A DNA stretch of 52,136 nucleotides from a virus. The stretch is taken from positions 1 to 52,136 of IMG/VR virus record IMGVR_UViG_3300033412_000022, one strand, 5' to 3'. The notes beneath the pieces are model-generated. The model worked only from the letters and a program-made list of their open reading frames with translations, was not told the DNA's origin and did no database searches. Both the position numbers and the translations under genes were made by a program. Positions 1 to 52,136 of this stretch are shown here, in pieces; positions within the stretch are counted from its first letter, which is position 1; every line of letters begins with the position of its first letter.

Positions 1-45
1 GAGATAGTTGTAGGGGGGCATTGTCTACCCCCCCCCCGATTTTTT
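1..45. repeat. Terminal direct repeat, copy 1 (identical to 52092..52136)
   Basis: gagatagttgtaggggggcattgtctaccccccccccgatttttt is both the first and the last 45 nt. It contains a C10 run (28..37) and the parB-like ATG (21..19, minus strand). Confidence 0.95.
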
Positions 46-374
46 CCGGACTTAGCAGGCAGGGTGTTGTACTCCGCTCCTTCGTCCGCGCCGAACTTGT
101 GTTGTCTGGCATCCCCGTTGCAGATGAAATCGAACATTTGCTCTAACTCGTATTTCGCCTGCTCGTAGGTCGTGTAGTGGGCCAGATGCTTGGTGTTCTT
201 CGCCCCGGAGAGCGCCACTATCTGCCAACTGCTTATAGCGCTCTCCGGGGCGTCTGCCAGATCGGCGGTGGACATCATGGGTTCGATGTCGAAGCCGCTG
301 TACTTGGAGATGTCAATGAACCCGCTGCGCTCCTGGTTGCGGAGGTACTTCCCCTCGTATTGCATCGAAGCCAT
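1..374 (-). CDS. Hypothetical early protein, cut by the window edge (continues across the junction to a TGA at 52070; 131 aa in total)
   Basis: ATG at 374 lies 7 nt after AGGAGA and 13 nt downstream of the RecT-like stop. Reads MASMQYEGKYLRNQERSGFIDISKY... Not in the ORF track because it has no stop inside the window start. Its 3' end passes through the G10 run and overlaps the parB-like start. Confidence 0.6.
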   Translation of the reverse strand, partial: MASMQYEGKYLRNQERSGFIDISKYSGFDIEPMMSTADLADAPESAISSWQIVALSGAKNTKHLAHYTTYEQAKYELEQMFDFICNGDARQHKFGADEGAEYNTLPAKSGKNRGGGRQCPPTTI

Positions 375-386
375 TCAAGGGGTCTC

Positions 387-1295
387 CTACTCCCCCTGAA
401 AGGGGTCAACCTCAATTGCCGGAGCAGGAGCAGCCTTGGCAAAAGCGCTCGCGTTGAGACGGTCGTAGGCTTCCGCGTAATCGGCGGCGGTGGAGTTCTT
501 CGGATCGGGCGCGTCGCCGTTGGGGTACAGGAGAGCTTTGAGTTCGGCGAAGTCCTCTTTGGTCTTGTAGCCGCGTTTGTTGGCTTCCCCCTTGAACGCA
601 TCCACCCACTTCTGCATTTCCGCCCGTTGTAATGTGGCTTCCGCTTCCCGCGCGGCAATCGCCTCCGCATCCGCCGCGGACGTTTCCGCCTCTGGCGGGG
701 TGACCAGTTCCAGCGGCGCGGCGGACTGTTGCGGGACGTAACCCGTCGCCGGTTCCAGCGGCTCGAAGTTGATGGCCTCCTCCGGCGTGTAAATCCCGAT
801 GATCACACCCGGCAGGACAGCCCGGACGCCTTCACTGACAACACGCGCGGCGAGCATCTGACCGGGATGCTTGCGCCAGGTGTCCTTGTTCGTCAGTCCC
901 GCGCGGGTCGCTCTCGCCATGTCCCAGACGATGGTCACGCGCCCGCCCGCCGGATGGTCAAAGGTGGCGGCGGCACGCTGGTCGGTGCGCTCTTCCCACT
1001 GCACGCGCCCGCCGGCTGCCTGGAATTCGGCGAGCATGGCATCAGCCTTCATCGTGGGCCGGTTGTTGATAACGTGGTATCGCTCCATGGCCGCCATCGG
1101 GTGAAGCCCTTTGGCTTGGCAGAGGAGCATCAGGGCGAAGGCTTGGGCCTCGGTCTTTATCTCGCCGAACAGACGGCTTTCCACCGCCACTTGCGCCATG
1201 CGCTCCACTGCCTGCACGGTATGGAGCGCGGCGGCAGTCAGTTGGTTGTTGGTAGCGGCAATCAGTTCCATCCCGCCGGAAGTCTTTGTCGTCAC
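387..1295 (-). CDS. RecT/Redbeta-superfamily single-strand annealing protein
   Basis: KTEAQAFALMLLCQAKGLHPMAAMERYHVI and WRKHPGQMLAARVVSEGVRAVLPGVIIGIYTPEE align by eye with lambda Bet (DAQFIALLIVANQYGLNP... / WQSHPKRMLRHKAMIQCARLAFGFAGIYDKDE). Start chosen as GTG 1295 (AGGAGA plus 8 nt); the track start at 1433 is unlikely. Confidence 0.7.
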   Translation of the reverse strand: MTTKTSGGMELIAATNNQLTAAALHTVQAVERMAQVAVESRLFGEIKTEAQAFALMLLCQAKGLHPMAAMERYHVINNRPTMKADAMLAEFQAAGGRVQWEERTDQRAAATFDHPAGGRVTIVWDMARATRAGLTNKDTWRKHPGQMLAARVVSEGVRAVLPGVIIGIYTPEEAINFEPLEPATGYVPQQSAAPLELVTPPEAETSAADAEAIAAREAEATLQRAEMQKWVDAFKGEANKRGYKTKEDFAELKALLYPNGDAPDPKNSTAADYAEAYDRLNASAFAKAAPAPAIEVDPFQGE

Positions 1296-1297
1296 AG

Positions 1298-1450
1298 TTA
1301 ATGTCTCCTGAAAAGTTCGTCTAATCGAAACGCAATGGCAAGCATCGCCGCGCAGAGGATGGTAGGAACCATGGGGTGGCTTGCTTCCGCCGTCCCCACG
1401 AGAAACAGACCGAGAATCATCACCCACATCCAACGCAGGTCCTCGGTCAT
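1298..1450 (-). CDS. Small hydrophobic protein, 50 aa (not in ORF track)
   Basis: MTEDLRWMWVMILGLFLVGTAEASHPMVPTILCAAMLAIAFRLDELFRRH. ATGA overlap with the upstream stop (1447..1450). Its TAA (1300..1298) lies 2 nt before the RecT-like GTG. Confidence 0.5.
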   Translation of the reverse strand: MTEDLRWMWVMILGLFLVGTAEASHPMVPTILCAAMLAIAFRLDELFRRH

Positions 1451-1905
1451 CGGCCTATCCTCCGGCGGTCACCAATGGTTTCCGCGGTCTCGTCGTAGGC
1501 TGGCGCGTACTCGTCATCAAAAGGAAGCTGCAACGCCCCTGGGTTGTCGGCATTGCCCACCAGGACCTTGGCGGCGAGTTCTTGCGCCTTGGGGACGCGC
1601 CATCCCTTCTCTGCCGGACTCCATACCCCGCCCAGAGCTTTCAGTTGGTCCTTAACGGGGTAGGTGTCGCCGGTTATCAGCACGGTCGCTGCCGCCTGCG
1701 GGGAGTTGCGCTCCTGCTCGGCGATGATGGTCCGGGCGCGGGCGATGGCGTTATACCAACTCTGCCGGTCATTCAGGCGGTGGGTCTCGTATATCTCCGT
1801 CTGAAGATCCCGCGGGACAAGTCGCCAATGCGCAGGACAGAACGCCAGATGCTTGCTGATCTGCGCGGTGCAGGTGGTCATCAGGCATTCGTGGGTGTCA
1901 GGCAT
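1447..1905 (-). CDS. Hypothetical protein (Cys/His-rich N-terminus)
   Basis: ATG 1905 preceded by GGGGAGGA; 8-nt overlap with the upstream gene. MPDTHECLMTTCTAQISKHLAFCPAHW... Confidence 0.6.
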   Translation of the reverse strand: MPDTHECLMTTCTAQISKHLAFCPAHWRLVPRDLQTEIYETHRLNDRQSWYNAIARARTIIAEQERNSPQAAATVLITGDTYPVKDQLKALGGVWSPAEKGWRVPKAQELAAKVLVGNADNPGALQLPFDDEYAPAYDETAETIGDRRRIGR

Positions 1906-2293
1906 GACCGTCCTCCCCTCTCGCCTTTGCAAGCGCCGCACGGGCTCGCGACAGCGTTTCGATACAGGCCCGTTCGGTATTGGGAAAACCTTGGAAGTGG
2001 TAGAAACCCAAAATGTGGGCCAATAAGCCTGTCGCGTTATCTAGTGCTGCGTATATTTCCGGTGAAGCCCCAATTATCGCCCGGTCTGCCGCGTTCTTGA
2101 TACCACCGCCATAACAACTCAGAACCCATTCACCGGCAGGGCTGGTCAATCGGATAGTGTCGTAACTCTGGCTCCATTCCCAGGGTCCTGGTGTGAAAGC
2201 CGGTTCGTGGGAGGAAGTCTGACTTTTGGCAGGAATGGATACCATGCCATCGGTGGCAGTCCGCCCCTTGTGGGATTCGGGTAGGGTTGGCAT
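1898..2293 (-). CDS. Hypothetical protein
   Basis: 131-aa ORF with TAATG overlap to the upstream coiled-coil gene. It has a TPGPWEW motif that I recall from ead/Ea22-like prophage proteins (unverified). Confidence 0.55.
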   Translation of the reverse strand: MPTLPESHKGRTATDGMVSIPAKSQTSSHEPAFTPGPWEWSQSYDTIRLTSPAGEWVLSCYGGGIKNAADRAIIGASPEIYAALDNATGLLAHILGFYHFQGFPNTERACIETLSRARAALAKARGEDGHA

Positions 2294-2562
2294 TAGCGAT
2301 AACCCTCCTTGCGGAAATTGATAGCGGACTGCGCCGCGTGCTGTTCGGTACGAGCAACGCGGCAGGCTTTGCGCGCGTCCTGCAACTGCCCGGTCAGGCT
2401 GGTGACATCCTCCTCCGCGCGGCGGCGCTGGTGCTTCTCGGTCATCAGTTCCCGGCGGAGGCCGTCGCGCTCTCCAGCCAGGGCGAGAATCTGCCCGTCC
2501 TTCTGCGCGAGTTGCTTGCGCAGGTGGGTTATCTCGTCTTCGGGGTCATACAGCGCTGGCAT
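2293..2562 (-). CDS. Coiled-coil hypothetical protein
   Basis: 89 aa; GAGGAGG SD before ATG 2562; heptad-like charged sequence. Confidence 0.55.
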   Translation of the reverse strand: MPALYDPEDEITHLRKQLAQKDGQILALAGERDGLRRELMTEKHQRRRAEEDVTSLTGQLQDARKACRVARTEQHAAQSAINFRKEGYR

Positions 2563-2785
2563 GGCGGGCCTCCTCTTCAGCAGGAGTAACCCCGCCGTAG
2601 GCTTTCCCGCAGAACGGACAAAACTCTGCTACAATCAGCGGAGGGGTGGGCGTGAACAGGGACGGCCCTGTCGGATAGGTGTTGATAACAACCCGTTGCG
2701 GACTTTCGCCGAGGGTAAACGTCGCGTCAATCCGGCGGAGGCTGTCTTTCAGGCGGGCGTTGTGCTGTTTGATGCAGTCACACAT
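2546..2785 (-). CDS. Small Cys-rich hypothetical protein
   Basis: Start taken at MCDCIKQH (ATG 2785, ATGTGTGA overlap with the upstream stop). CDC...CPFC motif. Confidence 0.45.
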   Translation of the reverse strand: MCDCIKQHNARLKDSLRRIDATFTLGESPQRVVINTYPTGPSLFTPTPPLIVAEFCPFCGKAYGGVTPAEEEARHASAV

Positions 2786-3083
2786 TAGCGGCCTCCAATT
2801 CCAGGGCTTGCGCGAGAGTGAGCGGGAAACTCGGCAGTTGAAGGGTGCGCAAGAGCGACGCATGGTAGCGGTCAATGGCGGTGATCGCCTGGACAACCGC
2901 CTGCCGCTTTGCCCGCCGTCCCCGGCAGGTTGCGGTCTCGCCCCGCTTGCCCGTCGCCGGGTACTGGGTGTCGAACCATACCGCCTGCCACCCGCCGCGT
3001 TGACCGGACGGGCGCAGGCGAATCGTAAAGCCGCGGTAGGGGCGCTCCATAGCCTCCGCGACTTTGGAGAAGGATGCTGTCAT
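2778..3083 (-). CDS. Hypothetical protein
   Basis: ATG 3083 preceded by GGGAGGG. MTASFSKVAEAMERPYRGFTIRL... Confidence 0.5.
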   Translation of the reverse strand: MTASFSKVAEAMERPYRGFTIRLRPSGQRGGWQAVWFDTQYPATGKRGETATCRGRRAKRQAVVQAITAIDRYHASLLRTLQLPSFPLTLAQALELEAANV

Positions 3084-3139
3084 GCTGTCCCTCCCCACAG
3101 AATCTGTGGTAAACTGTTCATTGTTAGCACGAACCTTTC

Positions 3140-3472
3140 TTAGGCGCTCCGCTGGGTGGCACCCCGGCGGGGCGTTTTTGTTTGTGTGCCAGGGCAGGAC
3201 TGCAATCCCGCCCCGGCGTTTGACCGGGTGTTCCCCGGTCGTTTGGGTTTCCCGCCGCGTGAACCGGTGAAAACCACAATCGAACAACTGAGGAGAGCCG
3301 CGAGCCGCAGGGCCATCGTGTAGTTCCGAACGGGGTAGCCCTGATCGTAATGGCGGACGGTGGAAACAGCGCGCCGTATCCGGGCCGCCAGTCTCACCAG
3401 TCCCTCCGGGCCGCCGTAGCCCGCCGCCTCGCGAGCCACCCGAAACGCCGAAGGTTTTTTCGTATCCGCCAC
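3140..3472 (-). CDS. Hypothetical protein, first gene after the early-left promoter
   Basis: GTG 3472 preceded by AGGAGA plus 9 nt. The C-terminal third is low complexity. Confidence 0.4.
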   Translation of the reverse strand: MADTKKPSAFRVAREAAGYGGPEGLVRLAARIRRAVSTVRHYDQGYPVRNYTMALRLAALLSCSIVVFTGSRGGKPKRPGNTRSNAGAGLQSCPGTQTKTPRRGATQRSA

Positions 3473-3573
3473 TGCTGACTGTCTCCTGAAAGTGTTAGCA
3501 ACCCGCCCGCACCGGCTACCGGCAAAGCCTCGGAAAGAGATGGCGCTGAGTACGCGAGCGGGTTGCTGATCCA

Positions 3574-3602
3574 ATATTAACTCATAGTTAATATCGTGTC
3601 AA
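3574..3602 (-). promoter_or_regulatory. Early-left sigma70-like promoter (TTGACA-17-TAATAT) with a perfect 9+3+9 palindromic operator O1
   Basis: On the minus strand the -35 is at 3602..3597 and the -10 at 3579..3574. The palindrome ATATTAACTCATAGTTAATAT (3574..3594) fills the spacer and the -10. Confidence 0.7.
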
Positions 3603-3614
3603 GTAGAAAATTAA

Positions 3615-3848
3615 CTATGACTGAACACTTTCGACTTTCCCTGCTTGCCGCCGGGTTTCCTTTGCAGCTTCGGAGACAGTCTGAAGGTCGCACCCTATAA
3701 TGTCGGCGTAGGCCTGAAGAGTGGTGAGGCGGGTGGAGCCGTCCCTCTCAATCTTGTACAAAGCGGTGTACGAGATATTGAGACGCCTGGAAAGATCGAC
3801 AGGCGTAACCCCTTTGCTTTTGCGTAACTCTTTCAGCGTCATATTCAT
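3615..3848 (-). CDS. Cro-like XRE-family HTH regulator
   Basis: MNMTLKELRKSKGVTPVDLSRRLNISYTALYKIERDG is a classic HTH_3 pattern. The gene is divergent from the CI-like gene. Confidence 0.85.
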   Translation of the reverse strand: MNMTLKELRKSKGVTPVDLSRRLNISYTALYKIERDGSTRLTTLQAYADIIGCDLQTVSEAAKETRRQAGKVESVQS

Positions 3849-3854
3849 AAGTTT

Positions 3855-3883
3855 ATATTAACCCATAATGAATATTGATGCAA
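3855..3883 (-). promoter_or_regulatory. Promoter of the cro-like gene (TTGCAT-17-TAATAT) with operator O2; leaderless arrangement
   Basis: -10 at 3860..3855, with the ATG only 6 nt downstream and no SD. O2 ATATTAACCCATAATGAATAT (3855..3875) matches O1 at 14 of 16 arm positions. Confidence 0.55.
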
Positions 3884-3918
3884 TGCGGGTTTCACCACAT
3901 GTTCATTCAAAATTACAA

Positions 3919-3947
3919 TTGCAGTAGTAACTAAAAGTTAATACAAT
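3919..3947 (+). promoter_or_regulatory. Promoter of the CI-like gene (TTGCAG-17-TACAAT) with operator O3
   Basis: O3 GTAGTAACTAAAAGTTAATAC (3924..3944) has the same TAAC-N5-GTTA core as O1 and sits in the spacer. Confidence 0.5.
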
Positions 3948-3982
3948 GTGTATAACGTTGCGGAAAGGAAGTACGCCCGGAT

Positions 3983-4429
3983 ATGTTGACGCTTTCTCGG
4001 CCCGCTCCAGTTGTAGGTTTAGAGAGGATTCCGCCCTTTATGGCGACCTCGTTCGGTCAATGGCTTAAAGAGCAGTTGGAGCGACGCGGACTGTCTCAAA
4101 GGCAGTTAGCACTCGCTGTAAATAAAACACCTTCACATATATCGCAGGTCATAAATGACCGCGGCGGATTGTCACCTGACCTGGTGAACGAAATCGCCGA
4201 TGTATTGGAAGTGCCACGCAAAGCAGCTTTGCAAGCGTGGATAGATTCGCAGTCTGGCGAAGGCGAAGAACTCACCCGCGAGCCAGTTGACCCGGATCTG
4301 GCGAGAATCAACGAGTTGTGGCGCGACGGCAAGATTTCCGAGCGAGACAAGAAAGTGATGCTCTTGCTTGCCGCCCAGAACGAGGAAGACGAGCGGCAGG
4401 ACTCCATCGGTAAGACTCCAAGCAATTAA
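3983..4429 (+). CDS. CI/ImmR-like XRE-family HTH repressor
   Basis: FGQWLKEQLERRGLSQRQLALAVNKTPSHISQVINDRGG. The start could be ATG 3983 or ATG 4040. Confidence 0.8.
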   Translation: MLTLSRPAPVVGLERIPPFMATSFGQWLKEQLERRGLSQRQLALAVNKTPSHISQVINDRGGLSPDLVNEIADVLEVPRKAALQAWIDSQSGEGEELTREPVDPDLARINELWRDGKISERDKKVMLLLAAQNEEDERQDSIGKTPSN

Positions 4430-4466
4430 CTTTCACAGATAGATGTAGAGAAAAGCCGCACGCTAG

Positions 4467-4961
4467 ATGTGGCAAACATGTGTTTTAACGGACAAGTCAG
4501 GAGACGCGGAAGGAATGGACCTGCCGCTACAGCGCAAAGCGAGAAAACCCCGCAGGAAAGAGAGACCGGGCAAAAACCCGCTAAAGGTGAGGGACCATGA
4601 ACTTCAAGCGCAGTTTATCGCCAGAAGGCTTCGGGTTTTGGCTGAGGGCGAGATAGGCGACCCGGAAACCTGGCAGAGCCTCGCGCGTCGCCTCCGGGTG
4701 AGATACGTCCGGGCCGACTGCATGACAGGCATTTACTCCCGACCCGGATGGGATTCGTACCGAGCATCTATCGCAATTAGCATTTACGCCTCAGACGATC
4801 AAGAGTGCCGTTATGCTGTCCACGAATTAGCACACCATCTGACATATGAGTCTCAGGGGTACTTCTTCGCGGAGGAAACGATTGTGCATCGCTATGACGA
4901 TGAAAACGGAGGTATCGGGCATCGCATTGCCTGCCGGGTGGAAAGGTTGGTGTTGGGTTGA
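4467..4961 (+). CDS. ImmA/IrrE-like zinc metallopeptidase (candidate anti-repressor protease)
   Basis: HEXXH motif in RYAVHELAHHLTYE. The gene lies immediately downstream of the XRE repressor, as in ImmR/ImmA modules. Confidence 0.6.
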   Translation: MWQTCVLTDKSGDAEGMDLPLQRKARKPRRKERPGKNPLKVRDHELQAQFIARRLRVLAEGEIGDPETWQSLARRLRVRYVRADCMTGIYSRPGWDSYRASIAISIYASDDQECRYAVHELAHHLTYESQGYFFAEETIVHRYDDENGGIGHRIACRVERLVLG

Positions 4962-5536
4962 AGCCGATGCAAGTGATAGGTGTGGCAATCGTCCTTTTGT
5001 TGGTCGCCTTGCTGTTTTTCAGCATTGGTAGACAATCTCAGATTTCCACACCCTCCGTCCAGGTGGCGGGGCGCCCACCGGTACCAGCTTCTGCTACGCC
5101 TCCGCCATTTCAACCCAATAGAAACACACAGGCTGTCCGAGCATATTTAACAGCCGCTCTGGTACTACTCGATGGCGTTGAAGACAGCATCAATGCGTTG
5201 GAGAGAACGACAGCAGAAGGTCGGCAGAATATCGCGATGTTTCAAAATCCCGAATACAAAAATTCATGGGCAGTCAAAGCAGCTTTGTCTTGCACAGTTA
5301 TTAAAAATTTCGGAAAAACGACATTTGAAATCACAGATGTCCCCCCGGAATGCTATGACATGCACCGCCTCTTGGTTTCCATCGGTCGCAAATCGGTGGT
5401 GTTCGCGGAAATATTTGTCGGCGACGTTTTATTTATTCTAACCCAAGGCTCGCAACAGGTAGCTAATGATGCAATGGAATTGCGGGCTGAAATCCAACGG
5501 TTTCGCCAATACGCAGGACGGCAGGTGACACAATGA
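4958..5536 (+). CDS. Membrane-anchored hypothetical protein
   Basis: N-terminal TM segment VIGVAIVLLLVALLFFSI followed by a Pro-rich linker. Overlaps the upstream stop. Confidence 0.55.
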   Translation: MKPMQVIGVAIVLLLVALLFFSIGRQSQISTPSVQVAGRPPVPASATPPPFQPNRNTQAVRAYLTAALVLLDGVEDSINALERTTAEGRQNIAMFQNPEYKNSWAVKAALSCTVIKNFGKTTFEITDVPPECYDMHRLLVSIGRKSVVFAEIFVGDVLFILTQGSQQVANDAMELRAEIQRFRQYAGRQVTQ

Positions 5537-5679
5537 ACCTCGTCTATACCATCTTTCTAACCGCCGGGTGGACCTGGTTCGCCATGGCGCTGACCTGTCC
5601 CCGCTCCATCGCTCGCCGCCAGTTGGGGGATCTGGGAGGATATGCCATGCGGTTGTTGGGACTCAACAAACAACCCTAA
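5533..5679 (+). CDS. Small membrane protein, 48 aa (not in ORF track)
   Basis: ATGA overlap with the previous gene. MNLVYTIFLTAGWTWFAMALTCPRSIARRQLGDLGGYAMRLLGLNKQP. Confidence 0.4.
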   Translation: MNLVYTIFLTAGWTWFAMALTCPRSIARRQLGDLGGYAMRLLGLNKQP

Positions 5680-5685
5680 AACCCA

Positions 5686-5711
5686 GGGGAGGCTTTTTAT
5701 ATCTCCTCCCC
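5686..5711 (+). promoter_or_regulatory. G-rich stem-loop GGGGAGG-N12-CCTCCCC (member of an intergenic hairpin family)
   Basis: 7-bp perfect stem, 7 nt after the TAA at 5677..5679. Confidence 0.5.
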
Positions 5712-5783
5712 ACGTCTAAAAACCGCCGTTTTCGTAGCGGGTCTAAGGGTCTCCACCTCTCAAAACGAGAGGGAAACGCCGCT

Positions 5784-5830
5784 CCTTGCTTTCAAGGAGG
5801 AGATCACGGGTTCGAATCCCGTCCGGGCTA
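5784..5830 (+). other. tRNA-like 3' fragment (T-arm plus acceptor 3' strand), candidate attP core
   Basis: ACGGG-TTCGAAT-CCCGT T-arm (5806..5822) followed by CCGGGCT-A. A possible anticodon arm has loop CTTTCAA (UUC). No matching 5' acceptor strand or D-arm lies upstream. The integrase starts 71 nt downstream. Confidence 0.45.
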
Positions 5831-5900
5831 TAACTTGATTGATAACTGCAATTATTAATCAATGTTGACAAGGAAAAAGACCCTCCCCGCCGCGTGAACG

Positions 5901-7046
5901 GTGCCTGAAATCCTATTTGGAGGCACTGTTTTGAATCTTACATCTCCTCCTCAGGGTCAAACCGTGGCCCGGAGAATCGTCCAAAAACGGCGTGTCGCCG
6001 CGCCAACTTCCAAGCCCGCCATTATCGCCGAACGCCGCGACTTCCTGCTGGCGGCGCGCGTCCCCTTCCTCGTCCGGTCGTGGGCGGTGGATATGGAATC
6101 CGCGAACCGCTCCGATCGCTACATTGGCAATGTCACCGAGATCCTGGAAAAGTGGATTTGGTGGGCAGGGCATAATCAGTGCGAGCGTTTCGACACCAAC
6201 AGTCTGCGCGGGTTCCTGCGCTACGTCCAGACCGGTCACCAGTTGCCGGAGGGTCGCTGGGGCGAACCGGGGCAGACGCGGCAGGATCATCTGGGGAAAC
6301 CTGGCTATCCCATCAACCAGCGATACTCTCCCGTGGCGGACAGCACCGTTCTGGACTACTACCGCCGTATCCGCGGGTGGTGTTCCTGGCTCGTCAAACA
6401 GGACTATCTGGAATACTCACCGATTGATCGCGTAACCCAACCCCTGGCCCGCTCTAAGCCTCAGTTCAATGTCTTCTCGGAGGATGAGGTACGCAGGATG
6501 GAGGCGGCGGCCCGGAAGAGTAAAACCGCCGCGCGGGACACCGCGCTGGTGCTGTTCCTGGTGGACACCGGCCTGCGGGCGGAGGAAGTAACCACCCTCA
6601 CCTGGAGCCAGGTCAATATGGACAAGGACGAAGCGACATTCCAGGGGAAGGGCGACAAGACGCGCACTGTCTGGTGGAGTCGGGAGGTGGGGAGAGCGCT
6701 GTATGCCTGGAGGTCTGAGTGGGAACTGCCGGAGGGAACCAACGGCCCGGTCTTCCCCTCCCTCGCGAATCGGGCGCACGGGGGCACCATGGACCGCGGC
6801 GGCCTGAGGCATCTCCTGGCCCGTCTGGGGCGTGTTGCAAAGGTGGAGAGGTGCAACCCTCACACGTTCCGCCACACCTGTGCAACGATGCGCGCGCTGT
6901 CTGGCATGGAGCCGTTCGTCTTGAAGGAGTTCCTGGGACACGAGAGCATTGAGACGACCATGAAGTACATCAAGTTCGTTAGGGCCGATCTGTCGGCGAG
7001 CAGCAGGAAGCACAGCCCGGTGGCGATGCTAAGGCGGAAACGGTAG
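5901..7046 (+). CDS. int: Tyrosine recombinase / phage integrase
   Basis: NPHTFRHTCAT (HxxR) and LGHESIETTMKYI (catalytic Tyr) near the C-terminus. The start is uncertain (GTG 5901, or TTG 5931 after GGAGG). Confidence 0.9.
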   Translation: MPEILFGGTVLNLTSPPQGQTVARRIVQKRRVAAPTSKPAIIAERRDFLLAARVPFLVRSWAVDMESANRSDRYIGNVTEILEKWIWWAGHNQCERFDTNSLRGFLRYVQTGHQLPEGRWGEPGQTRQDHLGKPGYPINQRYSPVADSTVLDYYRRIRGWCSWLVKQDYLEYSPIDRVTQPLARSKPQFNVFSEDEVRRMEAAARKSKTAARDTALVLFLVDTGLRAEEVTTLTWSQVNMDKDEATFQGKGDKTRTVWWSREVGRALYAWRSEWELPEGTNGPVFPSLANRAHGGTMDRGGLRHLLARLGRVAKVERCNPHTFRHTCATMRALSGMEPFVLKEFLGHESIETTMKYIKFVRADLSASSRKHSPVAMLRRKR

Positions 7047-7057
7047 TTGAGAGGATG

Positions 7058-7083
7058 GGGATTATTCGGCGCCGAATAATCCC
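7058..7083. repeat. Palindrome copy 1: GGGATTATTCGGCGCCGAATAATCCC (26 bp, perfect)
   Basis: Lies between the convergent int and 388-aa genes. It shares the 16-bp core TATTCGGCGCCGAATA with 41214..41235 and 52010..52025; the copy at 19331..19350 has one core mismatch. Confidence 0.9.
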
Positions 7084-7169
7084 GCCTAACACAGGCGGCA
7101 TAGCCCGGTGGGATCATTATACAATAGGGAAAAGTGACTGGTGCCCGGAACAAAATTTGGAAACGGGAA

Positions 7170-8336
7170 TCAAATATTCCAATCACTGAACTCTGCCACA
7201 ACCTTTCTCCAGGGTCTCACCCAGTTCAGCCCGTTATTTTCGTCTTCATCCATACGGATTTTTCTGGTAATCAGCCGCGTCCACTTTTCTTCGGCGTGCA
7301 AAAGCAACGTTTGAACATCCAGCCCCTCGTTTACAATTCGATTCTCGATTTGTGCAAACCAGTACAAATATTGGCACCAGCCTAGCCGAACCCAGCTGGG
7401 GCGTTGTTTCCCAATTGGTGGCGGGTTCGAAATTAGACTTAGAATAACCGGCGAATACGGATTATCGCCTAAATCGCCAAGCAAACGTTGCCTGGAAAGA
7501 CGCAACACATCCGGTTCACGCAGAAAGGCCAAAAGTGATTCTTCGGTCCAATACGGTTTCATCCCTTTTGATTTTCCGCCACCGGTGTACCGTTTTGGAT
7601 CATAACGCCTTGACGTCCAATGCTTACCTGTTGCACAAACGCTGGCCCCTGCGTACTTCCATAGCACAATGTCGGATGACGTGCGGCTAACGATCACACG
7701 GAATCCGGCGCCCTCAAGGAGACTGATTAACTTCATCACGCCCAGTAGGTCATCGCTCTGATTCAGTTCGCGTCGTGAAGGCGTATTACCCACGAGAACT
7801 AGATATATTTCTTTTGAATCCGTGCGCGACAGTATAGACGCAATTTGCTCCGATCTACCGCCCTGCGCAATATCAGGTAAACTAATGACCGCTGTTTGAA
7901 TCACCTGAACATGGGAGCCTGATAGCTGGTTCGTTAAGAACCCACAGATGAAGACCGATAAGTCGTAAAAACTATCGTGGTAATGTTTTGGCACATCTAT
8001 AGGCGAACAGACTTTGTTGATGCCAAGGTTCAGGCATAAGTCAGCCAATCGCTGGCTTAATTGGTACCACCAAGTCTCGCTCCCTCGGTCACCACTTTCA
8101 AGTGCTGGTGGGAAATACGGCCATTGAGGTAAGTAACCGCTACGATTACCAGGACAATACAGTTCAGGGTCAAAAATCAAGTCAAAATCAGGTTTGCCAT
8201 ATAACTGACTGATGTCTTTCTCGATTTCTTCCCGCTCGCCATTAAAAGGGCTGAGGATTGCTCCTTTGAATTGGGCCAAGTGAGGTTCTTGTATGAGGCT
8301 CAAACTCTGGTGGCCCATCTGATAGTACACAGCCAT
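7170..8336 (-). CDS. Hypothetical 388-aa protein (third gene of the kinase island)
   Basis: Long ORF in a lower-GC region. I recognise no family motif. Confidence 0.7.
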   Translation of the reverse strand: MAVYYQMGHQSLSLIQEPHLAQFKGAILSPFNGEREEIEKDISQLYGKPDFDLIFDPELYCPGNRSGYLPQWPYFPPALESGDRGSETWWYQLSQRLADLCLNLGINKVCSPIDVPKHYHDSFYDLSVFICGFLTNQLSGSHVQVIQTAVISLPDIAQGGRSEQIASILSRTDSKEIYLVLVGNTPSRRELNQSDDLLGVMKLISLLEGAGFRVIVSRTSSDIVLWKYAGASVCATGKHWTSRRYDPKRYTGGGKSKGMKPYWTEESLLAFLREPDVLRLSRQRLLGDLGDNPYSPVILSLISNPPPIGKQRPSWVRLGWCQYLYWFAQIENRIVNEGLDVQTLLLHAEEKWTRLITRKIRMDEDENNGLNWVRPWRKVVAEFSDWNI

Positions 8337-8382
8337 TGTGCGACATCCTTTGACGGTAAAGTTACATCAACAATGAGAGGTT

Positions 8383-9219
8383 TCATTTCCAATCATTTAA
8401 CAGTTCATGTGGTCGCGTGTATCGCCGAACAGGCCACGAGGCAACCATTTTATAGAGAACCTTCAAATTTGAGGCGGAACAGGCGTTCGCAAAACGACGG
8501 GATACGACATGCTTCGATCCGACTTTTCTTACAACATCGTCTTGTGTATCATTCGGCTCGCTATAAGGGTGAAAACCGAATATACAAAACGAAAATAGAA
8601 CCCCCAACGCGAACTGGTCGGTTCTCCAGTCGATCATGCTTGTGTCATTGTTGAGTTGTTCTGGTGCTGAGTAGAACGCAGTACCTGGCCCCCTCGATTG
8701 CCCTGAAGCGGTCAGCGAGTACTGGGACAAATCGCGCACAAGACCAAAGTCTACAATAACTGGGGTGATGTTATCAGGACGGAACATTACATTTTCCGGT
8801 TTTAGATCCCGATGAACAATCTTCTTTTCAGCCATCTGAGCTATCGCCGGAATAAGTTGGTGACCAAGAGCTAGAAGTTCATCTCGCGTCATCAAGCTGC
8901 GGCGTAGTCGAGCTGTGAGTGTCCCACCCGATAAAAACTCCTCTATCAGATAGAGGTACGATTGGCCGCTATAGTCGAACACTCCAGACGAATGCAACCG
9001 AGCAAGGTTATCATGGGCGCAAAGCGCCATTGCTGCAATCTCCCGATCAGTTCTCTCTGACCTTGATTTCGTTGGATCAAAGATTTTCAAGGCGAAAGAC
9101 TCACCTTGAGCGTCCTTAATATGGAACGTTTCTTTGTATGCTCCTGCTGCTTTATAGCCGAGGAATTGAAACTGGAGACTACGACAAACCTCTGTTGCAA
9201 CCTGCTCGAATTGTGGCAT
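8383..9219 (-). CDS. Hanks-type (eukaryotic-like) Ser/Thr protein kinase, kinase domain only
   Basis: FALKIF (beta3 Lys), HRDLKPEN catalytic loop, DFG (DFGLVRD), and APE (YSAPEQ). Confidence 0.85.
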   Translation of the reverse strand: MPQFEQVATEVCRSLQFQFLGYKAAGAYKETFHIKDAQGESFALKIFDPTKSRSERTDREIAAMALCAHDNLARLHSSGVFDYSGQSYLYLIEEFLSGGTLTARLRRSLMTRDELLALGHQLIPAIAQMAEKKIVHRDLKPENVMFRPDNITPVIVDFGLVRDLSQYSLTASGQSRGPGTAFYSAPEQLNNDTSMIDWRTDQFALGVLFSFCIFGFHPYSEPNDTQDDVVRKVGSKHVVSRRFANACSASNLKVLYKMVASWPVRRYTRPHELLNDWK

Positions 9220-9643
9220 TCTGAGTGTCTCCTGACGAGAAAAACTTTGCTTCGTCCGACAACCAAGGCTGAAGTGGTTCTACCAGCGGCGCTTCATAAA
9301 GAACAACCACCTTATCGTCTTTAATGAAACAGATGCCCACTTCCCGGACTTCGAATTCCCACACGAAGCGAAATGCGGCGACGGCAATATTTTCAGGCAC
9401 GACTATGTATGACCGATGGGCAAAACAGGTGTTGCGGTAAGCCTGTTGGAGCGCCTTGCGCCATTTGGTCAGTTTCGCTTCAAAGGCAATAACGGTATCA
9501 TCATCGGCCACGACGACCACATCGGTACGACCGTTGGTATGGTCGAACTGCTCGGAAATACTAACAGTACTCCACTCTGCAGGAAACTGGTTCAAACATC
9601 CTATAAAATCATCTACTAGCGCTTGTTCGTTATTATACGCCAT
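9179..9643 (-). CDS. PD-(D/E)xK nuclease-like protein
   Basis: GRTDVVVVADDDTVIAFEAKL gives the D...E-x-K pattern, followed by QQAYRN. GGGGGGA SD before ATG 9643. Overlaps the kinase start by 41 nt. Confidence 0.5.
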   Translation of the reverse strand: MAYNNEQALVDDFIGCLNQFPAEWSTVSISEQFDHTNGRTDVVVVADDDTVIAFEAKLTKWRKALQQAYRNTCFAHRSYIVVPENIAVAAFRFVWEFEVREVGICFIKDDKVVVLYEAPLVEPLQPWLSDEAKFFSSGDTQNATIRAGCNRGLS

Positions 9644-9922
9644 ATTCGTCCCCCCGCGCTCAACATTCGACTACGTTGTACAACCGAATCGGTCTCGTGT
9701 CTAGGAAATCTATATATTCGTTGGGTTGGCTAAAATCTGGGGATGCAATAATCTTGCCCACAGTGGAGCGCTGTATATATCGACCAGTCCGACCACGCCT
9801 AGTAGACTGGTAAGGGTGCTGGTAGACGCCCAACACGCCCTTTTCCGCTTTTCCAGTATCCTACTAGTGGCTAACCAATTACCAATCTTCCTCCATATAG
9901 ATGGTGAGAAAGGACCACTAAT

Positions 9923-10273
9923 TTGGAATCTCAGTTTTATCCGGCTGGCAAAGCAACTCCAGAATCTGATGTACCACAATTCGTAAAGCAATGGGTCAAA
10001 GACCACCCAAACATCTACAAACTCTCTATCGATCAACAGTGGCGCCGCTTTGAACAGGGAGAAAACAAGAACTTAACCCCTCATGCCATCATGGAGGCTG
10101 GTTACATTCAGGAAGGCAGTTCCTGGGTGGCATTAGGGGAAATGCCTGGTACATTCAAGGGTAGCGGAGAAATCGTTTCCCTCGAGCGCATAGATGATGG
10201 CGCCACCATCTATTATGTGGGTCAAGCTCCGCAACGCGGTTTCATTCTCTGGTGCGAGATAAACCAGAGTTAG
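9923..10273 (+). CDS. Hypothetical protein (start uncertain)
   Basis: 116-aa ORF with ordinary composition in a lower-GC region. The track start is TTG and no clear SD is present. Confidence 0.3.
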   Translation: MESQFYPAGKATPESDVPQFVKQWVKDHPNIYKLSIDQQWRRFEQGENKNLTPHAIMEAGYIQEGSSWVALGEMPGTFKGSGEIVSLERIDDGATIYYVGQAPQRGFILWCEINQS

Positions 10274-10321
10274 TTAAACCATAGGGGGTTGGAGTTTAAT
10301 CCGCACGGAATAATTCCCACC

Positions 10322-10546
10322 CTAACACCGGCGGTAATTACAGGCGGGCCGCTCGCTCAAACTCTCCGCGCATTCCATTACCATCAAATAACCCCGGCCC
10401 TCAATGTAATAGAGATTGGACAGCAGACCGCCCCCGCACTGGGGGCACACCCCGCGAATCCATTTCGGGTCGGATAGTTTCACCGCCTGAAGTTGCTTGG
10501 TCTCCGCCTCTTCCAGCGACCGCGCGTAAATCGGCCCCTTCGCCAT
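10322..10546 (-). CDS. Small zinc-ribbon-like hypothetical protein
   Basis: 74 aa with a CPQCGG motif plus C-terminal Cys residues. Confidence 0.45.
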   Translation of the reverse strand: MAKGPIYARSLEEAETKQLQAVKLSDPKWIRGVCPQCGGGLLSNLYYIEGRGYLMVMECAESLSERPACNYRRC

Positions 10547-10614
10547 CGTGATAACTCCTGCAAACCCGTTTGCTACAGTTTACAGTTTTGCAATCCGCCA
10601 AAGCAAACTTTTGT

Positions 10615-10643
10615 TTTCTTTTGTGTCGGTTTCGCGGTAGAAT
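10615..10643 (+). promoter_or_regulatory. Weak candidate promoter (TTTCTT-17-TAGAAT) for the methyltransferase operon
   Basis: -10 TAGAAT at 10638..10643. GGGAG SD and ATG 10665 follow. Confidence 0.3.
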
Positions 10644-10664
10644 TTGGGCAGGGAGAAAATCACG

Positions 10665-10898
10665 ATGTGCCTCATGCAACCACGGGAGGAAGGCAGGCGG
10701 ATGTCGAGAGTGCCAGACGATGGCGTCTACACGATAGCCCATCTGCGGAACGCGCTGGAGCGTGACGAGTGGGACATCCCGCAATACTGCCCGGAGGATG
10801 GCTATGGCCCGGAGGGGAACAACTTCGCCGTCTCCCCGATGGTGGACCGGGAAGAGCGGGAGTGGCAGGGAGTGCCTGTCATAGGAGCCAAAAGGTGA
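10665..10898 (+). CDS. Hypothetical protein
   Basis: ATG 10665 follows GGGAGAAAATCACG; 77 aa. Confidence 0.45.
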   Translation: MCLMQPREEGRRMSRVPDDGVYTIAHLRNALERDEWDIPQYCPEDGYGPEGNNFAVSPMVDREEREWQGVPVIGAKR

Positions 10899-11164
10899 GC
10901 CGTCTGGTTAATCTGCCGGTCGAGGTTGAGGTCAATGCGGCGGGGGAACCCGTAGCCGTTCATGTACCTGGAAACCCGGAGCCTATCCCCGTGGACGACC
11001 TGGGCGAGCATTACGTTATGTGGGTAGGCGTCCTGCGGGGCGAACCACAGCGGGAAGTCTTCCAGGCGAAGTTCGGCGGCGCAATCGGCGAGCTGCACTG
11101 CCTGCGCAAGCATGGCGATAGGTCGAAACCCGGCGATTGGGTTATTCACCGCGGGATGGACTGA
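10895..11164 (+). CDS. Hypothetical protein
   Basis: GTG 10895 overlaps the previous stop (GTGA); GGAG lies 6 nt upstream; 89 aa. Confidence 0.45.
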   Translation: MSRLVNLPVEVEVNAAGEPVAVHVPGNPEPIPVDDLGEHYVMWVGVLRGEPQREVFQAKFGGAIGELHCLRKHGDRSKPGDWVIHRGMD

Positions 11165-11262
11165 CCCGTAATAGTACAATAGTTCTCCTTGACTGTTGCA
11201 CACCCTTCAATTATCCTTGCATTCTCCGATAATTCGGGAGGGCCGAGGAGGAACCTTGTGGC

Positions 11263-12897
11263 GTGCGAACCAATGTGCTGTATTACGGCGATAACCTGCA
11301 TGTTCTGCGGGAGCGTATCCCCAATGACTCGGTAGACCTGATTTATCTGGACCCGCCGTTTTCGTCGGCCCGCGATTACTTTGTCATCTTTAAGGATAGG
11401 ACGGGTAAGGCAAGCGAGGCGCAGTCCGAGGCGTTCGGCGACACATGGGTGTGGGGTGAAGAGGCGGAGGCCGCGTACCGGGAACTCTGTGTCGGTTCGA
11501 CCCATCACCGGGTTAATCCAGACCTTGCCGTTACCATACAAGCGTTCCGAACCTTCCTGCGCGAGTCGCCGATGATGGCCTATCTGGTCAGCATGGCGAT
11601 ACGACTTCACGAGATGAAACGGGTTCTCAAACCGAACGGGAGCCTTTACCTGCACTGCGACTCGACCGCCAGTCACTACCTGAAGGTGCTGCTCGACACC
11701 ATCTTTACCCCCCAATGGTTTCGGAACGAAATCATATGGAAGCGCACTTCGGCGCACAACGATACCGCGCAGGGAACCAAAAGATACGGACGCAACCACG
11801 ACGTTATACTCTTCTACGCCGGGCCAGGAGCGACGTGGAATCCGCAATATATGCCCTATGACGAGGAGTATGTGCGCTCTTTCTACAAGCACAAGGATCC
11901 GGACGGGCGGCTTTACCGCCTTTCTGACATGACCGGACCGGGTGGGGCATCGAAGGGCAACCCGTATTATGAGGTCATGGGAGTCTCCCGATACTGGCGC
12001 TTCAGCCGCGAGAGGATGGAGCAACTTATCAGCGCAGGGCGGGTAGTGCAGACCAAGCCGGGGAGTGTGCCGCAACAGAAACGCTATCTGGACGAGATGC
12101 CCGGCGTTGCCGTTCAGGCTGTTTGGGATGACATCAAGCCCATCGGGGCGCAGGCCGCCGAACGGTTAGGTTACCCGACCCAGAAACCGCTCGCCCTGCT
12201 CGAGCGGATTATCCGCTGCAGCAGTAACCCTGGCGATGTCGTGATGGATACGTACTGCGGTTGCGGGACGACGGTCATGGCGGCGCATGGTCTTGCGCGA
12301 CAGTGGGTAGGAATAGACATAACTGCCGTCGCTACCTGCATTATCAAAGCGCGGTTGGAACAAACGTTTGGGGACCTTGCGGGGAAGGTGGAAGTCATCG
12401 GACTGCCGATGGATTTGGAAGGCGCGCGCACTCTCTTTGAGGCTGACTCACACCAGTTCCAGATATGGGCTTGTACGCTCATCGGCGCTTACCCGAACCA
12501 GAAGAAGGGCGCGGACAAAGGCATTGATGGATGGATGCCGATAGCGGATATGAACGATCACCCTCACAGGTGCGTTGTCCAAGTCAAAGGCGGGAAACCA
12601 ACCCTCAGTCAAATTCGCGACTTCTGCCATGTAGTGACGCGCGAGAAGGCCGCCATCGGGTTCTTCGTGACGCTCGGCGATATAACGCCCGCCATGAAGA
12701 CGGAGGCCGTCGCGGAAGGATTCTGGGACGCGGGACGCGGGCAGACCTATCCGAAGGTGCAGCTACTCTCCGTCGCGGAACTGATGACCGGACTGGCGAG
12801 GCCAAAGATGCCCACCCAGGAGAAGCGCTCCATCCTGGGCTATATGGCGAACCGACAGGAAAACAAAGGGCTTCAGCCAACGCTGGAGTTGGACTGA
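11263..12897 (+). CDS. Beta-class N6-adenine/N4-cytosine DNA methyltransferase fused to a C-terminal Mrr-like restriction-endonuclease domain
   Basis: Motif IV DLIYLDPPF, followed later by motif I VVMDTYCGCGTT (beta-class order). The C-terminus DKGIDGW...VVQVKGGKPTLSQIRDF...AAIGFFVTLGDITPA fits the Mrr_cat pattern. GAGGAGGAA SD before GTG 11263. Confidence 0.85.
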   Translation: MRTNVLYYGDNLHVLRERIPNDSVDLIYLDPPFSSARDYFVIFKDRTGKASEAQSEAFGDTWVWGEEAEAAYRELCVGSTHHRVNPDLAVTIQAFRTFLRESPMMAYLVSMAIRLHEMKRVLKPNGSLYLHCDSTASHYLKVLLDTIFTPQWFRNEIIWKRTSAHNDTAQGTKRYGRNHDVILFYAGPGATWNPQYMPYDEEYVRSFYKHKDPDGRLYRLSDMTGPGGASKGNPYYEVMGVSRYWRFSRERMEQLISAGRVVQTKPGSVPQQKRYLDEMPGVAVQAVWDDIKPIGAQAAERLGYPTQKPLALLERIIRCSSNPGDVVMDTYCGCGTTVMAAHGLARQWVGIDITAVATCIIKARLEQTFGDLAGKVEVIGLPMDLEGARTLFEADSHQFQIWACTLIGAYPNQKKGADKGIDGWMPIADMNDHPHRCVVQVKGGKPTLSQIRDFCHVVTREKAAIGFFVTLGDITPAMKTEAVAEGFWDAGRGQTYPKVQLLSVAELMTGLARPKMPTQEKRSILGYMANRQENKGLQPTLELD

Positions 12898-12898
12898 C

Positions 12899-13348
12899 CT
12901 ACTCTCGCCCCGCTGGCCCATGCACTTCCAGCGAGACGCGCAAACGTAGATAACTAATCGCCTCCGCCAAATCGGTTCCCTGGCTCTCCCCTGGCTGAAG
13001 CGGGACATACGGCGGCAGAACGCGCCCGCGAGAGGCGTCCACGCGCTCGGCAACCTCCTGCGCCTGCTCTAGAAGGCGAAGCAACAGGCGGGTGTCGGAC
13101 GTGTCAAGCTGGTCTATCGAAAGGGGTTCCGGGTCCGGCAGCGCGTCCGGTTGGATGCCCTGCCCCTGCATCCCCTGGATCGCCGCCGCCACCTCATCCC
13201 CGGCAACCGTCAGCGCCTGTTCCGCCTCCGCCGTCAGCGTTCGGCCCTTCTTCGCCAGACCGCGCGCCCAGCGAGCGTACTTGAGCGCCTTAACGCAATG
13301 ACCCAGAGCGCGCGATAGCTCCGTCCTGCTTTCCGCTGTGGTTGTCAT
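12899..13348 (-). CDS. Hypothetical protein
   Basis: ATG 13348 has an ATGA overlap with the upstream HTH gene. MTTTAESRTELSRALGH... Confidence 0.5.
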   Translation of the reverse strand: MTTTAESRTELSRALGHCVKALKYARWARGLAKKGRTLTAEAEQALTVAGDEVAAAIQGMQGQGIQPDALPDPEPLSIDQLDTSDTRLLLRLLEQAQEVAERVDASRGRVLPPYVPLQPGESQGTDLAEAISYLRLRVSLEVHGPAGRE

Positions 13349-13575
13349 TCCGCCGCCTTCTTCTTTCTGCCGCCGCCTCGATTGCCGCCACCGTGACCAG
13401 CGGGAGACCATGCTAGGGCAACCGATTCCGGCACGAACATTCTGCCGAATCGGGCTACCCCGGTTAGCCGTCCGTCTTTTATCGCCTTGTGGATGGTTGG
13501 CAGCGTTACGCCCCGCTCTGCCGCAAGGTCCGTCGCCAGGACGTACCGCTCGCCATCTATCTCCGTTGTATCCAT
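13345..13575 (-). CDS. Excisionase/MerR-like (HTH_17-type) DNA-binding protein
   Basis: YVLATDLAAERGVTLPTIHKAIKDGRLTGVARFGRMFVPESV fits the excisionase-family HTH pattern. Start taken at ATG 13575. Confidence 0.55.
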   Translation of the reverse strand: MDTTEIDGERYVLATDLAAERGVTLPTIHKAIKDGRLTGVARFGRMFVPESVALAWSPAGHGGGNRGGGRKKKAAE

Positions 13576-13577
13576 AG

Positions 13578-13645
13578 AAACAAGTTTATCACGATAAAAA
13601 TACATCCGTCAATAGGTTGACAAAACAAGTTTATAATGATATACT
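13578..13645. promoter_or_regulatory. Back-to-back divergent promoters, each overlapped by a 19-bp direct repeat; both transcripts would be leaderless
   Basis: Plus strand: TTGACA (13617..13622), 17 nt, TGaTATACT (-10 at 13640..13645), ATG at 13652. Minus strand: TTGACG (13612..13607), 18 nt, TAAACT (13588..13583), ATG at 13575. Repeats AAACAAGTTTATCACGATA (13578..13596) and AAACAAGTTTATAATGATA (13623..13641). Confidence 0.65.
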
Positions 13646-13651
13646 TGATTC

Positions 13652-13972
13652 ATGCAACGAACCATTGAACCCTCCGAACAAGCCCTGATGATTGCCGCCC
13701 GAAATGGCGAGCGCGATTACTTCAACTACGAAATCGAGGATTGGGGGCATGACGGCTATATGGTCTCCCACAAGAAGGACAAGGGTCGCGCCTACTTCGT
13801 TGACCTCTCGGACGCTTCCTGCCAGTGTCCCGCTTTTGAGAAGATGGGCATATGCAAGCATCTGTGGATTGTGGGAGAAACCCTGCGGATTGATGAGATG
13901 GCGAATGAATCCGACCTGAACTGGGAAGCGATTCCCGGCGAGTATGCAAGCCCGGATTACCGGAGATTTTAG
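13652..13972 (+). CDS. SWIM zinc-finger protein
   Basis: CQCPAFEKMGICKHL matches the CxCx(n)CxH SWIM signature; 106 aa. Confidence 0.7.
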   Translation: MQRTIEPSEQALMIAARNGERDYFNYEIEDWGHDGYMVSHKKDKGRAYFVDLSDASCQCPAFEKMGICKHLWIVGETLRIDEMANESDLNWEAIPGEYASPDYRRF

Positions 13973-13980
13973 AAAGGATA

Positions 13981-14002
13981 GGGGGAGGCAACCACCTCCC
14001 CC
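13981..14002 (+). promoter_or_regulatory. Intergenic stem-loop GGGGGAGG-caacca-CCTCCCCC
   Basis: 8-bp perfect stem, 9 nt after the SWIM gene stop. Confidence 0.6.
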
Positions 14003-14017
14003 CAAGGACCTCAACCA

Positions 14018-14248
14018 ATGAGACTATCACCCCCAAAATTCAACCGATGGCTACACCCATTCGATGACCGCAACGACTCCACCGGGCTTGTGGAGGAACA
14101 GACGGAGGAGGAAATCGAAGCGGAACGCGCCGAAGCGGACGCGATTTTGATAGCCGAAGGAGAGCGCGCCGGACGCGAAGCGAAGGAGCGGGGAGGCATT
14201 ATCCAACCCTCCCGAATTGACCCGAATGACCCATTCATGGGGTGCTAA
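14018..14248 (+). CDS. Acidic hypothetical protein
   Basis: 76 aa; AAGGA lies 9 nt before the ATG. Confidence 0.5.
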   Translation: MRLSPPKFNRWLHPFDDRNDSTGLVEEQTEEEIEAERAEADAILIAEGERAGREAKERGGIIQPSRIDPNDPFMGC

Positions 14249-14257
14249 TCGCAGACA

Positions 14258-14280
14258 GGGGGAGGAATCCCGCCTCCCCC
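14258..14280 (+). promoter_or_regulatory. Intergenic stem-loop GGGGGAGG-aatcccg-CCTCCCCC
   Basis: 8-bp perfect stem with the same arms as 13981..14002. Confidence 0.6.
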
Positions 14281-14314
14281 AATGACCTGATAGCGAGAAT
14301 CGCAATCTAAAGCA

Positions 14315-14560
14315 ATGAACAACATTCTTACCACCATCAACACCGAAGCCATTGAGACACCGACCCCGGCCCAGCGCCTGACCGTAGACACCGGCTATAG
14401 TTCCCAATGCGGAACCTGTAAAACCGAATTCTATTTGACCCGCCCCGAATGGGATGCTGTCTGGAACGGCGGCAACGATGTACCCTGTCCGGTCTGCGAG
14501 GGCGGCGAACCGCTTCCCATGACCGAGGAGGAGACAGCCTTCCCCTACCGCCAGCAGTAG
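14315..14560 (+). CDS. Zinc-ribbon hypothetical protein
   Basis: CGTC...CPVC pairs; 81 aa. Confidence 0.5.
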   Translation: MNNILTTINTEAIETPTPAQRLTVDTGYSSQCGTCKTEFYLTRPEWDAVWNGGNDVPCPVCEGGEPLPMTEEETAFPYRQQ

Positions 14561-14561
14561 A

Positions 14562-14600
14562 CCCCTACCCCCTACCCCATTGTCAGGGGAGGGGGGTACC
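14562..14600 (+). promoter_or_regulatory. Imperfect G/C stem-loop of the same family
   Basis: CCCCTACCCCCTACCCC-attgtca-GGGGAGGGGGGTA, directly after the stop at 14558..14560. Confidence 0.4.
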
Positions 14601-14618
14601 CCGAAAGGATAATCCCAA

Positions 14619-15197
14619 ATGCAAAATATGGACACCCAAATATCGCATTCCGAAGCCAGCGCGGAAACGACCGAGGCCAAACAGCCCTTTATCATTGACT
14701 CCCCGGAAGCCGCCGAATGGGTTCTGGAACTGTTCGCGCGCAACCGAGAGGAACGCGCCCGAAAGGAGGCCCAGATGCTCCGGAGGCTTGAGGAACTGGA
14801 TGCTGACTACAATTCCCTGCTCGGAAAGTTCGGGCCGCAACTGGAAGCATGGGGCAAAGAGGAAGCCGCGCGGCGGCGCAGAAAAACCGTAACTCTGGAC
14901 AATGGCACGATTACCTTCCGCCATCAGGACGCGCGCCTGGAGATAGACAGCCCATCGGATGCGATGACCACCGCCCGGCTCGTCTGTCCTGCCGCGTTTG
15001 TTTCGGAGACGAAAACGGTGGAGAAGTTCGATAAGGCCGCTTTCCTTGCCTACGCGCAAGAGAGGCTGAATACGGAAGGGGAACTGATACCGGGCATCAA
15101 GCGCGTGCCGGAAGGAGACGCCTTTTCCATCAAAATCGGAGCGGCGAAACTGAAGAAGGGTAAGGCCCTGGAGCAGGAAGAAGGAGAGGAGGAATGA
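14619..15197 (+). CDS. Mu Gam-like host-nuclease inhibitor family protein (tentative)
   Basis: Pattern IDSPEAAEWVLELFARNREERARKEAQMLRRLEEL...KTVTLDNGTITFR, plus the size (192 aa), resembles Phage_Mu_Gam as I recall it. Confidence 0.45.
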   Translation: MQNMDTQISHSEASAETTEAKQPFIIDSPEAAEWVLELFARNREERARKEAQMLRRLEELDADYNSLLGKFGPQLEAWGKEEAARRRRKTVTLDNGTITFRHQDARLEIDSPSDAMTTARLVCPAAFVSETKTVEKFDKAAFLAYAQERLNTEGELIPGIKRVPEGDAFSIKIGAAKLKKGKALEQEEGEEE

Positions 15198-15517
15198 ACG
15201 AACTGCTCATTACCCCGGATGGTTTCCGAATCATCCGGGGGCATATCACCGGCTATGAACTGATGAAGCCGGGGTGGAAGCCAAAGCCGACTTCCACGCA
15301 GAAACCCGGAAAGCGGGCTATCGTGGTCTGGATTTCCTCCGATGATGGGGGACGCCCGTTTGATGTGCCAACCACCCAGGCGGACAATGTGATGGCTCTG
15401 CTGGACCTGTTCGTCACCACCGGCGCGCCGCCGAAACTGGACCTGAGAAAAGCCATCCCCGCGCTTGAGGCGGGCGACATCTACATCGCGCAGGATGCGG
15501 ACGAATACAGAAAGTAA
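15194..15517 (+). CDS. Hypothetical protein
   Basis: 107 aa; ATGA overlap with the Gam-like gene. Confidence 0.5.
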   Translation: MNELLITPDGFRIIRGHITGYELMKPGWKPKPTSTQKPGKRAIVVWISSDDGGRPFDVPTTQADNVMALLDLFVTTGAPPKLDLRKAIPALEAGDIYIAQDADEYRK

Positions 15518-15539
15518 ATGGCCCGAACAGACAAACGAA

Positions 15540-15578
15540 AACGCCCCGGTTCTCTCAAGTTGAGAGAACCGGGGCGTT
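15540..15578 (-). terminator. Strong intrinsic terminator ending the late (minus-strand) operon; possibly bidirectional
   Basis: AACGCCCCGGTTCTCTCAA-g-TTGAGAGAACCGGGGCGTT (19-nt arms). On the minus strand it is followed by TTTTCGTTTGT. It lies between convergent genes. Confidence 0.85.
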
Positions 15579-15627
15579 GGGGCCATGATTGCCTATTAGT
15601 CGCACTACGCCGGGAAATAGTTCCGCC

Positions 15628-16248
15628 TTATAGCCGCTGCGCCTTACTGCCCGTCTCCTGCAGGCGCTTTTCCAGTCGGTCAAAATACTCTGACTTGTCC
15701 CGGTCCAGTTTCTCCCCCATCATCCGGCGCGCGAAGTCGTCGGCGAACTCCTCATAGGACCAGTTGCGCGACTGCCAGGACAGCCACTCCTCTGCGGTTA
15801 AGAGCCAGTGCCAGACGGCATGACCGTACTCGTGCAGGGCAAGACGAACCCGGTCGGGCTGGCTTATGTCCTGAAGGATGAGATGGATAACGCCGTCTAT
15901 ACCGGCGTCGCCTTCCCCGCCTTTCGGCGCGTAAAACATCCCGATGCGCGACTTCGCCCACTTCTTCGGGTCGTTGCCGCGTTTCTGGAAGGCAATCTTC
16001 CCGGCCTCCCAGGTGAGCGCCAGGACGCGAATCCTGCGGTCTATTATCTGGTAGGGTTGCCGAACGAATCCCCGAATGGCGGCGATGGCTTCGGCCTCCC
16101 GATTCCACGCTTCCGCGTTCGGATCCGGCTCCTGAATCAGGTGGATGAACTCCGAACCGGGGAGGGAATTGGGTATTGGGATGTCCTTCGGCTTGCCGAT
16201 TCCAACGAGCCGAAGGATCGGACCGAACAATTCAGTTAGCCAACTCAC
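15628..16248 (-). CDS. Hypothetical protein with an HEXXH motif
   Basis: LALHEYGHAVWHW; last gene before the terminator. Confidence 0.5.
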   Translation of the reverse strand: MSWLTELFGPILRLVGIGKPKDIPIPNSLPGSEFIHLIQEPDPNAEAWNREAEAIAAIRGFVRQPYQIIDRRIRVLALTWEAGKIAFQKRGNDPKKWAKSRIGMFYAPKGGEGDAGIDGVIHLILQDISQPDRVRLALHEYGHAVWHWLLTAEEWLSWQSRNWSYEEFADDFARRMMGEKLDRDKSEYFDRLEKRLQETGSKAQRL

Positions 16249-16583
16249 TTATCGCCTCCTTCCGCTGGCACCCAATACCCGTTACTATCGAGTTTGAGGG
16301 TGTCCCGATGGCCCGCGGGCGGTTTCCAGGATTCGCCGCTTGCCTTATCTTCAGGCGTCCACTCTTCCAGCGTCCCGTAAACGTGCCATCCGCAGGCCGG
16401 GTCATCGTGGAAGAGGGAGGGGTTGACTTCGCCGCTGTCGCTAATGGTGTGCTCGTCAAGGCCCATCGGCAGACCGCAGACGCACCGGATAAAAAGACTC
16501 CCGCTCTGGTCGCGGCCCCAAGCGGGAGAGGGTGGGACGTTGCGCTTGCGAACGTCCGTCTTAGGAATGGATACCCTGCTCAC
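16245..16583 (-). CDS. Hypothetical protein
   Basis: 112 aa; 4-nt overlaps on both sides. Confidence 0.5.
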   Translation of the reverse strand: MSRVSIPKTDVRKRNVPPSPAWGRDQSGSLFIRCVCGLPMGLDEHTISDSGEVNPSLFHDDPACGWHVYGTLEEWTPEDKASGESWKPPAGHRDTLKLDSNGYWVPAEGGDK

Positions 16584-17209
16584 TTCTCGCCGCCTTTCGT
16601 CGTCACCCGCGCCACCTTCGCCGCGCTATCCGGCGCAACCGAGACGCCGACCGCCTCACAGAGCGCGCGAACCGGGGCATAAAGGCGGCCCTCAATGAGT
16701 ACCGGGCTATCAATCGGCTTGCCATCCACTTCCAGACGCCACTCCTGCGCGGGCTTCGGCGGTTCGGGGAGTATCGGGATGCCATCCGTCATATGTTGGC
16801 GCAACTGCGCGATGGTTAGCCCGGTGGGGAACTCAAAATGCGGCTTGTCCACTAATCCGCCCTTCCAGTCTCCTCCCCAATCCAACCCCATCTTTTTGCC
16901 GATAGTCCCCGCTTTGTCATAGAGAGGCGAATCCTCCAGGTAGTCTGTCCCCTGGAAAATCCCGATGTCCGCCGCAATGCCGTAATTGTGGCGACTTTGA
17001 CCGCCTTTCGCGTTCGTGACTTTATCCCCTGGCTTTGTCCGGCCAATCGCGAAAAGCGCGTCCTGCTCGGCCCAGGTGCGCGAGCCGCTGATAATCCGCG
17101 CATCTATCCCGGCGTCCTGAAGCGCGCCGATGAAGTCGCGGAATCTCCCTTGCGCGGCAGGCAGGAGGGTGGCTATATTGCGCTCTGTGCGCTCGTCGAA
17201 GGTTCGCAT
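16580..17209 (-). CDS. Endolysin: peptidase M15 (VanY-like) domain plus a C-terminal copper-amine-oxidase-N-like domain
   Basis: SGSRTWAEQDALF, SRHNYGIAADI (HxxGxAxD) and VDKPHFEF (DxxH) provide the Zn ligands. The C-terminus VDGKPIDSPVLIEGRLYAPVRALCEAVGVSV resembles Cu_amine_oxidN1. Confidence 0.85.
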   Translation of the reverse strand: MRTFDERTERNIATLLPAAQGRFRDFIGALQDAGIDARIISGSRTWAEQDALFAIGRTKPGDKVTNAKGGQSRHNYGIAADIGIFQGTDYLEDSPLYDKAGTIGKKMGLDWGGDWKGGLVDKPHFEFPTGLTIAQLRQHMTDGIPILPEPPKPAQEWRLEVDGKPIDSPVLIEGRLYAPVRALCEAVGVSVAPDSAAKVARVTTKGGEK

Positions 17210-17212
17210 TAT

Positions 17213-17548
17213 TCACCATTCTTTCTTGTCAAAAGACAGCCACCGCACTGCATTAACCAGACAACAAAACGGATAGAAATCCAGACAGAAGTGAGTTTTC
17301 TGCCGGGAAATGTCTCCGCGTTTTTCAGTCACGGTGCAGTGGATATTGTTGCCGCTTCTGAACACGGTCAGGTATCGCGTCTGACGCCCCGACTTCTTGC
17401 CAAATTCAACGGAATCATCATCTTCAACGCGGGGAACGACTGGCGGAAGCGATGCGGCAGAAAAAGCCATATTAAAGAGGCTGACAACCCGTTCCGGTTC
17501 ACCATTCGTCTCCGGGCAGTCGGCTGTACAAGTCGGTGATGGCGTCAC
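17213..17548 (-). CDS. Hypothetical protein
   Basis: 111-aa ORF within the lysis region. Confidence 0.4.
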   Translation of the reverse strand: MTPSPTCTADCPETNGEPERVVSLFNMAFSAASLPPVVPRVEDDDSVEFGKKSGRQTRYLTVFRSGNNIHCTVTEKRGDISRQKTHFCLDFYPFCCLVNAVRWLSFDKKEW

Positions 17549-17550
17549 TG

Positions 17551-17955
17551 TTACACCCCTTCCACGGACTTCTTAAAGCGGAACCAGTGCTTCACCCCCG
17601 CGAGCGTGAACTTGAAATCCACAATAACCCGCCGCTCGCCCTCGCCCATAATGTGGGAGGAGGTGTAGATGTCGTCCCGATCCACATCCACACCGTTCCA
17701 TTTGATGATTTCGCGGTAGGACCAGTTGATAACAGCGGCGCGACCTTCCAGGGTATACATCGCTGTCTCCTGACCGGATTTCTTTTTGTAGGTCGCCTTC
17801 AGCGCGCCGCCGACGATGGTCACCTTGCCATCCTTGAAACGCTCGGCAGTCTCCTCGTCAATCTCACCGTCGCCTTCGTGGTGGTAGACCTGCCAGGGTC
17901 CCTGAATTTGTTTAATGGCGTCAATGATAGCCAGAGTTTTGAGCAGTTCGCCCAT
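17551..17955 (-). CDS. Hypothetical protein
   Basis: 134 aa with ordinary composition. Confidence 0.5.
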   Translation of the reverse strand: MGELLKTLAIIDAIKQIQGPWQVYHHEGDGEIDEETAERFKDGKVTIVGGALKATYKKKSGQETAMYTLEGRAAVINWSYREIIKWNGVDVDRDDIYTSSHIMGEGERRVIVDFKFTLAGVKHWFRFKKSVEGV

Positions 17956-17957
17956 AT

Positions 17958-18263
17958 TTATTTTCCTTCCTCAGAATCAACATTTGCCGGTGTATCGCGG
18001 GGCTTTTGCGCGTTGACCTGAGCGACCGCCGCGAATCCGGTAAGGACGCCGATAATCAGCACCCGCGCGAGAGTCCAACCCGGGACAAGGACGGACGGGT
18101 CCCTATCAATCGCCCGGAAGGACGCCAGAGCGCAGGCAACAAAAAGAGCGACGAGTTGAACTCGTCGCCCTGACAGTTTGAAAACCCGCTTGAGGTATCC
18201 GGTAATCGCGATGGTTATCGCCGCGATGCCCCCTACCTCAACCGGGTCTATCCAGTTGAGCAT
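17958..18263 (-). CDS. Holin-like membrane protein
   Basis: 101 aa with about three hydrophobic segments and a charged C-terminus; lies upstream of the endolysin. Confidence 0.5.
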   Translation of the reverse strand: MLNWIDPVEVGGIAAITIAITGYLKRVFKLSGRRVQLVALFVACALASFRAIDRDPSVLVPGWTLARVLIIGVLTGFAAVAQVNAQKPRDTPANVDSEEGK

Positions 18264-18282
18264 ATTTGATTGTCTCCTCTAA

Positions 18283-18672
18283 CTACGCGCCTTCCTTCGT
18301 GTCCTGCAACGGGAGCGGCAAGGATGGCTGACAGGGTTTCCCGATGCGCTCGCACTGAAACAGGCGCATCGAGAGCAGGTTTTCCGCCTCCCGAGCGCGA
18401 ACCCTCTCCTTGTCCCTGTCCTCCCGCGCCTTGTCCAGTTGCTCCTGCAGTTGGTCGCACCGCTTGCGGCAGGTTTCCAGGTCCGTTCTGTCCTCCTGCC
18501 TGCGCGCCGCCTGCTCTTTGCGCTCCGCTTCCTCTATGTCCAGCTTGACCTTTCGCGCCGCCGATTTCGCCGCCCATAGTTCCGTTGGAAATTTGAGAAG
18601 AGCAACGACAATGGCGCTCGCCCCAACAAATATCCCGCTTCCGATAAGCGCTTTAAGTAGCGTGGGGTCCAA
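18283..18672 (-). CDS. N-terminal TM plus coiled-coil protein (spanin-like or lysis accessory, tentative)
   Basis: GSGIFVGASAIVVALL TM segment, followed by a charged coiled coil. Confidence 0.4.
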   Translation of the reverse strand: MDPTLLKALIGSGIFVGASAIVVALLKFPTELWAAKSAARKVKLDIEEAERKEQAARRQEDRTDLETCRKRCDQLQEQLDKAREDRDKERVRAREAENLLSMRLFQCERIGKPCQPSLPLPLQDTKEGA

Positions 18673-18679
18673 CCCTGAA

Positions 18680-19309
18680 TCACCCCTTTACTAACTGCAG
18701 CCCTGCTTCCTCATATTGCAGGCGGATCTCTTTTTCGACGTTGCGATTCTTGCAGATGAGATAGTAGAACCGCCATACCCCTCCGGCGCAGGCGATTGCC
18801 ACAAGCACGTACTGCACCGTACCCGGCGTTAATACTCCGTTCGCGGCAAGCAAAAGGGCAAGGAAAAACCAGATGCCCGCCGCCATGAGTTGACCGCAGA
18901 GCCTTGCCCATAGCCACAGACGCGCCCTGCGCCGGTCGCTGTCCAGAATATGCGGCTCGCCTCCCATCAGAAGCGCGATGAACTGATACGAGAGCAAGCA
19001 GAAGCACATGACAAAGAGCGCGGGCCGGGGCAGATGCTGCTCAATCGTGACAAGAAACGGTGATTGCCCCATGAACCAGGGATTGACCGAGAGCGGCAAT
19101 ACCCAGGAAACCGCGTAGCCAATGGAGAGGAGTTCAACGGATTCTGGATGGATGACGCCGAACACGGCTTTAACGCGCGCCCAGAGTTTAGCGAGAAAGG
19201 CTTGAATGGTTGACAAGATAACACCTCCGAGGGTTCTTTCAGGTTTCGTGACTGTACCTGTATCGCTCTGAAGTGATTCCCGTTCTCGGTTTTTGCTGTA
19301 TGCCGTCAA
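18680..19309 (-). CDS. Polytopic membrane protein
   Basis: 209 aa with several hydrophobic helices. Confidence 0.5.
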   Translation of the reverse strand: MTAYSKNRERESLQSDTGTVTKPERTLGGVILSTIQAFLAKLWARVKAVFGVIHPESVELLSIGYAVSWVLPLSVNPWFMGQSPFLVTIEQHLPRPALFVMCFCLLSYQFIALLMGGEPHILDSDRRRARLWLWARLCGQLMAAGIWFFLALLLAANGVLTPGTVQYVLVAIACAGGVWRFYYLICKNRNVEKEIRLQYEEAGLQLVKG

Positions 19310-19330
19310 TGCAATCTATCCTCCGGTAGA

Positions 19331-19350
19331 TTTATTCGGCGCGGAATAAT
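19331..19350. repeat. Palindrome copy 2 (degenerate): TTTATTCGGCGCGGAATAAT
   Basis: Matches the ATTATTCGGCGCCGAATAAT consensus at 18 of 20 positions. Intergenic, between the tail and lysis genes. Confidence 0.7.
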
Positions 19351-19371
19351 CGGGGTTTGGGTATCGGGGCG

Positions 19372-22300
19372 TCACGAATAAGTGACGCCGTCAATGCTCC
19401 GCACCGTCACAAGGCTCCCCCCTGTGTCCTTATAGAGCAGATAGATGTACCCATCTCTGGGAAACGCGGTCAGGGCATCGTCGTCCGCGCCAGATACTAC
19501 TACTGTAGTTTCCGCTTCTATTTCCACCCCCTGCGGGTCCAATATGCGCGTGAGGATAGCCCCTGCCCCATCGTTACAAAAATGGTGTTCCACCCCTGTC
19601 GGTGTGACAGTCATTGTGGGTTTTTCTCCTGCCGCAAATATGGTGGTGGGCACGCTCCATGTACTCCCCTCATCTAATGTCTCGCGGCGAACAATCGCGC
19701 CGGAATCCTCATAAACGACGATAATGCGCCCATCATTTACCCCTTTTCCGTAGCGGACGCAGGGATGCCCGCCGCTGATACCGGTGGACCTATCCTGCCA
19801 TCCGAACGGCAGGGTGGTGAGGAACCCGATAATGATGGCGTCCGTTCCGAGGATGTAGGACCGCACCGCGCGCATCATGCGGTTTGTGTCGGAGGAAGGC
19901 CACAGTATCTCGCCATGCACCCGCCACAGGAGCCACCACCGGAACCCGTCCCCGATTTTGTTGACAAGCCCGGTGGAGGGATAAGCGTCATCCATCCATG
20001 CCCGGACCCAGTTCGCCAGGAACCCGAGCGCGCGGGCATAGGGCGAACCGGTCTTATAGTACCCATCGCCGTCCGGTGTCCCTCTCCCTCTCTCGCCGTT
20101 GTCCGCGCCGCCGCTGGTAAGTTCCGTCAGGACGACTTCCTGCGTGCCTCCGAGCGCGCCCAGTACAGGCCCGAACGCCTGCCCGCGAACGACCATATCG
20201 AAATGAACCGGGGTATCCTCGGAATATGCCCCCGATCCGAAAATGTCTCCCGCGCCGGGATAGCCGTCAATGGCAACCGCAAGCGGATACGCGCGGAGGG
20301 TTGTCTCATTGCCTGCTCCCGCGACATCCTGGTCCAGATGGCTCCCGTCAAAACCCAACCCTTCCAGATAGGCATAGAACCCTGCCGTAGAGTTCTGGTG
20401 GTAGGCGGGGTCCAGATAGGTTGTCGTCCCGGGGCTGACAGTATCGTAAACATCCGCCGGTTGGTCAAACGGCGCGACGGCAAGGTCCGACATTACCCAG
20501 GAGGAGGGGTTATCTCCAACATCCACCGGCGCGGCGGGCGGGATAAACGAGAGTTCCGACGCGTCGTTTTTGAGCGTTACTGCCCGCGTGAGTAGGGTGT
20601 CGGTAATAAATTCCAGATCCGCGCCCGTGTAGATTTTCGAGTGATTCATCCGCTCGCCGCGAATCCACTCCACTTCGTAGGTACTGGAAACGGCAAGGTT
20701 CTTAACCGCCACCTGATTCAGCGTATCGGTTGGCAGAATGCCGGTGTAATCCAGCAGGGGGTAATGCTGGTCGTACCTATCGAACATCCGCTCCACCCAG
20801 ACGCCGTCCGCGCCAGTCGTGGAAGCGTACTCCTCTCCCGTTATCGGGGAGAAGGCGTCATGCCCCAGGACGAGGGTAAAGGGCAGATTGTCCGCGCCAA
20901 CAGAGCGAATGCGGATACCCACATGGCGCATCTCCACGCGGTCGGTGAGGAGTTTCAGGACGGCCGCGCGGTCGGTGTCCGCGCCTCCCGTCCCGGATGT
21001 CACGATTTGCAGCTTGCCCGAAACGATGCTGAGAGAGGTTATCGCGGCGGTCGCGCCCGGATACCATCCTTTCGCGGAATAGGGCAGGGTTCGGATGGCG
21101 TGCCAGGGGTCTTTGGCGTAGTATTTGTACTGCTCCTGGTAGACGCTGAACTGGTCCCACCCCGGCCCGCGAACGCAGAACCTGCCCACCTGCGGCTTGA
21201 CGGCGGAGAAGCCGGTTGTAGTAAAACGGCACCCGAACTGCGAGGGAGGCAGGACGGACGAACTGCCGGAGTCGTGGCTGGTATTGGCCGCGCCCGAGCC
21301 GTTCGAGTTCCCGCCCGCGCTTGCCGCTCCCTCCCGATAGGAGAAGGCGAACTCCCCCGCCGCGCCGCGCGAGATCGGGAACGTTCCGCTGTCCGTATAG
21401 AGAGAGGAACTGATGCCCGCCGTCCACTCTATCTGACTGGAATCGGGGATAGAGGACCCGAAGGCAATAGCGTTCGCCCTGCCGACGTATTTCCATTTCA
21501 CCGGGAAGAACGATGCCGATTGACTCCTCTTGACCGTCGTTGTGGAAGTGGTTGCGGACACCGAGGTTGCCGTTATGCTCCCGTTGGCGTTGCTCGCTGT
21601 CATGCCGGTAGGGGTCTGCGTGTACCCTCCCCCGTCCCAGGTCGCGTCCAGAGTCGCGGTAGAGGATTGCCCGTCGCTCACCTGGACATTGAGCCGGATA
21701 AAGGGCCAGTAGAGGTCATCCAGAACGCCTCCGGAATTGTACGCGACAATCGGTGTGGTCTCGTCATTCGCCCCGCATATCCAGCCGAACACGCCGCCCG
21801 GTTTCGTCGCCTCGAAATACTGCACCCGGTTAATGGGAAAGGTACCGCTGGTCACCGGTTCCAGTTCGTTATTGTCATAGCCGGAGGCGTAGCGCCGCCA
21901 CTCGATTTCCGCCATGTCCGCCACAAACTCAAAGTCGCCGCCATGCGACCCGTCATAGGTAGCCGTCACGGTGAGAACGGAGCCGGGGTTAAACAGTCCA
22001 ACATTATCGTTAGAGAGAAATCCGCTCGGGGTGCCGGGAGTGCCGATAACGGAAGCGTAATATCCTGTTATCCCATCCCATCCGGCATCGAAGGATTCCA
22101 GAACATCGCCCGTCGCCGCGTCCTTTATCTGGATAATACAGGCGGTGGTATTGCTCGCGTCATAGGTGTAGATGGGACCGAATACCTTGCGGTAGGAGTT
22201 CGGCGTGGAGATAAGGTGCTGGGTGTAGGGCTTGTCAAGGCCCGCGACGCAGGAGGAGCGCTTTTCCAACCGATGCGGCAATGCCCATCCGAGGAACGCG

Positions 22301-22452
22301 CCGGGAGAGGAGGGACTGCCCGCAAACACCTTCCCGACCTTTGCGTGGAGTCCCGTCTGCGTCAGGTCCACCACCATGCGGTAATCGTAGGAATACGACC
22401 CGTGCAGGCGAATCCGGCGCTCTCGCGTCTGTACAAAGCGATAGCCGGACAT
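19372..22452 (-). CDS. Large distal tail / receptor-binding protein with a C-terminal BNR (Asp-box) region
   Basis: 1026 aa; last tail gene. Asp-box-like TLDEGSTW at 19657..19680, and a second motif, RSIDGVTY, at the C-terminus. Confidence 0.6.
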   Translation of the reverse strand: MSGYRFVQTRERRIRLHGSYSYDYRMVVDLTQTGLHAKVGKVFAGSPSSPGAFLGWALPHRLEKRSSCVAGLDKPYTQHLISTPNSYRKVFGPIYTYDASNTTACIIQIKDAATGDVLESFDAGWDGITGYYASVIGTPGTPSGFLSNDNVGLFNPGSVLTVTATYDGSHGGDFEFVADMAEIEWRRYASGYDNNELEPVTSGTFPINRVQYFEATKPGGVFGWICGANDETTPIVAYNSGGVLDDLYWPFIRLNVQVSDGQSSTATLDATWDGGGYTQTPTGMTASNANGSITATSVSATTSTTTVKRSQSASFFPVKWKYVGRANAIAFGSSIPDSSQIEWTAGISSSLYTDSGTFPISRGAAGEFAFSYREGAASAGGNSNGSGAANTSHDSGSSSVLPPSQFGCRFTTTGFSAVKPQVGRFCVRGPGWDQFSVYQEQYKYYAKDPWHAIRTLPYSAKGWYPGATAAITSLSIVSGKLQIVTSGTGGADTDRAAVLKLLTDRVEMRHVGIRIRSVGADNLPFTLVLGHDAFSPITGEEYASTTGADGVWVERMFDRYDQHYPLLDYTGILPTDTLNQVAVKNLAVSSTYEVEWIRGERMNHSKIYTGADLEFITDTLLTRAVTLKNDASELSFIPPAAPVDVGDNPSSWVMSDLAVAPFDQPADVYDTVSPGTTTYLDPAYHQNSTAGFYAYLEGLGFDGSHLDQDVAGAGNETTLRAYPLAVAIDGYPGAGDIFGSGAYSEDTPVHFDMVVRGQAFGPVLGALGGTQEVVLTELTSGGADNGERGRGTPDGDGYYKTGSPYARALGFLANWVRAWMDDAYPSTGLVNKIGDGFRWWLLWRVHGEILWPSSDTNRMMRAVRSYILGTDAIIIGFLTTLPFGWQDRSTGISGGHPCVRYGKGVNDGRIIVVYEDSGAIVRRETLDEGSTWSVPTTIFAAGEKPTMTVTPTGVEHHFCNDGAGAILTRILDPQGVEIEAETTVVVSGADDDALTAFPRDGYIYLLYKDTGGSLVTVRSIDGVTYS

Positions 22453-24651
22453 TTAGGGTAAATCTCCAATGCGCTTCGCGGTGTAGGTCGTAGGGGAACT
22501 GCGCGCATCCGGCGCGGACTTGTTGATGCTGGATTGCAGCGATTGGATGCGATAATCCCCGCCCTCATGAGAGGCTATCGCGCCGGGGTAGACGCGGATA
22601 ACATCGCCCCGGTACAGTATCAGGCCGTCACCATCCCGAAGAAGTTGGCGCGTCTTAATCTGCGCGACGCGGAGTTCGCTGGTCAGGCGCTCCTCCAACT
22701 GGTCGGCGGCATGGCTGACCGAAGCGGCGGTGACAAGGCGCGGCTCCACGACTCCGACGGGCGTTATCTCCCCTACCCATCCGGCGGGCCGCAGGGAGGG
22801 GAGCAGGGTAGGGTCTTCCAGAATGCTGTATATCCGTCTGTCTCTCAGAACGGTCTTTGTCGTTGGGTCATAGCCTACGACGCTAAGGCGGGTCGTTTCC
22901 GCGGGGTAACAGTCCTCCCGAAAACCGAGAATGGCGGTTTTATCCCCGTCTTCCTCCCGGTCCATATAGAGTGTGGCTTTCGGAGTCGCGGAGAGCGTGC
23001 TTTCGCTCCTTGCCCGGAACATAGGACCGGTGAGCGTCGGATAGAAGCCAATGTACCAGGTCGGCGCGAACGTTCGCGCGATGCGCAGAATCCAGTCCGC
23101 GACCGTATCCAGGGCTTCCGGACGATACGCCCACTCGCCCTTGCTCGCGGCGGGACTCAGCGGCAGGTTAAAGGCCGATGTCTCGATGTCCCATTCCGCC
23201 ATGGGAATCCCCGCATCCTGCAGCAGTTCCGCGAAAACTTCATGGAGAGGGAAGCCGTCAAACGCGGGGCGCGACTCCTCGTAGCGCGCCGTCTCCAGTT
23301 GGCTCCATAGGTCGCGGACTTCCCAATTAAGGGTTTCCGCCGATGCCGATTTCCCCGCGCCGTATTCCGGCTTGCCCGTGTTGCCGGTGAAGAAGGTGAC
23401 GCCATCCAGTTCCGCCTGCATTGGGCGGTTCCCGGTCCTTGTCGGATAAGCAATCGGCATAGAGGCCGGGTCTTTCGCGCTCACTGTCAGACGAACCCCG
23501 CCTGGGTCTTCGGGCACGTTGAGGGAAAGCCGCTGCACATTGCCTGCTATATCCGCCATCTCTACGGCATTGGTGTCCGCTGTTTCGGGAGGCAGGACAT
23601 AATCCACATCGTAGACAAAGGGGGTTTCGGTTCCGCTGCCGGTGAGGTCGCAGCGGATGGTAATCGTGTCTATTACCCCATCCGGGGTATAGGCGGTCGT
23701 TCCGTCAATCTCGCGGAGGGACGGGGCGCTCATGGCGGAACTGCCGGAAACCGGAATGTCCCAGAAGTCCGCGACAACGAAGGTCGCGCCGGTAGGGGGA
23801 GGCAGGCGCAGAAAGAGCGGCAGAGAGGCTATCCATCCGGCTGTCGGGTAGGTAAGCGGGGCGCACTGGACCGAGGCTTTCCCCTGCGCGACCTGCCACC
23901 AGAAATGGGAGAGCGGCGCGGTAATGTCGTTCACCGTATCCGGGTCAAGGTCCGCGAATACATGACTGAATCCGTCGCCGGTCGCGGAGAGGACGAGCAG
24001 TTCGCGCTTTCGGCAGGGGATGAGATAGAGATTGACTACCCTGCCCACCACGTCGCCATTCGGGGTACCCTCCGCGCCCGCTGGCCCGATCTGGCTATAG
24101 CGTTTGACTTCCTGCGCCGCTCCGGAGATAGACCCCGTGCCAACCATCGCCGCGCCCTTGTAGACCTGCACGCGCCCGCCGCCGAGGATGCGCAGGCTAA
24201 CCGTATCCGGGTCGCCGGGAGTCCCCCATCCGCATTCTATTGCGTTTTTGCCCAGCCCCGAACCCTCCGGCACGTAGAAGGAGAGGAAGAACCCGCGATT
24301 GGCGGCGTAGGTCGCGGAGGTGAATACCGCATAGTTCACCCCGCGCGATTCCAGATAAATATCCCCGTTGCCGCGCCGGTTGTTTTCCGCCCACTCGGAC
24401 GCGGGAAGCGGGGTAGTGAGGTCCGACTTGACATAACTTGCCCTGCTGAGGCGCGCATAGGAGCCGCTATAGGTCGTTTCCCAGTCGTCGCGCAGTTGGT
24501 AGGGGCGAAGCAGCAGCGTGCTGGTAATGGGGTCAACAATGCAGTTGCCGTCTCCCAGAGTCCCGTCCCAACTCCTGCCGTCCACGGAAGCGGCGAGCAA
24601 GCCGCGCGTGACTCTGGGCCTGCTGATGTCGAATTTTACTGCTACTGACAT
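22453..24651 (-). CDS. Distal tail / baseplate-hub protein (assigned by position)
   Basis: 732 aa; lies directly downstream of the tape measure gene and abuts the next tail gene. Confidence 0.5.
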   Translation of the reverse strand: MSVAVKFDISRPRVTRGLLAASVDGRSWDGTLGDGNCIVDPITSTLLLRPYQLRDDWETTYSGSYARLSRASYVKSDLTTPLPASEWAENNRRGNGDIYLESRGVNYAVFTSATYAANRGFFLSFYVPEGSGLGKNAIECGWGTPGDPDTVSLRILGGGRVQVYKGAAMVGTGSISGAAQEVKRYSQIGPAGAEGTPNGDVVGRVVNLYLIPCRKRELLVLSATGDGFSHVFADLDPDTVNDITAPLSHFWWQVAQGKASVQCAPLTYPTAGWIASLPLFLRLPPPTGATFVVADFWDIPVSGSSAMSAPSLREIDGTTAYTPDGVIDTITIRCDLTGSGTETPFVYDVDYVLPPETADTNAVEMADIAGNVQRLSLNVPEDPGGVRLTVSAKDPASMPIAYPTRTGNRPMQAELDGVTFFTGNTGKPEYGAGKSASAETLNWEVRDLWSQLETARYEESRPAFDGFPLHEVFAELLQDAGIPMAEWDIETSAFNLPLSPAASKGEWAYRPEALDTVADWILRIARTFAPTWYIGFYPTLTGPMFRARSESTLSATPKATLYMDREEDGDKTAILGFREDCYPAETTRLSVVGYDPTTKTVLRDRRIYSILEDPTLLPSLRPAGWVGEITPVGVVEPRLVTAASVSHAADQLEERLTSELRVAQIKTRQLLRDGDGLILYRGDVIRVYPGAIASHEGGDYRIQSLQSSINKSAPDARSSPTTYTAKRIGDLP

Positions 24652-24656
24652 GAGGG

Positions 24657-26474
24657 TTAGAAGAGGCGGTTTCCGAGAGCGGGCGCGGGGATGACTCCCT
24701 GCCGCGCAAGGCTTTCGATAGTATCGGCGACCGTGCGCTGCACCACGCGCTCCATCTCGGTAGCGGCGGTTCCGAGTTCAATCTTTATCTGCCCGCCTGC
24801 CCCCGAACCGCGCCGCGCGGAAGGCGCTTGCGGTCCAATGTCGGCGAGAGAAAGCCCCAGAGAGGCGCGCGGCCCGCCGCCGAACAGGGCATTGGAGAGG
24901 TTTTGCATGCCGAGCGCGGCGGCTTTCGTGTTGCGCTCGATTTGGGTGAGCGCGTCCACGGGCTTATTCCCCCAGGTGTTCTTCATCCATTCCGGGGAGG
25001 CGGCGACAAGGCGCGCTATCTCGTCGGCGCGTTTCTGCTGATTGACAGCGGCGTCTACCCCTGCGGCGGTCAGGTTTCCGGGGCGGCTTGCGGCAAAGGC
25101 CATAATCTGCGGCAGTTTCCCGATGATGAAGGTATCCACCATGGAAACGACCTGACTGGCGGAGAGTCCGGAAGCGCTTCCCCCGGAGGAGGTTCCTCCC
25201 GTCGCGCCCGCCGTCGCCATCGCCATCGCGTTTTGCGCTACCGATTCCGGGGAACCGGCGCCCTTGCCGCTACTGACGCCCGCAACCGGGGATTCCGCCC
25301 ATGCCTTCTTCATACTCTGCTCTGTGACGTTAAATGCCAATGCGCCAACAGTAAGAGCGGTAAGTGCGGCTACAATACCGACCCAGTTCCGCGATATGGC
25401 GGAAAGAACCATCGCCGCAAGAGAGACAGACTTGATCGCCTTGTAAACTTCAAAGAACGCTCCTGCTAACCGGATTAGTCCCACTACTACAGCTCCCGCC
25501 GCCAACCCTGCCAGTATGCCAACAGTGGCGGCAATTACTGAGTTTAACCGCTGGAAGTCACCCACGAGAGTCTGGGCGAACGCTTTCAGACCACCGGATT
25601 TCCCCATACCCTCAGTGACATTTGCCAATCTGTCGAACATGGGAATAATCTGATCAAGCATCTGACTGATGCGCGGCAGTATTTCCCTCACGAATGGCAT
25701 CAGCACGCGGCCCGCAGAGGCAAAGGCAATCGTTATTTTGTCGCCGACGTTTTCCAGGTCGTTGGATATGGAGCCACTGATCGGTTTCAGTTTTTCAAAC
25801 TGCGTAATCACCGCTTCGATAAACTGCTCGGAGCGAAGCCCCATTTTCTGAAGCACTTCGGTATTCGATGTCCCAAAAGCCGCTTCCATAGCGCGCCTGA
25901 TTTGTGGCAACCGTTCCGCCAGTTGGTTGATTTCCTCCGCGCTGACTTTACCCTTCGCCTGAATCTGGGTAAGCGCCATCGTCACGCCGTCCAGTTCCGC
26001 CTTGCCTCTGCCAACCGTCGCCAGAGCCGTACCGAACGCCTTAAGCGCCCTCTCCGCCGTCTTTGCGGAGATACCCGCCGACTGAAGGCGAATGGAACCC
26101 TCTATTGCTTCCGGCAGTCCGAGGCCAGGGGCTTTTGCGACCTCTTTCAATCGCTCAAACTGTCTCTGCGCTTCCTGCGAGGAACCCGCGACCGCTTCCA
26201 ATCCGCGCATCAGCCTATCAAAGTTCACAGCGGCATCAAAGGGTTTGCGAACCGCTTCCGCAAGCTTGCCAAAAAGCTCTATTGTGCCATTGATCGTATT
26301 TGTCGCCGCGGAAATAGCCATCATTGCGCCGTTCATGCGCTGGATGCTTTTTTCCGCTTCGGTTGCTTTCTGTCCGACTTCCTCCGTCATGCGGATAACG
26401 CGGCGCGTCTTCACCTCGTAATCGCCAATGGTGGCTTTATATTCGGTTATCAGGGTTTCGACAGTGGTTGCCAT
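24657..26474 (-). CDS. Tail tape measure protein
   Basis: ELDGVTMALTQIQAKGKVSAEEINQLAERLPQIRRAMEAAFG resembles the TP901-type TMP core. It also has long helical and TM-like stretches and sits downstream of the chaperone genes. Confidence 0.85.
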   Translation of the reverse strand: MATTVETLITEYKATIGDYEVKTRRVIRMTEEVGQKATEAEKSIQRMNGAMMAISAATNTINGTIELFGKLAEAVRKPFDAAVNFDRLMRGLEAVAGSSQEAQRQFERLKEVAKAPGLGLPEAIEGSIRLQSAGISAKTAERALKAFGTALATVGRGKAELDGVTMALTQIQAKGKVSAEEINQLAERLPQIRRAMEAAFGTSNTEVLQKMGLRSEQFIEAVITQFEKLKPISGSISNDLENVGDKITIAFASAGRVLMPFVREILPRISQMLDQIIPMFDRLANVTEGMGKSGGLKAFAQTLVGDFQRLNSVIAATVGILAGLAAGAVVVGLIRLAGAFFEVYKAIKSVSLAAMVLSAISRNWVGIVAALTALTVGALAFNVTEQSMKKAWAESPVAGVSSGKGAGSPESVAQNAMAMATAGATGGTSSGGSASGLSASQVVSMVDTFIIGKLPQIMAFAASRPGNLTAAGVDAAVNQQKRADEIARLVAASPEWMKNTWGNKPVDALTQIERNTKAAALGMQNLSNALFGGGPRASLGLSLADIGPQAPSARRGSGAGGQIKIELGTAATEMERVVQRTVADTIESLARQGVIPAPALGNRLF

Positions 26475-26491
26475 AGGTGTATCCTAATAAA

Positions 26492-26521
26492 AGCACCCGG
26501 AGCCGTTCGGCTCCGGGTGCT
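26492..26521 (-). terminator. Intrinsic-terminator-like hairpin immediately upstream of the tape measure gene
   Basis: AGCACCCGGAGCC-gttc-GGCTCCGGGTGCT (13-bp perfect stem). On the minus strand it is followed by TTTTATTAGG. Confidence 0.6.
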
Positions 26522-26542
26522 CAGGAATCTTGTTCGTTTCTG

Positions 26543-26755
26543 TTATTGCTGCTGTTTTTGCGCTTCTTCTTTTTCTATCTGCCGAAGGAGTTCCATAGAT
26601 TCTTTATGAGACCGTTCTGCATCCTTGTCGATAAACGAGAACATGATAATCCCGCCACCAACAAGAAGAACTATCAGGAATACCGTCCAGAAGGCTTTAG
26701 CCGCAGGCGGCAGACTGTCCAACCAGTCGTTTATTACCCGGTTCGGGTCTTTCAC
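26543..26755 (-). CDS. Small single-TM protein
   Basis: GTG 26755 preceded by AAGGAGGT plus 8 nt. FWTVFLIVLLVGGGIIMFSF TM segment. Confidence 0.5.
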   Translation of the reverse strand: MKDPNRVINDWLDSLPPAAKAFWTVFLIVLLVGGGIIMFSFIDKDAERSHKESMELLRQIEKEEAQKQQQ

Positions 26756-26805
26756 AGGTAGATACCTCCTTGTAGTGCTACCGTGGATTATGGCAGAAAT
26801 GACAA

Positions 26806-26988
26806 TCAATCCGTTCCCTTCATGGCATCGGCTTTAAGTTCCGTTTCAATGCGGGAGAGCGCGATAAACTCAAGCAGTTGTCTGCGCTCCTTGCGACTCA
26901 GACTATCCGGGTGCTTGCCGAATACATCGCGGGAGACTCTCAGGCGCTCGAAGCGTCTTCCGTCTCCCCAGAGCCTTCCCCCAGTTCG
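26806..26988 (-). CDS. Candidate -1 frameshift extension (gpT-like) of the tail assembly chaperone
   Basis: The -1 frame is open from 26988 to a TGA at 26808..26806 and reads ...RVSRDVFGKHPDSLSRKERRQLLEFIALSRIETELKADAMKGTD. A CTG-GGG-GAA G5 run (26982..26978) allows P-site slippage. Confidence 0.45.
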   Translation of the reverse strand, partial: RTGGRLWGDGRRFERLRVSRDVFGKHPDSLSRKERRQLLEFIALSRIETELKADAMKGTD

Positions 26989-27380
26989 TCAATCTCTTCC
27001 TGCTCCAGTTTGACATGACCGCCGAGCAGTTCCAGCTTCACATTGCCGACGAGTTCCAGGAAGAAAGCCCCGTGGGTTTTCGCCAGTTTTGCCCACTCCG
27101 CGTCGGTCGCTTTTGGGTCGGCGATGCAAGCGGAAAGCAAGGCAACGCCCTCCGCGACCGTGGGAGACAGAGGAAGATGCCCCTTCCAGACGGCGGGCGC
27201 TTTCTTCGGGTCCAATTTTTCGAGCGTTTTGCCGCGTTTTAGAAGTTTTTCGATAGCATCGGCATCGCGCGGGATCCGGCAGGGGAACTTGCGCCCGGTG
27301 GAGGCAGTAAACTCCCAATCCTCCGTCTGGTGGAGTCGTTCGGGCGGAAGATCGGCGAGAACATCATCAAGAGAACTCAA
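26940..27380 (-). CDS. Tail assembly chaperone (gpG-like, assigned by position)
   Basis: 146 aa with an acidic C-terminus; lies between the tube and tape measure genes. Confidence 0.55.
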   Translation of the reverse strand: MSSLDDVLADLPPERLHQTEDWEFTASTGRKFPCRIPRDADAIEKLLKRGKTLEKLDPKKAPAVWKGHLPLSPTVAEGVALLSACIADPKATDAEWAKLAKTHGAFFLELVGNVKLELLGGHVKLEQEEIDELGEGSGETEDASSA

Positions 27381-27392
27381 ATCAATATCTCC

Positions 27393-27779
27393 TTACGGGG
27401 TAGGGTCCTGCACAAGGCGAATAGTCACGGTCGCCTGCACACCGCTCGCGTTCGTGAAATAGAAGCCGGTCACATCTCCCGCGAAGGGGATAGCGAAGTA
27501 GCCGCCCGCGAACCAAATCAACGGGACATTTGCCTTTAGCGGGATCGTCTCCTGCGGACTGCCGCTGCTATTGGTTTTAAGGGTGAGGTCCTGCGTGGAA
27601 TTGATGTAAATTGCTTCCAGTTCGGAGGCGTCAATGGAGATGCCCACGAGGAAGTTAGTAGCGGCAATCGCGACGGTCTCATCAATTGCGAGGAGCGCGC
27701 CTGCGGATTTTTCAACGTTCTTCGTCTGCCCGCCGCCGCCGCCGCTATACCCATGGTTGAGCGTAAGTGTTTGTGCCAT
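27393..27779 (-). CDS. Tail-module protein, function unknown
   Basis: 128 aa, beta-rich. Confidence 0.45.
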   Translation of the reverse strand: MAQTLTLNHGYSGGGGGQTKNVEKSAGALLAIDETVAIAATNFLVGISIDASELEAIYINSTQDLTLKTNSSGSPQETIPLKANVPLIWFAGGYFAIPFAGDVTGFYFTNASGVQATVTIRLVQDPTP

Positions 27780-27791
27780 AATGTTTCCTCC

Positions 27792-28157
27792 TTACGCGAC
27801 AGTCAGCGCGCCCTTGCCTTCAAGTGTGAAACGCTGTTTCTGCGCGGTGCGCCGATTGTGTTGGTGGCTCGCCGTTCGCAGTATGCCCGTTCCGGTATAG
27901 GCCCCGGCGTCCGTGTCAATGCTCAAAGTCAGAATCGCGTCTCCCGCGGCCTCCGCGACAATCGAAGCAATCGTATCCACGTGCGCCTCTCCCTCGACTC
28001 GCCAGGAAGACCCAGCAAGTTCCATGTCGGTCCATCGCTCATTGATGCCGGAGCCATCTTCCAGCACGTTGTCAATAATCAGTTCCGCGTTTTCCATCTC
28101 GCCGAGGAAACTATTGCCTCCGAGACTCCACACGGAAATATCCGCCGCCATTTTCAT
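27792..28157 (-). CDS. Major tail tube protein (tentative)
   Basis: 121 aa. Its position and small beta-rich sequence are typical of siphovirus tube proteins. Confidence 0.5.
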   Translation of the reverse strand: MKMAADISVWSLGGNSFLGEMENAELIIDNVLEDGSGINERWTDMELAGSSWRVEGEAHVDTIASIVAEAAGDAILTLSIDTDAGAYTGTGILRTASHQHNRRTAQKQRFTLEGKGALTVA

Positions 28158-28168
28158 ATCAAAAACCC

Positions 28169-28579
28169 TTAGCCTTTCAATGCTCGCCGTAAACCCTGCT
28201 GGTGAACTTCTCGCGCCGCCGCGATAACCCGGCGACTCATTTCCCGCCAGAATCCCCGGTCACGTTTGCCGGACAGCGGAAGAACAAACGGCGCATGACG
28301 CGCGCTACTCGTGAGGTAAAAAGAACCGATTTTTGTGCGGCGAACACGCCAGGAGCGCGCCAGTTCGCCGGATTCTTCTCCGATAGGAAGCCCGCGCCGC
28401 TTGAATTGCAGTTTGCCCGCGCGTTTTCGCTTCAGTGGAGGCCCGCTGGTTAGCGCGACGGCATGACCGCGAGCGATTTCCGCGACTTTCATTGTCGAGT
28501 CATCCGACGCCTTAACCACCCTCGCCATTCGCTCCCGTTGCGATTTCACAAGGTCGGAGGCTTTGTAGAATGTCGCCAT
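28169..28579 (-). CDS. HK97 gp10-like neck/tail-completion protein (tentative)
   Basis: 136 aa and basic; assigned by position in the neck module. Confidence 0.4.
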   Translation of the reverse strand: MATFYKASDLVKSQRERMARVVKASDDSTMKVAEIARGHAVALTSGPPLKRKRAGKLQFKRRGLPIGEESGELARSWRVRRTKIGSFYLTSSARHAPFVLPLSGKRDRGFWREMSRRVIAAAREVHQQGLRRALKG

Positions 28580-28582
28580 TGT

Positions 28583-29017
28583 CTAAAACTCACAGGTGAA
28601 GTTAATCCGAACCTCGTAAAATGCTTGAGAACCTTCCGCCCGGTTATCACCAAAATCAAAGGAGACGCCCTGCGGAAACCATACCGCGCTGTTATATCGG
28701 GGATTCGCCGTCAGGAGGGCAAGGAGCGCGTTCGCCTTCGCTTCCTTCTCCACATGAAGACGCGCCGCATCCGGCTTAATGAACCTTCCGACGATAACCC
28801 ATCGCATCACGGTATGCGTGTCCCGAACGCTTGCCCATTCCCCGTCCCAGGAACCGCCCTGAAGCGAGACATACGCCTCCGGCAGTTCGCTTGCCGTCTC
28901 CCCTGCCTGGTCTTCCGGGTCATGGGCATGAATCGTCTCAACGCCCCATGCCGCGTTGATGTCCGCGACAAGGAACTCAAGGATTGTAGAGGAGGATATT
29001 TGAAGCGGCAATGCCAT
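28583..29017 (-). CDS. Tail terminator / completion protein (assigned by position)
   Basis: 144 aa; neck module. Confidence 0.4.
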   Translation of the reverse strand: MALPLQISSSTILEFLVADINAAWGVETIHAHDPEDQAGETASELPEAYVSLQGGSWDGEWASVRDTHTVMRWVIVGRFIKPDAARLHVEKEAKANALLALLTANPRYNSAVWFPQGVSFDFGDNRAEGSQAFYEVRINFTCEF

Positions 29018-29019
29018 CG

Positions 29020-29376
29020 CTATGCCTCATTCGCGGCAATCAGGTCCGCATGGTCGGTAGTGAGTCCGTGGGCGAATACTTCTCGCGACTGGATAAAGAG
29101 TGGCCCCGCCTCTATCACCGTCGCGCCCAGCGAGATATTGGTTATGCGGCTCCCGATGGGAAACGCGGCAAGGTCGGAGAGTTCAATAAAGACGCGGTAC
29201 GGGCGAACGACATTCAGGCCCGTCTCCTCAAAGACCGTGCCGGGGTTCTCCGGATGCGCCATGCAGGTTATCGTCTGCGCGTCGCCATAACCGCCCGTGA
29301 GCGCGACGTTTCCCCCGTCCGTGGTGAGCACCTTCGGCTCTACGGTCAGCGTGTTCGGTTTGAAGGGTATAGACAC
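29020..29376 (-). CDS. Head closure / head-tail adaptor protein (assigned by position)
   Basis: 118 aa; neck module. Confidence 0.4.
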   Translation of the reverse strand: MSIPFKPNTLTVEPKVLTTDGGNVALTGGYGDAQTITCMAHPENPGTVFEETGLNVVRPYRVFIELSDLAAFPIGSRITNISLGATVIEAGPLFIQSREVFAHGLTTDHADLIAANEA

Positions 29377-29892
29377 TTACTCCGTCCCTTCGAGCCGCGT
29401 CCCCGCAAGCGCCATACCCGCCACTGTCGCAGGTTGGCCCGTTGCGCGCCTGCGACCGGGCAGGGCGGTCATTCCCCCGCCATTGCTTGCGCGAATCGCT
29501 GAAGCGATACAGGTAATCCTTGAGCGCGCGGAGGATGCCATCGTTAGATAGTCGGCCTGAGCGTCCTGCGATTTCGGTTCCGCGCGAGAAATTTCCACAC
29601 GTCCTGACTTCTCGCGAACCGTCCCTCCGCTGGCCTTTGCGAAAATGCGGCCCGCCGGAGTCACGACATATCGCGCGGCGACTTCATACCCTGCCCATTC
29701 GGTCCAGGCTTCCAGATCGTCTCCGGTCAGGTTGTTGTCCGGATCGCTCCCAATGCAGGGATACTGCTCAATGAGTTGCCGACGAACGGAGGATTTGACC
29801 ATCGCGAGCTGCGGGTCGGAAGGCGTCGCGGAAGCGGGGTCTCCCGTCAGGGCAAACCTCGCCCACTGCTCGATGCTGTACGCGGCTGCCAT
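29377..29892 (-). CDS. Head-tail connector protein (assigned by position)
   Basis: 171 aa; abuts the flanking genes. Confidence 0.4.
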   Translation of the reverse strand: MAAAYSIEQWARFALTGDPASATPSDPQLAMVKSSVRRQLIEQYPCIGSDPDNNLTGDDLEAWTEWAGYEVAARYVVTPAGRIFAKASGGTVREKSGRVEISRAEPKSQDAQADYLTMASSARSRITCIASAIRASNGGGMTALPGRRRATGQPATVAGMALAGTRLEGTE

Positions 29893-32862
29893 TTAATTGT
29901 CCCTCCGATTCCTGTCTATCCGGTCAATCAGCACACCGGGCAGGCCCGCGCTCCCGGACTGCCGCCGATAGTCAATCGGAATGGTGGAGACCACGCCGAC
30001 CGGGATAGCATAGGGAGATGAGGCGGGAGGCGTCGGTTCCGGTTCTGGCTCTGGCTCCTCTGCCTCAACAGTGAAGGTGCGCGTTGCTACAAGCGGCGAA
30101 CCGCCCAGCGGCACAATATTATGGGTGTACCTCAGCGTGATAGAACCGGCGGTCGGTCCAGCGGTCAGCGTCTTTGTGGAGGAGTTGAACGATGCCCCGC
30201 CGCTTGTGTCCGCCGTAATAGCCCATACCCCATCATTGACCGTATCGGCAGGGAAGTAGTCCGCGCGGGAGGGATACCCGCCCATGACAATGGACACCGC
30301 TTTCGTGCCGGATGGCGCGATGGACAACCCGGATGAGGACAAAGCAAGGGTTGCATCTTTTGTGACAAACGGCATGAACCCTACATCGCGGACAAGCCCG
30401 ATGTGCATCCCAACGCCATTTGCATTATGCTCAATGTGAAGAAGGTCCGTATTCAGGTTGTCCCGACCCAGAACGAGGATATTGGTGTTTACCGGGATGA
30501 TCGGGCTGACCTCTCCGACAATTGCCTCCGCGCCGCCCTGACATAACTCTAACCGTCCTGCATTGCAAAGGACAGTCAGGTCCCGGCGCGCCCCGCTGGT
30601 CGTCGTGACCGCGCCTGCCGGAGTTTCCGCGAACGCCGAATCAATCACAAAGTCCCAGTCGCCTCCATTGGCGGTGGAGGTAAGAATATCCCGGACCTGC
30701 TTCGAGCCGTCCGCCTTTGTATCCGTGAGAACCTTGCCCGCAGACGTGCCGTTGATAGTCCCGCCCGTGCCGGTGACCCGGATAGTGGTACCCCCGGTGA
30801 CAGAAACAATATTAGCGGTTCCGAGCGCGCCCGCATCATACCGACCGGACATCTCGCACGAGAACGAATAGTAGTTGTCCGCAAGGAATTGATACCGGAG
30901 GGTAGTGTTGGATTTGACCTGCCCGGTCCAGCCGAATCCGTTGCCGTTGTCGTTGAGGTATGAGTTCGCGTCAAAGCAGTACCACGCCCCGTTCTTGACG
31001 CCCCAGGAATGCGCCTGCTTGAGGAAGCCCTTCGAGTCGTAGGGAATCCAGTCCGCGGAGACATACCCGGATTGACCGAAGCCGCCCGCGTCATCCACGA
31101 CGGTAACATGCGGCCACTCCGTTGGGTCCGCGACCGGGCCCATCTTGCTGGCGATATTGTTGACGAAGCCATCGGCAACCCAGAAGTGCGCGGTGGAGGT
31201 CCCGATAACGAAGAAAGTGGATTTGTTCCTGTATGCTGCAAGCGAGCGGTCGCAGATATAGACCGGAACGATGATGGACTTGGTATTGAAGCCATCGGAA
31301 ACCGTTATCGCGCCGAAAATCGTACCGCTCATTTCATGTGCCGTGTTGCCAGCGGTAATTTTATAGGTTCCCAGGTTGCCCGAACCCAGGGCCGTCACCG
31401 CTGTCATTGCCAGGTTCGGCATGGAGATCGGGTTGACCAGAGCCGTCGCCAGTGTCCCGGTGAAAGTAGCTCGCGTTACATCCAGCCTTCCAATATCGTA
31501 GCCAACACCCTTGAAACAGGTAATCTCGTCACTGTGGGTAGCCAGCGCCGGGGTGAAATTGGAGGGAGACGCATTGGTCACGGCGCTTGCCGCGAACGGC
31601 TCCGCCACAATGTTCGATACTGTACCCTTGATGGCGTCATTGGTCAGGAGGGCGAGTGTTATGCCGGTGTCAACCGACAGGAAGCGCTCCGCCACCGTCA
31701 GCTCGACATCGTTGCCCGAAACCGCCACATTGGTTATGGTTAGCGCGACGCCGTTGCGAATCGCCGCCCATTTTGCAACCGAAGAACTGAGCAGGGTAAG
31801 CGCCACATCGAAAGTAGCCTTAATCTTGTTATGCCCGTTCGCCGTCGAGTTGAAGGTTGTCAGGGCCGTTAGAGCCGGTCCCGCCGTTGCGTTGACGGTT
31901 ATCTGTACCGGGTCGGTGTAGGATACCTTGCTATTGGTCGTGTCGGTGACCTTACACCGCCACCACAGGCCGTTGTCTGCCGGGTATGCCAGCGCGGGCG
32001 TGGTGCTGTTGCCCGTGTTCATCCCGGAAACGTCGGCGTAGACGCCGTTCTGGGTGGCCGAGTTCTGGTATTGGAAGTTCACCGAATGACCGGCGGCCTG
32101 GTCTCCCGCCTGCGCGGTACAGACGAGGTTGACGGTTCCGCCAGCGGCGACAGTAGTGCCGCCCGGCTGAGTGAACGTCAGGATGTTGGGCGAAGTCAGA
32201 TCCCAAAGAATAACGGTCTTGACGACCATCGCCTGAGCCGCGCACGAGAACCCGAAGAGGCCGTCGAACTGGTCGGTGTTCGCGTCCGTCTGGCTCCCCG
32301 TCGTACCGCTCGAACCGGAGACGATGGTGCCGAGGGGTTGTTCAATCCAGTGGTTATACGTTCGGGAACCGCCCGACCCGACGCGCTCCAGGATTCGGCA
32401 GAAATCCTGTCCGGAGACAACAGGTTGTGCCGTCGCGGGCTGCGCGTTGAGGACGCCTGAAGCAGTCCCGGAGGTGGATGTCGTAAATGCGGAACGGCGC
32501 GTCACCCGTTCCTTTTGCGTCTGGTCATTGGCGGTGAGATAGAAAAGTCCCCAGCCTTGCGTGCCGTTCCAGGACAGGCTGGCGCTGACGCAGGGGAGTT
32601 GGCCGGTCGTTGTCAGTGTCGCCCCCGCGGTGAACACGACTCCTAAGCGGGCGTTCGCGACGTTGGAACCTGTAATCGCAATGACATCGCTGACGTGCGC
32701 GTGTGTCGCGCCCGCGGCGAGCGTTAAAACGCCACCGGACTCGGTGAGGGTTCTCGCCGCCGTCCCCGTGAGGTGTACGAAGGCCGCCGGAGGGCTACCA
32801 CCACTGAATGGGGTCGTTGTCCCCGCGCCCCACTGTAATAATCTATTGTGTCCAAGTGGCAT
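29893..32862 (-). CDS. Very large (about 989 aa) head-module protein with Ig-like segments; candidate capsid fibre or decoration protein
   Basis: ATG 32862 follows GGAGACCAAA. Thr/Ser/Gly-rich and beta-rich, with a segment ...GLWWRCKVTDTTNSKVSYTDPVQITV typical of Ig-like domains. Lies between the capsid and connector genes. Confidence 0.6.
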   Translation of the reverse strand: MPLGHNRLLQWGAGTTTPFSGGSPPAAFVHLTGTAARTLTESGGVLTLAAGATHAHVSDVIAITGSNVANARLGVVFTAGATLTTTGQLPCVSASLSWNGTQGWGLFYLTANDQTQKERVTRRSAFTTSTSGTASGVLNAQPATAQPVVSGQDFCRILERVGSGGSRTYNHWIEQPLGTIVSGSSGTTGSQTDANTDQFDGLFGFSCAAQAMVVKTVILWDLTSPNILTFTQPGGTTVAAGGTVNLVCTAQAGDQAAGHSVNFQYQNSATQNGVYADVSGMNTGNSTTPALAYPADNGLWWRCKVTDTTNSKVSYTDPVQITVNATAGPALTALTTFNSTANGHNKIKATFDVALTLLSSSVAKWAAIRNGVALTITNVAVSGNDVELTVAERFLSVDTGITLALLTNDAIKGTVSNIVAEPFAASAVTNASPSNFTPALATHSDEITCFKGVGYDIGRLDVTRATFTGTLATALVNPISMPNLAMTAVTALGSGNLGTYKITAGNTAHEMSGTIFGAITVSDGFNTKSIIVPVYICDRSLAAYRNKSTFFVIGTSTAHFWVADGFVNNIASKMGPVADPTEWPHVTVVDDAGGFGQSGYVSADWIPYDSKGFLKQAHSWGVKNGAWYCFDANSYLNDNGNGFGWTGQVKSNTTLRYQFLADNYYSFSCEMSGRYDAGALGTANIVSVTGGTTIRVTGTGGTINGTSAGKVLTDTKADGSKQVRDILTSTANGGDWDFVIDSAFAETPAGAVTTTSGARRDLTVLCNAGRLELCQGGAEAIVGEVSPIIPVNTNILVLGRDNLNTDLLHIEHNANGVGMHIGLVRDVGFMPFVTKDATLALSSSGLSIAPSGTKAVSIVMGGYPSRADYFPADTVNDGVWAITADTSGGASFNSSTKTLTAGPTAGSITLRYTHNIVPLGGSPLVATRTFTVEAEEPEPEPEPTPPASSPYAIPVGVVSTIPIDYRRQSGSAGLPGVLIDRIDRNRRDN

Positions 32863-32877
32863 TTTGGTCTCCAAAGC

Positions 32878-32909
32878 AGACAGGGACGCTTAACCAAGCG
32901 TCCCTGTCT
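32878..32909 (-). promoter_or_regulatory. Perfect 14-bp stem-loop upstream of the 989-aa gene
   Basis: AGACAGGGACGCTT-aacc-AAGCGTCCCTGTCT. Confidence 0.6.
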
Positions 32910-32928
32910 CGTTGCCGCGCCCGGTTTC

Positions 32929-33759
32929 TTACTTGTCTGACAGACGCAGCAGAATAGCGTCCGCGGCCTTGTCGCCGATGCCGGGGAGTTCCATGAGGGT
33001 ATTCCGGTCAGTCGGCACGGCTTCCAATGTCGTGATGCCATTGGCTTCCAGCTTTTGTTTCGCCGGGAAGTCCGCGGGCAGCGGGTTGACGCTCTGTCGC
33101 TCTTCGCTGGTCTCTTCCGGCTGCGGCGACTGCTCGCCCTGGCCTTCGGCTGCTTCTGGCTGGGATTCACCGACTGTCTCTGCTGGAGGAGGGGTTTCGG
33201 AAGCGTTACCTGATGTTGCTTTCTCTGGCTCGCCCTCTGCGGGTTGGGCCTCCGGCGCGGTTTCGGGCTGCGTGGATTCGTTCAGCAGGTGCGTGACCTG
33301 CTCGTTCACCCCGTCCCGGAAGGCGGCCAGTTCCCGGCGAGCGTACTGATCCGGTGTCTCGCCGTTTAGCGCGCCCGGGTTATCCTCGGCGAATTGCTTT
33401 ATGGCATCGAGAGACAGCACGACCGCAGGCGGCCAGGGCGCGCTCCGTTGTGTAAACTCCTTCAGGTCCTGATGTTCCCGGCGGAGCACATCATAATTTC
33501 TTTCAAGATTGCCGAGGAAGGTCCGCAGGTCCGTGTTTTCCTGCATCAGGCGGTCACGCTCCGCAGTTATAACGGCTACATCAGCATCTGCTTTGACGGA
33601 CTCTTTGCTGGCCTCCGGCACGGCCTTCTGAGCGACAAGCGCGCCGTAGGCAACATCCAGGTCCTTCACGGTCGAGACGAACCGGCCATTCACCTTGACC
33701 GATTCGCCCGCCTCGACGATAGCCCGCTTCGCCTTGTAATCCGGGTCATTTTCAAACAT
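32929..33759 (-). CDS. Coiled-coil, acidic protein with a C-terminal helix-hairpin-helix
   Basis: LMELPGIGDKAADAILLRL is an HhH-like motif. AAGGAGGAA SD before ATG 33759. Confidence 0.55.
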   Translation of the reverse strand: MFENDPDYKAKRAIVEAGESVKVNGRFVSTVKDLDVAYGALVAQKAVPEASKESVKADADVAVITAERDRLMQENTDLRTFLGNLERNYDVLRREHQDLKEFTQRSAPWPPAVVLSLDAIKQFAEDNPGALNGETPDQYARRELAAFRDGVNEQVTHLLNESTQPETAPEAQPAEGEPEKATSGNASETPPPAETVGESQPEAAEGQGEQSPQPEETSEERQSVNPLPADFPAKQKLEANGITTLEAVPTDRNTLMELPGIGDKAADAILLRLSDK

Positions 33760-33794
33760 GGTTTTGTTCCTCCTTAAAAGGTTGGCCGCGAGAA

Positions 33795-34898
33795 TCAGGC
33801 GGTGACGCGCAGGCGGGCGGAGTGCGCTTCCATGTGCTTGCGGGGGAAGCCGGAAGCGACAGACCAGAGGTTCAGCCCCGGCGGGTTGCCCTGCGGGTCG
33901 GCGGCGGTGGCATAGGAGAAGGGTCCGTACGGGCCGCCCTCCGGAGTTCCGATCATGCTCGGCACCATGCCCGGCATGGCTTCCTCGACCTCCGCGTTGG
34001 CGAAGTCGAAGACGCCGGTATCCCCGTCGTCGGCTGTGGAGGTCAGGAGGACATCCCGTTCCGGCAGGTTGCGGCGCGACTGGATCGAGGCGTCGTTCTC
34101 CTCCGTGAAGTACATGGTGTCATCAATGTCGATCGTGGGGAGACCGGTCACCCGCTGCGCGAGCGTCATCATCTCGCCGCTGTTGTTGTAGGGCAGGTCA
34201 ATCGTGGAGGCGGAACCCAACGCGAAGAGGGACTTCGCCAGGTTGATGAACTCGGTGGTCCGAATCATGTAGTCAAAGGCCACCTGGGACATTTCCGCCC
34301 GGTTGAGTTCCACGCCGTACTTGACGCGCGCCGTTTTGCGAATGGAGTTGAGGTCATCCACCGGCGTTGCTGTGGTCGGCGCGCTCCACAGGTCCGCGCC
34401 CGTCAGGGTTACCTTGAGGTCAGAGGGCATACCCCAGGTGGAGTCAAAGTGGATGCCGTTCTTGTGCCAGTGGAACTCATCCAGAAGCATCCCGTACATA
34501 AGCACGTTCATCGTGGTCCAGACGCCCTGCGTGAGGTCCGTGGTCTTCATGCCCACGCGCCCGATGAACATATCCCGCTCCTGGGTGCGGACCATATTGT
34601 CCTCAATGCGGCGAAGGAGGCGGATCTCCTCGCGGTTGAAGCTGTAGCCATGCTTCAGGATGGGCAGGATGTTCTGCTGGAGTTCGACTTCCGGCAAAGC
34701 CCGCATGGGCGCTTTCGCGTCCTTTGCGATAATGTCCGCAGCCAGGATGCGACCGCGGAACCGGGCGAAGATCTCCCCGTCCATCGCGGGAATAATCGGA
34801 TAGCGATTTATCATCTTCAGCCGGGCCGGGTACTGGCGGACATCCACCAGGCGATCCGTCACGCGCTGAATGTTGCGTTGTGCAAGCAAATCAAACAT
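33795..34898 (-). CDS. Major capsid protein, lambda gpE-like
   Basis: ATG 34898 follows GGAGGA. About 367 aa. Gene order portal - S49 protease - scaffold - decoration - capsid mirrors lambda B-C-Nu3-D-E. Confidence 0.7.
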   Translation of the reverse strand: MFDLLAQRNIQRVTDRLVDVRQYPARLKMINRYPIIPAMDGEIFARFRGRILAADIIAKDAKAPMRALPEVELQQNILPILKHGYSFNREEIRLLRRIEDNMVRTQERDMFIGRVGMKTTDLTQGVWTTMNVLMYGMLLDEFHWHKNGIHFDSTWGMPSDLKVTLTGADLWSAPTTATPVDDLNSIRKTARVKYGVELNRAEMSQVAFDYMIRTTEFINLAKSLFALGSASTIDLPYNNSGEMMTLAQRVTGLPTIDIDDTMYFTEENDASIQSRRNLPERDVLLTSTADDGDTGVFDFANAEVEEAMPGMVPSMIGTPEGGPYGPFSYATAADPQGNPPGLNLWSVASGFPRKHMEAHSARLRVTA

Positions 34899-34913
34899 GG
34901 TTTCCTCCACAAA

Positions 34914-34943
34914 GCAGGGCAGTAGGATGCCCTACTGCCCTGC
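34914..34943 (-). promoter_or_regulatory. Perfect 13-bp stem-loop just upstream of the capsid gene
   Basis: GCAGGGCAGTAGG-atgc-CCTACTGCCCTGC. On the minus strand it is followed by TTTGTGGAGGAAACC-ATG. Confidence 0.6.
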
Positions 34944-35010
34944 CGTGTTCATTCGATGAAGTTGTGTGCCTGGAGTTGAGCCGGGTGGCATCCGCCCCGA
35001 TGGTAGTTGG

Positions 35011-35763
35011 TTAGTTCCCCGCCGCCTGAATCTGCGGGAAAGCAGTGAGGATGTTGGCCCACGAGGGGTTTGTCGCTATGTCCGTAATGCGGGATTTATA
35101 GACGATTCCGCCATAAATCACATCGGGATGGTCGCTCTCCTCGTAGGACTGCAGGACCGTCTTGTTGAGGATGTAGCACTCGCCGCGCGTGAGGGTCTGC
35201 CGACCATCCGTAGCGCCGGAAGCGTACGCTCCGTACTTCTCCCCGCCAACAACGCCCTGGGTGCTGGTGGCGATGGAGACCAGCGTCGCGCCGGTCAGTG
35301 AGGCGGAATCCACCGTGACCGCCGCGATGTTGCCCAGATTCCCGGCAAAGGTCAGGGTATAGACAAAGCCCACCTTAGTGACCGTTACGCCGCCGAATCC
35401 GATATTGCTAAGCGCCTGCAGCGCGGCCTGCACCGTGGCTGCCGAAGCGTCCCAGGCGAGCGCGCCGGTAGTCTGACCCAGCGCCGTGATTGTCCAGGTG
35501 CCCGCAGTCGGGTCGTTGCCTCCGGAGAGGTCAATGGTCTGGATTTCGACCTGAGTGATCTTGGTGAGGATCGTCCCATACCGGGCGTATTTGTCGCCCG
35601 TCTTGACGACGGTTCCATCTTCCAGGGTCGTGTCCGCAACCGCCGCCGTGAAGACCGACCAGTCCAGGGTAATCCCGGCCATCGGGCGGAGCGGTGTGCC
35701 ATCGGCGGAAACCTTGACATTGCGCCCGCCGGTGGCGATAGAAGTTGTGCCGAAACTGCTCAT
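35011..35763 (-). CDS. Head decoration protein (gpD position), 250 aa
   Basis: Position directly upstream of the capsid gene; beta-rich, Thr/Gly/Ala-rich. Confidence 0.45.
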   Translation of the reverse strand: MSSFGTTSIATGGRNVKVSADGTPLRPMAGITLDWSVFTAAVADTTLEDGTVVKTGDKYARYGTILTKITQVEIQTIDLSGGNDPTAGTWTITALGQTTGALAWDASAATVQAALQALSNIGFGGVTVTKVGFVYTLTFAGNLGNIAAVTVDSASLTGATLVSIATSTQGVVGGEKYGAYASGATDGRQTLTRGECYILNKTVLQSYEESDHPDVIYGGIVYKSRITDIATNPSWANILTAFPQIQAAGN

Positions 35764-36320
35764 TTTCCACCACCATTCTGCGCGCTTACCCGCGCCGCCG
35801 CGTTCTCGCCTGCCTTATCCCAGGCAGCCTCTTCGGACCCCTCCGCAGGCTCCGCGCCGTTACCACCGGCAGGAGTGGTGCCTGCGGGCCGTGTCTGGCG
35901 GGCATTCGCCCTGCCTGCTCCGGGCGCGCCATCGAGATAGGTCTTCGTCATGGCATCCAGCATGGAGAGGTCTCCCATGCCGTCAATGACCTTCTCCGCC
36001 GCCGTAATCGCTGCCGGATTGCTCTGGCCGAAGAAAGCGACGGCAGCGGCTTTCGCCTTCGTCCGTTTCTCGGTCAGCGCGCCCATTGCCACACCCTGCA
36101 TTTCCGTAAAGGCGGAGGCGGTCTGTATCCCCGCGCCCTTAACCGCTGCAAGCAGAGCGCGATCACTGGCGGAAATCTCCTGCCGGTTGCCTGCTCCTTT
36201 AGCAGCAGGCTGCTCGCCCTCACTGTCATCCGCAGGGGGAATCTCAACCTCGTCGGTTGCCCCTTCCTGCTCCTCTGCCGTTGCGCCCGCGCGGGCGCGC
36301 TTATCCCACCATGCTCTCAT
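35760..36320 (-). CDS. Scaffolding protein (assigned by position)
   Basis: 186 aa, Ala/Glu-rich; lies between the protease and decoration genes. Confidence 0.45.
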   Translation of the reverse strand: MRAWWDKRARAGATAEEQEGATDEVEIPPADDSEGEQPAAKGAGNRQEISASDRALLAAVKGAGIQTASAFTEMQGVAMGALTEKRTKAKAAAVAFFGQSNPAAITAAEKVIDGMGDLSMLDAMTKTYLDGAPGAGRANARQTRPAGTTPAGGNGAEPAEGSEEAAWDKAGENAAARVSAQNGGGK

Positions 36321-36342
36321 GGGTTTTCCTTTCGCCCGAACG

Positions 36343-37272
36343 CTATGCGGGCCGGTACGTTTTGAGTTTGGATATGACGTTATCGAGGGTCGTCACCCCG
36401 TCAATGAGGCCGCTGTCTCTGGCCTTTTCCGCGAAGAAAACTTTGCCGTCGGCGAGCGGGGCGAGCGCGTCGGCGCTCATGGACCTGCCCCGCATGACGG
36501 CGGAACGGAACTGCCGACCATAGCCGGAGACGATCTCCTGCCAGTGGGCTTTCTGCGCGTCGGTGATAGGCGTTCCCGGCGCGCCCGCGCCCTTCATGTC
36601 GCCATCGCGAATGACGTGGACGGCGATCCCTTCCTGCTCCGCCATCTGAGAGAGATCGTAGACCACCATGAACACGCCGATAGAGCCAACCAGAGCAGAC
36701 CGGTTGGCGTAGATGGCATTGGCCTGGGAAGCCACGTAGTACGCGGCGGAGGCGCATAGGTCATCACAGAACGCATAGAGCGGCTTGACCTTGGCGAACG
36801 CGGCGACATCGGCGGCCAGTTCCGCAGTTCCGGCGACAGACCCGCCGGGGGAGTCAATGACCAGCACGCCTGCGGTGACATCCGGGTCTGCCTTCGCCCT
36901 GCGAATAGACCGGCGCATCCCTACCGTCCCTGCGCTGTCATCCCAACTGGACGGCTCTTTCATCATCTCGCCGTTTAGCTCGAAGATGGCGACGCCTCCA
37001 TCCATCTGGTAGGGCTTGCGCCTGCGTCCCGCGCCGTTCGGATCGCCGTAGTCCCATCCATCCTGTCCCTCCGAACCGACAAAGAGGCCCATTCGGAGCG
37101 GCTGACGCTCCCCGGCATTAACAGCTCCCTGATACGCGGCAACGTGCGCGGCGGTATCCGTCTGGCTAAGCGTGTGGAACGCCGCCCGGCCCCTATCGGG
37201 TTCGATGGCCCAGATAGCCCCGAACCGCAGGAGCATCGAGGCAAGGCTACTGCTTTTGGCGGTTAGTATCAT
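36343..37272 (-). CDS. S49 (SppA/ClpP-fold) head maturation protease
   Basis: VLVIDSPGGSVAGT and CASAAYYVASQANAIYA motifs. The start is uncertain (ATG 37272 or 37236). Confidence 0.8.
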   Translation of the reverse strand: MILTAKSSSLASMLLRFGAIWAIEPDRGRAAFHTLSQTDTAAHVAAYQGAVNAGERQPLRMGLFVGSEGQDGWDYGDPNGAGRRRKPYQMDGGVAIFELNGEMMKEPSSWDDSAGTVGMRRSIRRAKADPDVTAGVLVIDSPGGSVAGTAELAADVAAFAKVKPLYAFCDDLCASAAYYVASQANAIYANRSALVGSIGVFMVVYDLSQMAEQEGIAVHVIRDGDMKGAGAPGTPITDAQKAHWQEIVSGYGRQFRSAVMRGRSMSADALAPLADGKVFFAEKARDSGLIDGVTTLDNVISKLKTYRPA

Positions 37273-38698
37273 TGTTGTTCTGGTCCTCTCGCTCCGGGTC
37301 GTTCGGATCGGCGTCGTCTTCGGGGTCGGTATCGTCTTTCGGGCGGCCAACCGGCGCGCTCCCCGTGTGCTTCACGGAGGCGTCTTCCTCGGTTATCCAG
37401 CCGCGGTCCACCTTCTGGATAGTGGTTTCCACTTCGATCTGCTCCGCCTCCGCCTCGGCCTTGCGGTCCGCCGGGAGGATAGGCGCTTCCTCCACTTTCG
37501 CGGTTCGGTTCAGTCCGAGGAGCCGGAGATGGAGATTGGATGCCCATACCACCGCGTAGTTGACGGCGAACCGCAGGAAGGAGTATTTCTGCGCCTGGGT
37601 CCGCATCTGATGCTGGGTGTACGCCTGTGTTCCGCCGTCCGTGATGCCGAGCATGGCGGGGAACTGATCGAGACCCATGACCATCCGGTGGCGGCGCATC
37701 TTGAGGATAGGCTCCAGCGCGTCCAGACCCGCGCCGCCTTCCAGCACTTTCCCATCTCCGCCCTTCGGGACAACGATAGGGTCATCCGGGTTGACTGTTT
37801 CGAGGAGGGTGCAGAAGTTATCGAACTCCTGTTGCGCGAACTCGTAGGGAGTGAGATTCTCGCCGCCCGGCCCCGCCCCTTTCAGGATGTCCGGATTGTC
37901 CTTGGCGTATTGAACGGTCTCCGTAAACGGAAAGTAGAACAGTTCGTGCGGGTATGCCCACCCCCGCAGGATGTCCGAGAGGTTCATCTCCTGCGCCAGG
38001 TCTTTGAGCCCCTCGGAGAGGAACGCGCTGGCAAGCGGCTCGCCATACGGGTTGTCCTCGTCGCCATCAATCGCGCAGGCCAGCACCGTCTCCGGGTCCA
38101 GGTCCTCGGTATTACCCCACTGCTTGAGTTTGCGCCCTTCCTCGGTGTCCACATAGTCCGCGGAGAGCGGTTCCCAGATAACCACCTTCGCGACGCCTTC
38201 CAGCGGATTGCCGGGTATACACTCGGCGCAAAGCAATCCTTTCGCGCTCGCCTGACGGGTCAGGGAACGCTGGAAGGCGGGCAGTCCGCCGGGGTATCCT
38301 TCCCAGAAGGTTTTCAGGAGGTCGGTAGCTACGGAGTCCGTCTCCTCAACGACTTCGGGTTTGCCGTTTGTTCCAATCCGGGTGATGGTCTCAACGGCGG
38401 TCAGGGAAATGTCCGGCGGCGCGAAGGACAGGGACTTGTCGTTACTGAGCGCCATCTTCGCCATGGAGTGAATGGTAAAGAGCAGGTCCAGCAGTTGGAG
38501 CGGCGCTCTGCGGTAGAAGTTCTGGAGTCCCGTTACAGGCGTGCGCTCCGCTTCCCCGATAAGGCGCGCGGTCATGGCGTCCCAGCCGCGGCGCGGCACA
38601 ATGCCGATGCCTTTGGGGTAGCCATATTCCGGGCGAGTGAGGCGGGTAATCCCTTTCTTAGCCATAGTTAGCGTTTCGCGCGGATGCCACCGGCTCAA
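37247..38698 (-). CDS. Portal protein
   Basis: About 470-480 aa, between terL and the protease, with an acidic C-terminus. The start is either TTG 38698 (TTGA overlap with the terL stop) or ATG 38665. Confidence 0.75.
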   Translation of the reverse strand: MSRWHPRETLTMAKKGITRLTRPEYGYPKGIGIVPRRGWDAMTARLIGEAERTPVTGLQNFYRRAPLQLLDLLFTIHSMAKMALSNDKSLSFAPPDISLTAVETITRIGTNGKPEVVEETDSVATDLLKTFWEGYPGGLPAFQRSLTRQASAKGLLCAECIPGNPLEGVAKVVIWEPLSADYVDTEEGRKLKQWGNTEDLDPETVLACAIDGDEDNPYGEPLASAFLSEGLKDLAQEMNLSDILRGWAYPHELFYFPFTETVQYAKDNPDILKGAGPGGENLTPYEFAQQEFDNFCTLLETVNPDDPIVVPKGGDGKVLEGGAGLDALEPILKMRRHRMVMGLDQFPAMLGITDGGTQAYTQHQMRTQAQKYSFLRFAVNYAVVWASNLHLRLLGLNRTAKVEEAPILPADRKAEAEAEQIEVETTIQKVDRGWITEEDASVKHTGSAPVGRPKDDTDPEDDADPNDPEREDQNNNDTNRQKQ

Positions 38699-40479
38699 CG
38701 TCGGCGACGGATGGAGCGAACCAGTGAGGTGGGACGCATCCCGGCGGGCGCGTCGTTCGTATCGAAAATGAAATCGGGCGCGGCGGCAAGCACAAAGCCG
38801 TCGCCATCATCGCAGGAGCGTTTCTTGCGCTTTTTGAAGTCGTCCTTAGCCTCTATCTGCTTGACGGAAATCCCCTGCCAGTTGACGTATCCGTAGGTGC
38901 GTTCGCACAGGTCGGCTTCGAGGGCATCGGGCGGGCGAACGATAGCGAGACGCTTAATGCTCTCGGCGGCATGGGCATACATCTCAGTGGCCCGATTACG
39001 ATAACTTTTCTCATCATGCGGGTTGCCGCCAAAATGGACTTCGATAATCCGCAGGTCGGCGAACAGGTCCTGTAGTTGCGCGTCCGCGTTCAGGTTGTCA
39101 ATGACGCCAGACCCGAACCCTCCGCCGCCGTCTATGCGGAAGTGAAGGCTCGTTACTCCCTGCTCCGACAGCCAGAGCGCCGCGGTCTTTGCCTGCCGCG
39201 TGTATTCACCGCTGTCCTGCTGGGCGAGCTGCCCCCATCGCCATACCCTGCCGCTCCAGCGAACATAGATAGTCCCGTAGTCCTTGCCGAACCTAGCCGC
39301 GTCAATCCCGATACGCGCCCAATTGGGATCGTCAATTGCCGGATCTCGGTCTTTTGACGCTTCGTATCTCCCGACCGGACAAAAGGTGTTATCGGCCAGG
39401 TTCGCCGGAGCGATGCCGCGCACGCGGAATAGGAACTCCGCGTCAGGTTTCCAGTGCGTAAGAGCAGGTAGAGCGCGGCCCTTATAGAGGACTGGATACG
39501 GGACGGTGAAAGTGTGGTTGTCAGGGTCATCGGTTTCTACCGGCTCGCAGTGGTCCTCAATCATCGAGAGAACATAATCACGGCGCACGGCTCCGGGAAC
39601 GAGTTCCTTGCCCGCCACCACGTTCGGATGGTGCAGGCAGGAGATGCGGAAACTTCGGGTGTTGGATCTGTCTTTTTGCTTATGGAAACGGGAACTTCGA
39701 GTCTCCGGGTTCGCGAACATGAGAACAATGGCGATGCCGCCCGATGTCATGGATTCGATAGCGTTAAAGACATAATCATCTACAGCTTCCGCTTCATCCA
39801 CGATAAACATGAGGTGTTCCCCATGCTGACCATGGACACGATGCGAGCCTTTATTGCCGCTGTTATCGGTCGCTCTGCCTGCTGCAAACCACGTAGGGGA
39901 TGGGGTCTTTATCTCGCAGGTTTCGAGTATTCTGCCAGGGAGGTTCTTACCCTGCCTATCGTCCTTGATTTCTTTCCAGAGAAGCTGCTTTATCTGATAA
40001 CTTGTCGGGGCGAACGTGTAAATGATGGGCCGGAAGTTATCGAAGAAGTGCGAAAATATGCCTGCGGCAAGCTTTGTCTTTCCGACAGTATGGCCAGCTT
40101 CGACACGGATAACGTTTTGGATAATGTCGCCGGGCGTCCAGTACAGCAGATCCGCTTCGGCGACTTTCCCGAGTTCAAAGTCTCGCCGCTCATGGAGCTG
40201 AAGCAGCGCCAGATTGTAGGCTTCAATAACCTCCGCCTGACCGGGCTTATCCATTGTCCCTCGCCAGGGCGTCCATCCAAGTTTCTCCGTGATGTAATCA
40301 ACCGCCTTGAAGCGGTAGCGGCTGTTCTCTTCCTTCCCGAACGTATCAGCAAGCCTGGCTGACCTAATACCCAATACCGCCGGGTTATCACTTGGGGCGG
40401 CCTGCTGGTCTGGGTAAATCAATTCTGCTCCAACGCCCTTCAACGTTTTCGAGAATTGCGGCGCGTAAAGACTCGTCAT
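38695..40479 (-). CDS. terL: Terminase large subunit
   Basis: Walker A GHTVGKTK and Walker B LMFIVDEAE; 594 aa; lies upstream of the portal gene. Confidence 0.85.
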   Translation of the reverse strand: MTSLYAPQFSKTLKGVGAELIYPDQQAAPSDNPAVLGIRSARLADTFGKEENSRYRFKAVDYITEKLGWTPWRGTMDKPGQAEVIEAYNLALLQLHERRDFELGKVAEADLLYWTPGDIIQNVIRVEAGHTVGKTKLAAGIFSHFFDNFRPIIYTFAPTSYQIKQLLWKEIKDDRQGKNLPGRILETCEIKTPSPTWFAAGRATDNSGNKGSHRVHGQHGEHLMFIVDEAEAVDDYVFNAIESMTSGGIAIVLMFANPETRSSRFHKQKDRSNTRSFRISCLHHPNVVAGKELVPGAVRRDYVLSMIEDHCEPVETDDPDNHTFTVPYPVLYKGRALPALTHWKPDAEFLFRVRGIAPANLADNTFCPVGRYEASKDRDPAIDDPNWARIGIDAARFGKDYGTIYVRWSGRVWRWGQLAQQDSGEYTRQAKTAALWLSEQGVTSLHFRIDGGGGFGSGVIDNLNADAQLQDLFADLRIIEVHFGGNPHDEKSYRNRATEMYAHAAESIKRLAIVRPPDALEADLCERTYGYVNWQGISVKQIEAKDDFKKRKKRSCDDGDGFVLAAAPDFIFDTNDAPAGMRPTSLVRSIRRRR

Positions 40480-41176
40480 CTACAGTGTCCGCGAGGCCAT
40501 GGTAGAGTTCAAAGCCGAACTCCTGCAGCTTTTCGCGCAGGGCATTGAGCGTGATGCTGCCCTCCTGGCGACTGCGCTGGATCTTCTCGATCAGCGCGCC
40601 AATACTGACAATGAAACTGCCGACCTTGAGAATGTCCGACACTTCCCGCGGCTTATTCTGAAACGCAATCGGTGCGGGGACTGGCGGCGGTTCGGGGTAA
40701 ACCTCCATCTTCGGAGGTTCAGGCCATCCGCCGCGGTAGTGGTGCTGTACTCTCTCCACCGTTTCCCGGTACGCTTGCCACTCGGCTTTCCAAGTCGCGT
40801 ATCCTTCCTGCCACTTCTCATAGGTTAAATGCCACTCGGAAACGGCGTTGCCAAACGCGGGATTGAAGGATGCGTGCCAACCGAGGAGCGCTTCGGTGTT
40901 TTCGTCATACCGTTCAATGTAATCCAGAATGAGCGCCCGGAGCAACTGAACTTCGGGAAGCAGGTCTTCCTGATTCTCTTCCTCCTGGAACGACTCGAGC
41001 AGTTCCTTGATGCGCGGCCTGCGGATCGCCGAGTACCTGGAACGCAGACCATGCTTGATCGGGGTTGCGCCGCCATGTAATTTACAGCGACCTTCGCCTA
41101 CATGGTTCGTCCCCCACCCAGCAGGACGCTGGCAAGGTTGCTTGCTTTTCGTGTTTGCTCCACAAACATCTGTCAT
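40388..41176 (-). CDS. terS: Terminase small subunit (tentative)
   Basis: The N-terminal CGANTKSKQPCQRPAGWGTNHVGEGRCKLHGG motif is common in small-terminase-like proteins, and the gene lies directly upstream of terL. Confidence 0.55.
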   Translation of the reverse strand: MTDVCGANTKSKQPCQRPAGWGTNHVGEGRCKLHGGATPIKHGLRSRYSAIRRPRIKELLESFQEEENQEDLLPEVQLLRALILDYIERYDENTEALLGWHASFNPAFGNAVSEWHLTYEKWQEGYATWKAEWQAYRETVERVQHHYRGGWPEPPKMEVYPEPPPVPAPIAFQNKPREVSDILKVGSFIVSIGALIEKIQRSRQEGSITLNALREKLQEFGFELYHGLADTVDDESLRAAILENVEGRWSRIDLPRPAGRPK

Positions 41177-41213
41177 GGGGTATGTCTGGAAACCGCCCTG
41201 TCATGGGGTATGT
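41170..41213. repeat. Two 16-bp direct repeats, CTGTCATGGGGTATGT, 28 bp apart, at the terS start
   Basis: Copies at 41170..41185 (contains the terS ATG) and 41198..41213, abutting palindrome copy 3. Confidence 0.85.
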
Positions 41214-41235
41214 GATTATTCGGCGCCGAATAATC
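41214..41235. repeat. Palindrome copy 3: GATTATTCGGCGCCGAATAATC (22 bp, perfect)
   Basis: Directly downstream of the 94-aa ORF stop and 38 nt upstream of the terS ATG. Confidence 0.9.
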
Positions 41236-41520
41236 CTATATCCGCGCTTCTCGCATCCGTCGCCGGAGCAGTGTCAAACCCTGTTCGGTGACTTGGCCTC
41301 GCCGCCCGCTACCCGGCGCCATGTGCCCTGCCATCTCCATGATTTCGGCAGGGATACCGCGAGCGGGAATGTCGTGAGAGAAGCCGTATCCCTGTGCCTG
41401 GAATGTCAACGCCTTCTCTCGCGCTTGCCGCGCGGCTTCTCGCTCCTGGGCCTTCTGCTCTTTTGTCCGGGTGTTGTTCATGGAAAGCATAAAGGCCCAC
41501 GCCAACAATGCGGAGTGCAT
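41236..41520 (-). CDS. Hypothetical basic protein (start uncertain)
   Basis: ORF of up to 94 aa; the MNNTRTKEQKAQ start at 41481 is also possible. Confidence 0.35.
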   Translation of the reverse strand: MHSALLAWAFMLSMNNTRTKEQKAQEREAARQAREKALTFQAQGYGFSHDIPARGIPAEIMEMAGHMAPGSGRRGQVTEQGLTLLRRRMREARI

Positions 41521-41669
41521 TGCGGCGCGGGCCTGGAGTATCTGGTCCGGCTCGCTCTGGCTGCCGGGATAGGGCCTTCAATTGTCGAAAGGTGGGCGGA
41601 ATCAGGTTTGCTAGTCCCGCCCAATTAGGGAAGACGCGTGTTCGATTCCGTCTTACTACATACGCAAAA

Positions 41670-41699
41670 ATCGTATCTTTAGCAACAGCGCATAGTCAA
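41670..41699 (-). promoter_or_regulatory. Candidate late promoter TTGACT-18-TACGAT
   Basis: -35 at 41699..41694 overlaps the stop of the HTH gene; -10 at 41675..41670. Two hairpins follow in a leader of about 150 nt. Confidence 0.4.
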
Positions 41700-42037
41700 T
41701 TTGCACTATCTTTGCTGTTTTGCGCTCCTTGCAGACCCTCTTTGACCTTTTCGCGTATCGCCGCCTGATACCGGAAGTAGATGCGCCTGACAGTATTCCT
41801 GTGGCATCCGGTGAGGCGCGCGGCATCGCTGAAACTGCCCGTCGCGAGGTAGGCGTCTATCATCTGCAACTCTGCACTGGTGATGTTAGAGAGCGGCGGT
41901 ATGGAGCGCGTGGCGGTCAATCCCGTAACCCCCCGCTTCCCCCACGGTAGGCCATGAATGCCACCGGGATAAACATCACGATTAGCGCCACCAGGCACAC
42001 AGCCCGGATCAGAATCCTGAACGGGAGTAAAATCCAC
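41696..42037 (-). CDS. HTH DNA-binding protein (candidate late-gene regulator)
   Basis: ELQMIDAYLATGSFSDAARLTGCHRNTVRRIYFRY is an HTH (resolvase / IS-type). The N-terminal extent is uncertain. Confidence 0.5.
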   Translation of the reverse strand: MDFTPVQDSDPGCVPGGANRDVYPGGIHGLPWGKRGVTGLTATRSIPPLSNITSAELQMIDAYLATGSFSDAARLTGCHRNTVRRIYFRYQAAIREKVKEGLQGAQNSKDSAN

Positions 42038-42038
42038 T

Positions 42039-45000
42039 TCATCCTGTTACCTCCTGGTCAATTGTTACCCTTACTCTTTCCTCTTCCAGGAACGCCGTCA
42101 GCCTTGCTATGTCGGCGGCGCTTGGGATGGGGGAGAGGTTGCCCAGCATATCGGTGAGGGCGGCGTCTTTCGTCTCACCGAGACCGAGTTCAATACCACC
42201 TGCGATGTGGACAGCAACCTGCCAGGTAGGTTTCCCGCTCACCTTCGGCTGAGACCATTGCGCCGTGAGGGTGTCATCGTTAAGGTCTTCCGGTTCGATC
42301 CCCAGAGCCTCGAACATGGTCACGGTTTCCGGCGGTGTATCTGGTGTATCTCCGGTTTTGGGGGAATCCTGAGATACACCAGGCATTTCCCTCTCAAAAC
42401 GTGTATCTGGTGTATCTTGTGTATCTTTTTCGGGGTTAGCCTCTCGCGTGTGCGTAGGCGCGTGCGCGTTAGGCGTGTATGCGCCTGTGTCATGCGCGCC
42501 CGCATATGCGCGTGTGCGCAGGGACTGCGAAAAAGATACACAAGATACACCAGATACACTTTTCTCTCTCGTAGGGTCGGTGTATCTCGCCAATTCCGGC
42601 GAAATCGGAGATACACCGAGATACACATTCTCTCCCCCTGGAATCGCGTCCGGTGTATCTCGTGTATCTTGAGATACACTTTCGCCGGAACCGCTAAAAG
42701 GGTCATCCGGTGTATCTCGTGTATCTTGTGTATCTGTTTTCCGGGTGTTTTGCGGGGGCGATTTCAACTCTAAATCGTTGGGCTGAGCGCCCTTTCCCCC
42801 TACCGATTCCAGGTAGTAGCGCGCCACGCGCTGGTAGGCTTTGCCCTGGCGAATGCGCTTCCCGCCGTAGACGCGCTCCATCTGCTGCCGGAGTTTCGTG
42901 CCCAGACTGACCCGTCCGCCGCGCGTGTTCTCGCTGACAATATCATGGTCAATGGCGATTTCGATCAGGTCTTCCACGCCAATCTCCGCCGTAGACCAGC
43001 GTTCCCACCAGGCTCCGACAAACCCTTGCCACCGCTCGCGTTCCGGGTCCGCGCGGTCGTACAGGTCCTCGCGATTCGCCAGGAAGTCAGTTTCCCCGAT
43101 AGCATTCATTACCCCGCCAATGGCGCGGCAGTAGCCTCCGAATCCCCCAATCGGCTTTCCGTCCCAATGGGGCCGTCCGGCCTTTATCCAGCGACGCAGG
43201 AGGATGACACAGGCCGCCACCAGATCGGGGCGTTGCTCCCAGACGAACGCGCCGAGGTCGGGAATCGTGAACCCGCTCCGGTCCTCGGGCTTCTCCTCCT
43301 GGCTGTCCAGGCGAATCCAGATAGAGCGGCGCGGGAAGTCGCCTTCCAGTTGGATATTGTTCCCGGTGAGGACCCAGGCGCACCGAACCGGCAGGCGCTC
43401 CATATCGGAGGTTCCAAGCCGCCGGTGCGCCATCTCCGGCGCGGTAATGGCAAGGGCCAGCGCGCCGCTGTCCAGTTTGAACTTCAGATTATCCAGCCAG
43501 ACATATTGCGGCGATTCACCGAGAGCCGCCCCGAGCAATTTGCGCCATTCGTCCTCATCTTTCTTCGACGGGCAGTAGGTCGCTCCGGGTTTCTCGCCGG
43601 TCGCTATGGCAAGGCAGGTTTCCGCGAGCAGAGACTTGCCAGAGCCTTGTACGGGCGCGTCAATGAGGTGTAGAGGCGTCGCGCCGCTGATATAGGGTCG
43701 CAGGAAGGGCAGGAGAATTAAAGCCAGGGCATGGGTTTTGCTCGCCTTGTCCGCGAACGGGAAGTCTTTCAGGACCCGATTCAGGAGCAGGTCTTTCGCC
43801 CACGTCAGGTTCTCGTCTGTCGGCGTTGTGTCTGGCAGTTCCCGGTCATCGGCGGGCTGGTAATAGACCGCCGCGTCTGGCAGGTAGCCGGGTGTGGTCA
43901 CCAGCTCCCCGCTGGGGCCAACCACGGGAGCCGCCACGATTGCTTCCAGAAGCGGGAAGTGTTGCGCCAGATCCGGCAACACCAGCAGGTCTTCGACGAC
44001 GGTGCGCGGCGGCGCGATGTGGGTGATGTTGCCCCGTTCATCCTCCGCCACCCAGTTGGCGACACGGGCAAGGCGTCCCCGAAGCTCGAGAACGCCAACA
44101 GAGTGGATGCGGGCCCTGCCGTGCCGGTCTTTCACCACCTGAACCAGCCCGCGGTCACGCGAGAAGAGGGTAGGGCCATCCTCCCCGCTGTTGGCGACAA
44201 GGAGCGCCTTCAGGCCATCGGCGGTGATGTCCGGCAGCGGGCGGTCTACCGTCTGGATCGAAACCAGGCCGGCCTGCGGGGAGACATCGGCAGCGTCGGC
44301 GTCTCCCAGGGTGTCTACTTTCGGAGTCGGCGCGGGCGTCCGCTTTCGGGTGGCGGATTGCTTTGGCGCTCCCTGTTGAGTATTGGGTGTTGAGTGTTGA
44401 GTGTTAGGCGCGGGCCGCGTCCCTCCGCCAGACCACCCGGCGGATTGTTCTCTCGCCTTCATCAGTTCCCGGAGCGCTCGCCAGTCGTTGCTCTTGCAGG
44501 AGTTGTGCGAGCATCCGAATGCCGCCGCGCCGGTCGCGGTCACATACAGCACCGCATCCGGCGACTTGTGGCTGCCATTGAACGGGCAGTCTATTTGCCA
44601 CTTGGTTCCGCCCTTGTGCGGTTCGCCGCTGGGGAGCGCGAGACCAACCGCGCGCGCCCACCCTTCCATATCGAAGGGTGCAGACGGCCCGGTGTAGTCA
44701 CTGCTGGTGGATGGCGCTGGTTTCTGCTCTTGCGGCGCTTCGGCGGCCAGGGCTTCCAGTTGCTGCCTGGTGACAAGCATCACCTCCGGCGGCGCATAGA
44801 GCAGCTTGGACAGGCGGTGTGGTCGGTCGGGAGTATCGTCCCCTTTCTTCGCCACTGTGCCGTACAACTTAAAGATCCGCCCCGCGTTGAAATTCCCGGT
44901 GTCAACCTGGATGCTCTCGCTGTCGAACCGGGCGGCGAGCGCCTTCAGGCACTTCTCAAACACCAGCCGGGTGGCGTCGTCGTTGGGTTCGTCGCAGGCA

Positions 45001-45533
45001 ACCAGGAGGTGGCCGCCGTTGCCGCTGTCCGCGCAGACGATGGAGCGTTCGGGCCAACCGCGCTCAACAACGAGGTATTCCCGAATCTTGCGCGCGAGCT
45101 GCAGCGCTGCCTTGTGTTCGGTATCGCTTGCGCTGATTCCCGCCGGTCGCTTTGCGTCGGTGTCAATGGGGAGCCACCAGCGGCGGATGATGTCCACATC
45201 GCTGGTCTGGGGCTTGAGATAGTCCGTTGTTCTGTTGGCGCTCCGGGCGAGCAGAGCCGGGTTTATCTGGTTAAGCACCAGGTAGATCCCGTGGGATGCC
45301 TGCATCTTCGTGCTGGTGGCGTCCTTCACCAGGTCCGCAATATGTTCCGGGTCGTAGTACCCGGCAATAGCGTTATCGCGACCTCGGAGTGCTCCGAGGC
45401 CGCGCAGTTCGACGATCCCGGTGTCTCGTCGCAACGTCGCAACAGTCCGGGCAATCATGTCTCTATCGGGCAGAATTTTAATGCTCACAGTGTTTGTGCT
45501 GTCGTCCTTAAAATCGGTTGCAAACTCTCCCAC
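42039..45533 (-). CDS. Primase-polymerase (AEP) fused to an SF3/D5-like helicase, with a repeat-rich C-terminal region
   Basis: AEP motifs WLPIDTD and SGNGGHLL; Cys/His cluster CPFNGSHK...CSHNSC; Walker A APVQGSGKS. C-terminal DTQDT/DTRDTPD repeats. Confidence 0.8.
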   Translation of the reverse strand: MGEFATDFKDDSTNTVSIKILPDRDMIARTVATLRRDTGIVELRGLGALRGRDNAIAGYYDPEHIADLVKDATSTKMQASHGIYLVLNQINPALLARSANRTTDYLKPQTSDVDIIRRWWLPIDTDAKRPAGISASDTEHKAALQLARKIREYLVVERGWPERSIVCADSGNGGHLLVACDEPNDDATRLVFEKCLKALAARFDSESIQVDTGNFNAGRIFKLYGTVAKKGDDTPDRPHRLSKLLYAPPEVMLVTRQQLEALAAEAPQEQKPAPSTSSDYTGPSAPFDMEGWARAVGLALPSGEPHKGGTKWQIDCPFNGSHKSPDAVLYVTATGAAAFGCSHNSCKSNDWRALRELMKAREQSAGWSGGGTRPAPNTQHSTPNTQQGAPKQSATRKRTPAPTPKVDTLGDADAADVSPQAGLVSIQTVDRPLPDITADGLKALLVANSGEDGPTLFSRDRGLVQVVKDRHGRARIHSVGVLELRGRLARVANWVAEDERGNITHIAPPRTVVEDLLVLPDLAQHFPLLEAIVAAPVVGPSGELVTTPGYLPDAAVYYQPADDRELPDTTPTDENLTWAKDLLLNRVLKDFPFADKASKTHALALILLPFLRPYISGATPLHLIDAPVQGSGKSLLAETCLAIATGEKPGATYCPSKKDEDEWRKLLGAALGESPQYVWLDNLKFKLDSGALALAITAPEMAHRRLGTSDMERLPVRCAWVLTGNNIQLEGDFPRRSIWIRLDSQEEKPEDRSGFTIPDLGAFVWEQRPDLVAACVILLRRWIKAGRPHWDGKPIGGFGGYCRAIGGVMNAIGETDFLANREDLYDRADPERERWQGFVGAWWERWSTAEIGVEDLIEIAIDHDIVSENTRGGRVSLGTKLRQQMERVYGGKRIRQGKAYQRVARYYLESVGGKGAQPNDLELKSPPQNTRKTDTQDTRDTPDDPFSGSGESVSQDTRDTPDAIPGGENVYLGVSPISPELARYTDPTREKSVSGVSCVSFSQSLRTRAYAGAHDTGAYTPNAHAPTHTREANPEKDTQDTPDTRFEREMPGVSQDSPKTGDTPDTPPETVTMFEALGIEPEDLNDDTLTAQWSQPKVSGKPTWQVAVHIAGGIELGLGETKDAALTDMLGNLSPIPSAADIARLTAFLEEERVRVTIDQEVTG
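42335..42735. repeat. Iteron-like array: 18 copies of GTGTATCT/AGATACAC (candidate replication origin inside the primase-helicase gene)
   Basis: Plus-strand GTGTATCT at 42335, 42344, 42401, 42410, 42419, 42580, 42653, 42662, 42710, 42719 and 42728. AGATACAC at 42372, 42534, 42543, 42552, 42609, 42619 and 42672. Triplets have 9-bp spacing. Confidence 0.8.
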
Positions 45534-46057
45534 AGGTCGGCGGGTGCATCAAACAAGCCTTGCATCCCACGGAAGGGAATCGGTTCTGGCAGGGCGCGAA
45601 CGTCGGAAAGCATCCAGGCAAAGCGACCATTGGCGTAGTTGCCGAAGGCTGCCTCTTTCACACTGATTTCCAGTTCTTTACCGAGGTCGTAAGTAATGCA
45701 CCGGCCCTCTTTTGGTGTGCGGAACGGGTCAATTAGATCTTCATCGCTAATCGGAGGAATGTATGCGACACTGCGCATGGGCAGGCAGTTTGCCAGTCTC
45801 GCAACGGCAACAATTTTGCCTAGAGGAAGCATCACATCCGCATGGCAGATGTGTTCAAACTTCCGTTCCATCGCTTCACGGAAGAACGGTTCACGGCATT
45901 GCGCCTTCTCCTCGCGAGTCCAACGCTTCGCCGCGTGAATGGCGATCAGCCCCCGGTAGTTCGTGCCCCAGGATCGGGTTTCGATTTGCTTGTCTCCCCA
46001 GGCAACGAGACTTGCCCACGGCTGCCACAGAGAAATGACTTTGATTGGTTCAGACAT
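45485..46057 (-). CDS. ASCH-domain protein
   Basis: ISLWQPWASLVAWGDKQIETRSW...GLIAIHAAK is the typical ASCH N-terminal pattern. Confidence 0.6.
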   Translation of the reverse strand: MSEPIKVISLWQPWASLVAWGDKQIETRSWGTNYRGLIAIHAAKRWTREEKAQCREPFFREAMERKFEHICHADVMLPLGKIVAVARLANCLPMRSVAYIPPISDEDLIDPFRTPKEGRCITYDLGKELEISVKEAAFGNYANGRFAWMLSDVRALPEPIPFRGMQGLFDAPADLWESLQPILRTTAQTL

Positions 46058-46655
46058 TGGATGCCACCTTTACCTGTCGTAATTTCCGACTACCAGGCCC
46101 GAACAATGGCGGTTGGTCCTTCGCCATCTGCTCCGTCCGCCACACTCCCCAGGTTGCTTCACACACTGCCAGAGCATCCGCAATGGCTTCACTATTGAGG
46201 CAGTCCCCTATCGGCAGGCGGTGGATGTTCCGCGCCCATGCCATCGCCGCGTTCTTCGCCGGGTAGCGCGTCATCTGGCTGCCATGGTAGGCGTTCTTGG
46301 CTGTCCCAGGGGCGATGTCGTGGTGTGTCGCGGAGAGGAGGCAGGGGAGGGAGAGGATGCCGCCGCAGACCATGAACAGCGCCTCTGTTACCGCGTTCTT
46401 GGTCTTGGGCGAATAGAACGGCCACTCGCACCCAACCACGTCCACGGGAGGCAACTCCTTCAGCCAACCCTCGATACTCTCCCGCATTTCGGCGACACGG
46501 ATGGAACGGTCAGTGAGGGAATGACCGGGACTGGTAGCGCCAACAGCGGCCCACCGGATAGGCCGGAAGCCGCTGCGGGTGCACTGCGCGAGCACCACCC
46601 CGGCCAGGTGCGTGCCGGGGTCAATGCCGAGGATATGGATTGCGGGAGGGTTCAT
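46050..46655 (-). CDS. RuvC-like Holliday junction resolvase
   Basis: ILGIDPGTHLAGVVL (catalytic Asp), VGCEWPF (Glu) and SEAIADALAV (Asp). Confidence 0.65.
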   Translation of the reverse strand: MNPPAIHILGIDPGTHLAGVVLAQCTRSGFRPIRWAAVGATSPGHSLTDRSIRVAEMRESIEGWLKELPPVDVVGCEWPFYSPKTKNAVTEALFMVCGGILSLPCLLSATHHDIAPGTAKNAYHGSQMTRYPAKNAAMAWARNIHRLPIGDCLNSEAIADALAVCEATWGVWRTEQMAKDQPPLFGPGSRKLRQVKVASNV

Positions 46656-47728
46656 TTAGCCGCTCTTTCCGTCTGCGCATTGTTTGCGTAGACCGGGTGC
46701 ATGGCGCTGGTGAGCGTCACTCGATCCCAAACGCCGTTGTTTTTCTTCAGCCAACGGGCGACGGGTTTGGGGAGCGGATGCGGGAGCGGGGCGTTGATAG
46801 CAACGACCAGGTATTCATCGGTGGTTCGGTCGAGGTAGATGTCGAATCGTCCTTCCTTCTCGAAAAGGCGCTTGCCTGTTTCTTCGGCTTCGGAGGAGGC
46901 TTTCATCCGGTCGAAGATGTTGGACGGGTCTGCCGGTTGGAATTTCGGCGTGGGGCCAGTAGGATTGATGTTTATTTTCGTTTCGCGACTAACGAGGTGA
47001 GGCCGACGATCCTCCGGGGTTGTTTTTGCCGGGTCGGGCCGCGTTGGGTTAATGGAAGATGTTTCCGCCCGCTTCCTCCGAGCGTAGTTGGCCTGGTAGG
47101 CGTTCATGCACTTTTTGCATTTGGAGGAGGCGCGGAACTTGCCGCGATAGTCGCAGACGGAGCATTCCCACTCTACTTCTGGTTGCGGGGTTTGAGCAGT
47201 CCCTCCTGGGGGTTCTGGAGCATCGCTTCCACTTCCGGCAACATCGCCAGGAGTCTCCGTCTCACTCCCCATAGGAACGCTATCCCGTTGTCCTGCGAGG
47301 TCGTTTCCTCCACTATCCCCAGGTCGAACTTCAGACTCTTCGCGTTGTCCTGAAGGCGCTTCAATCTCTTCTGGTTTCGTTTCCCCAGTTGCATCCTGTT
47401 CCTCCGCAGGTTCCTCGTCCCGATACCGATTGGTGTATTTCGCGTCGTTCACCAACTCCATCAGTGGGCGCACGGCAACCGCTTTCGGTATTGGCTCCGG
47501 CAGGTGCGGTTGTAGCACCATATTGGTTAGCGGATCCTCATCTTCGTCCATGCGAATCAACGAGCTGGTGAGACCCAGGCGGGCAAGACCTTCCTCAAAG
47601 TGGGCGCGCGCGGCTTCGAGGCGGACGCGACGAGCAGCGTCCGCCTCGAGCGCCTCTTCATCAAAACGGGCGTAAAGGTCAAAGATCGTTGCCCGGTTAT
47701 TCAGAATGATTTCTGCAACGTTAGCCAT
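46652..47728 (-). CDS. Acidic hypothetical protein with a central zinc ribbon
   Basis: WECSVCDY...CKKC. Start taken at ATG 47728 (ATGGCTAA overlap with the ThiF-like stop). Confidence 0.5.
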   Translation of the reverse strand: MANVAEIILNNRATIFDLYARFDEEALEADAARRVRLEAARAHFEEGLARLGLTSSLIRMDEDEDPLTNMVLQPHLPEPIPKAVAVRPLMELVNDAKYTNRYRDEEPAEEQDATGETKPEEIEAPSGQREESEVRPGDSGGNDLAGQRDSVPMGSETETPGDVAGSGSDAPEPPGGTAQTPQPEVEWECSVCDYRGKFRASSKCKKCMNAYQANYARRKRAETSSINPTRPDPAKTTPEDRRPHLVSRETKININPTGPTPKFQPADPSNIFDRMKASSEAEETGKRLFEKEGRFDIYLDRTTDEYLVVAINAPLPHPLPKPVARWLKKNNGVWDRVTLTSAMHPVYANNAQTERAAK

Positions 47729-48512
47729 TGGTGGCAGCCTTTCTTGTGCGTTTCTTGCCCGTTTGCGGGGCATCAGGCCTTGGGATGGGGATAGGCGTCA
47801 CGCGCCCTTCCAGCAGGTTAATCCAGTACCCGCAGGTGGTCAGTTCCCCGTCCCGGAAAAGCCTTTCAAGTAGGGAGAGCGCGAACGTCGCCACATGCTG
47901 ATTGATGTAGAGACCTTGCTCTTCCAGGGCTTCAGCCAGAGAACACGACGGGCGATTGTCCTCCGGTATGGTCTCGTCGAATATCTCCGGCAGAATCTCG
48001 GAGAGGTGGGGAAGCGGGCCGTCTGATTTCGTGACGAATGGCGTCCCCCGACCGAGAACAACCTGCCCGGTCTGCTGCGCGTTGGCGCAATCCAGCCAGT
48101 AGGTTGGGTAGTAGAAGTTGCGTTGCCAGTATCCGGCAATCTCCCTGCGCGCCTTTGCCGTGTCCACGCAGGTGATCGCGAAGTCCGCCCGGTCAATAAT
48201 GCGGCGCGTCTGATACTCCTCGCAGATCGCCTCCCAATCCGTGCCGAACCAGCAGTTCAGGCGGTGGGTCAGGATGTTCGCCTTGTAGCGCCCCACGTCC
48301 CCCGCCGCGAAGAGTTGGCGGCCAATATTGGACTCGCTTACCCTGTCCGGATCGAAGGTGAAGACCTGAAGGCCGTAGGGGTGGCCGAGTGCGCGCAGGG
48401 CCACATGAAGCCGCGCGAGACCGGTCAACATCTGGCTGCCGGTTCCGCCGCAACCGATCAGGTGAATCTTGATCCGCCGGGTGAGAAGGTCCGAGGGGAG
48501 GACGTGTTTCAT
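47721..48512 (-). CDS. ThiF/MoeB (E1-like) adenylyltransferase, PRTRC-type
   Basis: IHLIGCGGTGSQ Rossmann loop and FDPDRVSESNIGRQLF. The overall pattern matches my recollection of the PRTRC ThiF family. Confidence 0.75.
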   Translation of the reverse strand: MKHVLPSDLLTRRIKIHLIGCGGTGSQMLTGLARLHVALRALGHPYGLQVFTFDPDRVSESNIGRQLFAAGDVGRYKANILTHRLNCWFGTDWEAICEEYQTRRIIDRADFAITCVDTAKARREIAGYWQRNFYYPTYWLDCANAQQTGQVVLGRGTPFVTKSDGPLPHLSEILPEIFDETIPEDNRPSCSLAEALEEQGLYINQHVATFALSLLERLFRDGELTTCGYWINLLEGRVTPIPIPRPDAPQTGKKRTRKAATNG

Positions 48513-49213
48513 TTGTTCAGCACCTCCCGAACGGTCAGACCCTGCGGTATCAGATGATCATCCCAATCGAACGCCGCGCCAATCGCCGCTTTCCAGGCGC
48601 CGTCATGTCCGCCTAAGTAAGCGGTCAGGTTGTCGCCGCGGTTGGAGTGGGTGAAGTTGGTCTGGAAGAAAGCATCCTCCCAGAGCGGGATGTCCGCCGG
48701 GTTCGCGCGGTCCGGCAGGGTGATGTTCCCCCGGCACATATGCCCGTCGGCGTAGACGTTGAAGTAGGGCGCGGCAAATACCGGCGTGGTCTCGTCCGGT
48801 CGCTGTCGCCCCTGAAGCGCATAGATATAGAGGTTGGACGCGGTGGCGAGAAACAGCAAAGAGGGGTGGTTTACCTCTTCGCCGTTCACCGCCTCATCAA
48901 ACGCCTTGCGGCCCGTGCGGAAGTAGATGGTCTGGCGACGCCGGGGAGACCACCACAGAATACGCGACGGATCGGAATACAGCAGGTGCGGGTTGGTCAG
49001 GCGACGGAGCGGAGTTTCACCGCCTTCATCACTCCTGCCGACCTCGGCAAGCAGATCCGCCCATGCCGCGCGGGTGAGGAGTTCGCCCGGTCCTATCTCG
49101 CCGCCCTTCACCTTGTTCAGAGTGACCATCGTATGCGAGTCGCCCCGATAGATAAGGATGGCCTCCGTCAGGGAGAGGTGGGAACTGGTGGAGAGAACGA
49201 CATCTATATTCAC
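48509..49213 (-). CDS. PRTRC protein B-like (E2/UBC-like, tentative)
   Basis: 234 aa with an ATGA overlap on both sides. Conserved-looking PYFNVYADGHMCRGN with a candidate catalytic Cys. Confidence 0.5.
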   Translation of the reverse strand: MNIDVVLSTSSHLSLTEAILIYRGDSHTMVTLNKVKGGEIGPGELLTRAAWADLLAEVGRSDEGGETPLRRLTNPHLLYSDPSRILWWSPRRRQTIYFRTGRKAFDEAVNGEEVNHPSLLFLATASNLYIYALQGRQRPDETTPVFAAPYFNVYADGHMCRGNITLPDRANPADIPLWEDAFFQTNFTHSNRGDNLTAYLGGHDGAWKAAIGAAFDWDDHLIPQGLTVREVLNK

Positions 49214-50481
49214 GCGCGCACCTCGATTCTCTCTCCGACATAGGCGGGATTGTTAATGAGTTTCGCGCTCCAGGTCAGCGCGTAGAGAATCCTGTCGGCG
49301 AGAGCCAGAATCGCAAGCGTGTGCCGCATGGTCTCAATGGCCCACCAGAGCGTTCCCGGTTCGCGTCCGGACTGGGAGAGGTCGAAGCCGATCATCCACA
49401 CCATGTCCGTGTTCTCCACCTGTTGGATCATCTCGTTATGATCATCCATGAACCGGTCCACCCAGTCGTCCTTGTGCCACTGAATCAGGACGGGGATGGG
49501 TTGGCGGTTCTCAAAGCAATTCAGGTGGCATAGTTCGCGGTAACGCTTGGTCTTCACGCGCTTCATATCGCGAGGCTCTTGCACCAGGCGAGACAGGATT
49601 TCCGCGTCGGCAAGGATTTCCGCCGCCCATTCCCGTTCCTCGTTAAATACTCTCACACGGGCGCGGCGGATAGGCTCTGCTTGCCAGTTGTGGAACAGGG
49701 CTTCTTTGGGAACTTCGGCGAGAACAACGCCTTCGGGATCTCGCTCGTCCCAGGCTTCCTCATCCTCTTCCCGTTCCGAGTTGGCCCACTTCGGATCGGC
49801 AAGCCCCGTGGTATAGCGGAAGACATGACAGGTCAGGTCGTAGACATCCCAGGCGGCTTTCCCGATGGCCTTCTCCAGACGCTCCACGCCTTCGCCAACC
49901 ACTACATCGTGAACATGGCGGACGAGCTGCAAGCCGAATGCGCCGACACTTCTGGTTTCACGGGTGCCGTAAAATTGTAGCCAGACACCGGGTTGCCAGT
50001 CCGTGCCTGGAAGATGCTGCACATCGTCGGTGTACACAAATTTTAGGAAGCGGAAAACGCCGCGCGTATCGTCAATCCCGGCCAGGGTCGCGAGCCGGGA
50101 AATCCCGTTGTTGATGGCATCCACCAGCGGGTGGCTATCGCGGGACATCAGGCCGATGTAATCCTCTTCCTCCAGTATCCCAGCCTTCAGGAGACCCTGC
50201 GCGATATGGGCAAGCGCTACGGTGGAGTTGGACGCGCCAACATCCACCGATTTCGGCACGTCCTTCCCCAGGGCGGGAAGCGTCAGTAGATCGGGGGCAG
50301 GGATTCGGACGGGAACGGGATTTTTTCGCCGGGTCGCGCGCGTTTGACTTCCTGGCCGATTCGCCGCGCGAGCGATTGGGCCTCCGGGCTGTTGACCCAG
50401 GCCGAGACCAGGGGATGGTCCGATACCACCCCCTTGCCCGATAAGACACTCTGGATTGCCTGTGATAGTAGCTCTTCGCAT
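49210..50481 (-). CDS. Hypothetical 423-aa protein in the PRTRC protein F position
   Basis: GAGGAAG SD before ATG 50481. Assigned by position only. Confidence 0.5.
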   Translation of the reverse strand: MRRATITGNPECLIGQGGGIGPSPGLGLGQQPGGPIARAANRPGSQTRATRRKNPVPVRIPAPDLLTLPALGKDVPKSVDVGASNSTVALAHIAQGLLKAGILEEEDYIGLMSRDSHPLVDAINNGISRLATLAGIDDTRGVFRFLKFVYTDDVQHLPGTDWQPGVWLQFYGTRETRSVGAFGLQLVRHVHDVVVGEGVERLEKAIGKAAWDVYDLTCHVFRYTTGLADPKWANSEREEDEEAWDERDPEGVVLAEVPKEALFHNWQAEPIRRARVRVFNEEREWAAEILADAEILSRLVQEPRDMKRVKTKRYRELCHLNCFENRQPIPVLIQWHKDDWVDRFMDDHNEMIQQVENTDMVWMIGFDLSQSGREPGTLWWAIETMRHTLAILALADRILYALTWSAKLINNPAYVGERIEVRA

Positions 50482-50493
50482 TCCGCTTCCTCG

Positions 50494-50709
50494 CTATCCC
50501 TTGGTCGCAACCGCCCGTTTGAACTCCCACGTTTCCGTGCCATCTTTCGACTCCTTCAGGGTGAGGGTAGCATTGGTCAGGTCCGGGTAGGACTGCGCGA
50601 GAATGGCTTTAACCTGCTCCGGCGTTGACGCAGGGTTAGGATCGGCGAGCCGCATGGTGCCGTGCATGAAAATCCGGCGGGTTCGCTTCGGGGTTTCTGT
50701 GGTGCTCAT
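50494..50709 (-). CDS. Ubiquitin-like (beta-grasp) small protein, PRTRC protein C-like
   Basis: 71 aa. RIFMHGTMRLADPNPASTPEQVKAILAQSYPDLTNATL...WEFKRAVATKG ends in Gly. ATGA overlap with the parB-like stop. Confidence 0.55.
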   Translation of the reverse strand: MSTTETPKRTRRIFMHGTMRLADPNPASTPEQVKAILAQSYPDLTNATLTLKESKDGTETWEFKRAVATKG

Positions 50710-52112
50710 TCTGGATTCTCCAAAACCGTTTCGATGTCAATGCCGCGCTCCTCTGCGGTTTTGCGGAGGTGGGCCGTCAGCCATTCGCTTGGCGAGAGAG
50801 AAGCGCCGCCCTCGTCACTGTCGCGCAAAGCCTTGATGAGTTTGCGGGCAGGCGTGGGCAGCAGATACTCCTGATGGCGCCAGAGCATGGCGAGAGCCAC
50901 ATCCAGCGTCCAGTTAAGATCCCAGAGCCGGTCATCATCGCTCTGGAGGATGGTGGTAGCAATGCGCGCGCCGCCCTTTGGCGCATCTACCGCTTCCGGT
51001 TCGGCGGTCACGACCTTCGGCGCTGGTGCGGGAGTAGTAGCCACCGGCGGCGCAACGGGCGCGACAGGCTGGGTGATGGCATCAGGACTGGTGGCGGGTG
51101 GCGCGGCATCCTCTGCCTCTTCCTGCTCGCTCTCGGTTTCCGGGGTAGGTTCCGGCCCCGGCTCCGGCGTTGTCTCCGGTTCCTCAAGCGGAGGAATCGT
51201 TTCCTCGATGTCTTCCGCAGGTTCCGAGGCGGGCGGCGCGACTATCGCCGGTTCCGGTTCGGGGGCGGGAGCAGGCTCTTCCTGTTTCGTTTCCTCTGCC
51301 GCTGGTTCAAGTCCCAGCGGCAGAGCGACCTGCGCGGCCTTGGCCCGGGCTTCGTCCTCCAACTGGGAGAGGAGCGCGGCAACCCGCAGGCGCGTCTGCT
51401 TGAGGTTCAAGCCCTCTTCCTCAAGTTGTTCCGCCACCAACTGCAGCGCCGACGGATACTCCGACAGGCGGCAGAGTTCCATCGCGTGGGATTCCGGAAT
51501 GACGCCCAGGTCCACCTTGTCGCGAATGGCGAGCGGCAGATTGCGCCACAGACGGAGCCTGTTGTTGATAAGCGGCTGGGATACTTTGAGCCGTTCTCCC
51601 AGCGCGGCCTGCGTCAGGGTGGGTTCCAGCAGGAGCATCCGGTCATAGGTTGCCGCGCATTCAATCGGCGAGAGGTCGGAGCGGTGCGCGTTTTCGGCGT
51701 AGGCCGTCGCCAGGTGTTCCGCGTCGGTCATGTCCTGGACAATAATCGCGGGGATGGCAGAAAGGTCCGCGATCCCCGCCGCGCGCCAACGACGCTCGCC
51801 GGTAACAATGACATAGCGCCGGTCGGCGAGAGCGGGATGCGCGAAGTCCGCCGCCTTGTTCGCATAGCGGACGGTGATCGGCTGGATAACCCCGCGCAGA
51901 CGGAGATCGTTCGCCAGGTCTCGAAGCGCGTCAGGGTCAATGCGTTTCCGGGGATTGAGCGGCGAGTTGCCGATGTCCTCCAGACGGATCATTTCTATTT
52001 GCGGCGCGCTATTCGGCGCCGAATATTCTTCTGTGTTCAAATCGTCCTCCGGGTCATCGTGTATTGCCCTCATTGCGTCCTCGCATCGGGCGAGATAGTT
52101 GTAGGGGGGCAT
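50706..52112 (-). CDS. parB: ParB/Srx-family protein with a GERR arginine patch, an HTH, a Pro/Glu-rich linker and a C-terminal domain
   Basis: IEMIRLEDIGNSPLNPRK, VIVTGERRWRAA, and HTH LTQAALGERLKVSQPLINNRL. The start could be ATG 52112 or ATG 52073. Confidence 0.85.
   Translation of the reverse strand: MPPYNYLARCEDAMRAIHDDPEDDLNTEEYSAPNSAPQIEMIRLEDIGNSPLNPRKRIDPDALRDLANDLRLRGVIQPITVRYANKAADFAHPALADRRYVIVTGERRWRAAGIADLSAIPAIIVQDMTDAEHLATAYAENAHRSDLSPIECAATYDRMLLLEPTLTQAALGERLKVSQPLINNRLRLWRNLPLAIRDKVDLGVIPESHAMELCRLSEYPSALQLVAEQLEEEGLNLKQTRLRVAALLSQLEDEARAKAAQVALPLGLEPAAEETKQEEPAPAPEPEPAIVAPPASEPAEDIEETIPPLEEPETTPEPGPEPTPETESEQEEAEDAAPPATSPDAITQPVAPVAPPVATTPAPAPKVVTAEPEAVDAPKGGARIATTILQSDDDRLWDLNWTLDVALAMLWRHQEYLLPTPARKLIKALRDSDEGGASLSPSEWLTAHLRKTAEERGIDIETVLENPE
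52010..52025. repeat. Palindrome copy 4: TATTCGGCGCCGAATA (16 bp, perfect) inside the parB-like 5' coding region
   Basis: Same 16-bp core as copies 1 and 3. Confidence 0.85.
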
Positions 52113-52136
52113 TGTCTACCCCCCCCCCGATTTTTT
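52092..52136. repeat. Terminal direct repeat, copy 2 (identical to 1..45)
   Basis: Exact 45-nt identity with the start of the window. Confidence 0.95.

Follow-up and report, generated by a model that had tools for sequence, protein, structure and literature searches.

The genome of a temperate tailed phage carries a dispersed palindrome whose copies are probably the cognate loading sites of the phage's own ParB, that is, a private and non-canonical form of parS. This reading builds on the sequences of the sites and the protein and on analogy with characterized ParB-family systems. The original prediction had proposed parS-like sites for the phage ParB, and it is now supported by the co-occurrence of the palindrome with a rare ParB clade, a copy embedded in the parB gene, a match between a glutamine of the protein and an adenine of the site, and the finding that the palindrome is not a host repeat; from these we infer binding. 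The protein-site pair most likely recurs in a small, undescribed phage family; it adds a further example to systems of a known kind and is not a new principle.

Palindrome copies and their genomic context

Judged by its gene content, the window (the whole stretch of 52,136 nt analysed here) is a circularly assembled temperate tailed phage of 52.1 kb, derived from JGI metagenome 3300045391. Its first 45 nt are identical to its last 45 nt, and the window is thus a closed circle of 52,091 bp, which places the palindrome copy in parB only about 7 kb from the copy beside the integrase gene. Temperate-phage genes include a tyrosine integrase (5901-7046), divergent cI-like (3983-4429) and cro-like (3615-3848) genes, and RecT, and the virion and lysis genes identified are those for portal, S49 protease, major capsid protein, tape measure protein, and endolysin. 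In the leftward direction from cro, recT is followed by the circle junction, parB (50706-52112, minus strand), a PRTRC-type ubiquitin-like cassette, a RuvC-like gene, and the gene for a 1164-aa primase-type protein, after which come the packaging, head, tail, and lysis genes. The cassette lies directly downstream of parB (47721-50709, minus strand) and consists of Prok_Ub/PRTRC-C (50494-50709), PRTRC F-like (49210-50481), E2/PRTRC-B (48509-49213), and E1/ThiF (47721-48512) members; PRTRC-C, PRTRC-B, and ThiF score above their NCBIfam cut-offs, and the F match is weak. Within the 3' part of the primase-type gene, a field of ~20 GTGTATCT iterons in both orientations (42335-42748) is the probable origin of replication, and it is separate from the palindrome. 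A tRNA scan and an Rfam scan returned no matches.

The 16-mer TATTCGGCGCCGAATA is perfect at 7063-7078, 41217-41232, and 52010-52025 and carries one mismatch at 19333-19348, and a whole-window pattern search at up to 3 mismatches found no copies beyond these four. The expectation by chance is 0.35 copies in the window, and none of 100 shuffles reaches at least 4. The original prediction had named these four copies, had assigned them to the int/island, terS, parB 5', and tail/lysis contexts, had judged them to be beyond chance, and had suggested a genome-wide mismatch search; that search recovers all four, the contexts are correct at every site, and the chance estimate agrees. What changes is the 16-bp core: its four copies stand, and the conserved unit is refined to an 18-mer, TTATTC-N6-GAATAA, which with a relaxed centre returns the same sites plus a fifth, variant copy at 10296-10313. 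A repeat finder, run independently, groups all five copies into one family (D2), which is the sole dispersed palindromic repeat in the window. The centre varies among sites (CCGCACGG), and the flanks show no repeat structure outside the palindrome.

The copy at 7058-7083 (GGGATTATTCGGCGCCGAATAATCCC) is a perfect palindrome over 26 bp and lies 12 nt past the int stop codon, in the intergenic space between the stop of the integrase gene (plus strand) and that of a convergent gene (7170-8336, minus strand). The variant copy at 10296-10313 (TTAATCCGCACGGAATAA), also intergenic, has one arm mismatch and a centre resembling those of sites in two related loci (L018 and L115, described below); it is the weakest of the five, with ~0.2 such copies expected by chance on arm matches alone, and on these alone it could be of chance origin. 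A low-GC island (~7100-10300) is bracketed exactly by these two copies, with 7058 on the left and 10296 on the right. The copy at 19331-19350 (TTTATTCGGCGCGGAATAAT), whose arms are perfect and whose centre is asymmetric, lies between genes, with 22 nt separating it from the downstream start of a gene at 18680-19309 (minus strand); its neighbours are a 1026-aa tail-region gene and a 209-aa gene located upstream of the endolysin gene. At 41214-41235 (GATTATTCGGCGCCGAATAATC), a perfect 22-bp palindrome abuts the stop codon of a 94-aa gene (41236-41520, minus strand), 37-38 nt upstream of the ORF in terS position (40388-41176, minus strand) and ~1.1 kb from the iterons of the putative origin. The last copy (52009-52026, with its perfect 16-bp palindromic core at 52010-52025) falls in the 5' part of parB, where it is translated as YSAPN within the N-terminal tail of the protein.

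The phage ParB and its putative recognition residues

The proposed binder of these sites is the product of the 468-aa parB ORF, which contains ParB_N (PF02195, 7.7e-21) and HTH_ParB (PF17762, 1e-11) domains, the motifs GERRWR and ENAHR, a P/E-rich linker, and a clade-specific C-terminal domain. The true start is likely M14 at 52073, as in the 455-aa JGI call. The closest solved structures are Noc and Spo0J (E 1e-24 to 1e-22), to both of which the helix-turn-helix (HTH) domain was aligned residue by residue. Among 13 clade members, G105, R107, R108, E140, N141, and R144 of the GERR and ENxxR motifs are invariant, as is NPR; in ParB, the GERRxR arginine patch binds CTP (PMC7053999). A profile search found no match in the window ParB to the canonical C-terminal dimerisation domain PF23552, and a different C-terminal domain of ~90 aa is kept within the clade. 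Since PF23552 was not detected, the protein need not behave as a clamp. Its N-terminus is acidic and shows nothing like a membrane-targeting helix, and against the PRTRC system ParB family (TIGR03734) the protein scores 75.9 bits, below the family cut-off of 278.6.

The original prediction had noted that no ParA gene is visible, and the searches agree: none of the scanned ORFs in the window matches a ParA family, and no ORF of at least 50 aa contains a deviant Walker A motif (KGGxGK[ST]). A regular-expression search for the ParA-binding peptide [LFI]G[KR]G[LFI], as defined in PMC12704722, likewise found none in the window ParB, P0002, or P0003. By these sequence features, the window ParB is an orphan ParB with an intact DNA-reading head. 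Such a protein requires a site, yet neither canonical parS (consensus TGTTNCACGTGNAACA) nor NBS (TATTTCCCGGGAAATA) occurs in the window, each giving 0 matches at up to 3 mismatches.

The specificity of ParB and Noc is set by four residues (PMC7383237). R173 contacts guanine-1 of parS, whereas Q173 of Noc contacts adenine-1 of NBS, provided that there is a basic residue at 179 or 184, and residue 201 reads site position 6; the full Noc set is Q173, K179, K184, and R201 (PMC7383237). In our structure-based alignment, the equivalents in the phage ParB are Q (within ..VSQP..), R, R, and S, and the position of the conserved R204 is occupied by M/T in the window ParB and its clade. The Q at the 173 equivalent is near-invariant across the 13 clade members. 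The sites, for their part, give the consensus TTATTCSGY over the 28 half-sites of 14 sites, with T0, A1, and T3 in 28, and T2, C4, and G6 in 27. The glutamine thus appears to be matched to the invariant adenine-1, an argument that does not depend on co-occurrence. NBS and the site have T0, A1, T2, T3, and C7 in common and differ at positions 4-6 (TCC in NBS, CSG in the site), exactly where the protein, with its residues 201 and 204, departs from both ParB and Noc. A co-variation of site position 5 with ParB residues 201/202 was considered and rejected, because position 5 varies inside single elements.

Certain features of the sites speak against ParB as the binder. The conserved stretch reaches 1-2 bp past the 16 bp that ParB canonically covers, and its central 6 bp tolerate more variation than those of parS. 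Two loci of the ParB clade (L118 and L113) have no site. Finally, the loci described below were found through ParB, so co-occurrence would also fit another gene of the same early module.

Recurrence in the ParB clade and competing explanations

A word-indexed search of 5.8 billion proteins yielded two close relatives of the window ParB, and an exhaustive HMMER pass over 1.84 billion representatives yielded about eight more distant ones. The clade is therefore rare, with ~10 relatives among the 1.84 billion representatives. We retrieved the DNA around eight relatives (L020, L018, and L113-L118), whose ParBs are 36-69% identical to the window protein; most of these cover only part of their contigs (among them ones of 47.9 kb, 39.8 kb, and 25.7 kb), so the copy counts are lower bounds. 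The motif is present in six of the eight loci. In L020 (ParB identity 69%), one copy (TTATTCGGCACCGAATAA) lies at parB codons 3-9, and a second (TTATTCGGCGCCGAATAA) lies 250 bp from the L020 iterons, where the primase-type gene has its 3' end. L018 (50%) has one copy in the parB linker and one at the 3' end of a different replication gene, and L114 (49%) has a single copy in the parB linker. L115 (39%) has three copies: one in the parB linker, one where the replication gene has its 3' end, and one that precedes a terS-like gene by 39 nt. L116 has one copy at parB codons 4-9, and L117 (36%) has a degenerate one at parB codons 2-7. No copy was found in the retrieved L118 locus or in the 2.3-kb fragment of L113. 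The original prediction had proposed checking whether related phages with this ParB keep the palindrome, and six of the eight clade loci do so.

The most consistent placement is within the parB ORF itself, where a copy occurs in seven of nine elements (the window and six other loci), in keeping with the earlier remark that parS often lies in or near parB. These copies occupy three different ORF positions, always in a disordered N-terminal tail or linker, and are read as the peptide (D)YSAPN or DYSARN. Given the peptide YSAPN, the observed codons have p ~0.005 under the codon usage of the window genome, which points to selection on the DNA, with the peptide as a by-product. A site near the origin or the 3' end of a replication gene is present in the window, L020, L018, and L115, that is, in all elements for which the replication region was retrieved. 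The arrangement of 94-aa gene, site, and terS is the same in the window (41214) and L115. Overall, seven of 14 sites are inside coding sequence.

Much else differs between the elements. The iterons are GTGTATCT, AGATTCCCA, or GCGTAGC, the replication initiator is a primase-type protein or a 453-aa protein, and the integrase is a tyrosine recombinase in the window and a large serine recombinase in L018 and L114. The neighbours of parB are PRTRC genes, large N6/N4 DNA methyltransferases, or neither: PRTRC occurs in the window and L018 and is lacking in L020, L114, and L115, and large DNA methyltransferases lie near parB in L020, L114, and L118.

A control set was provided by a JGI metagenome scan with the ParB alignment, which was flooded by canonical chromosomal ParBs and was reused as both a negative and a positive control. 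It consists of 80 metagenomic loci with the nearest non-clade ParBs (~40% identity). All 78 of the HTH motifs detected in these loci read GKSR, with R at position 173, and 98 canonical parS sites occur in 53 of the 80 loci. The 16-mer is absent from the 80 loci at up to 2 mismatches, and TTATTC-N6-GAATAA at up to 1 mismatch is absent from these and six primase-relative loci (86 in total). The primase relatives P0058-P0060 accompany ParB_N-methyltransferase or ParB_N-only proteins, and the motif was not found there.

A scan of 596 Gb of genomes covering 185,579 species turned up the 18-mer 3 times, once in each of three genomes from unrelated low-GC taxa; the true host may be unsampled. Since chance alone would give as many or more, the palindrome does not qualify as a host repeat, and the REP-like host repeat that the original prediction had named as evidence against itself was not seen. 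The exact 16-mer gives 17 hits in IMG/VR, one per contig and never repeated; eight of these contigs were considered as relatives and rejected, since they carry a longer palindrome around the same core, lack ParB, and show no similarity to the window. ParB relatives were not found in IMG/VR by single-sequence or three-protein-alignment scans, tblastn with ParB against GenBank phages and PLSDB plasmids returned generic ParB N-domain hits only (~40% identity), and a word-based protein search with the C-terminal domain alone had no match. Three IMG/VR relatives of the PRTRC ThiF (L110-L112) lack the motif; a divergent ParB N-domain is found in one, and no ParB is detectable in the other two. A full-text literature search with the site sequences gave no match.

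The most serious competing explanation is that the sites are operators of another phage regulator that switches the blocks they precede, chiefly the 74-aa HTH protein encoded upstream of the packaging genes (41696-41920, minus strand). This protein is 64-70% identical in L018 and L020, and in every element its gene shares the interval from origin to terS with one site. Start codons follow several of the sites at a distance of 20-70 nt (41214 and 19331 in the window, 10435 and 9355 in L115, and 12558 in L020), and the shared order of 94-aa gene, site, and terS in the window and L115 would also suit an operator. We nevertheless regard this explanation as unlikely, as it leaves the parB-embedded copy, with its three positions in seven of nine elements, unexplained, and the seven intragenic sites are far from promoter-like positions. 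In addition, the match to the HTH protein in L115 is marginal (E 0.007), yet L115 has three perfect-arm sites; all Pfam matches of the 74-aa protein are below threshold; and the match of Q173 to adenine-1 is specific to ParB. CI and Cro operators were also considered and rejected: the cI-cro intergenic region has no copy, which makes CI and Cro unlikely binders.

If ParB is the binder, the sites might form a true centromere, with the phage existing at times as a plasmid or pseudolysogen whose partition, in the manner of N15 or P1, would use a host ParA. The original prediction had raised a centromere and drawn a parallel with N15, whose dispersed inverted repeats IR1-4 are centromeres (PMC7205306), and the position of a site near the origin or the 3' end of a replication gene in the window, L020, L018, and L115 recalls parS near oriC. 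The dispersed layout in that parallel stands: like the phage here, N15 SopB IR1-IR4 (and also P1 ParB-parS) present about four palindromes of 16-18 bp dispersed over the replication and late regions of a phage genome (PMC7205306). The plasmid lifestyle and the SopA/ParA partner do not, as the prophages of N15 and P1 are plasmids that encode a SopA/ParA ATPase alongside a type Ia ParB, whereas this phage integrates, lacks ParA, and has a ParB of chromosomal/Noc type. The absence of ParA from the scanned ORFs, of deviant Walker A motifs from ORFs of at least 50 aa, and of the [LFI]G[KR]G[LFI] motif from ParB, together with the integrase and the cI/cro switch and the position of parB, which belongs to an early lytic operon and not to a par operon with its own expression, make a centromere role very improbable. 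The N15 Sop system itself is reported, by Ravin et al. in 2008 as cited in PMC11652158, to facilitate late gene expression.

A third explanation takes the sites as recombination elements, whether integrase cores, module-boundary exchange sequences, or a mobile repeat of REP/MITE type. The layout of two arms around a 6-bp spacer does resemble the core sites of tyrosine recombinases, one copy is 12 nt from the int stop codon, sites occur at module junctions, and two copies bracket the low-GC island exactly. The integrase core site was rejected, because L018 and L114 use large serine recombinases and keep the motif; several identical core sites per genome would moreover be self-destructive. As for a mobile repeat, the 18-mer is repeated in none of the 185,579 species genomes nor in IMG/VR contigs, and the copies have no flanking repeat structure. 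Recombination elements are thus highly improbable, and the island could be explained by recombination at conserved ParB sites, as a by-product.

A hairpin role in RNA or DNA, whether as a factor-independent terminator, an mRNA stabiliser, a processing site, or a cruciform, is barely credible. Stable folds are predicted at 7058 (-21.5 kcal/mol, z -2.6), in a place between convergent genes typical of a bidirectional terminator, and at 41214 (-13.5 kcal/mol). The copies at 19331, 10296, and 52010, in contrast, are no more stably folded than their shuffles, ORFs contain half of the sites, and no Rfam family matches. The original prediction had argued against simple intrinsic terminators, and none of the copies is indeed followed by a U-run; canonical U-run terminators do occur in this genome, at 15578-15540, 18171-18145, and 3142-3177, and a terminator scan picks true terminators elsewhere in the window and none of the palindrome copies. 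The arms are invariant over the 14 sites with no compensatory changes, and position 5 is often asymmetric, which would break pairing. This is a signature of protein recognition rather than of structure.

Related systems and proposed mode of action

Under the preferred reading, in which the palindromes are loading sites of the phage ParB, the system can be compared with several characterized ones. Noc is the best structural and NCBIfam sequence match of the phage ParB, and both are orphan ParB-family proteins without the ParA-binding motif. Both have a Q at the position that reads adenine-1 and basic residues at 179 and 184, and the sites of both are 16-bp palindromes that begin with TATT and are dispersed on the replicon (PMC7383237, PMC8429893). 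In contrast to Noc, the phage ParB has S rather than R at 201 and M/T rather than R at 204, positions 4-6 of its site are CSG rather than TCC, its N-terminus is acidic and free of any sign of the membrane-targeting helix, and its C-terminal domain is different. It is encoded in a phage early operon rather than on a Firmicute chromosome, and the window has no NBS. Thus, of the features by which a Noc would be recognized, Q173 and basic residues (R) at 179/184 are present, residue 201 is S, and NBS is absent. On this comparison of sequences, the phage ParB may resemble Noc in its working but is probably not itself a Noc.

With canonical ParABS, the phage shares the ParB_N CTPase fold with GERRxR, the HTH_ParB domain, a 16-bp spacerless palindrome, and the placement of one site within or beside parB and another near the origin. 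It differs in having no ParA, ParA-binding peptide, canonical parS, or detectable PF23552, and in having Q at residue 173, where all parS binders have R (78/78 control HTH motifs). By its sequence features, the phage system is not a member of canonical ParABS.

Two systems from mobile elements offer further parallels. KorB of RK2 is a ParB-family CTP clamp that uses about a dozen identical, scattered OB palindromes and regulates distant promoters (PMC11790492). Like KorB, the phage protein would be a ParB-family clamp of a mobile element with identical palindromes over its replicon. KorB, however, works with IncC as its ParA and with KorA, which locks the clamp, and no KorA-like partner was identified in the phage; the OB sequence (TTTAGCSGCTAAA) and the DNA-binding domain of KorB are also unlike those of the phage. 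BisD of ICEclc from Pseudomonas loads as a clamp at bisS within coding genes, spreads over tens of kb, and controls a developmental programme (PMC12409273). It is a ParB-like clamp of an integrating element with private palindromes inside coding genes, as the phage ParB may be, and bisS was first spotted by palindrome screening, as were the phage sites (PMC12409273). BisD differs in having an activator domain, in working with BisC, and in the parA-like gene upstream of bisD, and bisS is an unrelated 23-bp sequence on a conjugative element rather than a phage.

By analogy with these systems, the site layout would fit a long-range role of the Noc/KorB/BisD type, and partition fits it less well (PMC8429893, PMC11790492, PMC12409273). 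A clamp of this kind, loaded in lytic growth, is accordingly more plausible than a centromere. In the mechanism we propose, ParB would be made early in lytic growth or upon induction, from the long leftward operon running from cro through recT, parB, and PRTRC to replication. A ParB dimer would read the 18-bp TTATTCSGY|RCSGAATAA via its ParB-type helix-turn-helix, with one monomer per half-site, and would nucleate at the 4-5 sites, close into a CTP-dependent clamp, and slide onto flanking phage DNA, as ParB, Noc, KorB, and BisD do. With a specificity orthogonal to canonical parS, only phage DNA would be marked. Without a ParA partner, the output would more likely be the organisation, marking, or long-range regulation of the replicating genome than plasmid-style partition. 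The sites would head gene blocks, with 52010 at parB and replication, 41214 at the packaging-to-tail block, 19331 at the lysis-proximal block, and 10296 at the island, and 7058 would lie at a convergent end.

A further step, which we consider conceivable but doubtful, is that the ParB clamp at its private, block-heading sites serves as a DNA-bound platform that times the lytic programme (from replication to packaging to lysis) at long range, targets the neighbouring PRTRC or methyltransferase enzymes, or does both. The targets would be phage DNA or DNA-bound proteins, with PRTRC as the partner in the window and L018 and methyltransferases in L020, L114, and L118.

Prophages and plasmids commonly carry orphan ParBs, but a DNA site or a function is known for hardly any of them (PMC12704722). 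In a 2025 survey of the ParB fold, the orphan ParBs of prophages count as uncharacterised, and PRTRC does not come up. The phage described here offers a concrete protein-site pair, in which Q would correspond to adenine-1 and the changes at residues 201/204 to the changes at positions 4-6, and so would extend the ParB/Noc recognition code. Its site is repeatedly written into disordered segments of the gene of its putative binder, which illustrates how a cis element and its binder may stay linked through phage mosaicism. A pair orthogonal to both canonical parS and NBS could also join ParB-based DNA-labelling toolkits (PMC11109969, PMC11798528). Should the link to PRTRC or methyltransferases prove functional, it would lead into a part of phage biology that is still uncharacterised, and if ParB does act as a platform, this would be the first function for a PRTRC-linked ParB and the first case in which a ParB clamp ties a prokaryotic ubiquitin-like system to one particular DNA molecule.

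Sequence features around the palindrome copies

Two copies of the palindrome form the exact borders (7058-7083 and 10296-10313) of a 3.2-kb low-GC island at 7100-10300, where GC content is 0.45-0.51 versus 0.57-0.66 on both flanks. All genes of the island are on the minus strand: one encodes 388 aa, another (8383-9219) is Ser/Thr kinase-like, and two more are small. This bracketing could be coincidental, could serve to insulate a moron, or could stem from insertion or recombination at a putative ParB site. The variant palindrome at 10296 is separated by about 1 kb from a gene for a 544-aa DNA methyltransferase (11263-12897, plus strand); GGCGCC, which forms the centre of the main palindrome sites, is a frequent target of both restriction and methylation.

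At the gene occupying the terS position, we observe two exact 16-nt direct repeats, CTGTCATGGGGTATGT, situated 28 nt apart at 41170-41185 and 41198-41213. The predicted start codon of this gene (41176) is overlapped by the first repeat, and the second adjoins the palindrome at 41214. The repeats could form an element related to pac or terS, or they could reflect the duplication of a translation start.

Outside the window, the identical 16-mer core is found in an unrelated family of eight viral IMG/VR contigs (L001, L003, L005, L007, L008, L010, L016, and L017), where it is embedded in a palindrome of ~30 bp, CCCGTTATATTCGGCGCCGAATATAACGGG. These contigs have a GC content of 0.52-0.58 and carry one copy per fetched locus; no ParB was detected in them, and they are not similar to the window. 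The core that they have in common with the window may be a matter of coincidence or convergence.

The parB locus and gene neighborhoods in related phages

The annotated parB ATG is preceded, at a distance of 7 nt, by a C10/G10 homopolymer tract at 28-37 (equivalent to 52119-52128). The assembly closes on itself at this point, and the tract could be a slippage-prone or assembly-sensitive spot. The tract also lends the M14 start (52073), which has a GAGGA ribosome-binding site, more credibility than the ATG at 52112.

Directly 3' of parB, the early operon of the phage contains a PRTRC-type prokaryotic ubiquitin-like cassette (47721-50709, minus strand) consisting of Prok_Ub/PRTRC-C, F-like, E2/PRTRC-B, and ThiF/E1 members. 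To our knowledge, no function has been assigned to PRTRC, and its presence in a tailed temperate phage is uncommon. In the related phages L020, L114, and L118, it is instead a large N6/N4 DNA methyltransferase that comes after the same ParB.

The window also contains a small rightward operon (13617-15578), whose promoter-like site at 13617-13645 (TTGACA-17-TATACT) comes close to the consensus. The operon includes a Mu Gam-like gene (14619-15197); in L020, the Gam-like gene is directly upstream of parB. A terminator with an 18-bp stem (15540-15578), for which the U-run was scored on the minus strand, marks the junction with the leftward lysis-side genes.

Iteron fields

Within the 3' third of the primase-type gene, GTGTATCT occurs ~20 times in both orientations with a 9-bp period (42335-42748), making this region a probable iteron-type origin. 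Analogous fields, composed of unrelated iteron sequences, are found in the relatives L020 (11975-12307; AGATTCCCA) and L018 (17973-18099).

Follow-up and report, generated by a model that had tools for sequence, protein, structure and literature searches.

A low-GC insert beside the integrase of a temperate phage carries a fixed cassette of a Hanks-type kinase, a predicted PD-(D/E)xK nuclease and an orphan TIM-barrel protein

What purpose do three co-directional genes serve next to the integrase of a phage, and do they belong together? The window, i.e. the whole stretch of 52,136 nucleotides that was analyzed (IMG/VR record IMGVR_UViG_3300033412_000022), is of phage origin as a whole, with matches to a tape measure, a major head protein, a portal and a primase/polymerase. 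Because of its 45-nt terminal direct repeat, it was regarded as a complete temperate phage genome. An initial annotation, based on the letters alone, had described three minus-strand ORFs (9643->9179, 9219->8383, and 8336->7170) as a candidate defence or exclusion module. These were found exactly as claimed, and intact. The ORF coordinates bear out the 41-nt overlap of the nuclease-like gene and the kinase gene, and the quoted motifs (FALKIF, HRDLKPEN, DFG, and APE in the kinase, D...FEAKL in the 154-aa protein) are present in the translations. The features of the region are listed below.

5901..7046, plus strand: tyrosine integrase (Pfam Phage_integrase, 5.5e-30), convergent with the cassette and directly adjoining it
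7053..7098, no strand: left copy of the bounding direct repeat, holding a perfect 13+13-nt palindrome at 7058-7083
7170..8336, minus strand: orphan TIM-barrel protein, 388 aa, cassette gene 3 (ORF; AlphaFold2 model)
8383..9219, minus strand: Hanks-type Ser/Thr protein kinase, 278 aa, cassette gene 2 (Pfam Pkinase, 8.2e-32)
9179..9643, minus strand: PD-(D/E)xK nuclease-like protein, 154 aa, cassette gene 1 (ORF; conserved residues, AlphaFold2, Foldseek)
9644..9922, no strand: divergent intergenic region of 279 nt upstream of the cassette; operon promoter presumed here from position
9923..10273, plus strand: 116-aa ORF with a TTG start, divergent from the trio, inside the insert (GC 0.484)
10287..10334, no strand: right copy of this repeat, corresponding to a degenerate terminator hairpin region

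The GC content of the region had been estimated by eye to lie in the mid-40s percent. The dip is real but shallower than guessed, with 47.7% for the trio vs 59.4% for the rest of the genome. Among all 2.5-kb windows of the genome, that of the trio has the lowest GC content, and values of ≤48.5% are reached by only 2.4% of them. The low-GC block forms a discrete insert of ~3.2 kb (7099-10286) and is bounded by a ~47-nt imperfect direct repeat (7053-7098 and 10287-10334, 37 of 48 columns identical), with phage-level GC regained just beyond the right copy. The local alignment score of the repeat, 18.5, was reached by none of 19,861 random segment pairs of the window, for which the maximum was 17.0. 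The left copy folds as RNA with -26 kcal/mol (z = -2.7). Its palindrome, located where the integrase and TIM-barrel genes converge, likely acts as a terminator in both directions, and the bounding repeat would be a duplication of this integrase terminator. A horizontally acquired cargo insert (moron) next to int is thus supported, in agreement with the cargo position initially assigned to the island. The insert would be recently acquired cargo with a self-contained three-gene operon. The cassette's own promoter is presumed to lie in 9644..9922; a search of this region for a sigma-70 consensus site gave no hit. The ORF at 9923-10273 had no homologue in 85 related loci or in GenBank phages and no family match; it is a candidate gene outside the conserved cassette.

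The kinase matched Pfam PF00069 with 111.1 bits (gathering cut-off 31.7, E = 8.2e-32) over 249 of 263 profile positions. The residues K45, E60, HRD136-138, K140, N143, DFG157-159, T170, PE186-187, D201, and R266 are present and ≥97% conserved among 74 cassette kinases. They cover the beta3 Lys, the alphaC Glu, HRDxKxxN, DFG, APE, the alphaF Asp, and the alphaH-I Arg. Judged from its sequence, the protein is a canonical, catalytic-domain-only Hanks-type Ser/Thr kinase with an intact motif set, as the initial annotation had read it. Its best PADLOC matches were defence-system kinases, namely mad6 (3.1e-39, 133 bits) and PD-T4-6 (1.9e-31, 107.7 bits, over nearly the whole length of the PD-T4-6 models). 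These matches say little, because their scores are barely above or below that of the generic Pkinase model (111 bits).

In the 154-aa protein, the residues E6, D41, E55-x-K57 (E55-A-K57 in the window copy), Q67, R70, and N71 are invariant among 38 homologues, and the ExK is also kept in distant variants. The family motif reads AFExKLxxW[RK]xALxQAxRN. A Pfam scan yielded only HSDR_N at 0.0061, below the cut-off, and no sequence-level membership. The AlphaFold2 model (pLDDT 89.9) was matched best by 3dnx (TM 0.62, E = 6.2e-6) in Foldseek, followed by SfsA, NucS/EndoMS, Cas4/ACE1, XisH, and Card1/Can2; the top matches were all PD-(D/E)xK proteins. With these minimal nucleases (3dnx being SPO1766) the protein shares the fold and the D...ExK constellation, but it has no Fe-S cluster and no sensor domain. 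Conserved residues and model support its placement in the PD-(D/E)xK superfamily as a predicted nuclease with an intact catalytic constellation, consistent with the nuclease-type motif noticed earlier.

The 388-aa protein had been noted as resembling nothing recognizable, and no model from Pfam, NCBIfam, PADLOC, or PHROG matched it. Similarly, 30 diverse members of its family gave nothing against Pfam even at E ≤ 10. The family comprises 115 homologues and 860 representative clusters. Neither this protein nor the 154-aa protein belongs to a housekeeping family. The AlphaFold2 model (pLDDT 92.4, pTM 0.93) predicts a (beta/alpha)8 barrel at residues ~1-250, followed by a C-terminal Trp-rich helical bundle at 295-387. 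DSSP assigned eight strands to the model (3-6, 23-28, 52-55, 108-110, 144-152, 176-182, 213-219, and 233-236), alternating with helices. Foldseek returned 140 PDB matches at E ≤ 0.001; the 50 listed were TIM-barrel enzymes (glycosidases, TGT, aldolase-type barrels, and carboxyltransferases) with generic similarity only (TM ≤ 0.53). The TIM-barrel fold by itself assigns no function. The universally conserved Q6/G8, S29-P30, D56-P-Q-x-Y60, P112, G237, and N241-x-R243 directly follow strands 1, 2, 3, 4, and 8. Together they form a pocket at the catalytic face, and its conservation suggests binding or conversion of a small or phosphorylated ligand, or of a nucleic-acid moiety.

The best whole-length superpositions were obtained with the TIM barrels of TGT/DpdA (TM 0.52-0.53 for TGT) and with GH84 O-GlcNAcase, which combines a barrel with a helical bundle (best E-value, 4.6e-6), both at the fold level only. 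TGT is characterized by a catalytic DSGG[FY]Q motif and a Zn-binding CxCxxC...H subdomain. In the family of the 388-aa protein, the corresponding strand end reads FDPQLY, and a conserved cluster of Cys/His residues is absent. Furthermore, hhalign of the family profile against the Z. mobilis TGT, the sequence of which was verified against PDB entries (E = 2.4e-263), gave a probability of 0.55%. GH84 was rejected as well, as the family has no Asp-Asp pair and no Pfam match.

Co-conservation of the three genes in other genomes, proposed as a check in the initial annotation, proved to be very strict. Of 85 fetched loci, 80 carry the complete set; of the remaining five, four are fragmented or truncated at the end of a contig. 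The kinase adjoins the TIM-barrel gene in 84 of these 85 loci. In nearly all loci the genes follow one another on a single strand as nuclease, kinase, and TIM barrel, with the exceptions L006 and L037/L038. The distance from the kinase stop to the TIM-barrel start was ≤20 nt in 53 of 55 loci, the genes overlapping or abutting in 27; against this usual tight coupling, the window copy has a 46-nt spacer. The three proteins co-diverge, as seen from their correlated distance matrices (r = 0.75-0.81, Mantel p ≤ 0.001, 72 loci); such a mirror-tree correlation can stem in part from shared phylogeny. TIM-barrel subfamilies at ~18% identity still adjoin a 285-295-aa kinase, and distant subfamilies also carry a nuclease-like homologue (hhalign probabilities of 97.8, 93.6, and 97.1%). 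No recurring fourth gene was found among 649 neighbouring ORFs. The trio is a strict, fixed three-gene cassette. From the strict co-occurrence, the conserved gene order, the start/stop coupling, and the co-divergence, we infer joint action of the three proteins, probably within one complex. In two loci, L001 and L002, frameshifted kinases occur.

The TIM-barrel copy in the window is the most divergent member of its family. It departs at 16 of 82 near-invariant positions and keeps 80.5% of them, compared to a family mean of 97.3%. In the best-conserved loop, GKFFNLRRF has become GKHWTSRRY, while all 27 invariant columns of the family are retained. The lost near-invariant positions suggest that this copy may have altered or reduced activity. 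Together with the lost kinase-to-TIM-barrel coupling, this divergence and the changed loop would fit a decaying passenger, once functional and now neutral in the phage. We consider such decay very improbable: the three ORFs are of full length and free of frameshifts or stops, and the invariant residues are kept in the kinase and the nuclease-like protein as in the 27 columns of the TIM-barrel protein. The frameshifted kinases in L001/L002 give an example of genuine decay.

In a collection of 185,579 species genomes, 117 relatives were found. Their distribution is extremely patchy and spans bacteria and archaea, including Acidobacteriota, Chloroflexota, Planctomycetota, Actinobacteria, Firmicutes, Proteobacteria, Bacteroidota, Verrucomicrobia, Nitrospirota, and Thermotogae. 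Cultured carriers are Polaromonas naphthalenivorans CJ2, Rubrobacter marinus, Burkholderia arboris, Undibacterium terreum, Chitiniphilus eburneus, and Natribaculum breve. The complete trio is located on the Polaromonas plasmid pPNAP03 (strain CJ2) and on a plasmid of the haloarchaeon Natribaculum. Another copy lies inside a conjugative element with a relaxase, TraG, and the anti-restriction gene ArdC (L096), and a further one in a region with resolvase, HicA, and HNH genes. Of the 149 ORFs that immediately flank the cassette, 6 encode an integrase.

The occurrence of such tightly coupled genes on plasmids, a conjugative element and a prophage would also suit an addiction or stabilization module of the toxin-antitoxin type, in which the kinase and/or the nuclease is toxic, another member restrains it, and the carrier element (phage, plasmid, or conjugative element) gains via post-segregational killing, with defence as a by-product. 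Prophage kinase-phosphatase modules such as KKP behave as toxin-antitoxin systems that serve both lysogeny control and defence (PMC11341870). However, many chromosomal copies lie among housekeeping genes with no visible mobile element, the main family lacks a phosphatase or an obvious antitoxin, and three enzymes of 150-390 aa would be unusual for such systems. We therefore rate this explanation as unlikely.

The trio was absent from 50,697 GenBank phages and was not found in an IMG/VR search. This rarity in phages points to captured cellular or mobile-element cargo rather than to a phage life-cycle function. It also bears on a possible counter-defence or host-takeover module of mobile elements, the kinase of which would phosphorylate and disarm host defences with the help of the other two proteins. 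The phage kinase of T7, gp0.7, is the model for such a role. Phage kinases can broadly disarm defences (PMC13645617), a precedent in favour of this role, and the conjugative element of L096 carries ArdC in addition to the trio. On the other hand, the trio is essentially absent from sequenced phages and common in chromosomes, and a catalytically intact nuclease would be unexpected in an anti-defence kinase module. Moreover, the window copy occupies a lysogeny-side cargo position and does not lie among early lytic genes. Counter-defence thus appears improbable.

Some copies lie close to known conflict systems. The neighbours at L001 include Shedu SduA_C, AbiJ/Abi_C, Fic, and HNH, a TIR_2 protein is found at L003, and at L089 a TerY-P triad adjoins a distantly related trio. 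A minority of the 149 immediate neighbours belong to Type I, IIG, and III restriction-modification or are AbiEi, AbiD, or dCTPase. Most are housekeeping or unknown genes (e.g., FBPase, aconitase, CbiC, and dehydrogenases). In view of these mostly ordinary neighbours, any defence-island enrichment suggested by the raw counts would be modest.

Mostly metabolic or housekeeping neighbours would be expected as well for an accessory, non-conflict cell pathway that is merely mobile, such as the processing or repair of nucleic acids upon damage or stress, or small-molecule salvage. In the repair version, the kinase would control the TIM-barrel enzyme and the nuclease, which would deal with lesions in DNA or RNA. 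TIM barrels are typically metabolic or repair enzymes, and the kinds of enzymes retrieved by Foldseek fit this pattern. Furthermore, 3dnx, the structure closest to the nuclease-like protein, is a protein of unknown function from a family that we take to be annotated as repair-related. The extreme patchiness across the bacteria-archaea divide (117 relatives in 185,579 species genomes) and the carriage by mobile elements argue against this pathway. In addition, no metabolic partner gene is conserved alongside, and APE, the alphaF Asp, and HRDxKxxN mark the kinase as a full protein kinase, unlike a small-molecule kinase. Its probability is accordingly low.

We lean, somewhat beyond even chances, towards the interpretation of the island as a horizontally spread operon and a conflict module, with anti-phage/anti-plasmid defence or exclusion as its most likely function. 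This is based on the carriage by mobile elements, the cross-domain patchiness, and some restriction-modification, Abi, Shedu, TIR, and TerY-P neighbours. The operon would spread among bacteria and archaea via phages, plasmids, conjugative elements, and genomic islands. For a prophage, defence would amount to superinfection exclusion, and an addiction or abortive-infection role may also apply. The kinase is predicted to be active as a Ser/Thr protein kinase; since it lacks a sensor domain, it would need a partner for input. The TIM-barrel protein is the best candidate for this input or for a co-enzyme, and the PD-(D/E)xK protein may be an effector that cuts nucleic acid and is licensed or restrained by phosphorylation. 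None of the known defence models in PADLOC matches the nuclease-like or the TIM-barrel protein. A bolder version, which we put forward tentatively and consider the less probable, is that of an ancient, undescribed bacterial-archaeal defence in which the TIM barrel provides a new kinase-controlled immune chemistry and the PD-(D/E)xK protein serves as the executioner. In such a defence, a nucleotide-derived signal could be made or destroyed, or a base or sugar of the invader could be modified or excised.

No paper describing a trio of nuclease, kinase, and TIM barrel was found in the literature. Stk2 from Staphylococcus and PD-T4-6 from E. coli are, like the cassette kinase, eukaryotic-like Ser/Thr kinases tied to phage defence. 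They work as single genes, whereas the cassette kinase has two specific partner genes alongside in the genomes (80 of 85 loci). MADS resembles the trio as a multi-gene system with a Hanks-type kinase, MAD6 being the best PADLOC match of the cassette kinase. It is an eight-gene operon with a methyltransferase and a specificity subunit, in which MAD6, MAD7, and MAD8 are mandatory (10.1101/2023.03.30.534895). The cassette kinase scored 88.7 bits with NCBIfam NF047741 (cut-off 460), and its PADLOC mad6 match spans only the kinase core (positions 62-302 of 659). No PADLOC match at E ≤ 0.1 was obtained for the nuclease-like protein, the TIM-barrel protein, or ORF 9923.

Like the island, KKP (PfkA/PfkB/PfpC) is a phosphorylation module carried by prophages; it takes part in lysogeny control and in defence against phages (PMC11341870). 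It consists of a PP2C phosphatase and two kinases with CSD or FHA domains, whereas the island has one bare kinase, a nuclease-like protein, a TIM barrel, and no phosphatase. Neither PP2C nor vWA domains were detected in the Pfam-scanned proteins from 3983 to 12897, and none recurred beside the cassette. Similarly, the TerY-P triad (vWA protein, PP2C phosphatase, and Ser/Thr kinase) and BREX/Pgl with PglW are kinase-containing conflict systems, but the island has no vWA, PP2C, PglX, or PglZ partner. In NCBIfam, the kinase reached 47.9 bits for PglW (cut-off 990) and 86.4 bits for PknB_PASTA (Stk1/PknB; cut-off 450). MADS, KKP, TerY-P, BREX/PglW, and TGT/DpdA were thus rejected as identities.

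The trio looks like an apparently undescribed mobile conflict or defence module. For two of its proteins, whose families number hundreds of sequences, Pfam, NCBIfam, PADLOC, and PHROG offer no model, so current pipelines would overlook the system or assign its kinase wrongly; in a standard PADLOC run, the kinase might be called PD-T4-6. If the defence interpretation is true, a kinase-centred system gains a new enzymatic component, kinase-based immunity reaches archaea, and a compact object of three genes and 2.5 kb becomes available for the coupling of a Hanks-type kinase to a nuclease in bacteria. The ancient-defence version, if true, would add a new logic that joins Ser/Thr phosphorylation to nucleic-acid restriction. 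Even if its function is not defence, the trio is a sharply defined, widely transferred operon. In RefSeq, one member of the two families without a model is labelled 'hypothetical protein'.

The trio consists of three minus-strand ORFs, with exactly the coordinates and the 41-nt overlap reported in the initial annotation:

9643->9179, minus strand: 154-aa PD-(D/E)xK nuclease-like gene
9219->8383, minus strand: 278-aa Hanks-type kinase gene, overlapping the 154-aa gene by 41 nt
8336->7170, minus strand: 388-aa TIM-barrel gene

The plus-strand ORFs overlapping these genes are short, and the minus-strand ORFs were regarded as the real genes because their products have many homologues. For the 388-aa family, 115 members were found in a 90%-clustered database, all unnamed or merely hypothetical, and at E ≤ 1e-3 a full HMM search returned 860 representative clusters. 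When one genome was scanned for each species, 117 relatives emerged, of which 80 loci were fetched; later counts refer to 85 loci. The source phyla were Acidobacteriota (most frequent), Chloroflexota, Planctomycetota, Actinobacteria, Firmicutes, Proteobacteria, Bacteroidota, Verrucomicrobia, Nitrospirota, Thermotogae, and others, and cultured sources included Rubrobacter marinus, Burkholderia arboris, Undibacterium terreum, and Chitiniphilus eburneus.

A gene-neighbourhood search, as proposed in the initial annotation, revealed that the trio is co-conserved. The kinase gene adjoins the TIM-barrel gene in 84 of the 85 loci and the nuclease-like gene is present in 80; four of the five loci lacking the latter are fragmented or cut by a contig end. 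The order nuclease, kinase, TIM barrel on one strand was almost always kept, and the distance from kinase stop to TIM-barrel start was ≤20 nt in 53 of 55 loci, with overlap or abutment in 27. Furthermore, the pairwise distance matrices of the three proteins correlated (r = 0.75–0.81, Mantel p ≤ 0.001, 72 loci), and clustering of 649 flanking ORFs gave no recurrent fourth gene. TIM-barrel subfamilies at only ~18% identity again had a kinase of 285–295 aa just before them and a homologue of the 154-aa protein upstream or downstream (hhalign probabilities 97.8, 93.6, and 97.1%). Some of these distant homologues are longer (224–237 aa), and weak Pfam matches suggest a winged-helix DNA-binding region. 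The trio was confirmed as a real, ancient cassette of three genes that is horizontally mobile; two of the three protein families lack annotation.

The 278-aa protein matched Pfam Pkinase at 8.2e-32. Across 74 aligned cassette kinases, K45 (beta3 Lys), E60 (alphaC Glu), HRD 136–138, K140, N143, DFG 157–159, the PE of APE (186–187), D201 (alphaF Asp), and R266 were at least 97% conserved, and the activation-loop threonine T170, a candidate site of autophosphorylation, was conserved as well. This bears out the earlier description of intact core motifs and no sensor or anchor; judged by its motifs, the cassette kinase is apparently an active, bare protein-kinase domain.

For the 154-aa protein, 78 homologues were found. 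The nuclease-type motif noted initially was corroborated by the invariant residues D41 and E55-x-K57, alongside which E6, Q67, R70, and N71 are invariant in the family, and by the structural neighbours of the AlphaFold2 model (pLDDT 89.9). These were all PD-(D/E)xK proteins, namely 3dnx (TM 0.62), SfsA, NucS/EndoMS, Cas4/ACE1, XisH, and Card1/Can2. In a Pfam scan of the protein no model reached the threshold, the best being HSDR_N at 0.0061.

The 388-aa protein, which the initial annotation did not recognise, found no match in Pfam, NCBIfam, PADLOC, or PHROGs, even with 30 diverse members scanned at E ≤ 10, and no significant sequence match among PDB chains. Its AlphaFold2 model is confident (pLDDT 92.4, pTM 0.93) and comprises an eight-stranded beta/alpha barrel (residues ~1–250) followed by a Trp-rich helical bundle (295–387). 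Foldseek searches of PDB and BFVD returned generic TIM barrels only (best E = 4.6e-6, TM ≤ 0.53): GH84, GH3, TGT, carboxyltransferases, and aldolase-type barrels. Residues Q6, G8, S29-P30, D56-P-Q-x-Y60-x-P62, P112, G237, N241, R243, F245, and R249 are kept even in the subfamilies most distant from each other, and almost all of them lie directly after model beta-strands 1, 2, 3, 4, and 8. Because the conserved residues sit on the canonical catalytic face of a TIM barrel, the modelled protein likely has an enzyme or ligand-binding pocket.

Three candidate identities for this protein were discarded. The weak Foldseek lead to TGT/DpdA (TM 0.52–0.53) was rejected, as the family profile, compared by hhalign with Z. 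mobilis TGT (a sequence confirmed against PDB entries), gave a probability of 0.55% and the motifs were absent. A match of the C-terminal helices to the CutA nucleotidyltransferase reached E = 1e-3 with family profile A1 and only 0.13 with the broader profile A4; since its significance faded in this way, it was taken as a chance match to an EEPxNDG motif. Armadillo-repeat matches of the single sequence covered a short stretch of 35 residues, with no stretch passing alone, and were disregarded.

The best PADLOC matches of the kinase were mad6 (3.1e-39, 133 bits) and PD-T4-6 (1.9e-31, 108 bits), with generic Pkinase close by at 111 bits. MADS requires MAD6, MAD7, and MAD8 and includes a methyltransferase (10.1101/2023.03.30.534895), whereas the trio kinase scores 88.7 on NCBIfam MAD6 (cut-off 460) and its partner proteins match no PADLOC model. 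Membership in MADS was rejected, as the kinase core alone matches. A PP2C phosphatase is needed by KKP (PMC11341870) and by TerY-P; the trio contains none, and both identities were rejected on domain content. PglW and PknB were also rejected for the kinase, the scores being far under the model cut-offs. PD-T4-6 and Stk2 are single-gene systems, whereas the cassette kinase is flanked by partner genes. A literature search found no description of a system of kinase, PD-(D/E)xK protein, and TIM barrel, in agreement with the initial annotation, which knew of no such trio. To our knowledge, no system in the DefenseFinder or PADLOC lists has this composition.

The complete trio occurs on the Polaromonas naphthalenivorans plasmid pPNAP03, where RefSeq names the two annotated trio genes 'serine/threonine-protein kinase' and 'hypothetical protein', and on a plasmid of the haloarchaeon Natribaculum breve. 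Further settings were a conjugative element with RepB primase, ParA, relaxase, ArdC, and TraG, and a region with resolvase, HicA, and HNH genes. For a cassette carried on such elements, an addiction module is a rival explanation. Among 50,697 GenBank phage records, tblastn gave no match to the TIM-barrel and nuclease-like proteins, and a pattern scan of IMG/VR, of limited sensitivity, did not retrieve the trio. Sequenced phages essentially lack the cassette. This rarity speaks for capture of cellular or mobile-element cargo by the phage, and against a phage life-cycle function of the trio.

Integrase was the commonest immediate neighbour (6 of 149 ORFs). Type I, IIG, and III restriction-modification genes, AbiEi, AbiD, and dCTPase were also among the immediate neighbours, the majority of which are ordinary metabolic genes. 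Some loci are plainly conflict regions: Shedu SduA_C, AbiJ/Abi_C, Fic, and HNH genes lay near the cassette in one, a TIR_2 protein in another, and a TerY-P triad in a third (L089). As raw neighbour counts, these data point only weakly to a defence-island setting. A conflict function (defence, exclusion, or abortive infection), close to the defence/exclusion module first proposed, is the best-supported reading of the trio, and we place it slightly above an even chance. A counter-defence module is a rival reading, and an accessory nucleic-acid processing pathway is another for a cassette found mostly among metabolic genes. Under a conflict function, and beyond joint action and the intact kinase and nuclease motifs, we infer that the kinase would be the regulator, the TIM-barrel protein a sensor or co-enzyme, and the PD-(D/E)xK protein the effector. 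On this reading the trio would belong among kinase-containing mobile conflict cassettes; if the TIM barrel proved to carry new immune chemistry, the finding would be considerably more significant.

Several individual loci showed further features. In the near-identical loci L001 and L002 (7316–8001), the former being the Shedu/Abi locus, the cassette kinase exists in split or truncated form (87 + 127 aa, or 135 aa) next to intact nuclease-like and TIM-barrel genes; this is a decayed cassette copy inside a defence island. At L089 (1538–4922), a TerY-P-like triad (vWA, PP2C, and a 645-aa kinase) stands immediately upstream of a distant cassette of kinase, TIM barrel, and nuclease-like genes. At L092 (6332–7018), on an archaeal-looking contig with a ribosomal L34e gene nearby, a calcineurin-like metallophosphoesterase gene (Metallophos_2, 5e-28) directly follows the TIM-barrel gene of a distant cassette and could encode a phosphatase or phosphodiesterase partner. 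In a Bifidobacterium MAG (L097, 8455–11764), ~1.6 kb downstream of the trio, a 382-aa protein without Pfam match, which is not a TIM-barrel family member, is followed by two Pkinase genes (353 and 368 aa).

In the window, the trio has a GC content of 47.7% compared to 59.4% for the remaining sequence and is the 2.5-kb segment of lowest GC, so that the A/T-richness judged by eye in the initial annotation held on computation. The trio lies with one further ORF in a low-GC insert beside the integrase:

5901–7046, plus strand: tyrosine integrase, directly adjoining the trio and convergent with it
9923–10273, plus strand: 116-aa ORF in the insert alongside the trio, without family match

A perfect 13+13-nt palindrome (7058–7083; fold −26 kcal/mol, z = −2.7) separates the stop codons of the integrase and 388-aa genes. 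The segment 7053–7098, hairpin included, is repeated in degenerate form at 10287–10334, with 37 of 48 aligned columns identical. The local alignment scores 18.5; 19,861 pairs of 81-nt segments drawn at random from the window scored 17.0 at most. GC returns to the phage level exactly at 10287–10334. We read the repeat as the integrase-side terminator region, which would have been duplicated when ~3.2 kb of foreign DNA (7099–10286) entered between two convergent phage genes. An integrase search of IMG/VR and JGI metagenomes yielded no insert-free relatives of the phage, and a search upstream of the cassette detected no sigma-70-type promoter. ORF 9923–10273 was rejected as a conserved cassette partner, having no homologue in related loci or GenBank phages.

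Smaller repeats were seen at both edges of the insert. At the right edge, the palindrome ATAGATGATGGCGCCACCATCTAT lies within 10190–10213, inside ORF 9923–10273, and the palindrome CCGGCGGTAATTACAGGCGG within 10328–10347, overlapping the right repeat copy. At the left edge, the 3' end of the integrase gene (7004–7023, 20 nt) recurs with 85% identity at 7092–7111, just past the terminator hairpin; this repeat could be related to attP or to the insertion event.

The TIM-barrel protein of the window is the most divergent family member, keeping 80.5% of the 82 near-invariant columns; the family averages 97.3%, and no other member falls below 85.4%. Its best-conserved loop is altered from GKFFNLRRF to GKHWTSRRY with loss of the near-universal N241, and Q58E and a change of GG256–257 to SK were also found. 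The spacer between kinase and TIM-barrel genes is 46 nt, in contrast to the usual tight coupling in the family. A decaying passenger would be the rival explanation for such a copy; the ORFs, however, are intact and every invariant residue of all three proteins is kept, and because of this retention a functional but fast-evolving copy appears favoured over a decaying one.

The window is a tailed-phage genome, with matches to tape measure, major head, portal, primase/polymerase, and ParB. Because of a 45-nt exact direct repeat at its ends (1–45 and 52092–52136), it is probably a complete, circularly closed (or terminally redundant) genome of ~52.1 kb. Searches revealed no tRNA anywhere in the window, and 5000–11500 gave no match to an Rfam family. 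Three genes flank the integrase and insert:

3983–4429, plus strand: XRE-type helix-turn-helix, repressor-like protein, upstream of the integrase
4467–4961, plus strand: M78/IrrE-like protein (weak match), after the XRE-type gene and upstream of the integrase
11263–12897, plus strand: N6/N4 DNA methyltransferase fused to a C-terminal Mrr_cat / NA-iREase1 restriction-endonuclease-like domain (544 aa), ~1 kb right of the insert

The first two make up a predicted ImmR/ImmA-like lysogeny switch pair. The methyltransferase-Mrr fusion was rejected as a cassette partner, as it is not recurrent beside the trio elsewhere. Three very large minus-strand ORFs of the structural region, 19372–22452 (1026 aa), 22453–24651 (732 aa), and 29893–32874 (993 aa), had no PHROG match at E ≤ 0.001. 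A second low-GC patch of the window was observed at 3500–4250, with a GC fraction of 0.45–0.47.

Follow-up and report, generated by a model that had tools for sequence, protein, structure and literature searches.

The window analyzed here is a 52,136-base stretch of viral DNA in which a minus-strand gene for a probable primase-helicase carries, 296–696 bp ahead of its stop codon, an array of short repeats, or iterons (Table 1). The gene is given as the maximal ORF; database gene calls begin further in, by 15 codons in P0001 and by 25 codons in the homologue P0002. Directly downstream lies the gene of a 113-aa HTH protein, which gave weak generic Pfam HTH matches and no terminase family match, followed by a probable large terminase gene (assigned by position alone, with no family match) and then a portal gene. 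The array is therefore located at the border of the replication and packaging modules, and a ParB homologue and a PRTRC cassette are found 5–9 kb upstream of it.

Table 1. Features of the iteron locus, in window positions; strand is given where one applies.
Feature	Position	Strand	Remarks
113-aa HTH protein gene	41696..42037	-	Directly downstream; alternative candidate binder, or terminase-small-like/regulatory
Primase-helicase initiator gene (predicted)	42039..45533	-	Maximal ORF, 1164 codons
C-terminal two-helix element	42054..42164	-	aa ~1124-1160, after the linker
Predicted disordered linker	42168..42794	-	aa ~914-1122; contains the iteron-encoded peptide
Iteron array	42335..42735		18 perfect GTGTATCT/AGATACAC octamers; proposed replication origin
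Outer iteron cluster	42335..42379		42335 (+), 42344 (+), 42372 (-); position conserved in L001
Core inverted repeat, left arm	42397..42432	+	Iterons 42401, 42410, 42419 at 9-bp spacing, plus T5 tract
95-nt GC-rich spacer	42433..42527		Proposed site of melting or structure extrusion
Core inverted repeat, right arm	42528..42563	-	Iterons 42534, 42543, 42552
Outer iteron clusters	42580..42735		42580 (+), 42609/42619 (-), 42653/42662 (+), 42672 (-), 42710/42719/42728 (+)
SF3-type helicase core and C-terminal helical/winged-helix region	42795..44282	-	aa ~418-913; Walker A APVQGSGKS
Predicted winged-helix DNA-binding motif	42804..42977	-	aa ~853-910; candidate iteron reader
Predicted wing tip AYQRV	42825..42839	-	aa 899-903; modeled in the loop that connects the wing strands
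Cys/His zinc-binding domain	44427..44681	-	CPFN..H...C.HNSC; folded in the model
AEP-like primase domain, N-terminal	44724..45488	-	aa ~16-270; motifs LPIDTD, SGNGGH, NAGRIFKLYGT

An exact search of the window found 18 copies of the octamer GTGTATCT, 11 on the plus strand and 7 on the minus strand, all within 42335–42735 and none outside it, whereas shuffled sequence averaged 0.54 copies and never exceeded 3. Allowing one mismatch added 16 sites, every one outside the array and in total close to the 19 expected by chance, which leaves the array with perfect copies only. Three triplets are spaced at exactly 9 bp (42401/10/19, 42534/43/52, and 42710/19/28). Since the same tandem spacing occurs in intergenic arrays of relatives, it is not a codon artefact. 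The plus-strand triplet 42401–42426 and the minus-strand triplet 42534–42559 form the cores of a 36-nt inverted repeat with 97% complementarity, whose arms enclose a spacer rich in alternating purine/pyrimidine runs. The G+C content of the spacer is 0.64–0.68 in 50-nt windows, vs. 0.40–0.48 over the iteron triplets. Together, spacer and arms have a predicted fold of −64.7 kcal/mol (z = −13), with a 36-bp stem and a 95-nt structured loop possible, and spacers of this kind also occur in L038 and L135. The initial annotation had described 18 octamers in both orientations within 400 bp, three exactly spaced triplets, and opposed arrays flanking a GC-rich alternating purine/pyrimidine stretch, and had proposed a comparison with shuffled sequence; its description was reproduced on each of these points. 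Cumulative GC skew, also proposed there as a check, gave weak support: the cumulative G−C minimum of the circular genome falls at ~43.0–43.5 kb, but a second GC-skew minimum lies near 30 kb. A scan found no promoter-like or terminator-like sites inside or adjoining the array, and an Rfam search returned nothing in it.

The window primase-helicase had no match in Pfam or NCBIfam, its gene region had none among GenBank phages by megablast, and a profile search of PDB sequences returned spurious repeat-protein matches only. Its PHROG matches were 10537, 29234, and 19930, the last described as "DNA polymerase/primase." The full-length AF2 model, however, matched ASFV PrimPol, poxvirus D5/E5, SaPI PriRep1/PriRep5, and SCCmec Cch at E-values of 1e-5 to 3e-7, each with a Foldseek probability of 1.0. 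On the strength of this model, the protein is identified as an AEP primase and SF3 helicase with a predicted winged helix, the architecture of self-loading initiators. The AEP-like domain is modeled with pLDDT mostly >85, aligns along its whole length to ASFV PrimPol, and has D109/D111, SGNGGH, and R222-P-H-R as invariants in family alignments. This N-terminal domain is common to proteins with other helicase modules, and the P4-family primase/D5_N models (PF08706, PF19263), which do not match the window protein, were found only in distant proteins sharing the N-terminal ~340 aa. The Cys/His domain that follows conserves C301, H307, C326, H328, and C331 (P0001 numbering, alignment A4). The region at aa 418–913 (pLDDT mostly >85) has an SF3/D5-like hexameric helicase core with Walker A GSGKS, and its helicase-class matches were PriRep1 (7pds), the SaPI5 primase-helicase (7ola, 7om0), Cch (5dgk), and D5/E5 (probability 1.0, E-values of 1e-5 to 1e-6). 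The region ends in a predicted winged helix (helix-helix-strand-strand, pLDDT >90), which is both the last conserved block of the family and the final folded element ahead of the array. Searched alone, this fragment gave weak Foldseek matches to ORC/Cdc6, Cdt1, and SCCmec LP1413 (E-values of at least 0.6), and a model of the C-terminal 405 aa gave no significant Foldseek match. Beyond the winged helix, the linker has pLDDT <50 in both models, and the C-terminal two-helix element reaches 64–81.

Because the ORF continues through the array, translation turns the iterons into a passenger linker, predicted to be disordered, by which a small C-terminal domain is tethered. The minus-strand frame reads the array in both orientations, and the one octamer yields four translations, namely DT (10 copies), xVS (6), RYT (1), and VYL (1). 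Of these, the peptides DT(Q/R/P) and GVS had been named before, both correctly, the latter as part of a (G/S/C)VS series, while RYT and VYL had been missed. Every copy is read as GAT-ACA or GTA-TCT, codons that are rare in this genome (GAT 0.39, ACA 0.11, GTA 0.12, TCT 0.09), and the octamer codons of the array are without synonymous variation.

The closest homologue, P0002 of locus L001, is 70% identical overall and has the same array layout, but carries GGGAATCT in place of GTGTATCT at corresponding positions and in both orientations. The whole array has thus been switched in concert, with the same two bases altered in each iteron and both unrelated peptides changed as a result (DTx to DSQ, GVS to GNL/GES). 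Outer clusters at 42580–42735 are partly conserved in L001, where the final triplet is absent and one copy is in the opposite orientation, and the counterpart of arms and spacer preserves the stem-loop potential (−61.6 kcal/mol, z = −11). Identity to P0002 is 84% over aa 440–915, just 23–47% in the linker, where the reading frame is maintained across several indels, and 55% over 77 aa of the C-terminal element. From the four translations, the invariant rare codons, the concerted change to GGGAATCT, and the predicted disorder, it follows that selection acts on the double-stranded DNA rather than on the peptide. The initial annotation had argued for such a constraint, and had suggested looking for homologues that keep DTxDT over scrambled DNA; the homologue does not keep it. 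Within aa 440–915 there are just two runs of at least four consecutive substitutions, and one of them changes the wing tip from AYQRV to TFHHA in the homologue, whose iterons are GGGAATCT. We infer that the wing tip, as placed by the model, helps to set iteron specificity. The window and L001 would represent a natural specificity swap involving two bases per iteron and five predicted-wing residues, which makes initiator–iteron recognition directly testable. When the C-terminal domain, winged helix, and linker were searched by tblastn against 120 loci (L001–L120), only L001 was recovered. A homologue of the HTH protein is also encoded in L001, with a recognition helix of CHRDTVRRAYWRY as compared to CHRNTVRRIYFRY in the window. 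The notion that the two HTH proteins are unrelated was rejected, since the L001 homologue sits behind an inserted 95-aa ORF.

Over 40 related loci have 8-mer arrays of their own, again in both orientations; these are positioned at the stop codon or within the 3′ part of the gene, and the family as a whole employs more than 35 distinct iteron words. Of the 32 arrays with at least five copies in viral contigs, 20 are found at the stop codon and 7 inside the ORF toward its 3′ end (27 in all), and in metagenome contigs, scanned with a 7-sequence alignment, 22 of 23 lie at the gene end, 19 of them in-ORF as in the window, counts that are drawn from phylogenetically non-independent loci. Coupling of array and gene extends to bacterial and archaeal genome contigs, and read-through of the putative origin is common in the family in both domains. 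Lineage-specific arrays directly follow the part of the gene coding for the winged helix, and the C-terminal domains encoded after in-ORF arrays differ by lineage, being zinc ribbons or other folds. Downstream genes are varied (Mor-like HTH, ParB-methylase, HNH, helicase, integrases, terminase, or none), and the common denominator of the loci is the primase-helicase with its winged helix. Central regions of most relatives are AT-rich, unlike that of the window. Covariation of winged helix and iteron was unreadable in the ACCGTTGA/ACCATTGA/ACCATTCA group, whose tails are ~50% identical and too divergent. A scan of viral contigs with GTGTATCTNGTGTATCT proved too loose and returned mostly an unrelated AT-rich marine group, along with L038 and L101. 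Although invisible to Pfam and NCBIfam, a large family emerges as self-loading initiators combining AEP primase, SF3 helicase, and a predicted winged helix. Its members occur in phages as well as in other mobile elements, both bacterial and from methanogenic archaea, and their proposed origins are found inside the 3′ end of the initiator gene or right at it.

Taken together, these observations make it probable that the array is an iteron replication origin bound by the primase-helicase's own winged helix. An iteron origin had been put forward as a candidate in the initial annotation, and comparison lends it support through the initiator-type fold and the dozens of relatives with lineage-specific arrays at the same place. 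On the modeled structure, the likeliest binder of the octamer is the winged helix, encoded immediately ahead of the array, rather than the C-terminal domain. We propose that the winged helix would read the octamer and that protomers seated on the two convergent core triplets could form hexamers flanking the 95-nt spacer on both sides. Distortion, melting, or stem-loop extrusion of this spacer together with its 36-nt inverted arms may follow, and would expose single strands to the helicase and AEP primase. Outer clusters might raise the local concentration of initiator or allow handcuffing of copies. Points that speak against an origin include the 64–68% G+C of the spacer, where SaPI, lambda, and most relatives have an AT-rich unwinding element, the location of the array where replication and packaging modules meet, and the occurrence of GTGTATCT ahead of terminase-small genes in viral contigs of two unrelated groups. 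An uncultivated soil phage nevertheless gains a well-argued replication origin and a candidate initiator, and origins of this in-frame kind offer a clear case in which a non-coding function dictates the sequence of a protein linker.

By analogy, the array is most likely an instance of a known origin type, represented by SaPI Rep/ori, lambda O/ori, and N15 repA. N15 RepA and P4 alpha are multifunctional primase-helicase-origin-binding proteins, and for N15 a location of the origin within the 3′ part of repA has been reported. In P4, ori and crr contain an octamer, the type I iteron, in both orientations, which is bound by the C-terminal domain of alpha. Both sites lie outside the alpha gene, and the primase domains of N15 and P4 belong to other families than that of the window protein, which has no P4-family Pfam match. 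In lambda, the origin is in the middle of the initiator gene, with iterons between the DNA-binding part and the C-terminal part; the window array has an interdomain place too, in ORF 42039–45533, at a segment with pLDDT <50 between folded parts. The likeness to lambda ori within gene O had been noted before and holds for the topology, but SaPI Rep/ori and N15 repA are closer. Lambda iterons are ~19 bp long and directly repeated. There are four to six of them beside an AT-rich tract, as opposed to 18 inverted octamers and a GC-rich spacer, and lambda O, which has no homology to the window protein, contains neither helicase nor primase and recruits host DnaB through P, whereas the window protein combines the folds of an SF3 helicase and an AEP primase. 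Extra iterons in gene O, within which the lambda origin lies, add residues to the protein (PMC7466680).

SaPI/PICI Reps (PriRep) resemble the window protein in having an SF3-type self-loading helicase, sometimes fused to a primase, and their C-terminal winged-helix domain has a predicted counterpart there. The structures of SaPI PriRep1, solved with dsDNA, and of the SaPI5 primase-helicase match the window model at Foldseek probability 1.0, although sequence similarity was undetectable (no Pfam or PDB sequence match). In SaPI Reps, the C-terminal WHD binds iterons directly 3′ of rep, and the 6–12 iterons flank a central region with at least two per side in opposite directions (PMC9371898). Opposed triplets around a central region are likewise found in the window. 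However, SaPI iterons are penta- or hexamers, whereas the window has octamers in 18 copies; they follow the rep stop codon, whereas the window ORF continues through the array (stop-proximal placement is seen in 20 viral relatives); and the central region is AT-rich instead of GC-rich with alternating purine/pyrimidine runs. In addition, SaPIs are satellites and the window element is a complete tailed phage. Another counterpart is ORF904 of pRN1 (AEP, SF3, and WH); its origin, placed immediately 3′ of the gene, consists of a ~100-nt stem-loop that must be intact (PMC4234260). According to the model, the window protein has the same three-part domain order, and the window core has a predicted stem-loop that is conserved in L001. 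In contrast to the in-ORF array, the pRN1 origin lies past the stop codon, no iterons are described in it, and pRN1 is a crenarchaeal plasmid.

It is conceivable, although unlikely, that the spacer is a GC-rich unwinding element of a different kind or that the iteron-encoded linker is itself functional. In the first case, the GC-rich alternating spacer and inverted triplets would replace the AT-rich tract, and initiation would proceed via supercoil-driven formation of a cruciform or Z-DNA; spacers resembling it recur in L001, L038, and L135. In the second, reading through the origin would have consequences of its own: the acidic linker (DTxDT…), together with the C-terminal domain, would regulate the initiator, possibly as a DNA-mimicking tail that occludes the winged helix, or possibly by linking origin firing to the transcription and translation that run through it.

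There is also a small chance that the site is an origin whose iterons are read by the C-terminal domain, the downstream HTH protein, or a host protein, with the primase-helicase recruited secondarily. Assignment of the winged helix rests on a model and its stand-alone Foldseek matches were non-significant, while the window and L001 both retain the C-terminal domain. The HTH protein could be the binder, because it is conserved in L001 and yet differs in its recognition helix. Nonetheless, arrays directly follow the ORF even in relatives in which it stops right after the winged helix. The C-terminal domain is therefore not needed for association with an array, and it varies by lineage where in-ORF arrays occur. 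In SaPI Reps, moreover, the WHD is the iteron reader (PMC9371898).

Two further explanations move away from replication, and both appear improbable. The first is a packaging signal (pac or cosB-like), with octamers that bind a small terminase, possibly the 113-aa HTH protein, and a spacer that serves as the cleavage region. Short repeats flank the cut site in P1 pac, and in the window the array is 300–700 bp upstream of the HTH gene, which precedes the probable large terminase and portal genes. Similarly, L038 has GTGTATCT and a GC-rich spacer between a primase gene and terminase-small/large genes, and AT-rich marine contigs (e.g., L014) have GTGTATCT arrays upstream of terminase-small, often near contig ends. 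Against this, arrays of the family keep a fixed place relative to the primase-helicase gene (at its stop codon or after the winged-helix part), and show no pac-type positional linkage to the terminase small-subunit gene. Their downstream neighbors are often non-packaging genes (integrases, helicase, ParB-methylase, Mor-like, or unknown), the array of L121 begins 29 bp past the primase stop codon with terminase-small 1.3 kb off, and the weak, generic matches of the 113-aa protein do not point to a terminase.

The second is a regulatory or partition array, providing operators for the downstream HTH protein in an early-to-late switch or a centromere-like site for ParB/PRTRC. A small HTH gene with a differing recognition helix is conserved after the array in the window and L001, Mor-like HTH genes follow the arrays of L144, L188, L191, and L199, and the ParB homologue and PRTRC cassette are not far upstream. 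Some plasmid centromeres are typically arrays of short repeats in both orientations. On the other hand, no promoter-like or terminator-like site accompanies the array, operators with 18 sites inside a coding sequence would be unusual, and many array-bearing relatives are without a downstream HTH gene or a nearby ParB gene; what the loci share is the primase-helicase with a winged helix.

Finally, selection of DTxDT/GVS as a peptide, with DNA identity left by recent duplication, has next to no chance of being correct: acidic/Thr-rich low-complexity linkers are common and L101 has a genuine PDT peptide repeat with synonymous variation, but in the window a single DNA word is read in four frames/orientations within a predicted disordered region, in rare codons and with zero synonymous variation, and the homologue altered both unrelated peptides via the same two bases. 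For annotation, this suggests that such "repeat proteins" are by-products, and the in-frame origins may also be useful for building replicons for organisms without genetic tools. The window sequence itself was found only in assembled contigs from one soil metagenome run.

The octamer GTGTATCT occurs 18 times by exact search of the 52,136-base window (11 copies in the plus and seven in the minus orientation), and every copy lies in a single array. Dinucleotide-preserving shuffles contained 0.54 copies on average and never more than three, which bears out the enrichment suspected in the initial annotation. A search that tolerates one mismatch finds 16 more sites, each of them outside the array; the total is near the chance level of 19, so the array consists of perfect copies only. 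Three triplets with 9-bp spacing were confirmed where they had been annotated, and one plus and one minus triplet lie at the heart of an inverted repeat, whose 36-nt arms are 97% complementary and 95 nt apart. The spacer between the arms has 64-68% G+C and is rich in alternating purine/pyrimidine runs; the triplets have the lowest G+C of the region (40-48%). As a single strand, the segment around the repeat folds at -64.7 kcal/mol (z = -13), and its equivalent in L001, the Logan contig encoding the closest homologue of the primase-helicase, at -61.6 kcal/mol (z = -11). The octamer lacks a stop codon in any frame and in either orientation. Three further open frames of 74-188 codons that cross the array are probably by-products and not genes.

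The constraint on the array acts on duplex DNA, as had been argued from the tolerance of the coding frame for both orientations, and three independent results establish this. First, the gene frame gives one word four readings: DT (10 copies), xVS (six), RYT (one) and VYL (one). Second, every copy contains GAT-ACA or GTA-TCT, codons whose shares in the large genes of the phage are 0.39 of Asp (GAT), 0.11 of Thr (ACA), 0.12 of Val (GTA) and 0.09 of Ser (TCT). Third, the closest homologue, P0002 (70% identity over 97% of the length), is encoded on L001 with an array at the corresponding place and in the same layout (two plus, one minus, three plus, a GC-rich spacer, three minus, then mixed clusters), in which all copies are GGGAATCT or its complement, differing from GTGTATCT at positions 2 and 4. 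Both encoded peptides are thereby altered, DTx to DSQ and GVS to GNL or GES. Such a joint change of two unrelated motifs cannot arise from peptide selection, whereas selection for a matching set of binding sites can produce it. A homologue keeping DTxDT over scrambled DNA would have spoken for the peptide; P0002 and L001 show no such pattern. A purely peptide repeat is thus excluded by the four readings, the codon use and the concerted switch. As a contrast case, contig L101 carries a genuine peptide repeat (PDTPDT...), in which AGATACAC runs stand among synonymous variants (cctgatact, ccagatacg), and shows how protein-level selection looks.

The product of the gene that contains the array is recognized by neither Pfam nor NCBIfam, and its PHROGs matches are 'DNA polymerase/primase' and two families of unknown function. 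A full-length AlphaFold2 model, built from 19 homologues (mean pLDDT 73), matched ASFV PrimPol, poxvirus D5/E5, SaPI PriRep1 (a structure solved with dsDNA), the SaPI5 primase-helicase and the SCCmec Cch helicase in Foldseek (probability 1.0, E 3e-7 to 1e-5). The label primase-helicase given in the initial annotation is therefore right and, judged by its modelled fold, the protein combines an AEP-type primase with an SF3 helicase in one chain and belongs to the class of self-loading initiators. A separate model of residues 760-1164 has a confident winged-helix-like motif followed by a long disordered linker, and the iterons correspond to codons within the latter. Taken alone, this fragment gave winged-helix Foldseek matches that were all non-significant (ORC/Cdc6, Cdt1, SCCmec LP1413). 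Several indels separate the linkers of the window protein and P0002, yet the frame is kept, and identity over the last ~80 residues is 55%; the linker is therefore translated, and the C-terminal element is probably functional.

Features of the window, its primase-helicase and compared contigs. Residues are numbered from the maximal ORF; the modelled database version of the protein, P0001, begins 15 residues further in.
Feature	Position	Strand	Remarks
Identical window ends	1-45 and 52092-52136		GAGATAGTTGTAGGGGGGCATTGTCTACCCCCCCCCCGATTTTTT
594-aa protein	38695-40479	-	directly upstream of portal gene
262-aa protein, HGGxSTG motif	40388-41176	-	just under NCBIfam cutoff
113-aa ORF with HTH	41696-42037		directly downstream of primase-helicase gene
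Primase-helicase ORF	42039-45533	-	1164 codons
Octamer array	42335-42735	both	18 copies
Plus triplet	42401-42426	+	9-bp spacing
Minus triplet	42534-42559	-	9-bp spacing
Inverted repeat	42397-42432 / 42528-42563		36 nt
Folded segment	42390-42570
Open frame across array	42207-42773	+
Open frame across array	42320-42706	-
Open frame across array	42448-42672	+
PRTRC cassette	47721-52112	-	directly upstream of replication genes
PRTRC ThiF-family E1-like protein	47721-48512	-	291 bits vs cutoff 145
PRTRC protein B / Prok-E2_D	48509-49213	-	above NCBIfam cutoff
PRTRC_F-like protein	49210-50481	-	weak match
ParB-family protein	50706-52112	-
N-terminal alpha/beta domain	up to about aa 270		confident in AlphaFold2 model
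Cys/His domain	aa ~285-369		AlphaFold2 model; then short disordered stretch
Helicase region	ends about aa 913		confident in AlphaFold2 model
Helix-helix-strand-strand motif	aa ~853-910		winged-helix-like; pLDDT >90 (model of aa 760-1164)
Disordered stretch	about 210 residues, after helicase region		AlphaFold2 model; pLDDT <50 throughout about 917 to 1117 (model of aa 760-1164)
Iterons	codons 933-1067		within disordered stretch
Two terminal helices	protein end, after disordered stretch		AlphaFold2 model
L001, extra 95-aa ORF	12642-12929		4-nt overlap with primase stop codon
L038, octamer array	1912-2113		IMGVR_UViG_3300046696_000053
L101, peptide repeat	3409-3497		PDTPDT...

Arrays of this kind are a property of the primase-helicase gene and not of its neighbours. 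A pattern scan of viral contigs seeded with the 19-protein alignment returned 80 loci, in each of which the most repeated 8-mer on both strands of any 400-bp window was placed relative to the primase-helicase stop codon (exact matches; ORF ends read from the matched frame, start codons not considered). At least five copies were present in 32 of these loci, which are related and not independent: 20 arrays have their start at -110 to +50 relative to the stop codon, seven are within the ORF at 200-710 bp from its 3' end, four are upstream of the gene with direct repeats only, and one is AT-rich noise. In a second, independent collection of metagenome contigs, 23 of the 55 loci spanning the gene end (again related, not independent) had at least five copies, 19 in the last 200-760 bp of the ORF, three just past the stop codon and one upstream. 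Genome contigs are likewise arranged, for example in Armatimonadetes, Dehalococcoidia, Chloroflexota and Methanoregula, the last with 10 in-ORF copies of TGCTGTAA. More than 35 different words are used across the family, in both orientations and often as opposed pairs or triplets flanking a spacer, which is AT-rich in most lineages. Tandem 9-bp spacing is found in intergenic arrays too (L146, L121, L172, L183), which rules out codons as its cause, and in one subgroup the protein end tracks the iteron (TVDTVD with ACCGTTGA, TIDTID with ACCATTGA, TIHTIH with ACCATTCA, TIPTIP with ACCATTCC). Family conservation stops at the winged-helix-like block, beyond which some members end and others go on to C-terminal domains that are unrelated, zinc ribbons among them. 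The downstream genes are also varied (Mor-like HTH, ParB-methylase, HNH, helicase, integrases, restriction-like, terminase, unknown), and it is the persistence of gene-end arrays despite such neighbours that ties them to the primase-helicase gene.

Two groups of relatives are distinctive. Loci L152, L177, L182 and L186 have shorter ORFs (~690 aa) and 5-7 copies of their own 8-mer ~200-450 bp upstream of the gene start, in direct orientation throughout in three of the four. In archaeal members (L263, L267, L273, L275, L277, L344 and L347, from Methanoregula and related metagenome contigs), the 3' part of the ORF holds 7-10 copies of TGCTGTAA or TGCAGCAA, and a multi-Cys domain resembling a zinc ribbon comes after them at the C-terminus; close archaeal relatives use different words, another concerted iteron change.

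Published work on structurally matching proteins suggests how the window array, probably the replication origin of the phage, would work. SaPI Reps self-load without a loader. Their C-terminal winged-helix domain binds penta- or hexanucleotide iterons situated immediately 3' of rep and split evenly between the two flanks of an AT-rich centre; each flank has two or more of them, and they point in opposite directions (PMC9371898). ORF904 of pRN1 (AEP, SF3 and WH) requires a ~100-nt stem-loop directly 3' of its own gene, at which its authors proposed hexamer assembly (PMC4234260). In lambda, the origin lies mid-gene in its own initiator and extra iterons merely lengthen the protein (PMC7466680). 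By analogy, the winged helix would read GTGTATCT, protomers on the convergent triplets would assemble into hexamers facing the spacer, the spacer and 36-nt arms would be melted or extruded, and helicase and primase would then start synthesis; the outer clusters may serve cooperativity or copy control. In this proposal the anatomy, the selection at DNA level, the concerted switch, the linkage across the family and the fold class are demonstrated, whereas the binder, the place of melting and the activity as an origin are inferred. Over residues 440-915 the window protein and P0002 are 84% identical, with just two runs of at least four consecutive substitutions, one of which (AYQRV to TFHHA, 899-903) falls at the predicted wing tip, a hint as to the identity of the binder. 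The cumulative G-C curve of the genome has its minimum at 43.0-43.5 kb; the support is weak because of a second minimum near 30 kb.

The window protein resembles no curated family in sequence, and the likeness to SaPI Rep/ori is one of way of working; the system falls outside the strict SaPI type, since its array lies inside the ORF and its central region is not AT-rich. The topology is like that of lambda O/ori, a resemblance pointed out in the initial annotation. An internal origin in a primase-helicase gene is also reported for N15 repA, and the octamer iterons bound by P4 alpha likewise occur in both orientations. The wider interest lies in the size and spread of an unrecognized family that includes methanogen elements, in how often read-through origins occur within it, in the natural iteron/wing swap between the window and L001, and in the unusual GC-rich spacer.

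Another reading that deserves attention is that the array is a packaging signal. It lies where the replication genes meet the packaging genes, the ORF directly downstream has an HTH, and two unrelated viral contig sets have GTGTATCT upstream of their terminase-small genes: in L038 as inverted pairs around a GC-rich purine/pyrimidine spacer directly after an unrelated primase gene, and in an AT-rich marine group as 2 + 3 direct copies, often close to contig ends. Across the family, however, array position follows the primase-helicase gene regardless of the downstream genes, which speaks against packaging. Within the origin model, it is possible that the downstream HTH protein binds the octamer; it is kept in L001, behind an inserted ORF, with a recognition helix that differs from that of the window. 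An operator or centromere is possible in principle, but no promoter-like site is present and the HTH or ParB neighbour is absent in many relatives.

In L038 the array lies between a primase gene (PHROG 1156) and the terminase small and large genes, and the contig has no other resemblance to the window; the octamer likeness may have arisen by convergence, or the two may share an origin or pac design. The apparently marine, AT-rich group (L005, L009, L014, L028, L085 and about 60 other viral contigs) has two copies of GTGTATCT 9 bp apart, a ~40-bp AT-rich gap and three copies 11 bp apart, together with a degenerate inverted copy. This array is preceded by a CCCCAGGGGG hairpin, has a terminase-small gene downstream and is often within 100-200 bp of the contig end; an origin, a pac site and a terminal region are all possible readings of it.

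The ends of the window, which stems from a soil metagenome, are identical over 45 bases, indicating a circularly closed assembly and a genome of 52,091 bp; the repeat includes a G6...C10 hairpin-like motif. The window is a tailed phage encoding portal, head protease, major head protein and tape measure, and has no close relative among GenBank phages. The 594-aa protein matched no terminase family, and its gene position suggests that it is the large terminase. In L001, an extra 95-aa ORF lies between the primase-helicase and HTH genes. Upstream of the primase-helicase gene, this tailed-phage genome encodes ParB, a PRTRC cassette and a RuvC-like protein.

Follow-up and report, generated by a model that had tools for sequence, protein, structure and literature searches.

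The window analysed here spans positions 1 to 52,136 of the viral record IMGVR_UViG_3300033412_000022 and is a circular contig whose ends overlap by 45 bp, so that its actual length is 52,091 bp. Among the proteins identified by PHROG, Pfam and BLAST matches are an integrase, an HK97-type major head protein, a tape measure, a portal, an S49 prohead protease, an M15 endolysin, a large terminase and RecT, and judging by these sequence matches the carrier is a temperate tailed phage. Its minus strand bears a gene block (Table 1) which, according to our analysis, is almost certainly a six-gene, ParB-coupled variant of the PRTRC system that lacks the JAB peptidase (protein A) and protein E; the family was described as "operon type 6d" by Iyer et al. 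2006, and PRTRC is its TIGRFAM name. The cassette lies between RecT and RuvC/primase, inside the early recombination/replication operon, as an earlier note on this DNA had placed it; since the contig is circular, the RecT-like gene at 387-1433 is really upstream of ParB. A low-GC accessory island with a kinase gene beside the integrase looks like a moron region, and the cassette is not within it.

Table 1. Cassette genes and parS-like palindromes in the window
Feature	Position	Strand	Description
PRTRC ThiF, E1-like	47721..48512	-	263 aa; GCGGTGS and FDPDRVSESNIGRQ; TIGR03736, Pfam ThiF
PRTRC protein B, E2-like (Prok-E2_D)	48509..49213	-	234 aa; TIGR03737, Prok-E2_D
PRTRC F	49210..50286	-	about 358 aa if started at CTG 50286, or 349 aa from GTG 50259 (JGI)
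Small ORF	50283..50543	-	between Ubl and F; 86 aa from ATG 50543, SD AAGGA
PRTRC protein C, Ubl	50494..50709	-	71 aa, ends ...RAVATKG; TIGR03738, Prok_Ub
ParB	50706..52112	-	468 aa; first cassette gene; Pfam ParB_N 7.7e-21, HTH_ParB 1e-11
parS-like palindrome	52010..52025	.	16-bp perfect TATTCGGCGCCGAATA; within ParB coding region, codons ~30-35
parS-like palindrome	7063..7078	.	perfect copy; intergenic, just downstream of integrase gene; extends to 26-bp palindrome
parS-like palindrome	41217..41232	.	perfect copy; intergenic, boundary of early operon and packaging genes; extends to 22 bp
parS-like palindrome	19333..19348	.	one mismatch (TATTCGGCGCGGAATA); intergenic, between tail genes

Predicted conjugation enzymes of the cassette

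The earlier note had read five minus-strand frames as a PRTRC-type cassette (ParB, C/Ubl, F, B/E2-like and ThiF/E1-like). These frames were verified at their coordinates, together with the 4-nt overlaps at 50706/50709, 49210/49213 and 48509/48512, the 12-nt gap before 50481 and the GERRWRAA patch of ParB, and the family assignment was borne out by NCBIfam and Pfam HMM searches; a sixth gene (50283-50543) had been missed, and the 423-aa gene model was wrong at its 5' end. Three of the five originally listed proteins, ThiF, B and C, exceed the NCBI curated PRTRC cut-offs, and the remaining two are a divergent PRTRC F and a generic CTP-type ParB.

ThiF scores 290.8 bits against TIGR03736 (cut-off 144.75, 6.7e-87) and matches Pfam ThiF at 5.3e-14. 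It is a minimal adenylation domain without an inserted Cys domain, in which G20-C-G-G-x-G-S26, D54, D56, N62, R65-Q66, K77 and D117 are conserved across 133 unique homologues and Cys190 ('PSC') is present in 100% of them. Such a bare-domain E1 might transfer its adenylate directly to the E2 or might use a different chemistry; Bub pathways use oxyesters. Protein B reaches 143.8 bits against TIGR03737 (cut-off 131.45, 4.9e-42) and 1.2e-34 against Pfam Prok-E2_D, and its long form, from a GTG start, is backed by HMM coverage from residue 15 and by the related locus L143. The single Cys of B, at position 160 in NVYADGHMCRGN, is invariant across 129 unique homologues, while Asn152 and His189 are 99% conserved, a His downstream of the Cys being as described for the type 6d E2 (Iyer et al. 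2006). The Ubl scores 57.3 bits against TIGR03738 (cut-off 45.95, 1.2e-15) and 3.9e-16 against Pfam Prok_Ub, and its terminal Gly is invariant in 132/132 and 48/48 homologues (180/180). The profile matches predict a UBC fold for B and a beta-grasp fold for the Ubl.

From these data, chemistry of Ubl conjugation appears probable to us. ThiF and Ubl could instead form a sulfur-carrier (thiocarboxylate) or other adenylation system like ThiF-ThiS or MoeB-MoaD, without protein conjugation. ThiF does weakly match ThiF/MoeB-type models (NF006395 2.2e-8, TIGR02356 8e-7), the E1 is a bare adenylation domain as in MoeB and ThiF, and thiocarboxylate formation also requires a terminal Gly. We nevertheless regard this reading as very improbable: the cassettes always include an E2-like protein whose Cys is invariant and which is sometimes fused to F, none of the loci examined holds sulfurtransferase, rhodanese, ThiG/MoaE or cofactor genes, the cassette is carried by mobile elements, and the JAB peptidase and tailed Ubl precursors of its relatives are hallmarks of conjugation systems.

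A sixth gene and the 5' end of F

Between Ubl and F lies a small ORF whose 5' end overlaps the Ubl 3' end by 50 nt, and which the JGI gene call renders as 48 aa from GTG 50429. It ends in ...IPFPSESLPPIY*, and its TGA overlaps CTG 50286, a candidate start of F, as CTGA. Codon-position GC supports this frame (0.68/0.47/0.72) and not the 423-aa frame (0.70/0.68/0.47) of 49210-50481, with ATG at 50481, that had first been taken for F. The L143 homologue has 84 aa, an equal 50-nt overlap and 48% identity (E=4e-23); the conservation score of the frame is 126 vs 50 and 58 in the other frames, with dN/dS of 0.44. Equivalents sharing its C-terminal motif are present in L103, L117, L087, L146 and L147, and both RefSeq plasmid cassettes inspected (L149, L150) contain one that had not been annotated; the motif is found in 59/117 loci vs a 0.96% background. 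With a match to the MOD2 HMM of 12.8 bits (E=3.6e-5, 4 targets) and an hhalign P=4e-4 at a probability of only 35%, the product is, on sequence comparison, the counterpart of the C-terminal 'tail' of protein C or of the separate 'x59' ORF of JAB-containing relatives.

It follows from codon-position GC, the JGI call and the conserved N-terminal LxLPxL...(I/V)P motif, which begins at residue 65 of the 423-aa ORF, that this model is too long and that F has about 349-358 aa; ATG 50481 is an unlikely start, and the first ~65-74 residues of the long ORF are probably not translated within F. Protein F gives just 24.2 bits against TIGR03742 (cut-off 58.4), 172 bits against a custom F HMM, and aligns over its full length with F of phage BgVeeders33 at E=1e-3; exhaustive HMMER recovered 52 cluster representatives, the nearest at 37% identity. 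Its AF2 model (pLDDT 86.3, pTM 0.86) had no match in the PDB (best E 2.1), and no Cys is conserved in F. Of all the cassette genes it evolves fastest, with 35% identity to L143 and dN/dS of 0.45, and was already called 'rapidly diverging' by Iyer et al. 2006; the corresponding values are 72% and 0.22 for ThiF, and 90% and 0.04 for the Ubl. In one relative, L148, F and E2 form a single fused protein. Fusion and evolutionary rate together suggest that F may be an E2 adaptor.

Absence of JAB and the end of the Ubl

Neither JAB nor protein E is encoded anywhere in the circular 52,091-bp genome. For JAB, a tblastn search of the circularised window with PRTRC-A proteins from two phage sequences as queries returned nothing (E>2), the lowest E obtained with a JAB HMM trained on 120 homologues was 0.26 over all 1,039 stop-to-stop frames, and none of these frames contains an HxH...SxxD motif, in agreement with the earlier failure to recognise this peptidase. 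The stop codon of the Ubl stands immediately after the invariant terminal Gly (...ATKG*), so translation yields the mature Ubl directly. Most relatives have a Ubl with a 57-152-aa C-terminal tail, and in these JAB is always present; in several the tail is a separate ORF. Across 179 typed loci, found through sequence patterns and not independent of one another in phylogeny, JAB accompanies every Ubl with residues beyond the Gly (134/134, as 109/109 and 25/25), and wherever JAB is missing the Ubl stops at Gly (26/26, as 16/16 and 10/10). We propose that no JAB is needed here because the Ubl is translated already finished. In characterised systems, the Bil JAB BilC pre-processes its Ubl, exposing the Gly (10.1101/2023.09.26.559546), and the Bub peptidase-E1 cleaves a Ubl fusion (10.1101/2024.11.21.623953). 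JAB is kept in 19 loci despite a Ubl already ending at Gly, which indicates that it does more than trimming, and its loss in the phage cassette may reflect a changed function and not mere simplification.

The cassette could also be seen as a decaying remnant that has lost JAB and E by deletion and is heading to pseudogenisation, the more so as F and ParB fall under the curated PRTRC cut-offs. Conservation data effectively refute this idea: no reading frame is broken and the overlaps are of the 4-nt coupled kind, the catalytic residues are preserved, comparison with L143 shows purifying selection on all six genes (dN/dS 0.04-0.45), and at least nine distinct loci share the JAB-less architecture at identities as low as 35-50%, with JAB-less lineages on at least five branches of the ThiF tree. 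The order ParB-Ubl-small ORF-F-E2-ThiF is repeated in L143-145, L146, L147, L148, L103 and L117, in phage-like or replication-module contexts (HTH repressor, P22-like genes, Prim-Pol/D5, SNF2 helicase, HNH), and the canonical plasmid order is ParB-E-C-F-B-A-ThiF.

ParB, palindromes and the possible role of the module

ParB consists of a ParB_N CTP-binding domain (GERRWRAA), an HTH domain, a Pro/Glu-rich linker of ~130 aa and a C-terminal domain of ~80 aa. It scores 109 bits against TIGR00180 (cut-off 58) and just 75.9 against TIGR03734 PRTRC_parB (cut-off 278.6), and the nearest solved structures are CTP-bound Noc and Spo0J (7OL9, 7NFU, 6SDK). The suggestion that its C-terminal half is a fused protein E is not supported, the E HMM matching the low-complexity linker only, with high bias. 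The ORFs scanned included no ParA-type partner. ParB stands directly 5' of Ubl also in L143, L146, L147, L148, L117 and L103, and their frames overlap by 4 nt in the window, 4 in L143, 8 in L147 and 1 in L148.

Four parS-like sites were observed vs 0.35 expected (up to 3 mismatches), and none of 100 shuffles reached four. Related palindromes accompany the ParB lineage: in L146 (ATTCGGCACCGAAT), L147 (TTATGCCGCGCGGCATAA) and L148 (TTTGCCGCGCGGCAAA) they lie in the 5' part of the locus's own parB, and in L117 and L103 within gene B. They could also be sites of another regulator instead of ParB. ParB or E adjoins the Ubl in most typed loci; in the Burkholderiales phage-borne cassettes (112 loci, most of the phage-borne set) it is E, not ParB. 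The link between ParB and conjugation, drawn from gene context, is a tentative candidate.

We suggest that the 71-aa Ubl would be translated already ending at a reactive Gly71, that the minimal ThiF-type E1 would adenylate this residue and probably carry the Ubl on Cys190, and that the Ubl would pass to Cys160 of protein B, with the helical, fast-evolving F as a putative E2-bound specificity partner, before covalent attachment to one or more target proteins. The stop codon after the Gly would replace the processing step, the equivalent of the tail being encoded by the separate 86-aa gene; as the element encodes no deconjugase, only a host enzyme could take the tag off again, and tagging would otherwise be one-way. 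The module would act with the translationally coupled CTP-type ParB and the four parS-like sites on the phage genome, and proteins at or near the ParB-DNA complex would be modified during establishment or maintenance of the element, a function of mobile-element housekeeping rather than of host defence. Taken as a whole, a JAB-less PRTRC conjugation module linked to ParB and serving element establishment or maintenance is the explanation we favour, with some reserve; the ParB-linked role by itself is more doubtful.

The same early cascade could be a weapon of counter-defence, tagging host immune or DNA-surveillance proteins and thereby inactivating or relocalising them, with F as the fast-evolving target-recognition subunit in an arms race and ParB a mere neighbour. 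The position directly after RecT, the faster divergence of F compared with the Ubl and one-way tagging, which fits an inhibitor, would agree with this, as would the neighbours of the plasmid cassette (an antirestriction gene, N6-methylase, SSB and TopA), which are typical of anti-defence or establishment genes. We consider it unlikely, though worth keeping in mind: the dN/dS of F is below 1 and so gives no direct sign of positive selection, the cassette is not mentioned in the anti-defence literature, and both the adjacency of ParB or E to the Ubl and the ParB-Ubl translational coupling of this subtype are left unexplained.

Less probable still is a Bil-like prophage defence or superinfection exclusion, where the lysogen would attach the Ubl to structural proteins of phages that enter the cell. 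Those bacterial E1/E2/Ubl operons that have been characterised (Bil, CBASS Cap2, probably Bub) do act in immunity, the element has an integrase and is temperate, defence genes are common in prophages, and ThiF is weakly similar to Cap2 and BilD E1 models. However, PADLOC models match only the Rossmann region of ThiF (E>=1e-7) and none of Ubl, F, E2 and ParB, which reduces the kinship with Bil, Bub and CBASS drawn in the earlier note to superfamily level. Unlike Bil, the phage cassette has no deubiquitinase; it sits with overlapping frames in the early replication/recombination operon and not in the integrase-side island, and plasmids, ICE-like elements and phages all contain it as a conserved component alongside ParB or E.

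In the literature we found PRTRC systems named only in passing, in 43 papers, and no biochemical or genetic experiment on them. New in our analysis are the absence of JAB and protein E, the covariation of JAB with the Ubl tail, the sixth gene, the shortened F, the F-E2 fusion and the four parS-like palindromes. Carriage by a phage, which had been called unusual, is not rare: beside 340 plasmids with the cassette, about 190 IMG/VR viral contigs hold PRTRC ThiF relatives, as do the cultured phages Dina, YO105_4 and BgVeeders33; the cassette is already annotated in Ralstonia phage Dina and has been noted in B. gladioli prophages (2026 paper, PMC13366799).

Cassette identity and phage context

The PRTRC identity of the cassette is secure. 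The five minus-strand ORFs, with their 4-nt overlaps and sequence motifs, lie where the earlier note had placed them, and its assignment to the PRTRC type is borne out by NCBIfam and Pfam searches, in which the ubiquitin-like protein C (Ubl), the E2-like protein B and the E1-like ThiF exceed curated cut-offs. The ThiF-family protein matches TIGR03736 with 290.8 bits against a cut-off of 144.75 (E=6.7e-87, 243 of 245 profile positions), protein B matches TIGR03737 (143.8 against 131.45 bits) and PF14460, Prok-E2_D (1.2e-34), and protein C matches TIGR03738 (57.3 against 45.95 bits) and PF14454, Prok_Ub (3.9e-16); Pfam also recognises ThiF itself, as well as ParB_N and HTH_ParB in ParB. The 423-aa ORF gives a weak match to the PRTRC F model TIGR03742 (24.2 bits, cut-off 58.4) and none in Pfam to PF14456 (alpha-hel2), to which the F proteins of subtype relatives show weak or faint matches; its homology to PRTRC F is supported by these relatives, by gene position, by an own-family HMM (172 bits) and by a full-length alignment with F of Burkholderia phage BgVeeders33. 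ParB remains below the cut-off of the PRTRC-ParB equivalog TIGR03734 (75.9 against 278.6 bits), with a match confined to the N-terminal ParB domain (profile positions 6-138 of 555), and fits the generic ParB/Spo0J/Noc models of NCBIfam better.

PRTRC (ParB-Related, ThiF-Related Cassette; NCBIfam TIGR03734-TIGR03742) is the later TIGRFAM name of operon type 6d, described from comparative genomics by Iyer, Burroughs & Aravind 2006 (PMC1779556). It combines a Ub-like protein whose terminal Gly is conserved, a JAB peptidase that carries a JAB-N domain (protein A), an E1-like protein, an E2-like protein in which the classical His is missing and a conserved His follows the Cys, and a "novel, rapidly diverging alpha-helical protein" (PMC1779556). 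Our literature search found no experimental work on any PRTRC system. With known examples, such as Ralstonia phage Dina (gp02-gp07) and the Piscinibacter gummiphilus plasmid NZ_CP136337, the window shares the C, B and ThiF families, the gene order C-F-B-ThiF, the invariant TKG terminus of the Ubl, carriage by a mobile element and, as on plasmids, a ParB upstream. It differs in having no protein A, a constant member in the 2006 description (PMC1779556), no protein E and, among the ORFs scanned, no recognisable D; in an F that is probably homologous, yet only ~16-24% identical to canonical F; in a generic Spo0J/Noc-like ParB directly abutting the Ubl; and in encoding as an ORF of its own the equivalent of the tail that elsewhere follows the terminal Gly of protein C.

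Phage carriage, which the earlier note had regarded as unusual, turned out not to be rare: Dina carries E-C-F-B-A-ThiF in its RefSeq annotation, BgVeeders33 has the same set, a B. gladioli prophage carries the cassette, whose function "has not been studied" (2026, PMC13366799), and PRTRC ThiF relatives occur on about 190 IMG/VR viral contigs (190 and 186 in two scans). Phage carriage of PRTRC as such is not new. ThiF relatives were also found in 60 GTDB genomes and on at least 562 metagenome contigs, and protein B on 340 PLSDB plasmids.

The element is a temperate tailed phage, encoding a tyrosine integrase, an HK97-type major head protein, tape measure, portal, an S49 prohead protease, an M15 endolysin and a large terminase ~27% identical to phage terminases, along with XRE-type regulators at 3.6-4.4 kb. 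The first and last 45 bp of the window (1-45 and 52092-52136) are identical, which makes it a circular or terminally redundant contig of 52,091 unique bp, so that the genes at its start lie directly upstream of ParB; these are a 131-aa ORF and a RecT-like annealing protein (phrog_561, 1.2e-24). Downstream of ThiF there are a 358/373-aa zinc-ribbon protein, RuvC-like and ASCH proteins and a 1,164-aa primase/helicase-like protein. No family matched the zinc-ribbon protein, and none of the related loci encodes a homologue, which puts it outside the conserved cassette.

Beside the integrase, a low-GC island at ~7100-10800 (GC 0.47-0.50 against ~0.59-0.62 elsewhere) encodes a Ser/Thr protein kinase (8383-9219, minus strand), whose best NCBIfam match, the methylation-associated defence kinase MAD6 (3e-25), is far under the cut-off, and several further ORFs without a family match. 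The island looks like moron or defence-type cargo, apart from the PRTRC cassette. A 544-aa DNA methyltransferase (11263-12897, plus strand; phrog_67, 1.5e-55) is encoded on the strand opposite to the structural genes; in the Piscinibacter plasmid an N6-methylase lies just upstream of the cassette's ParB.

Word-index protein searches with F gave almost no matches, and an exhaustive HMMER search was used instead, in which F relatives came to only 52 cluster representatives, the nearest 37% identical. Every retrievable context of such a relative reads ParB-Prok_Ub-(small ORF)-F-Prok-E2_D-ThiF, with no JAB. These loci (L143-145, L146, L147, L148 and the Armatimonas MAG contigs L103 and L117) sit in phage-like or replication-module surroundings. 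The closest relative found is L143, a 47.9-kb phage-like contig, with identities to the window of 90% for Ubl, 72% for ThiF, 60% for E2, 50% for ParB, 48% for the small ORF and 35% for F; the IMG/VR and JGI metagenome collections contained no closer relative (none above 51% identity). Between window and L143, dN/dS is below 0.5 for all six genes, at a dS near saturation (0.9-1.5), which indicates a cassette under selection and not in decay, and the idea of a decaying remnant is accordingly poorly supported.

Absence of the JAB peptidase and the terminus of protein C

In canonical cassettes protein A is encoded between B and ThiF; in the window B and ThiF overlap by 4 nt. That there is no recognisable JAB peptidase, as the earlier note stated for the cassette, holds for the whole circular genome: tblastn with two A proteins in six frames gave only E>2, an HMM built from 120 homologues reached at best E 0.26 on 1,039 frames, and the JAMM motif is absent from all 1,039 frames. 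Protein E was likewise missed by tblastn with two E proteins on the circular genome (E>0.05) and by an HMM from 111 homologues on all frames (best E 0.19), and A (TIGR03735), D (TIGR03739) and E (TIGR03741) had no match among the 18 window ORFs scanned against NCBIfam; protein D is also not present in the phage and plasmid cassettes inspected. A protein E fused into the C-terminal half of ParB, as had been speculated, is not supported, the E HMM matching only the low-complexity Pro/Glu-rich linker with high bias (2.0 and 6.1 bits) and tblastn being empty.

We typed 142 loci with family HMMs and per-ORF best-family assignment; retrieved by degenerate patterns, they are neither a random nor a phylogenetically independent sample, and 112 of them, mostly Burkholderiales prophages, have the order E-C-F-B-A-ThiF. 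The terminal Gly of protein C, placed by alignment, is the last residue of the window Ubl ("...TKG") and invariant in 132/132 aligned homologues. Among the 115 JAB-containing loci of this first set, a tail of 57-152 aa follows the Gly in 103, 1-3 residues in 6 and nothing in 6, and in the JAB-less loci the Ubl stops exactly at Gly in 16/16. The pattern was repeated in a second, independent collection of 48 metagenome loci: Gly is invariant in 48/48, the Ubl of JAB-less loci ends at Gly in 10/10, and residues after Gly are accompanied by JAB in 25/25 (Fisher p=1.7e-4, phylogeny ignored). Both sets together have an invariant Gly in 180/180 homologues, a JAB in 134/134 loci with a tail and no tail in 26/26 loci with no JAB, and L143, L146, L147, L148 and L150 are further JAB-less cases. 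The JAB-less loci fall on at least five branches of a crude ThiF tree (UPGMA on p-distances) and thus do not go back to one single event.

Read most simply, protein A cuts back the Ubl precursor until the Gly is free; a stop codon right after Gly makes this trimming step superfluous. A JAB-less cascade with a ready-made Ubl should be easier to reconstitute, and it predicts that the essential job of JAB in tailed systems is the cleavage after TKG. JAB is kept in 19 loci despite a Ubl already ending at Gly; probably the enzyme also deconjugates, a reverse activity missing from the window's system. Eukaryotic ubiquitin precursors include fusions of ubiquitin with ribosomal proteins, which are split by deubiquitinases. 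By analogy, the Ubl of JAB-containing PRTRC loci is likewise made with a C-terminal extension after the reactive Gly, and the existence of this extension as a free-standing gene elsewhere speaks for a function of both cleavage products; in sequence the two cases are unrelated, the PRTRC extension being a peptide of ~60 aa. In Bil the Ubl is processed beforehand by the JAB enzyme, so that its terminal Gly becomes free (Hor et al. 2023/24; Chambers et al. 2023/24), the role which we infer for protein A; in Bub functional Ubl is cut out of a fusion precursor by a peptidase (Ye et al. 2024, 10.1101/2024.11.21.623953), a parallel to the Ubl-tail precursors of JAB-containing PRTRC loci.

The small ORF and protein F

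The five ORFs of the earlier note are present, but a sixth gene, a small ORF of 86 aa, had been overlooked, and the model of F was too long. The 423-aa ORF opens with ~65 codons rich in Gly, Pro and Arg, which have a position-specific GC of 0.70/0.68/0.47, while real genes here have ~0.65/0.45/0.73 and the +1 frame of the same stretch 0.68/0.47/0.72. The small ORF in that frame shares DNA with the last 16 codons of the Ubl; at its site the JGI gene calls on this contig have a 48-aa gene, followed by an F of 349 aa. Candidate starts of the small ORF are ATG 50543, which gives the 86 aa, and GTG 50429. Its counterpart in L143 (84 aa) has an equal 50-nt overlap and is 48% identical over the full length (E=4e-23); aligned frame by frame, window and L143 score 126 in the small-ORF frame against 50 and 58 in the other two, and dN/dS of the small ORF is 0.44.

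The small ORFs share a C-terminal motif directly before F (Table), and the same motif closes one class of Ubl tails as well as a separate 61-aa ORF in Burkholderiales phages (...RLPSADLPVLP at the stop). It occurs in 59/117 peptides ending beside F against 0.96% of all frames. Comparison of small-ORF and tail profiles lends moderate support to their homology, with 12.8 bits and E=3.6e-5 over four targets for the HMM and P=4e-4 at a probability of only 35% for hhalign; an HMM of all tails pooled did not reach the window small ORF. The tails after TKG in the JAB-containing loci L001-L142 are in fact of at least two unrelated types, "...DELISVRQKI...CPLLDEEVSFIDALYARY" and "MTLxELR...LPSxxxPVLP", and only the "LP...VLP" type is related to the window small ORF; in some loci, BgVeeders33 for example, the first type is fused to the Ubl and the second is a separate ORF. 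The tail thus counts as a genuine module that occurs joined to the Ubl or on its own, a small protein previously unannotated. Gene models of the cassette need to be corrected in both respects, since F is called from too far upstream and neither of the two RefSeq plasmid cassettes examined has the small ORF annotated. The Deinococcus one of these has no protein A and carries three additional genes between the small ORF and B.

The conserved N-terminal motif of F (LxLPxL...VP) starts at residue 65 of the 423-aa ORF, and the likely start of F is either CTG 50286, overlapping the TGA of the small ORF (CTGA, in L143 too) or GTG 50259. Only one stop codon, with no shift of frame, separates the Ubl gene from the over-extended F reading frame (window 50481-50496; L103:676-684; L117:4896-4904). 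A read-through Ubl-F fusion is disfavoured, the intervening codons having non-coding-like GC and the other frame being the conserved one; we regard the shared frame as a coincidence or a relic. Rejected, for want of a proper slippery heptamer, was a -1 frameshift at GAAAAAAT that would lead out of the small ORF into F; termination-reinitiation at CTGA, or the GTG start, is preferred.

In one JAB-less relative F and E2 are fused into a single protein, and by the Rosetta-stone argument this natural fusion is a pointer to F as a partner that acts with E2. An AF2 model of F from canonical-F homologues alone had a pLDDT of 56 and meaningless Foldseek matches; it was replaced by one from a subtype-rich MSA (pLDDT 86.3, pTM 0.86). 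This confident model has no PDB match (best E 2.1) and, in a viral structure library, a single match to an uncharacterised Caudovirales protein. The F alignment was too divergent for a pattern scan.

Table. Coordinates of features in the window and in related loci (L-numbers)
Feature	Locus	Position	Strand	Remarks
parS-like 16-bp palindrome, candidate, TATTCGGCGCCGAATA	window	7063-7078		perfect
same	window	41217-41232		perfect
same	window	52010-52025		perfect
same	window	19333-19348		one mismatch
Palindrome of relative, CATTCCGCGCGGAATG	L117			
Palindrome of relative, TGTTCCGCGCGGAATG	L103			
Palindrome of relative, ATTATTCCGTACGGAATAAT	L143			
Palindrome inside parB, ATTCGGCACCGAAT	L146			
Palindrome inside parB	L147			
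Palindrome inside parB	L148			
Small ORF, 86 aa	window	50283-50543	-	+1 frame of the 5' part of the 423-aa ORF; AAGGA before ATG; motif at stop IPFPSESLPPIY
Small-ORF C-terminal motif	L143			LPLPSSALPPIF at stop
Small-ORF C-terminal motif	L103			LPLPSPLLPPL at stop
Small-ORF C-terminal motif	L147			PPSASLPLLP at stop
Small ORF, unannotated in RefSeq	L149, Piscinibacter plasmid NZ_CP136337	4709-4927		in C-F gap; ends ...LRIPSALLLPLA
Small ORF, unannotated in RefSeq	L150, Deinococcus ficus pDFI3	2681-2884		in C-F gap; ends ...SSQESLLLP
F-E2 fusion, one 671-aa protein	L148, Logan SRR27868866 contig	6001-8016		JAB-less, ParB-linked relative
Zinc-ribbon-like protein, 358 aa (JGI start)	window	46652-47728	-	CxxC...CxxC and acidic low-complexity; 8-nt overlap with ThiF stop

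ParB, conjugation chemistry and possible role

ParB carries the GERRxRA CTP patch, and its best alignments are with CTP-bound Noc and Spo0J structures. Like the ParB-CTP clamps of the Spo0J, Noc and KorB type it has a ParB_N domain with this patch and an HTH domain, and like them it has palindromic 16-bp candidate sites dispersed over the replicon, one within parB itself. Four such sites were found against 0.35 expected at up to 3 mismatches, and 0/100 shuffles gave four; the site at 52010-52025 is the one in the parB coding region, and the intergenic copies extend to 22-26 bp. Related palindromes accompany this ParB lineage in relatives. Unlike in the known clamps, a long Pro/Glu-rich linker and a lineage-specific C-terminal domain follow, no ParA partner was found among the window ORFs scanned, the site (ATTC-S-GCGC-S-GAAT) differs from canonical parS, and parB is translationally coupled to the Ubl gene. 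ParB and Ubl genes overlap by 1-8 nt in four loci and are separated by 4 nt in L146. A ParB with candidate sites offers a concrete way to ask why a ubiquitin-like system is accompanied by a DNA-clamp protein.

At window 13-45 (= 52104-52136) runs of G6 and C10, 9 nt apart and with GATTTTTT after them, make up a hairpin of terminator type on the plus strand; on the minus strand the same hairpin would have the ATG of ParB in its loop, just after the G10 run. It could serve translational control of ParB or be a slippage-prone homopolymer. The 131-aa ORF (374 to 52070) runs through the hairpin and overlaps the ParB start by 43 nt.

At sequence level the E1 has its nucleotide-binding loop, its catalytic Arg/Asp and a candidate Ubl-carrying Cys: the GCGGxGS loop, D54/D56, R65-Q66, K77 and D117 are conserved in at least 95% of 133 unique homologues and Cys190 ("PSC") in 100% of them. 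Presumably Cys190 holds the position of the crossover-loop Cys in ThiF/MoeB. The only Cys of E2, C160, is kept in 100%, H189 in 99%, and N152 is also kept (129-133 unique homologues). No solved structure is related by sequence to E2, E1 or Ubl, and the predicted beta-grasp fold of the Ubl and UBC fold of E2 rest on Pfam membership and on Iyer et al. 2006 (PMC1779556). On these grounds it is a well-founded suggestion that the Ubl would be adenylated by E1, passed to Cys190, then to Cys160 and finally to a target, with F as the partner of E2. Sulfur-carrier chemistry, in which the same E1-like protein would act without conjugation, is poorly supported.

The E1-E2-Ubl logic with catalytic Cys is common to the window cassette and to the anti-phage system Bil (BilABCD; Ubl, E2, JAB-DUB and E1), and a conjugation of this E1/E2 type, as we propose it here, is also found in Bub and in CBASS Cap2/Cap3. 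A defence role like that of Bil is less likely. The PADLOC matches do not go past the Rossmann fold, being weak and confined to ThiF residues ~13-130 (Cap2 E1-E2 best with 9.9e-8, BilD with 3e-3), with none for Ubl, F, E2 or ParB; the NCBIfam 6A-MBL cap2_3 model gives 22.8 bits against a cut-off of 320. Bil is a gene set of host defence islands, whereas the window cassette, with ParB and without a deubiquitinase, is a module of the core early operon of a phage and not of the accessory island. The protein families are not those of Bil: BilD has tandem inactive and active adenylation domains and a mobile Cys domain, and the window E1 is a single domain of 263 aa; in Cap2 E2 and E1 are fused, and what is conjugated is a cGAS-like enzyme rather than a free Ubl; and neither Bub nor Cap2/Cap3 is linked to ParB.

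Tentatively, we favour a role connected with the ParB-DNA complex while the element is being established or maintained, because ParB or E constantly accompanies the cassette, because it lies in the early operon, and because of the neighbours of plasmid cassettes, which are antirestriction, methylase, SSB and TopA genes. Nearly as plausible is a counter-defence directed at the host, for which it speaks that F is the fastest-evolving part of the cassette. Going further with the ParB-DNA function, one could imagine, though we think it improbable in this full form, that PRTRC is a "chromatin-tagging" system of mobile elements: ParB would clamp at parS in a CTP-dependent manner, and E1, E2 and F would attach the Ubl to ParB or to proteins of the ParB-DNA complex, as SUMO does on eukaryotic chromatin, the tag controlling silencing, replication licensing or partition and being irreversible in the JAB-less variant, while the tail peptide of ~60-86 aa, set free by JAB or made from a gene of its own, would be a second functional product and a general unannotated component of PRTRC. 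If DNA-bound or host proteins are indeed modified, this would be the first Ubl conjugation pathway used by, and not against, phages and plasmids. As the Ubl ends in ...K-G, the tryptic remnant expected on conjugates is a single Gly (+57 Da).
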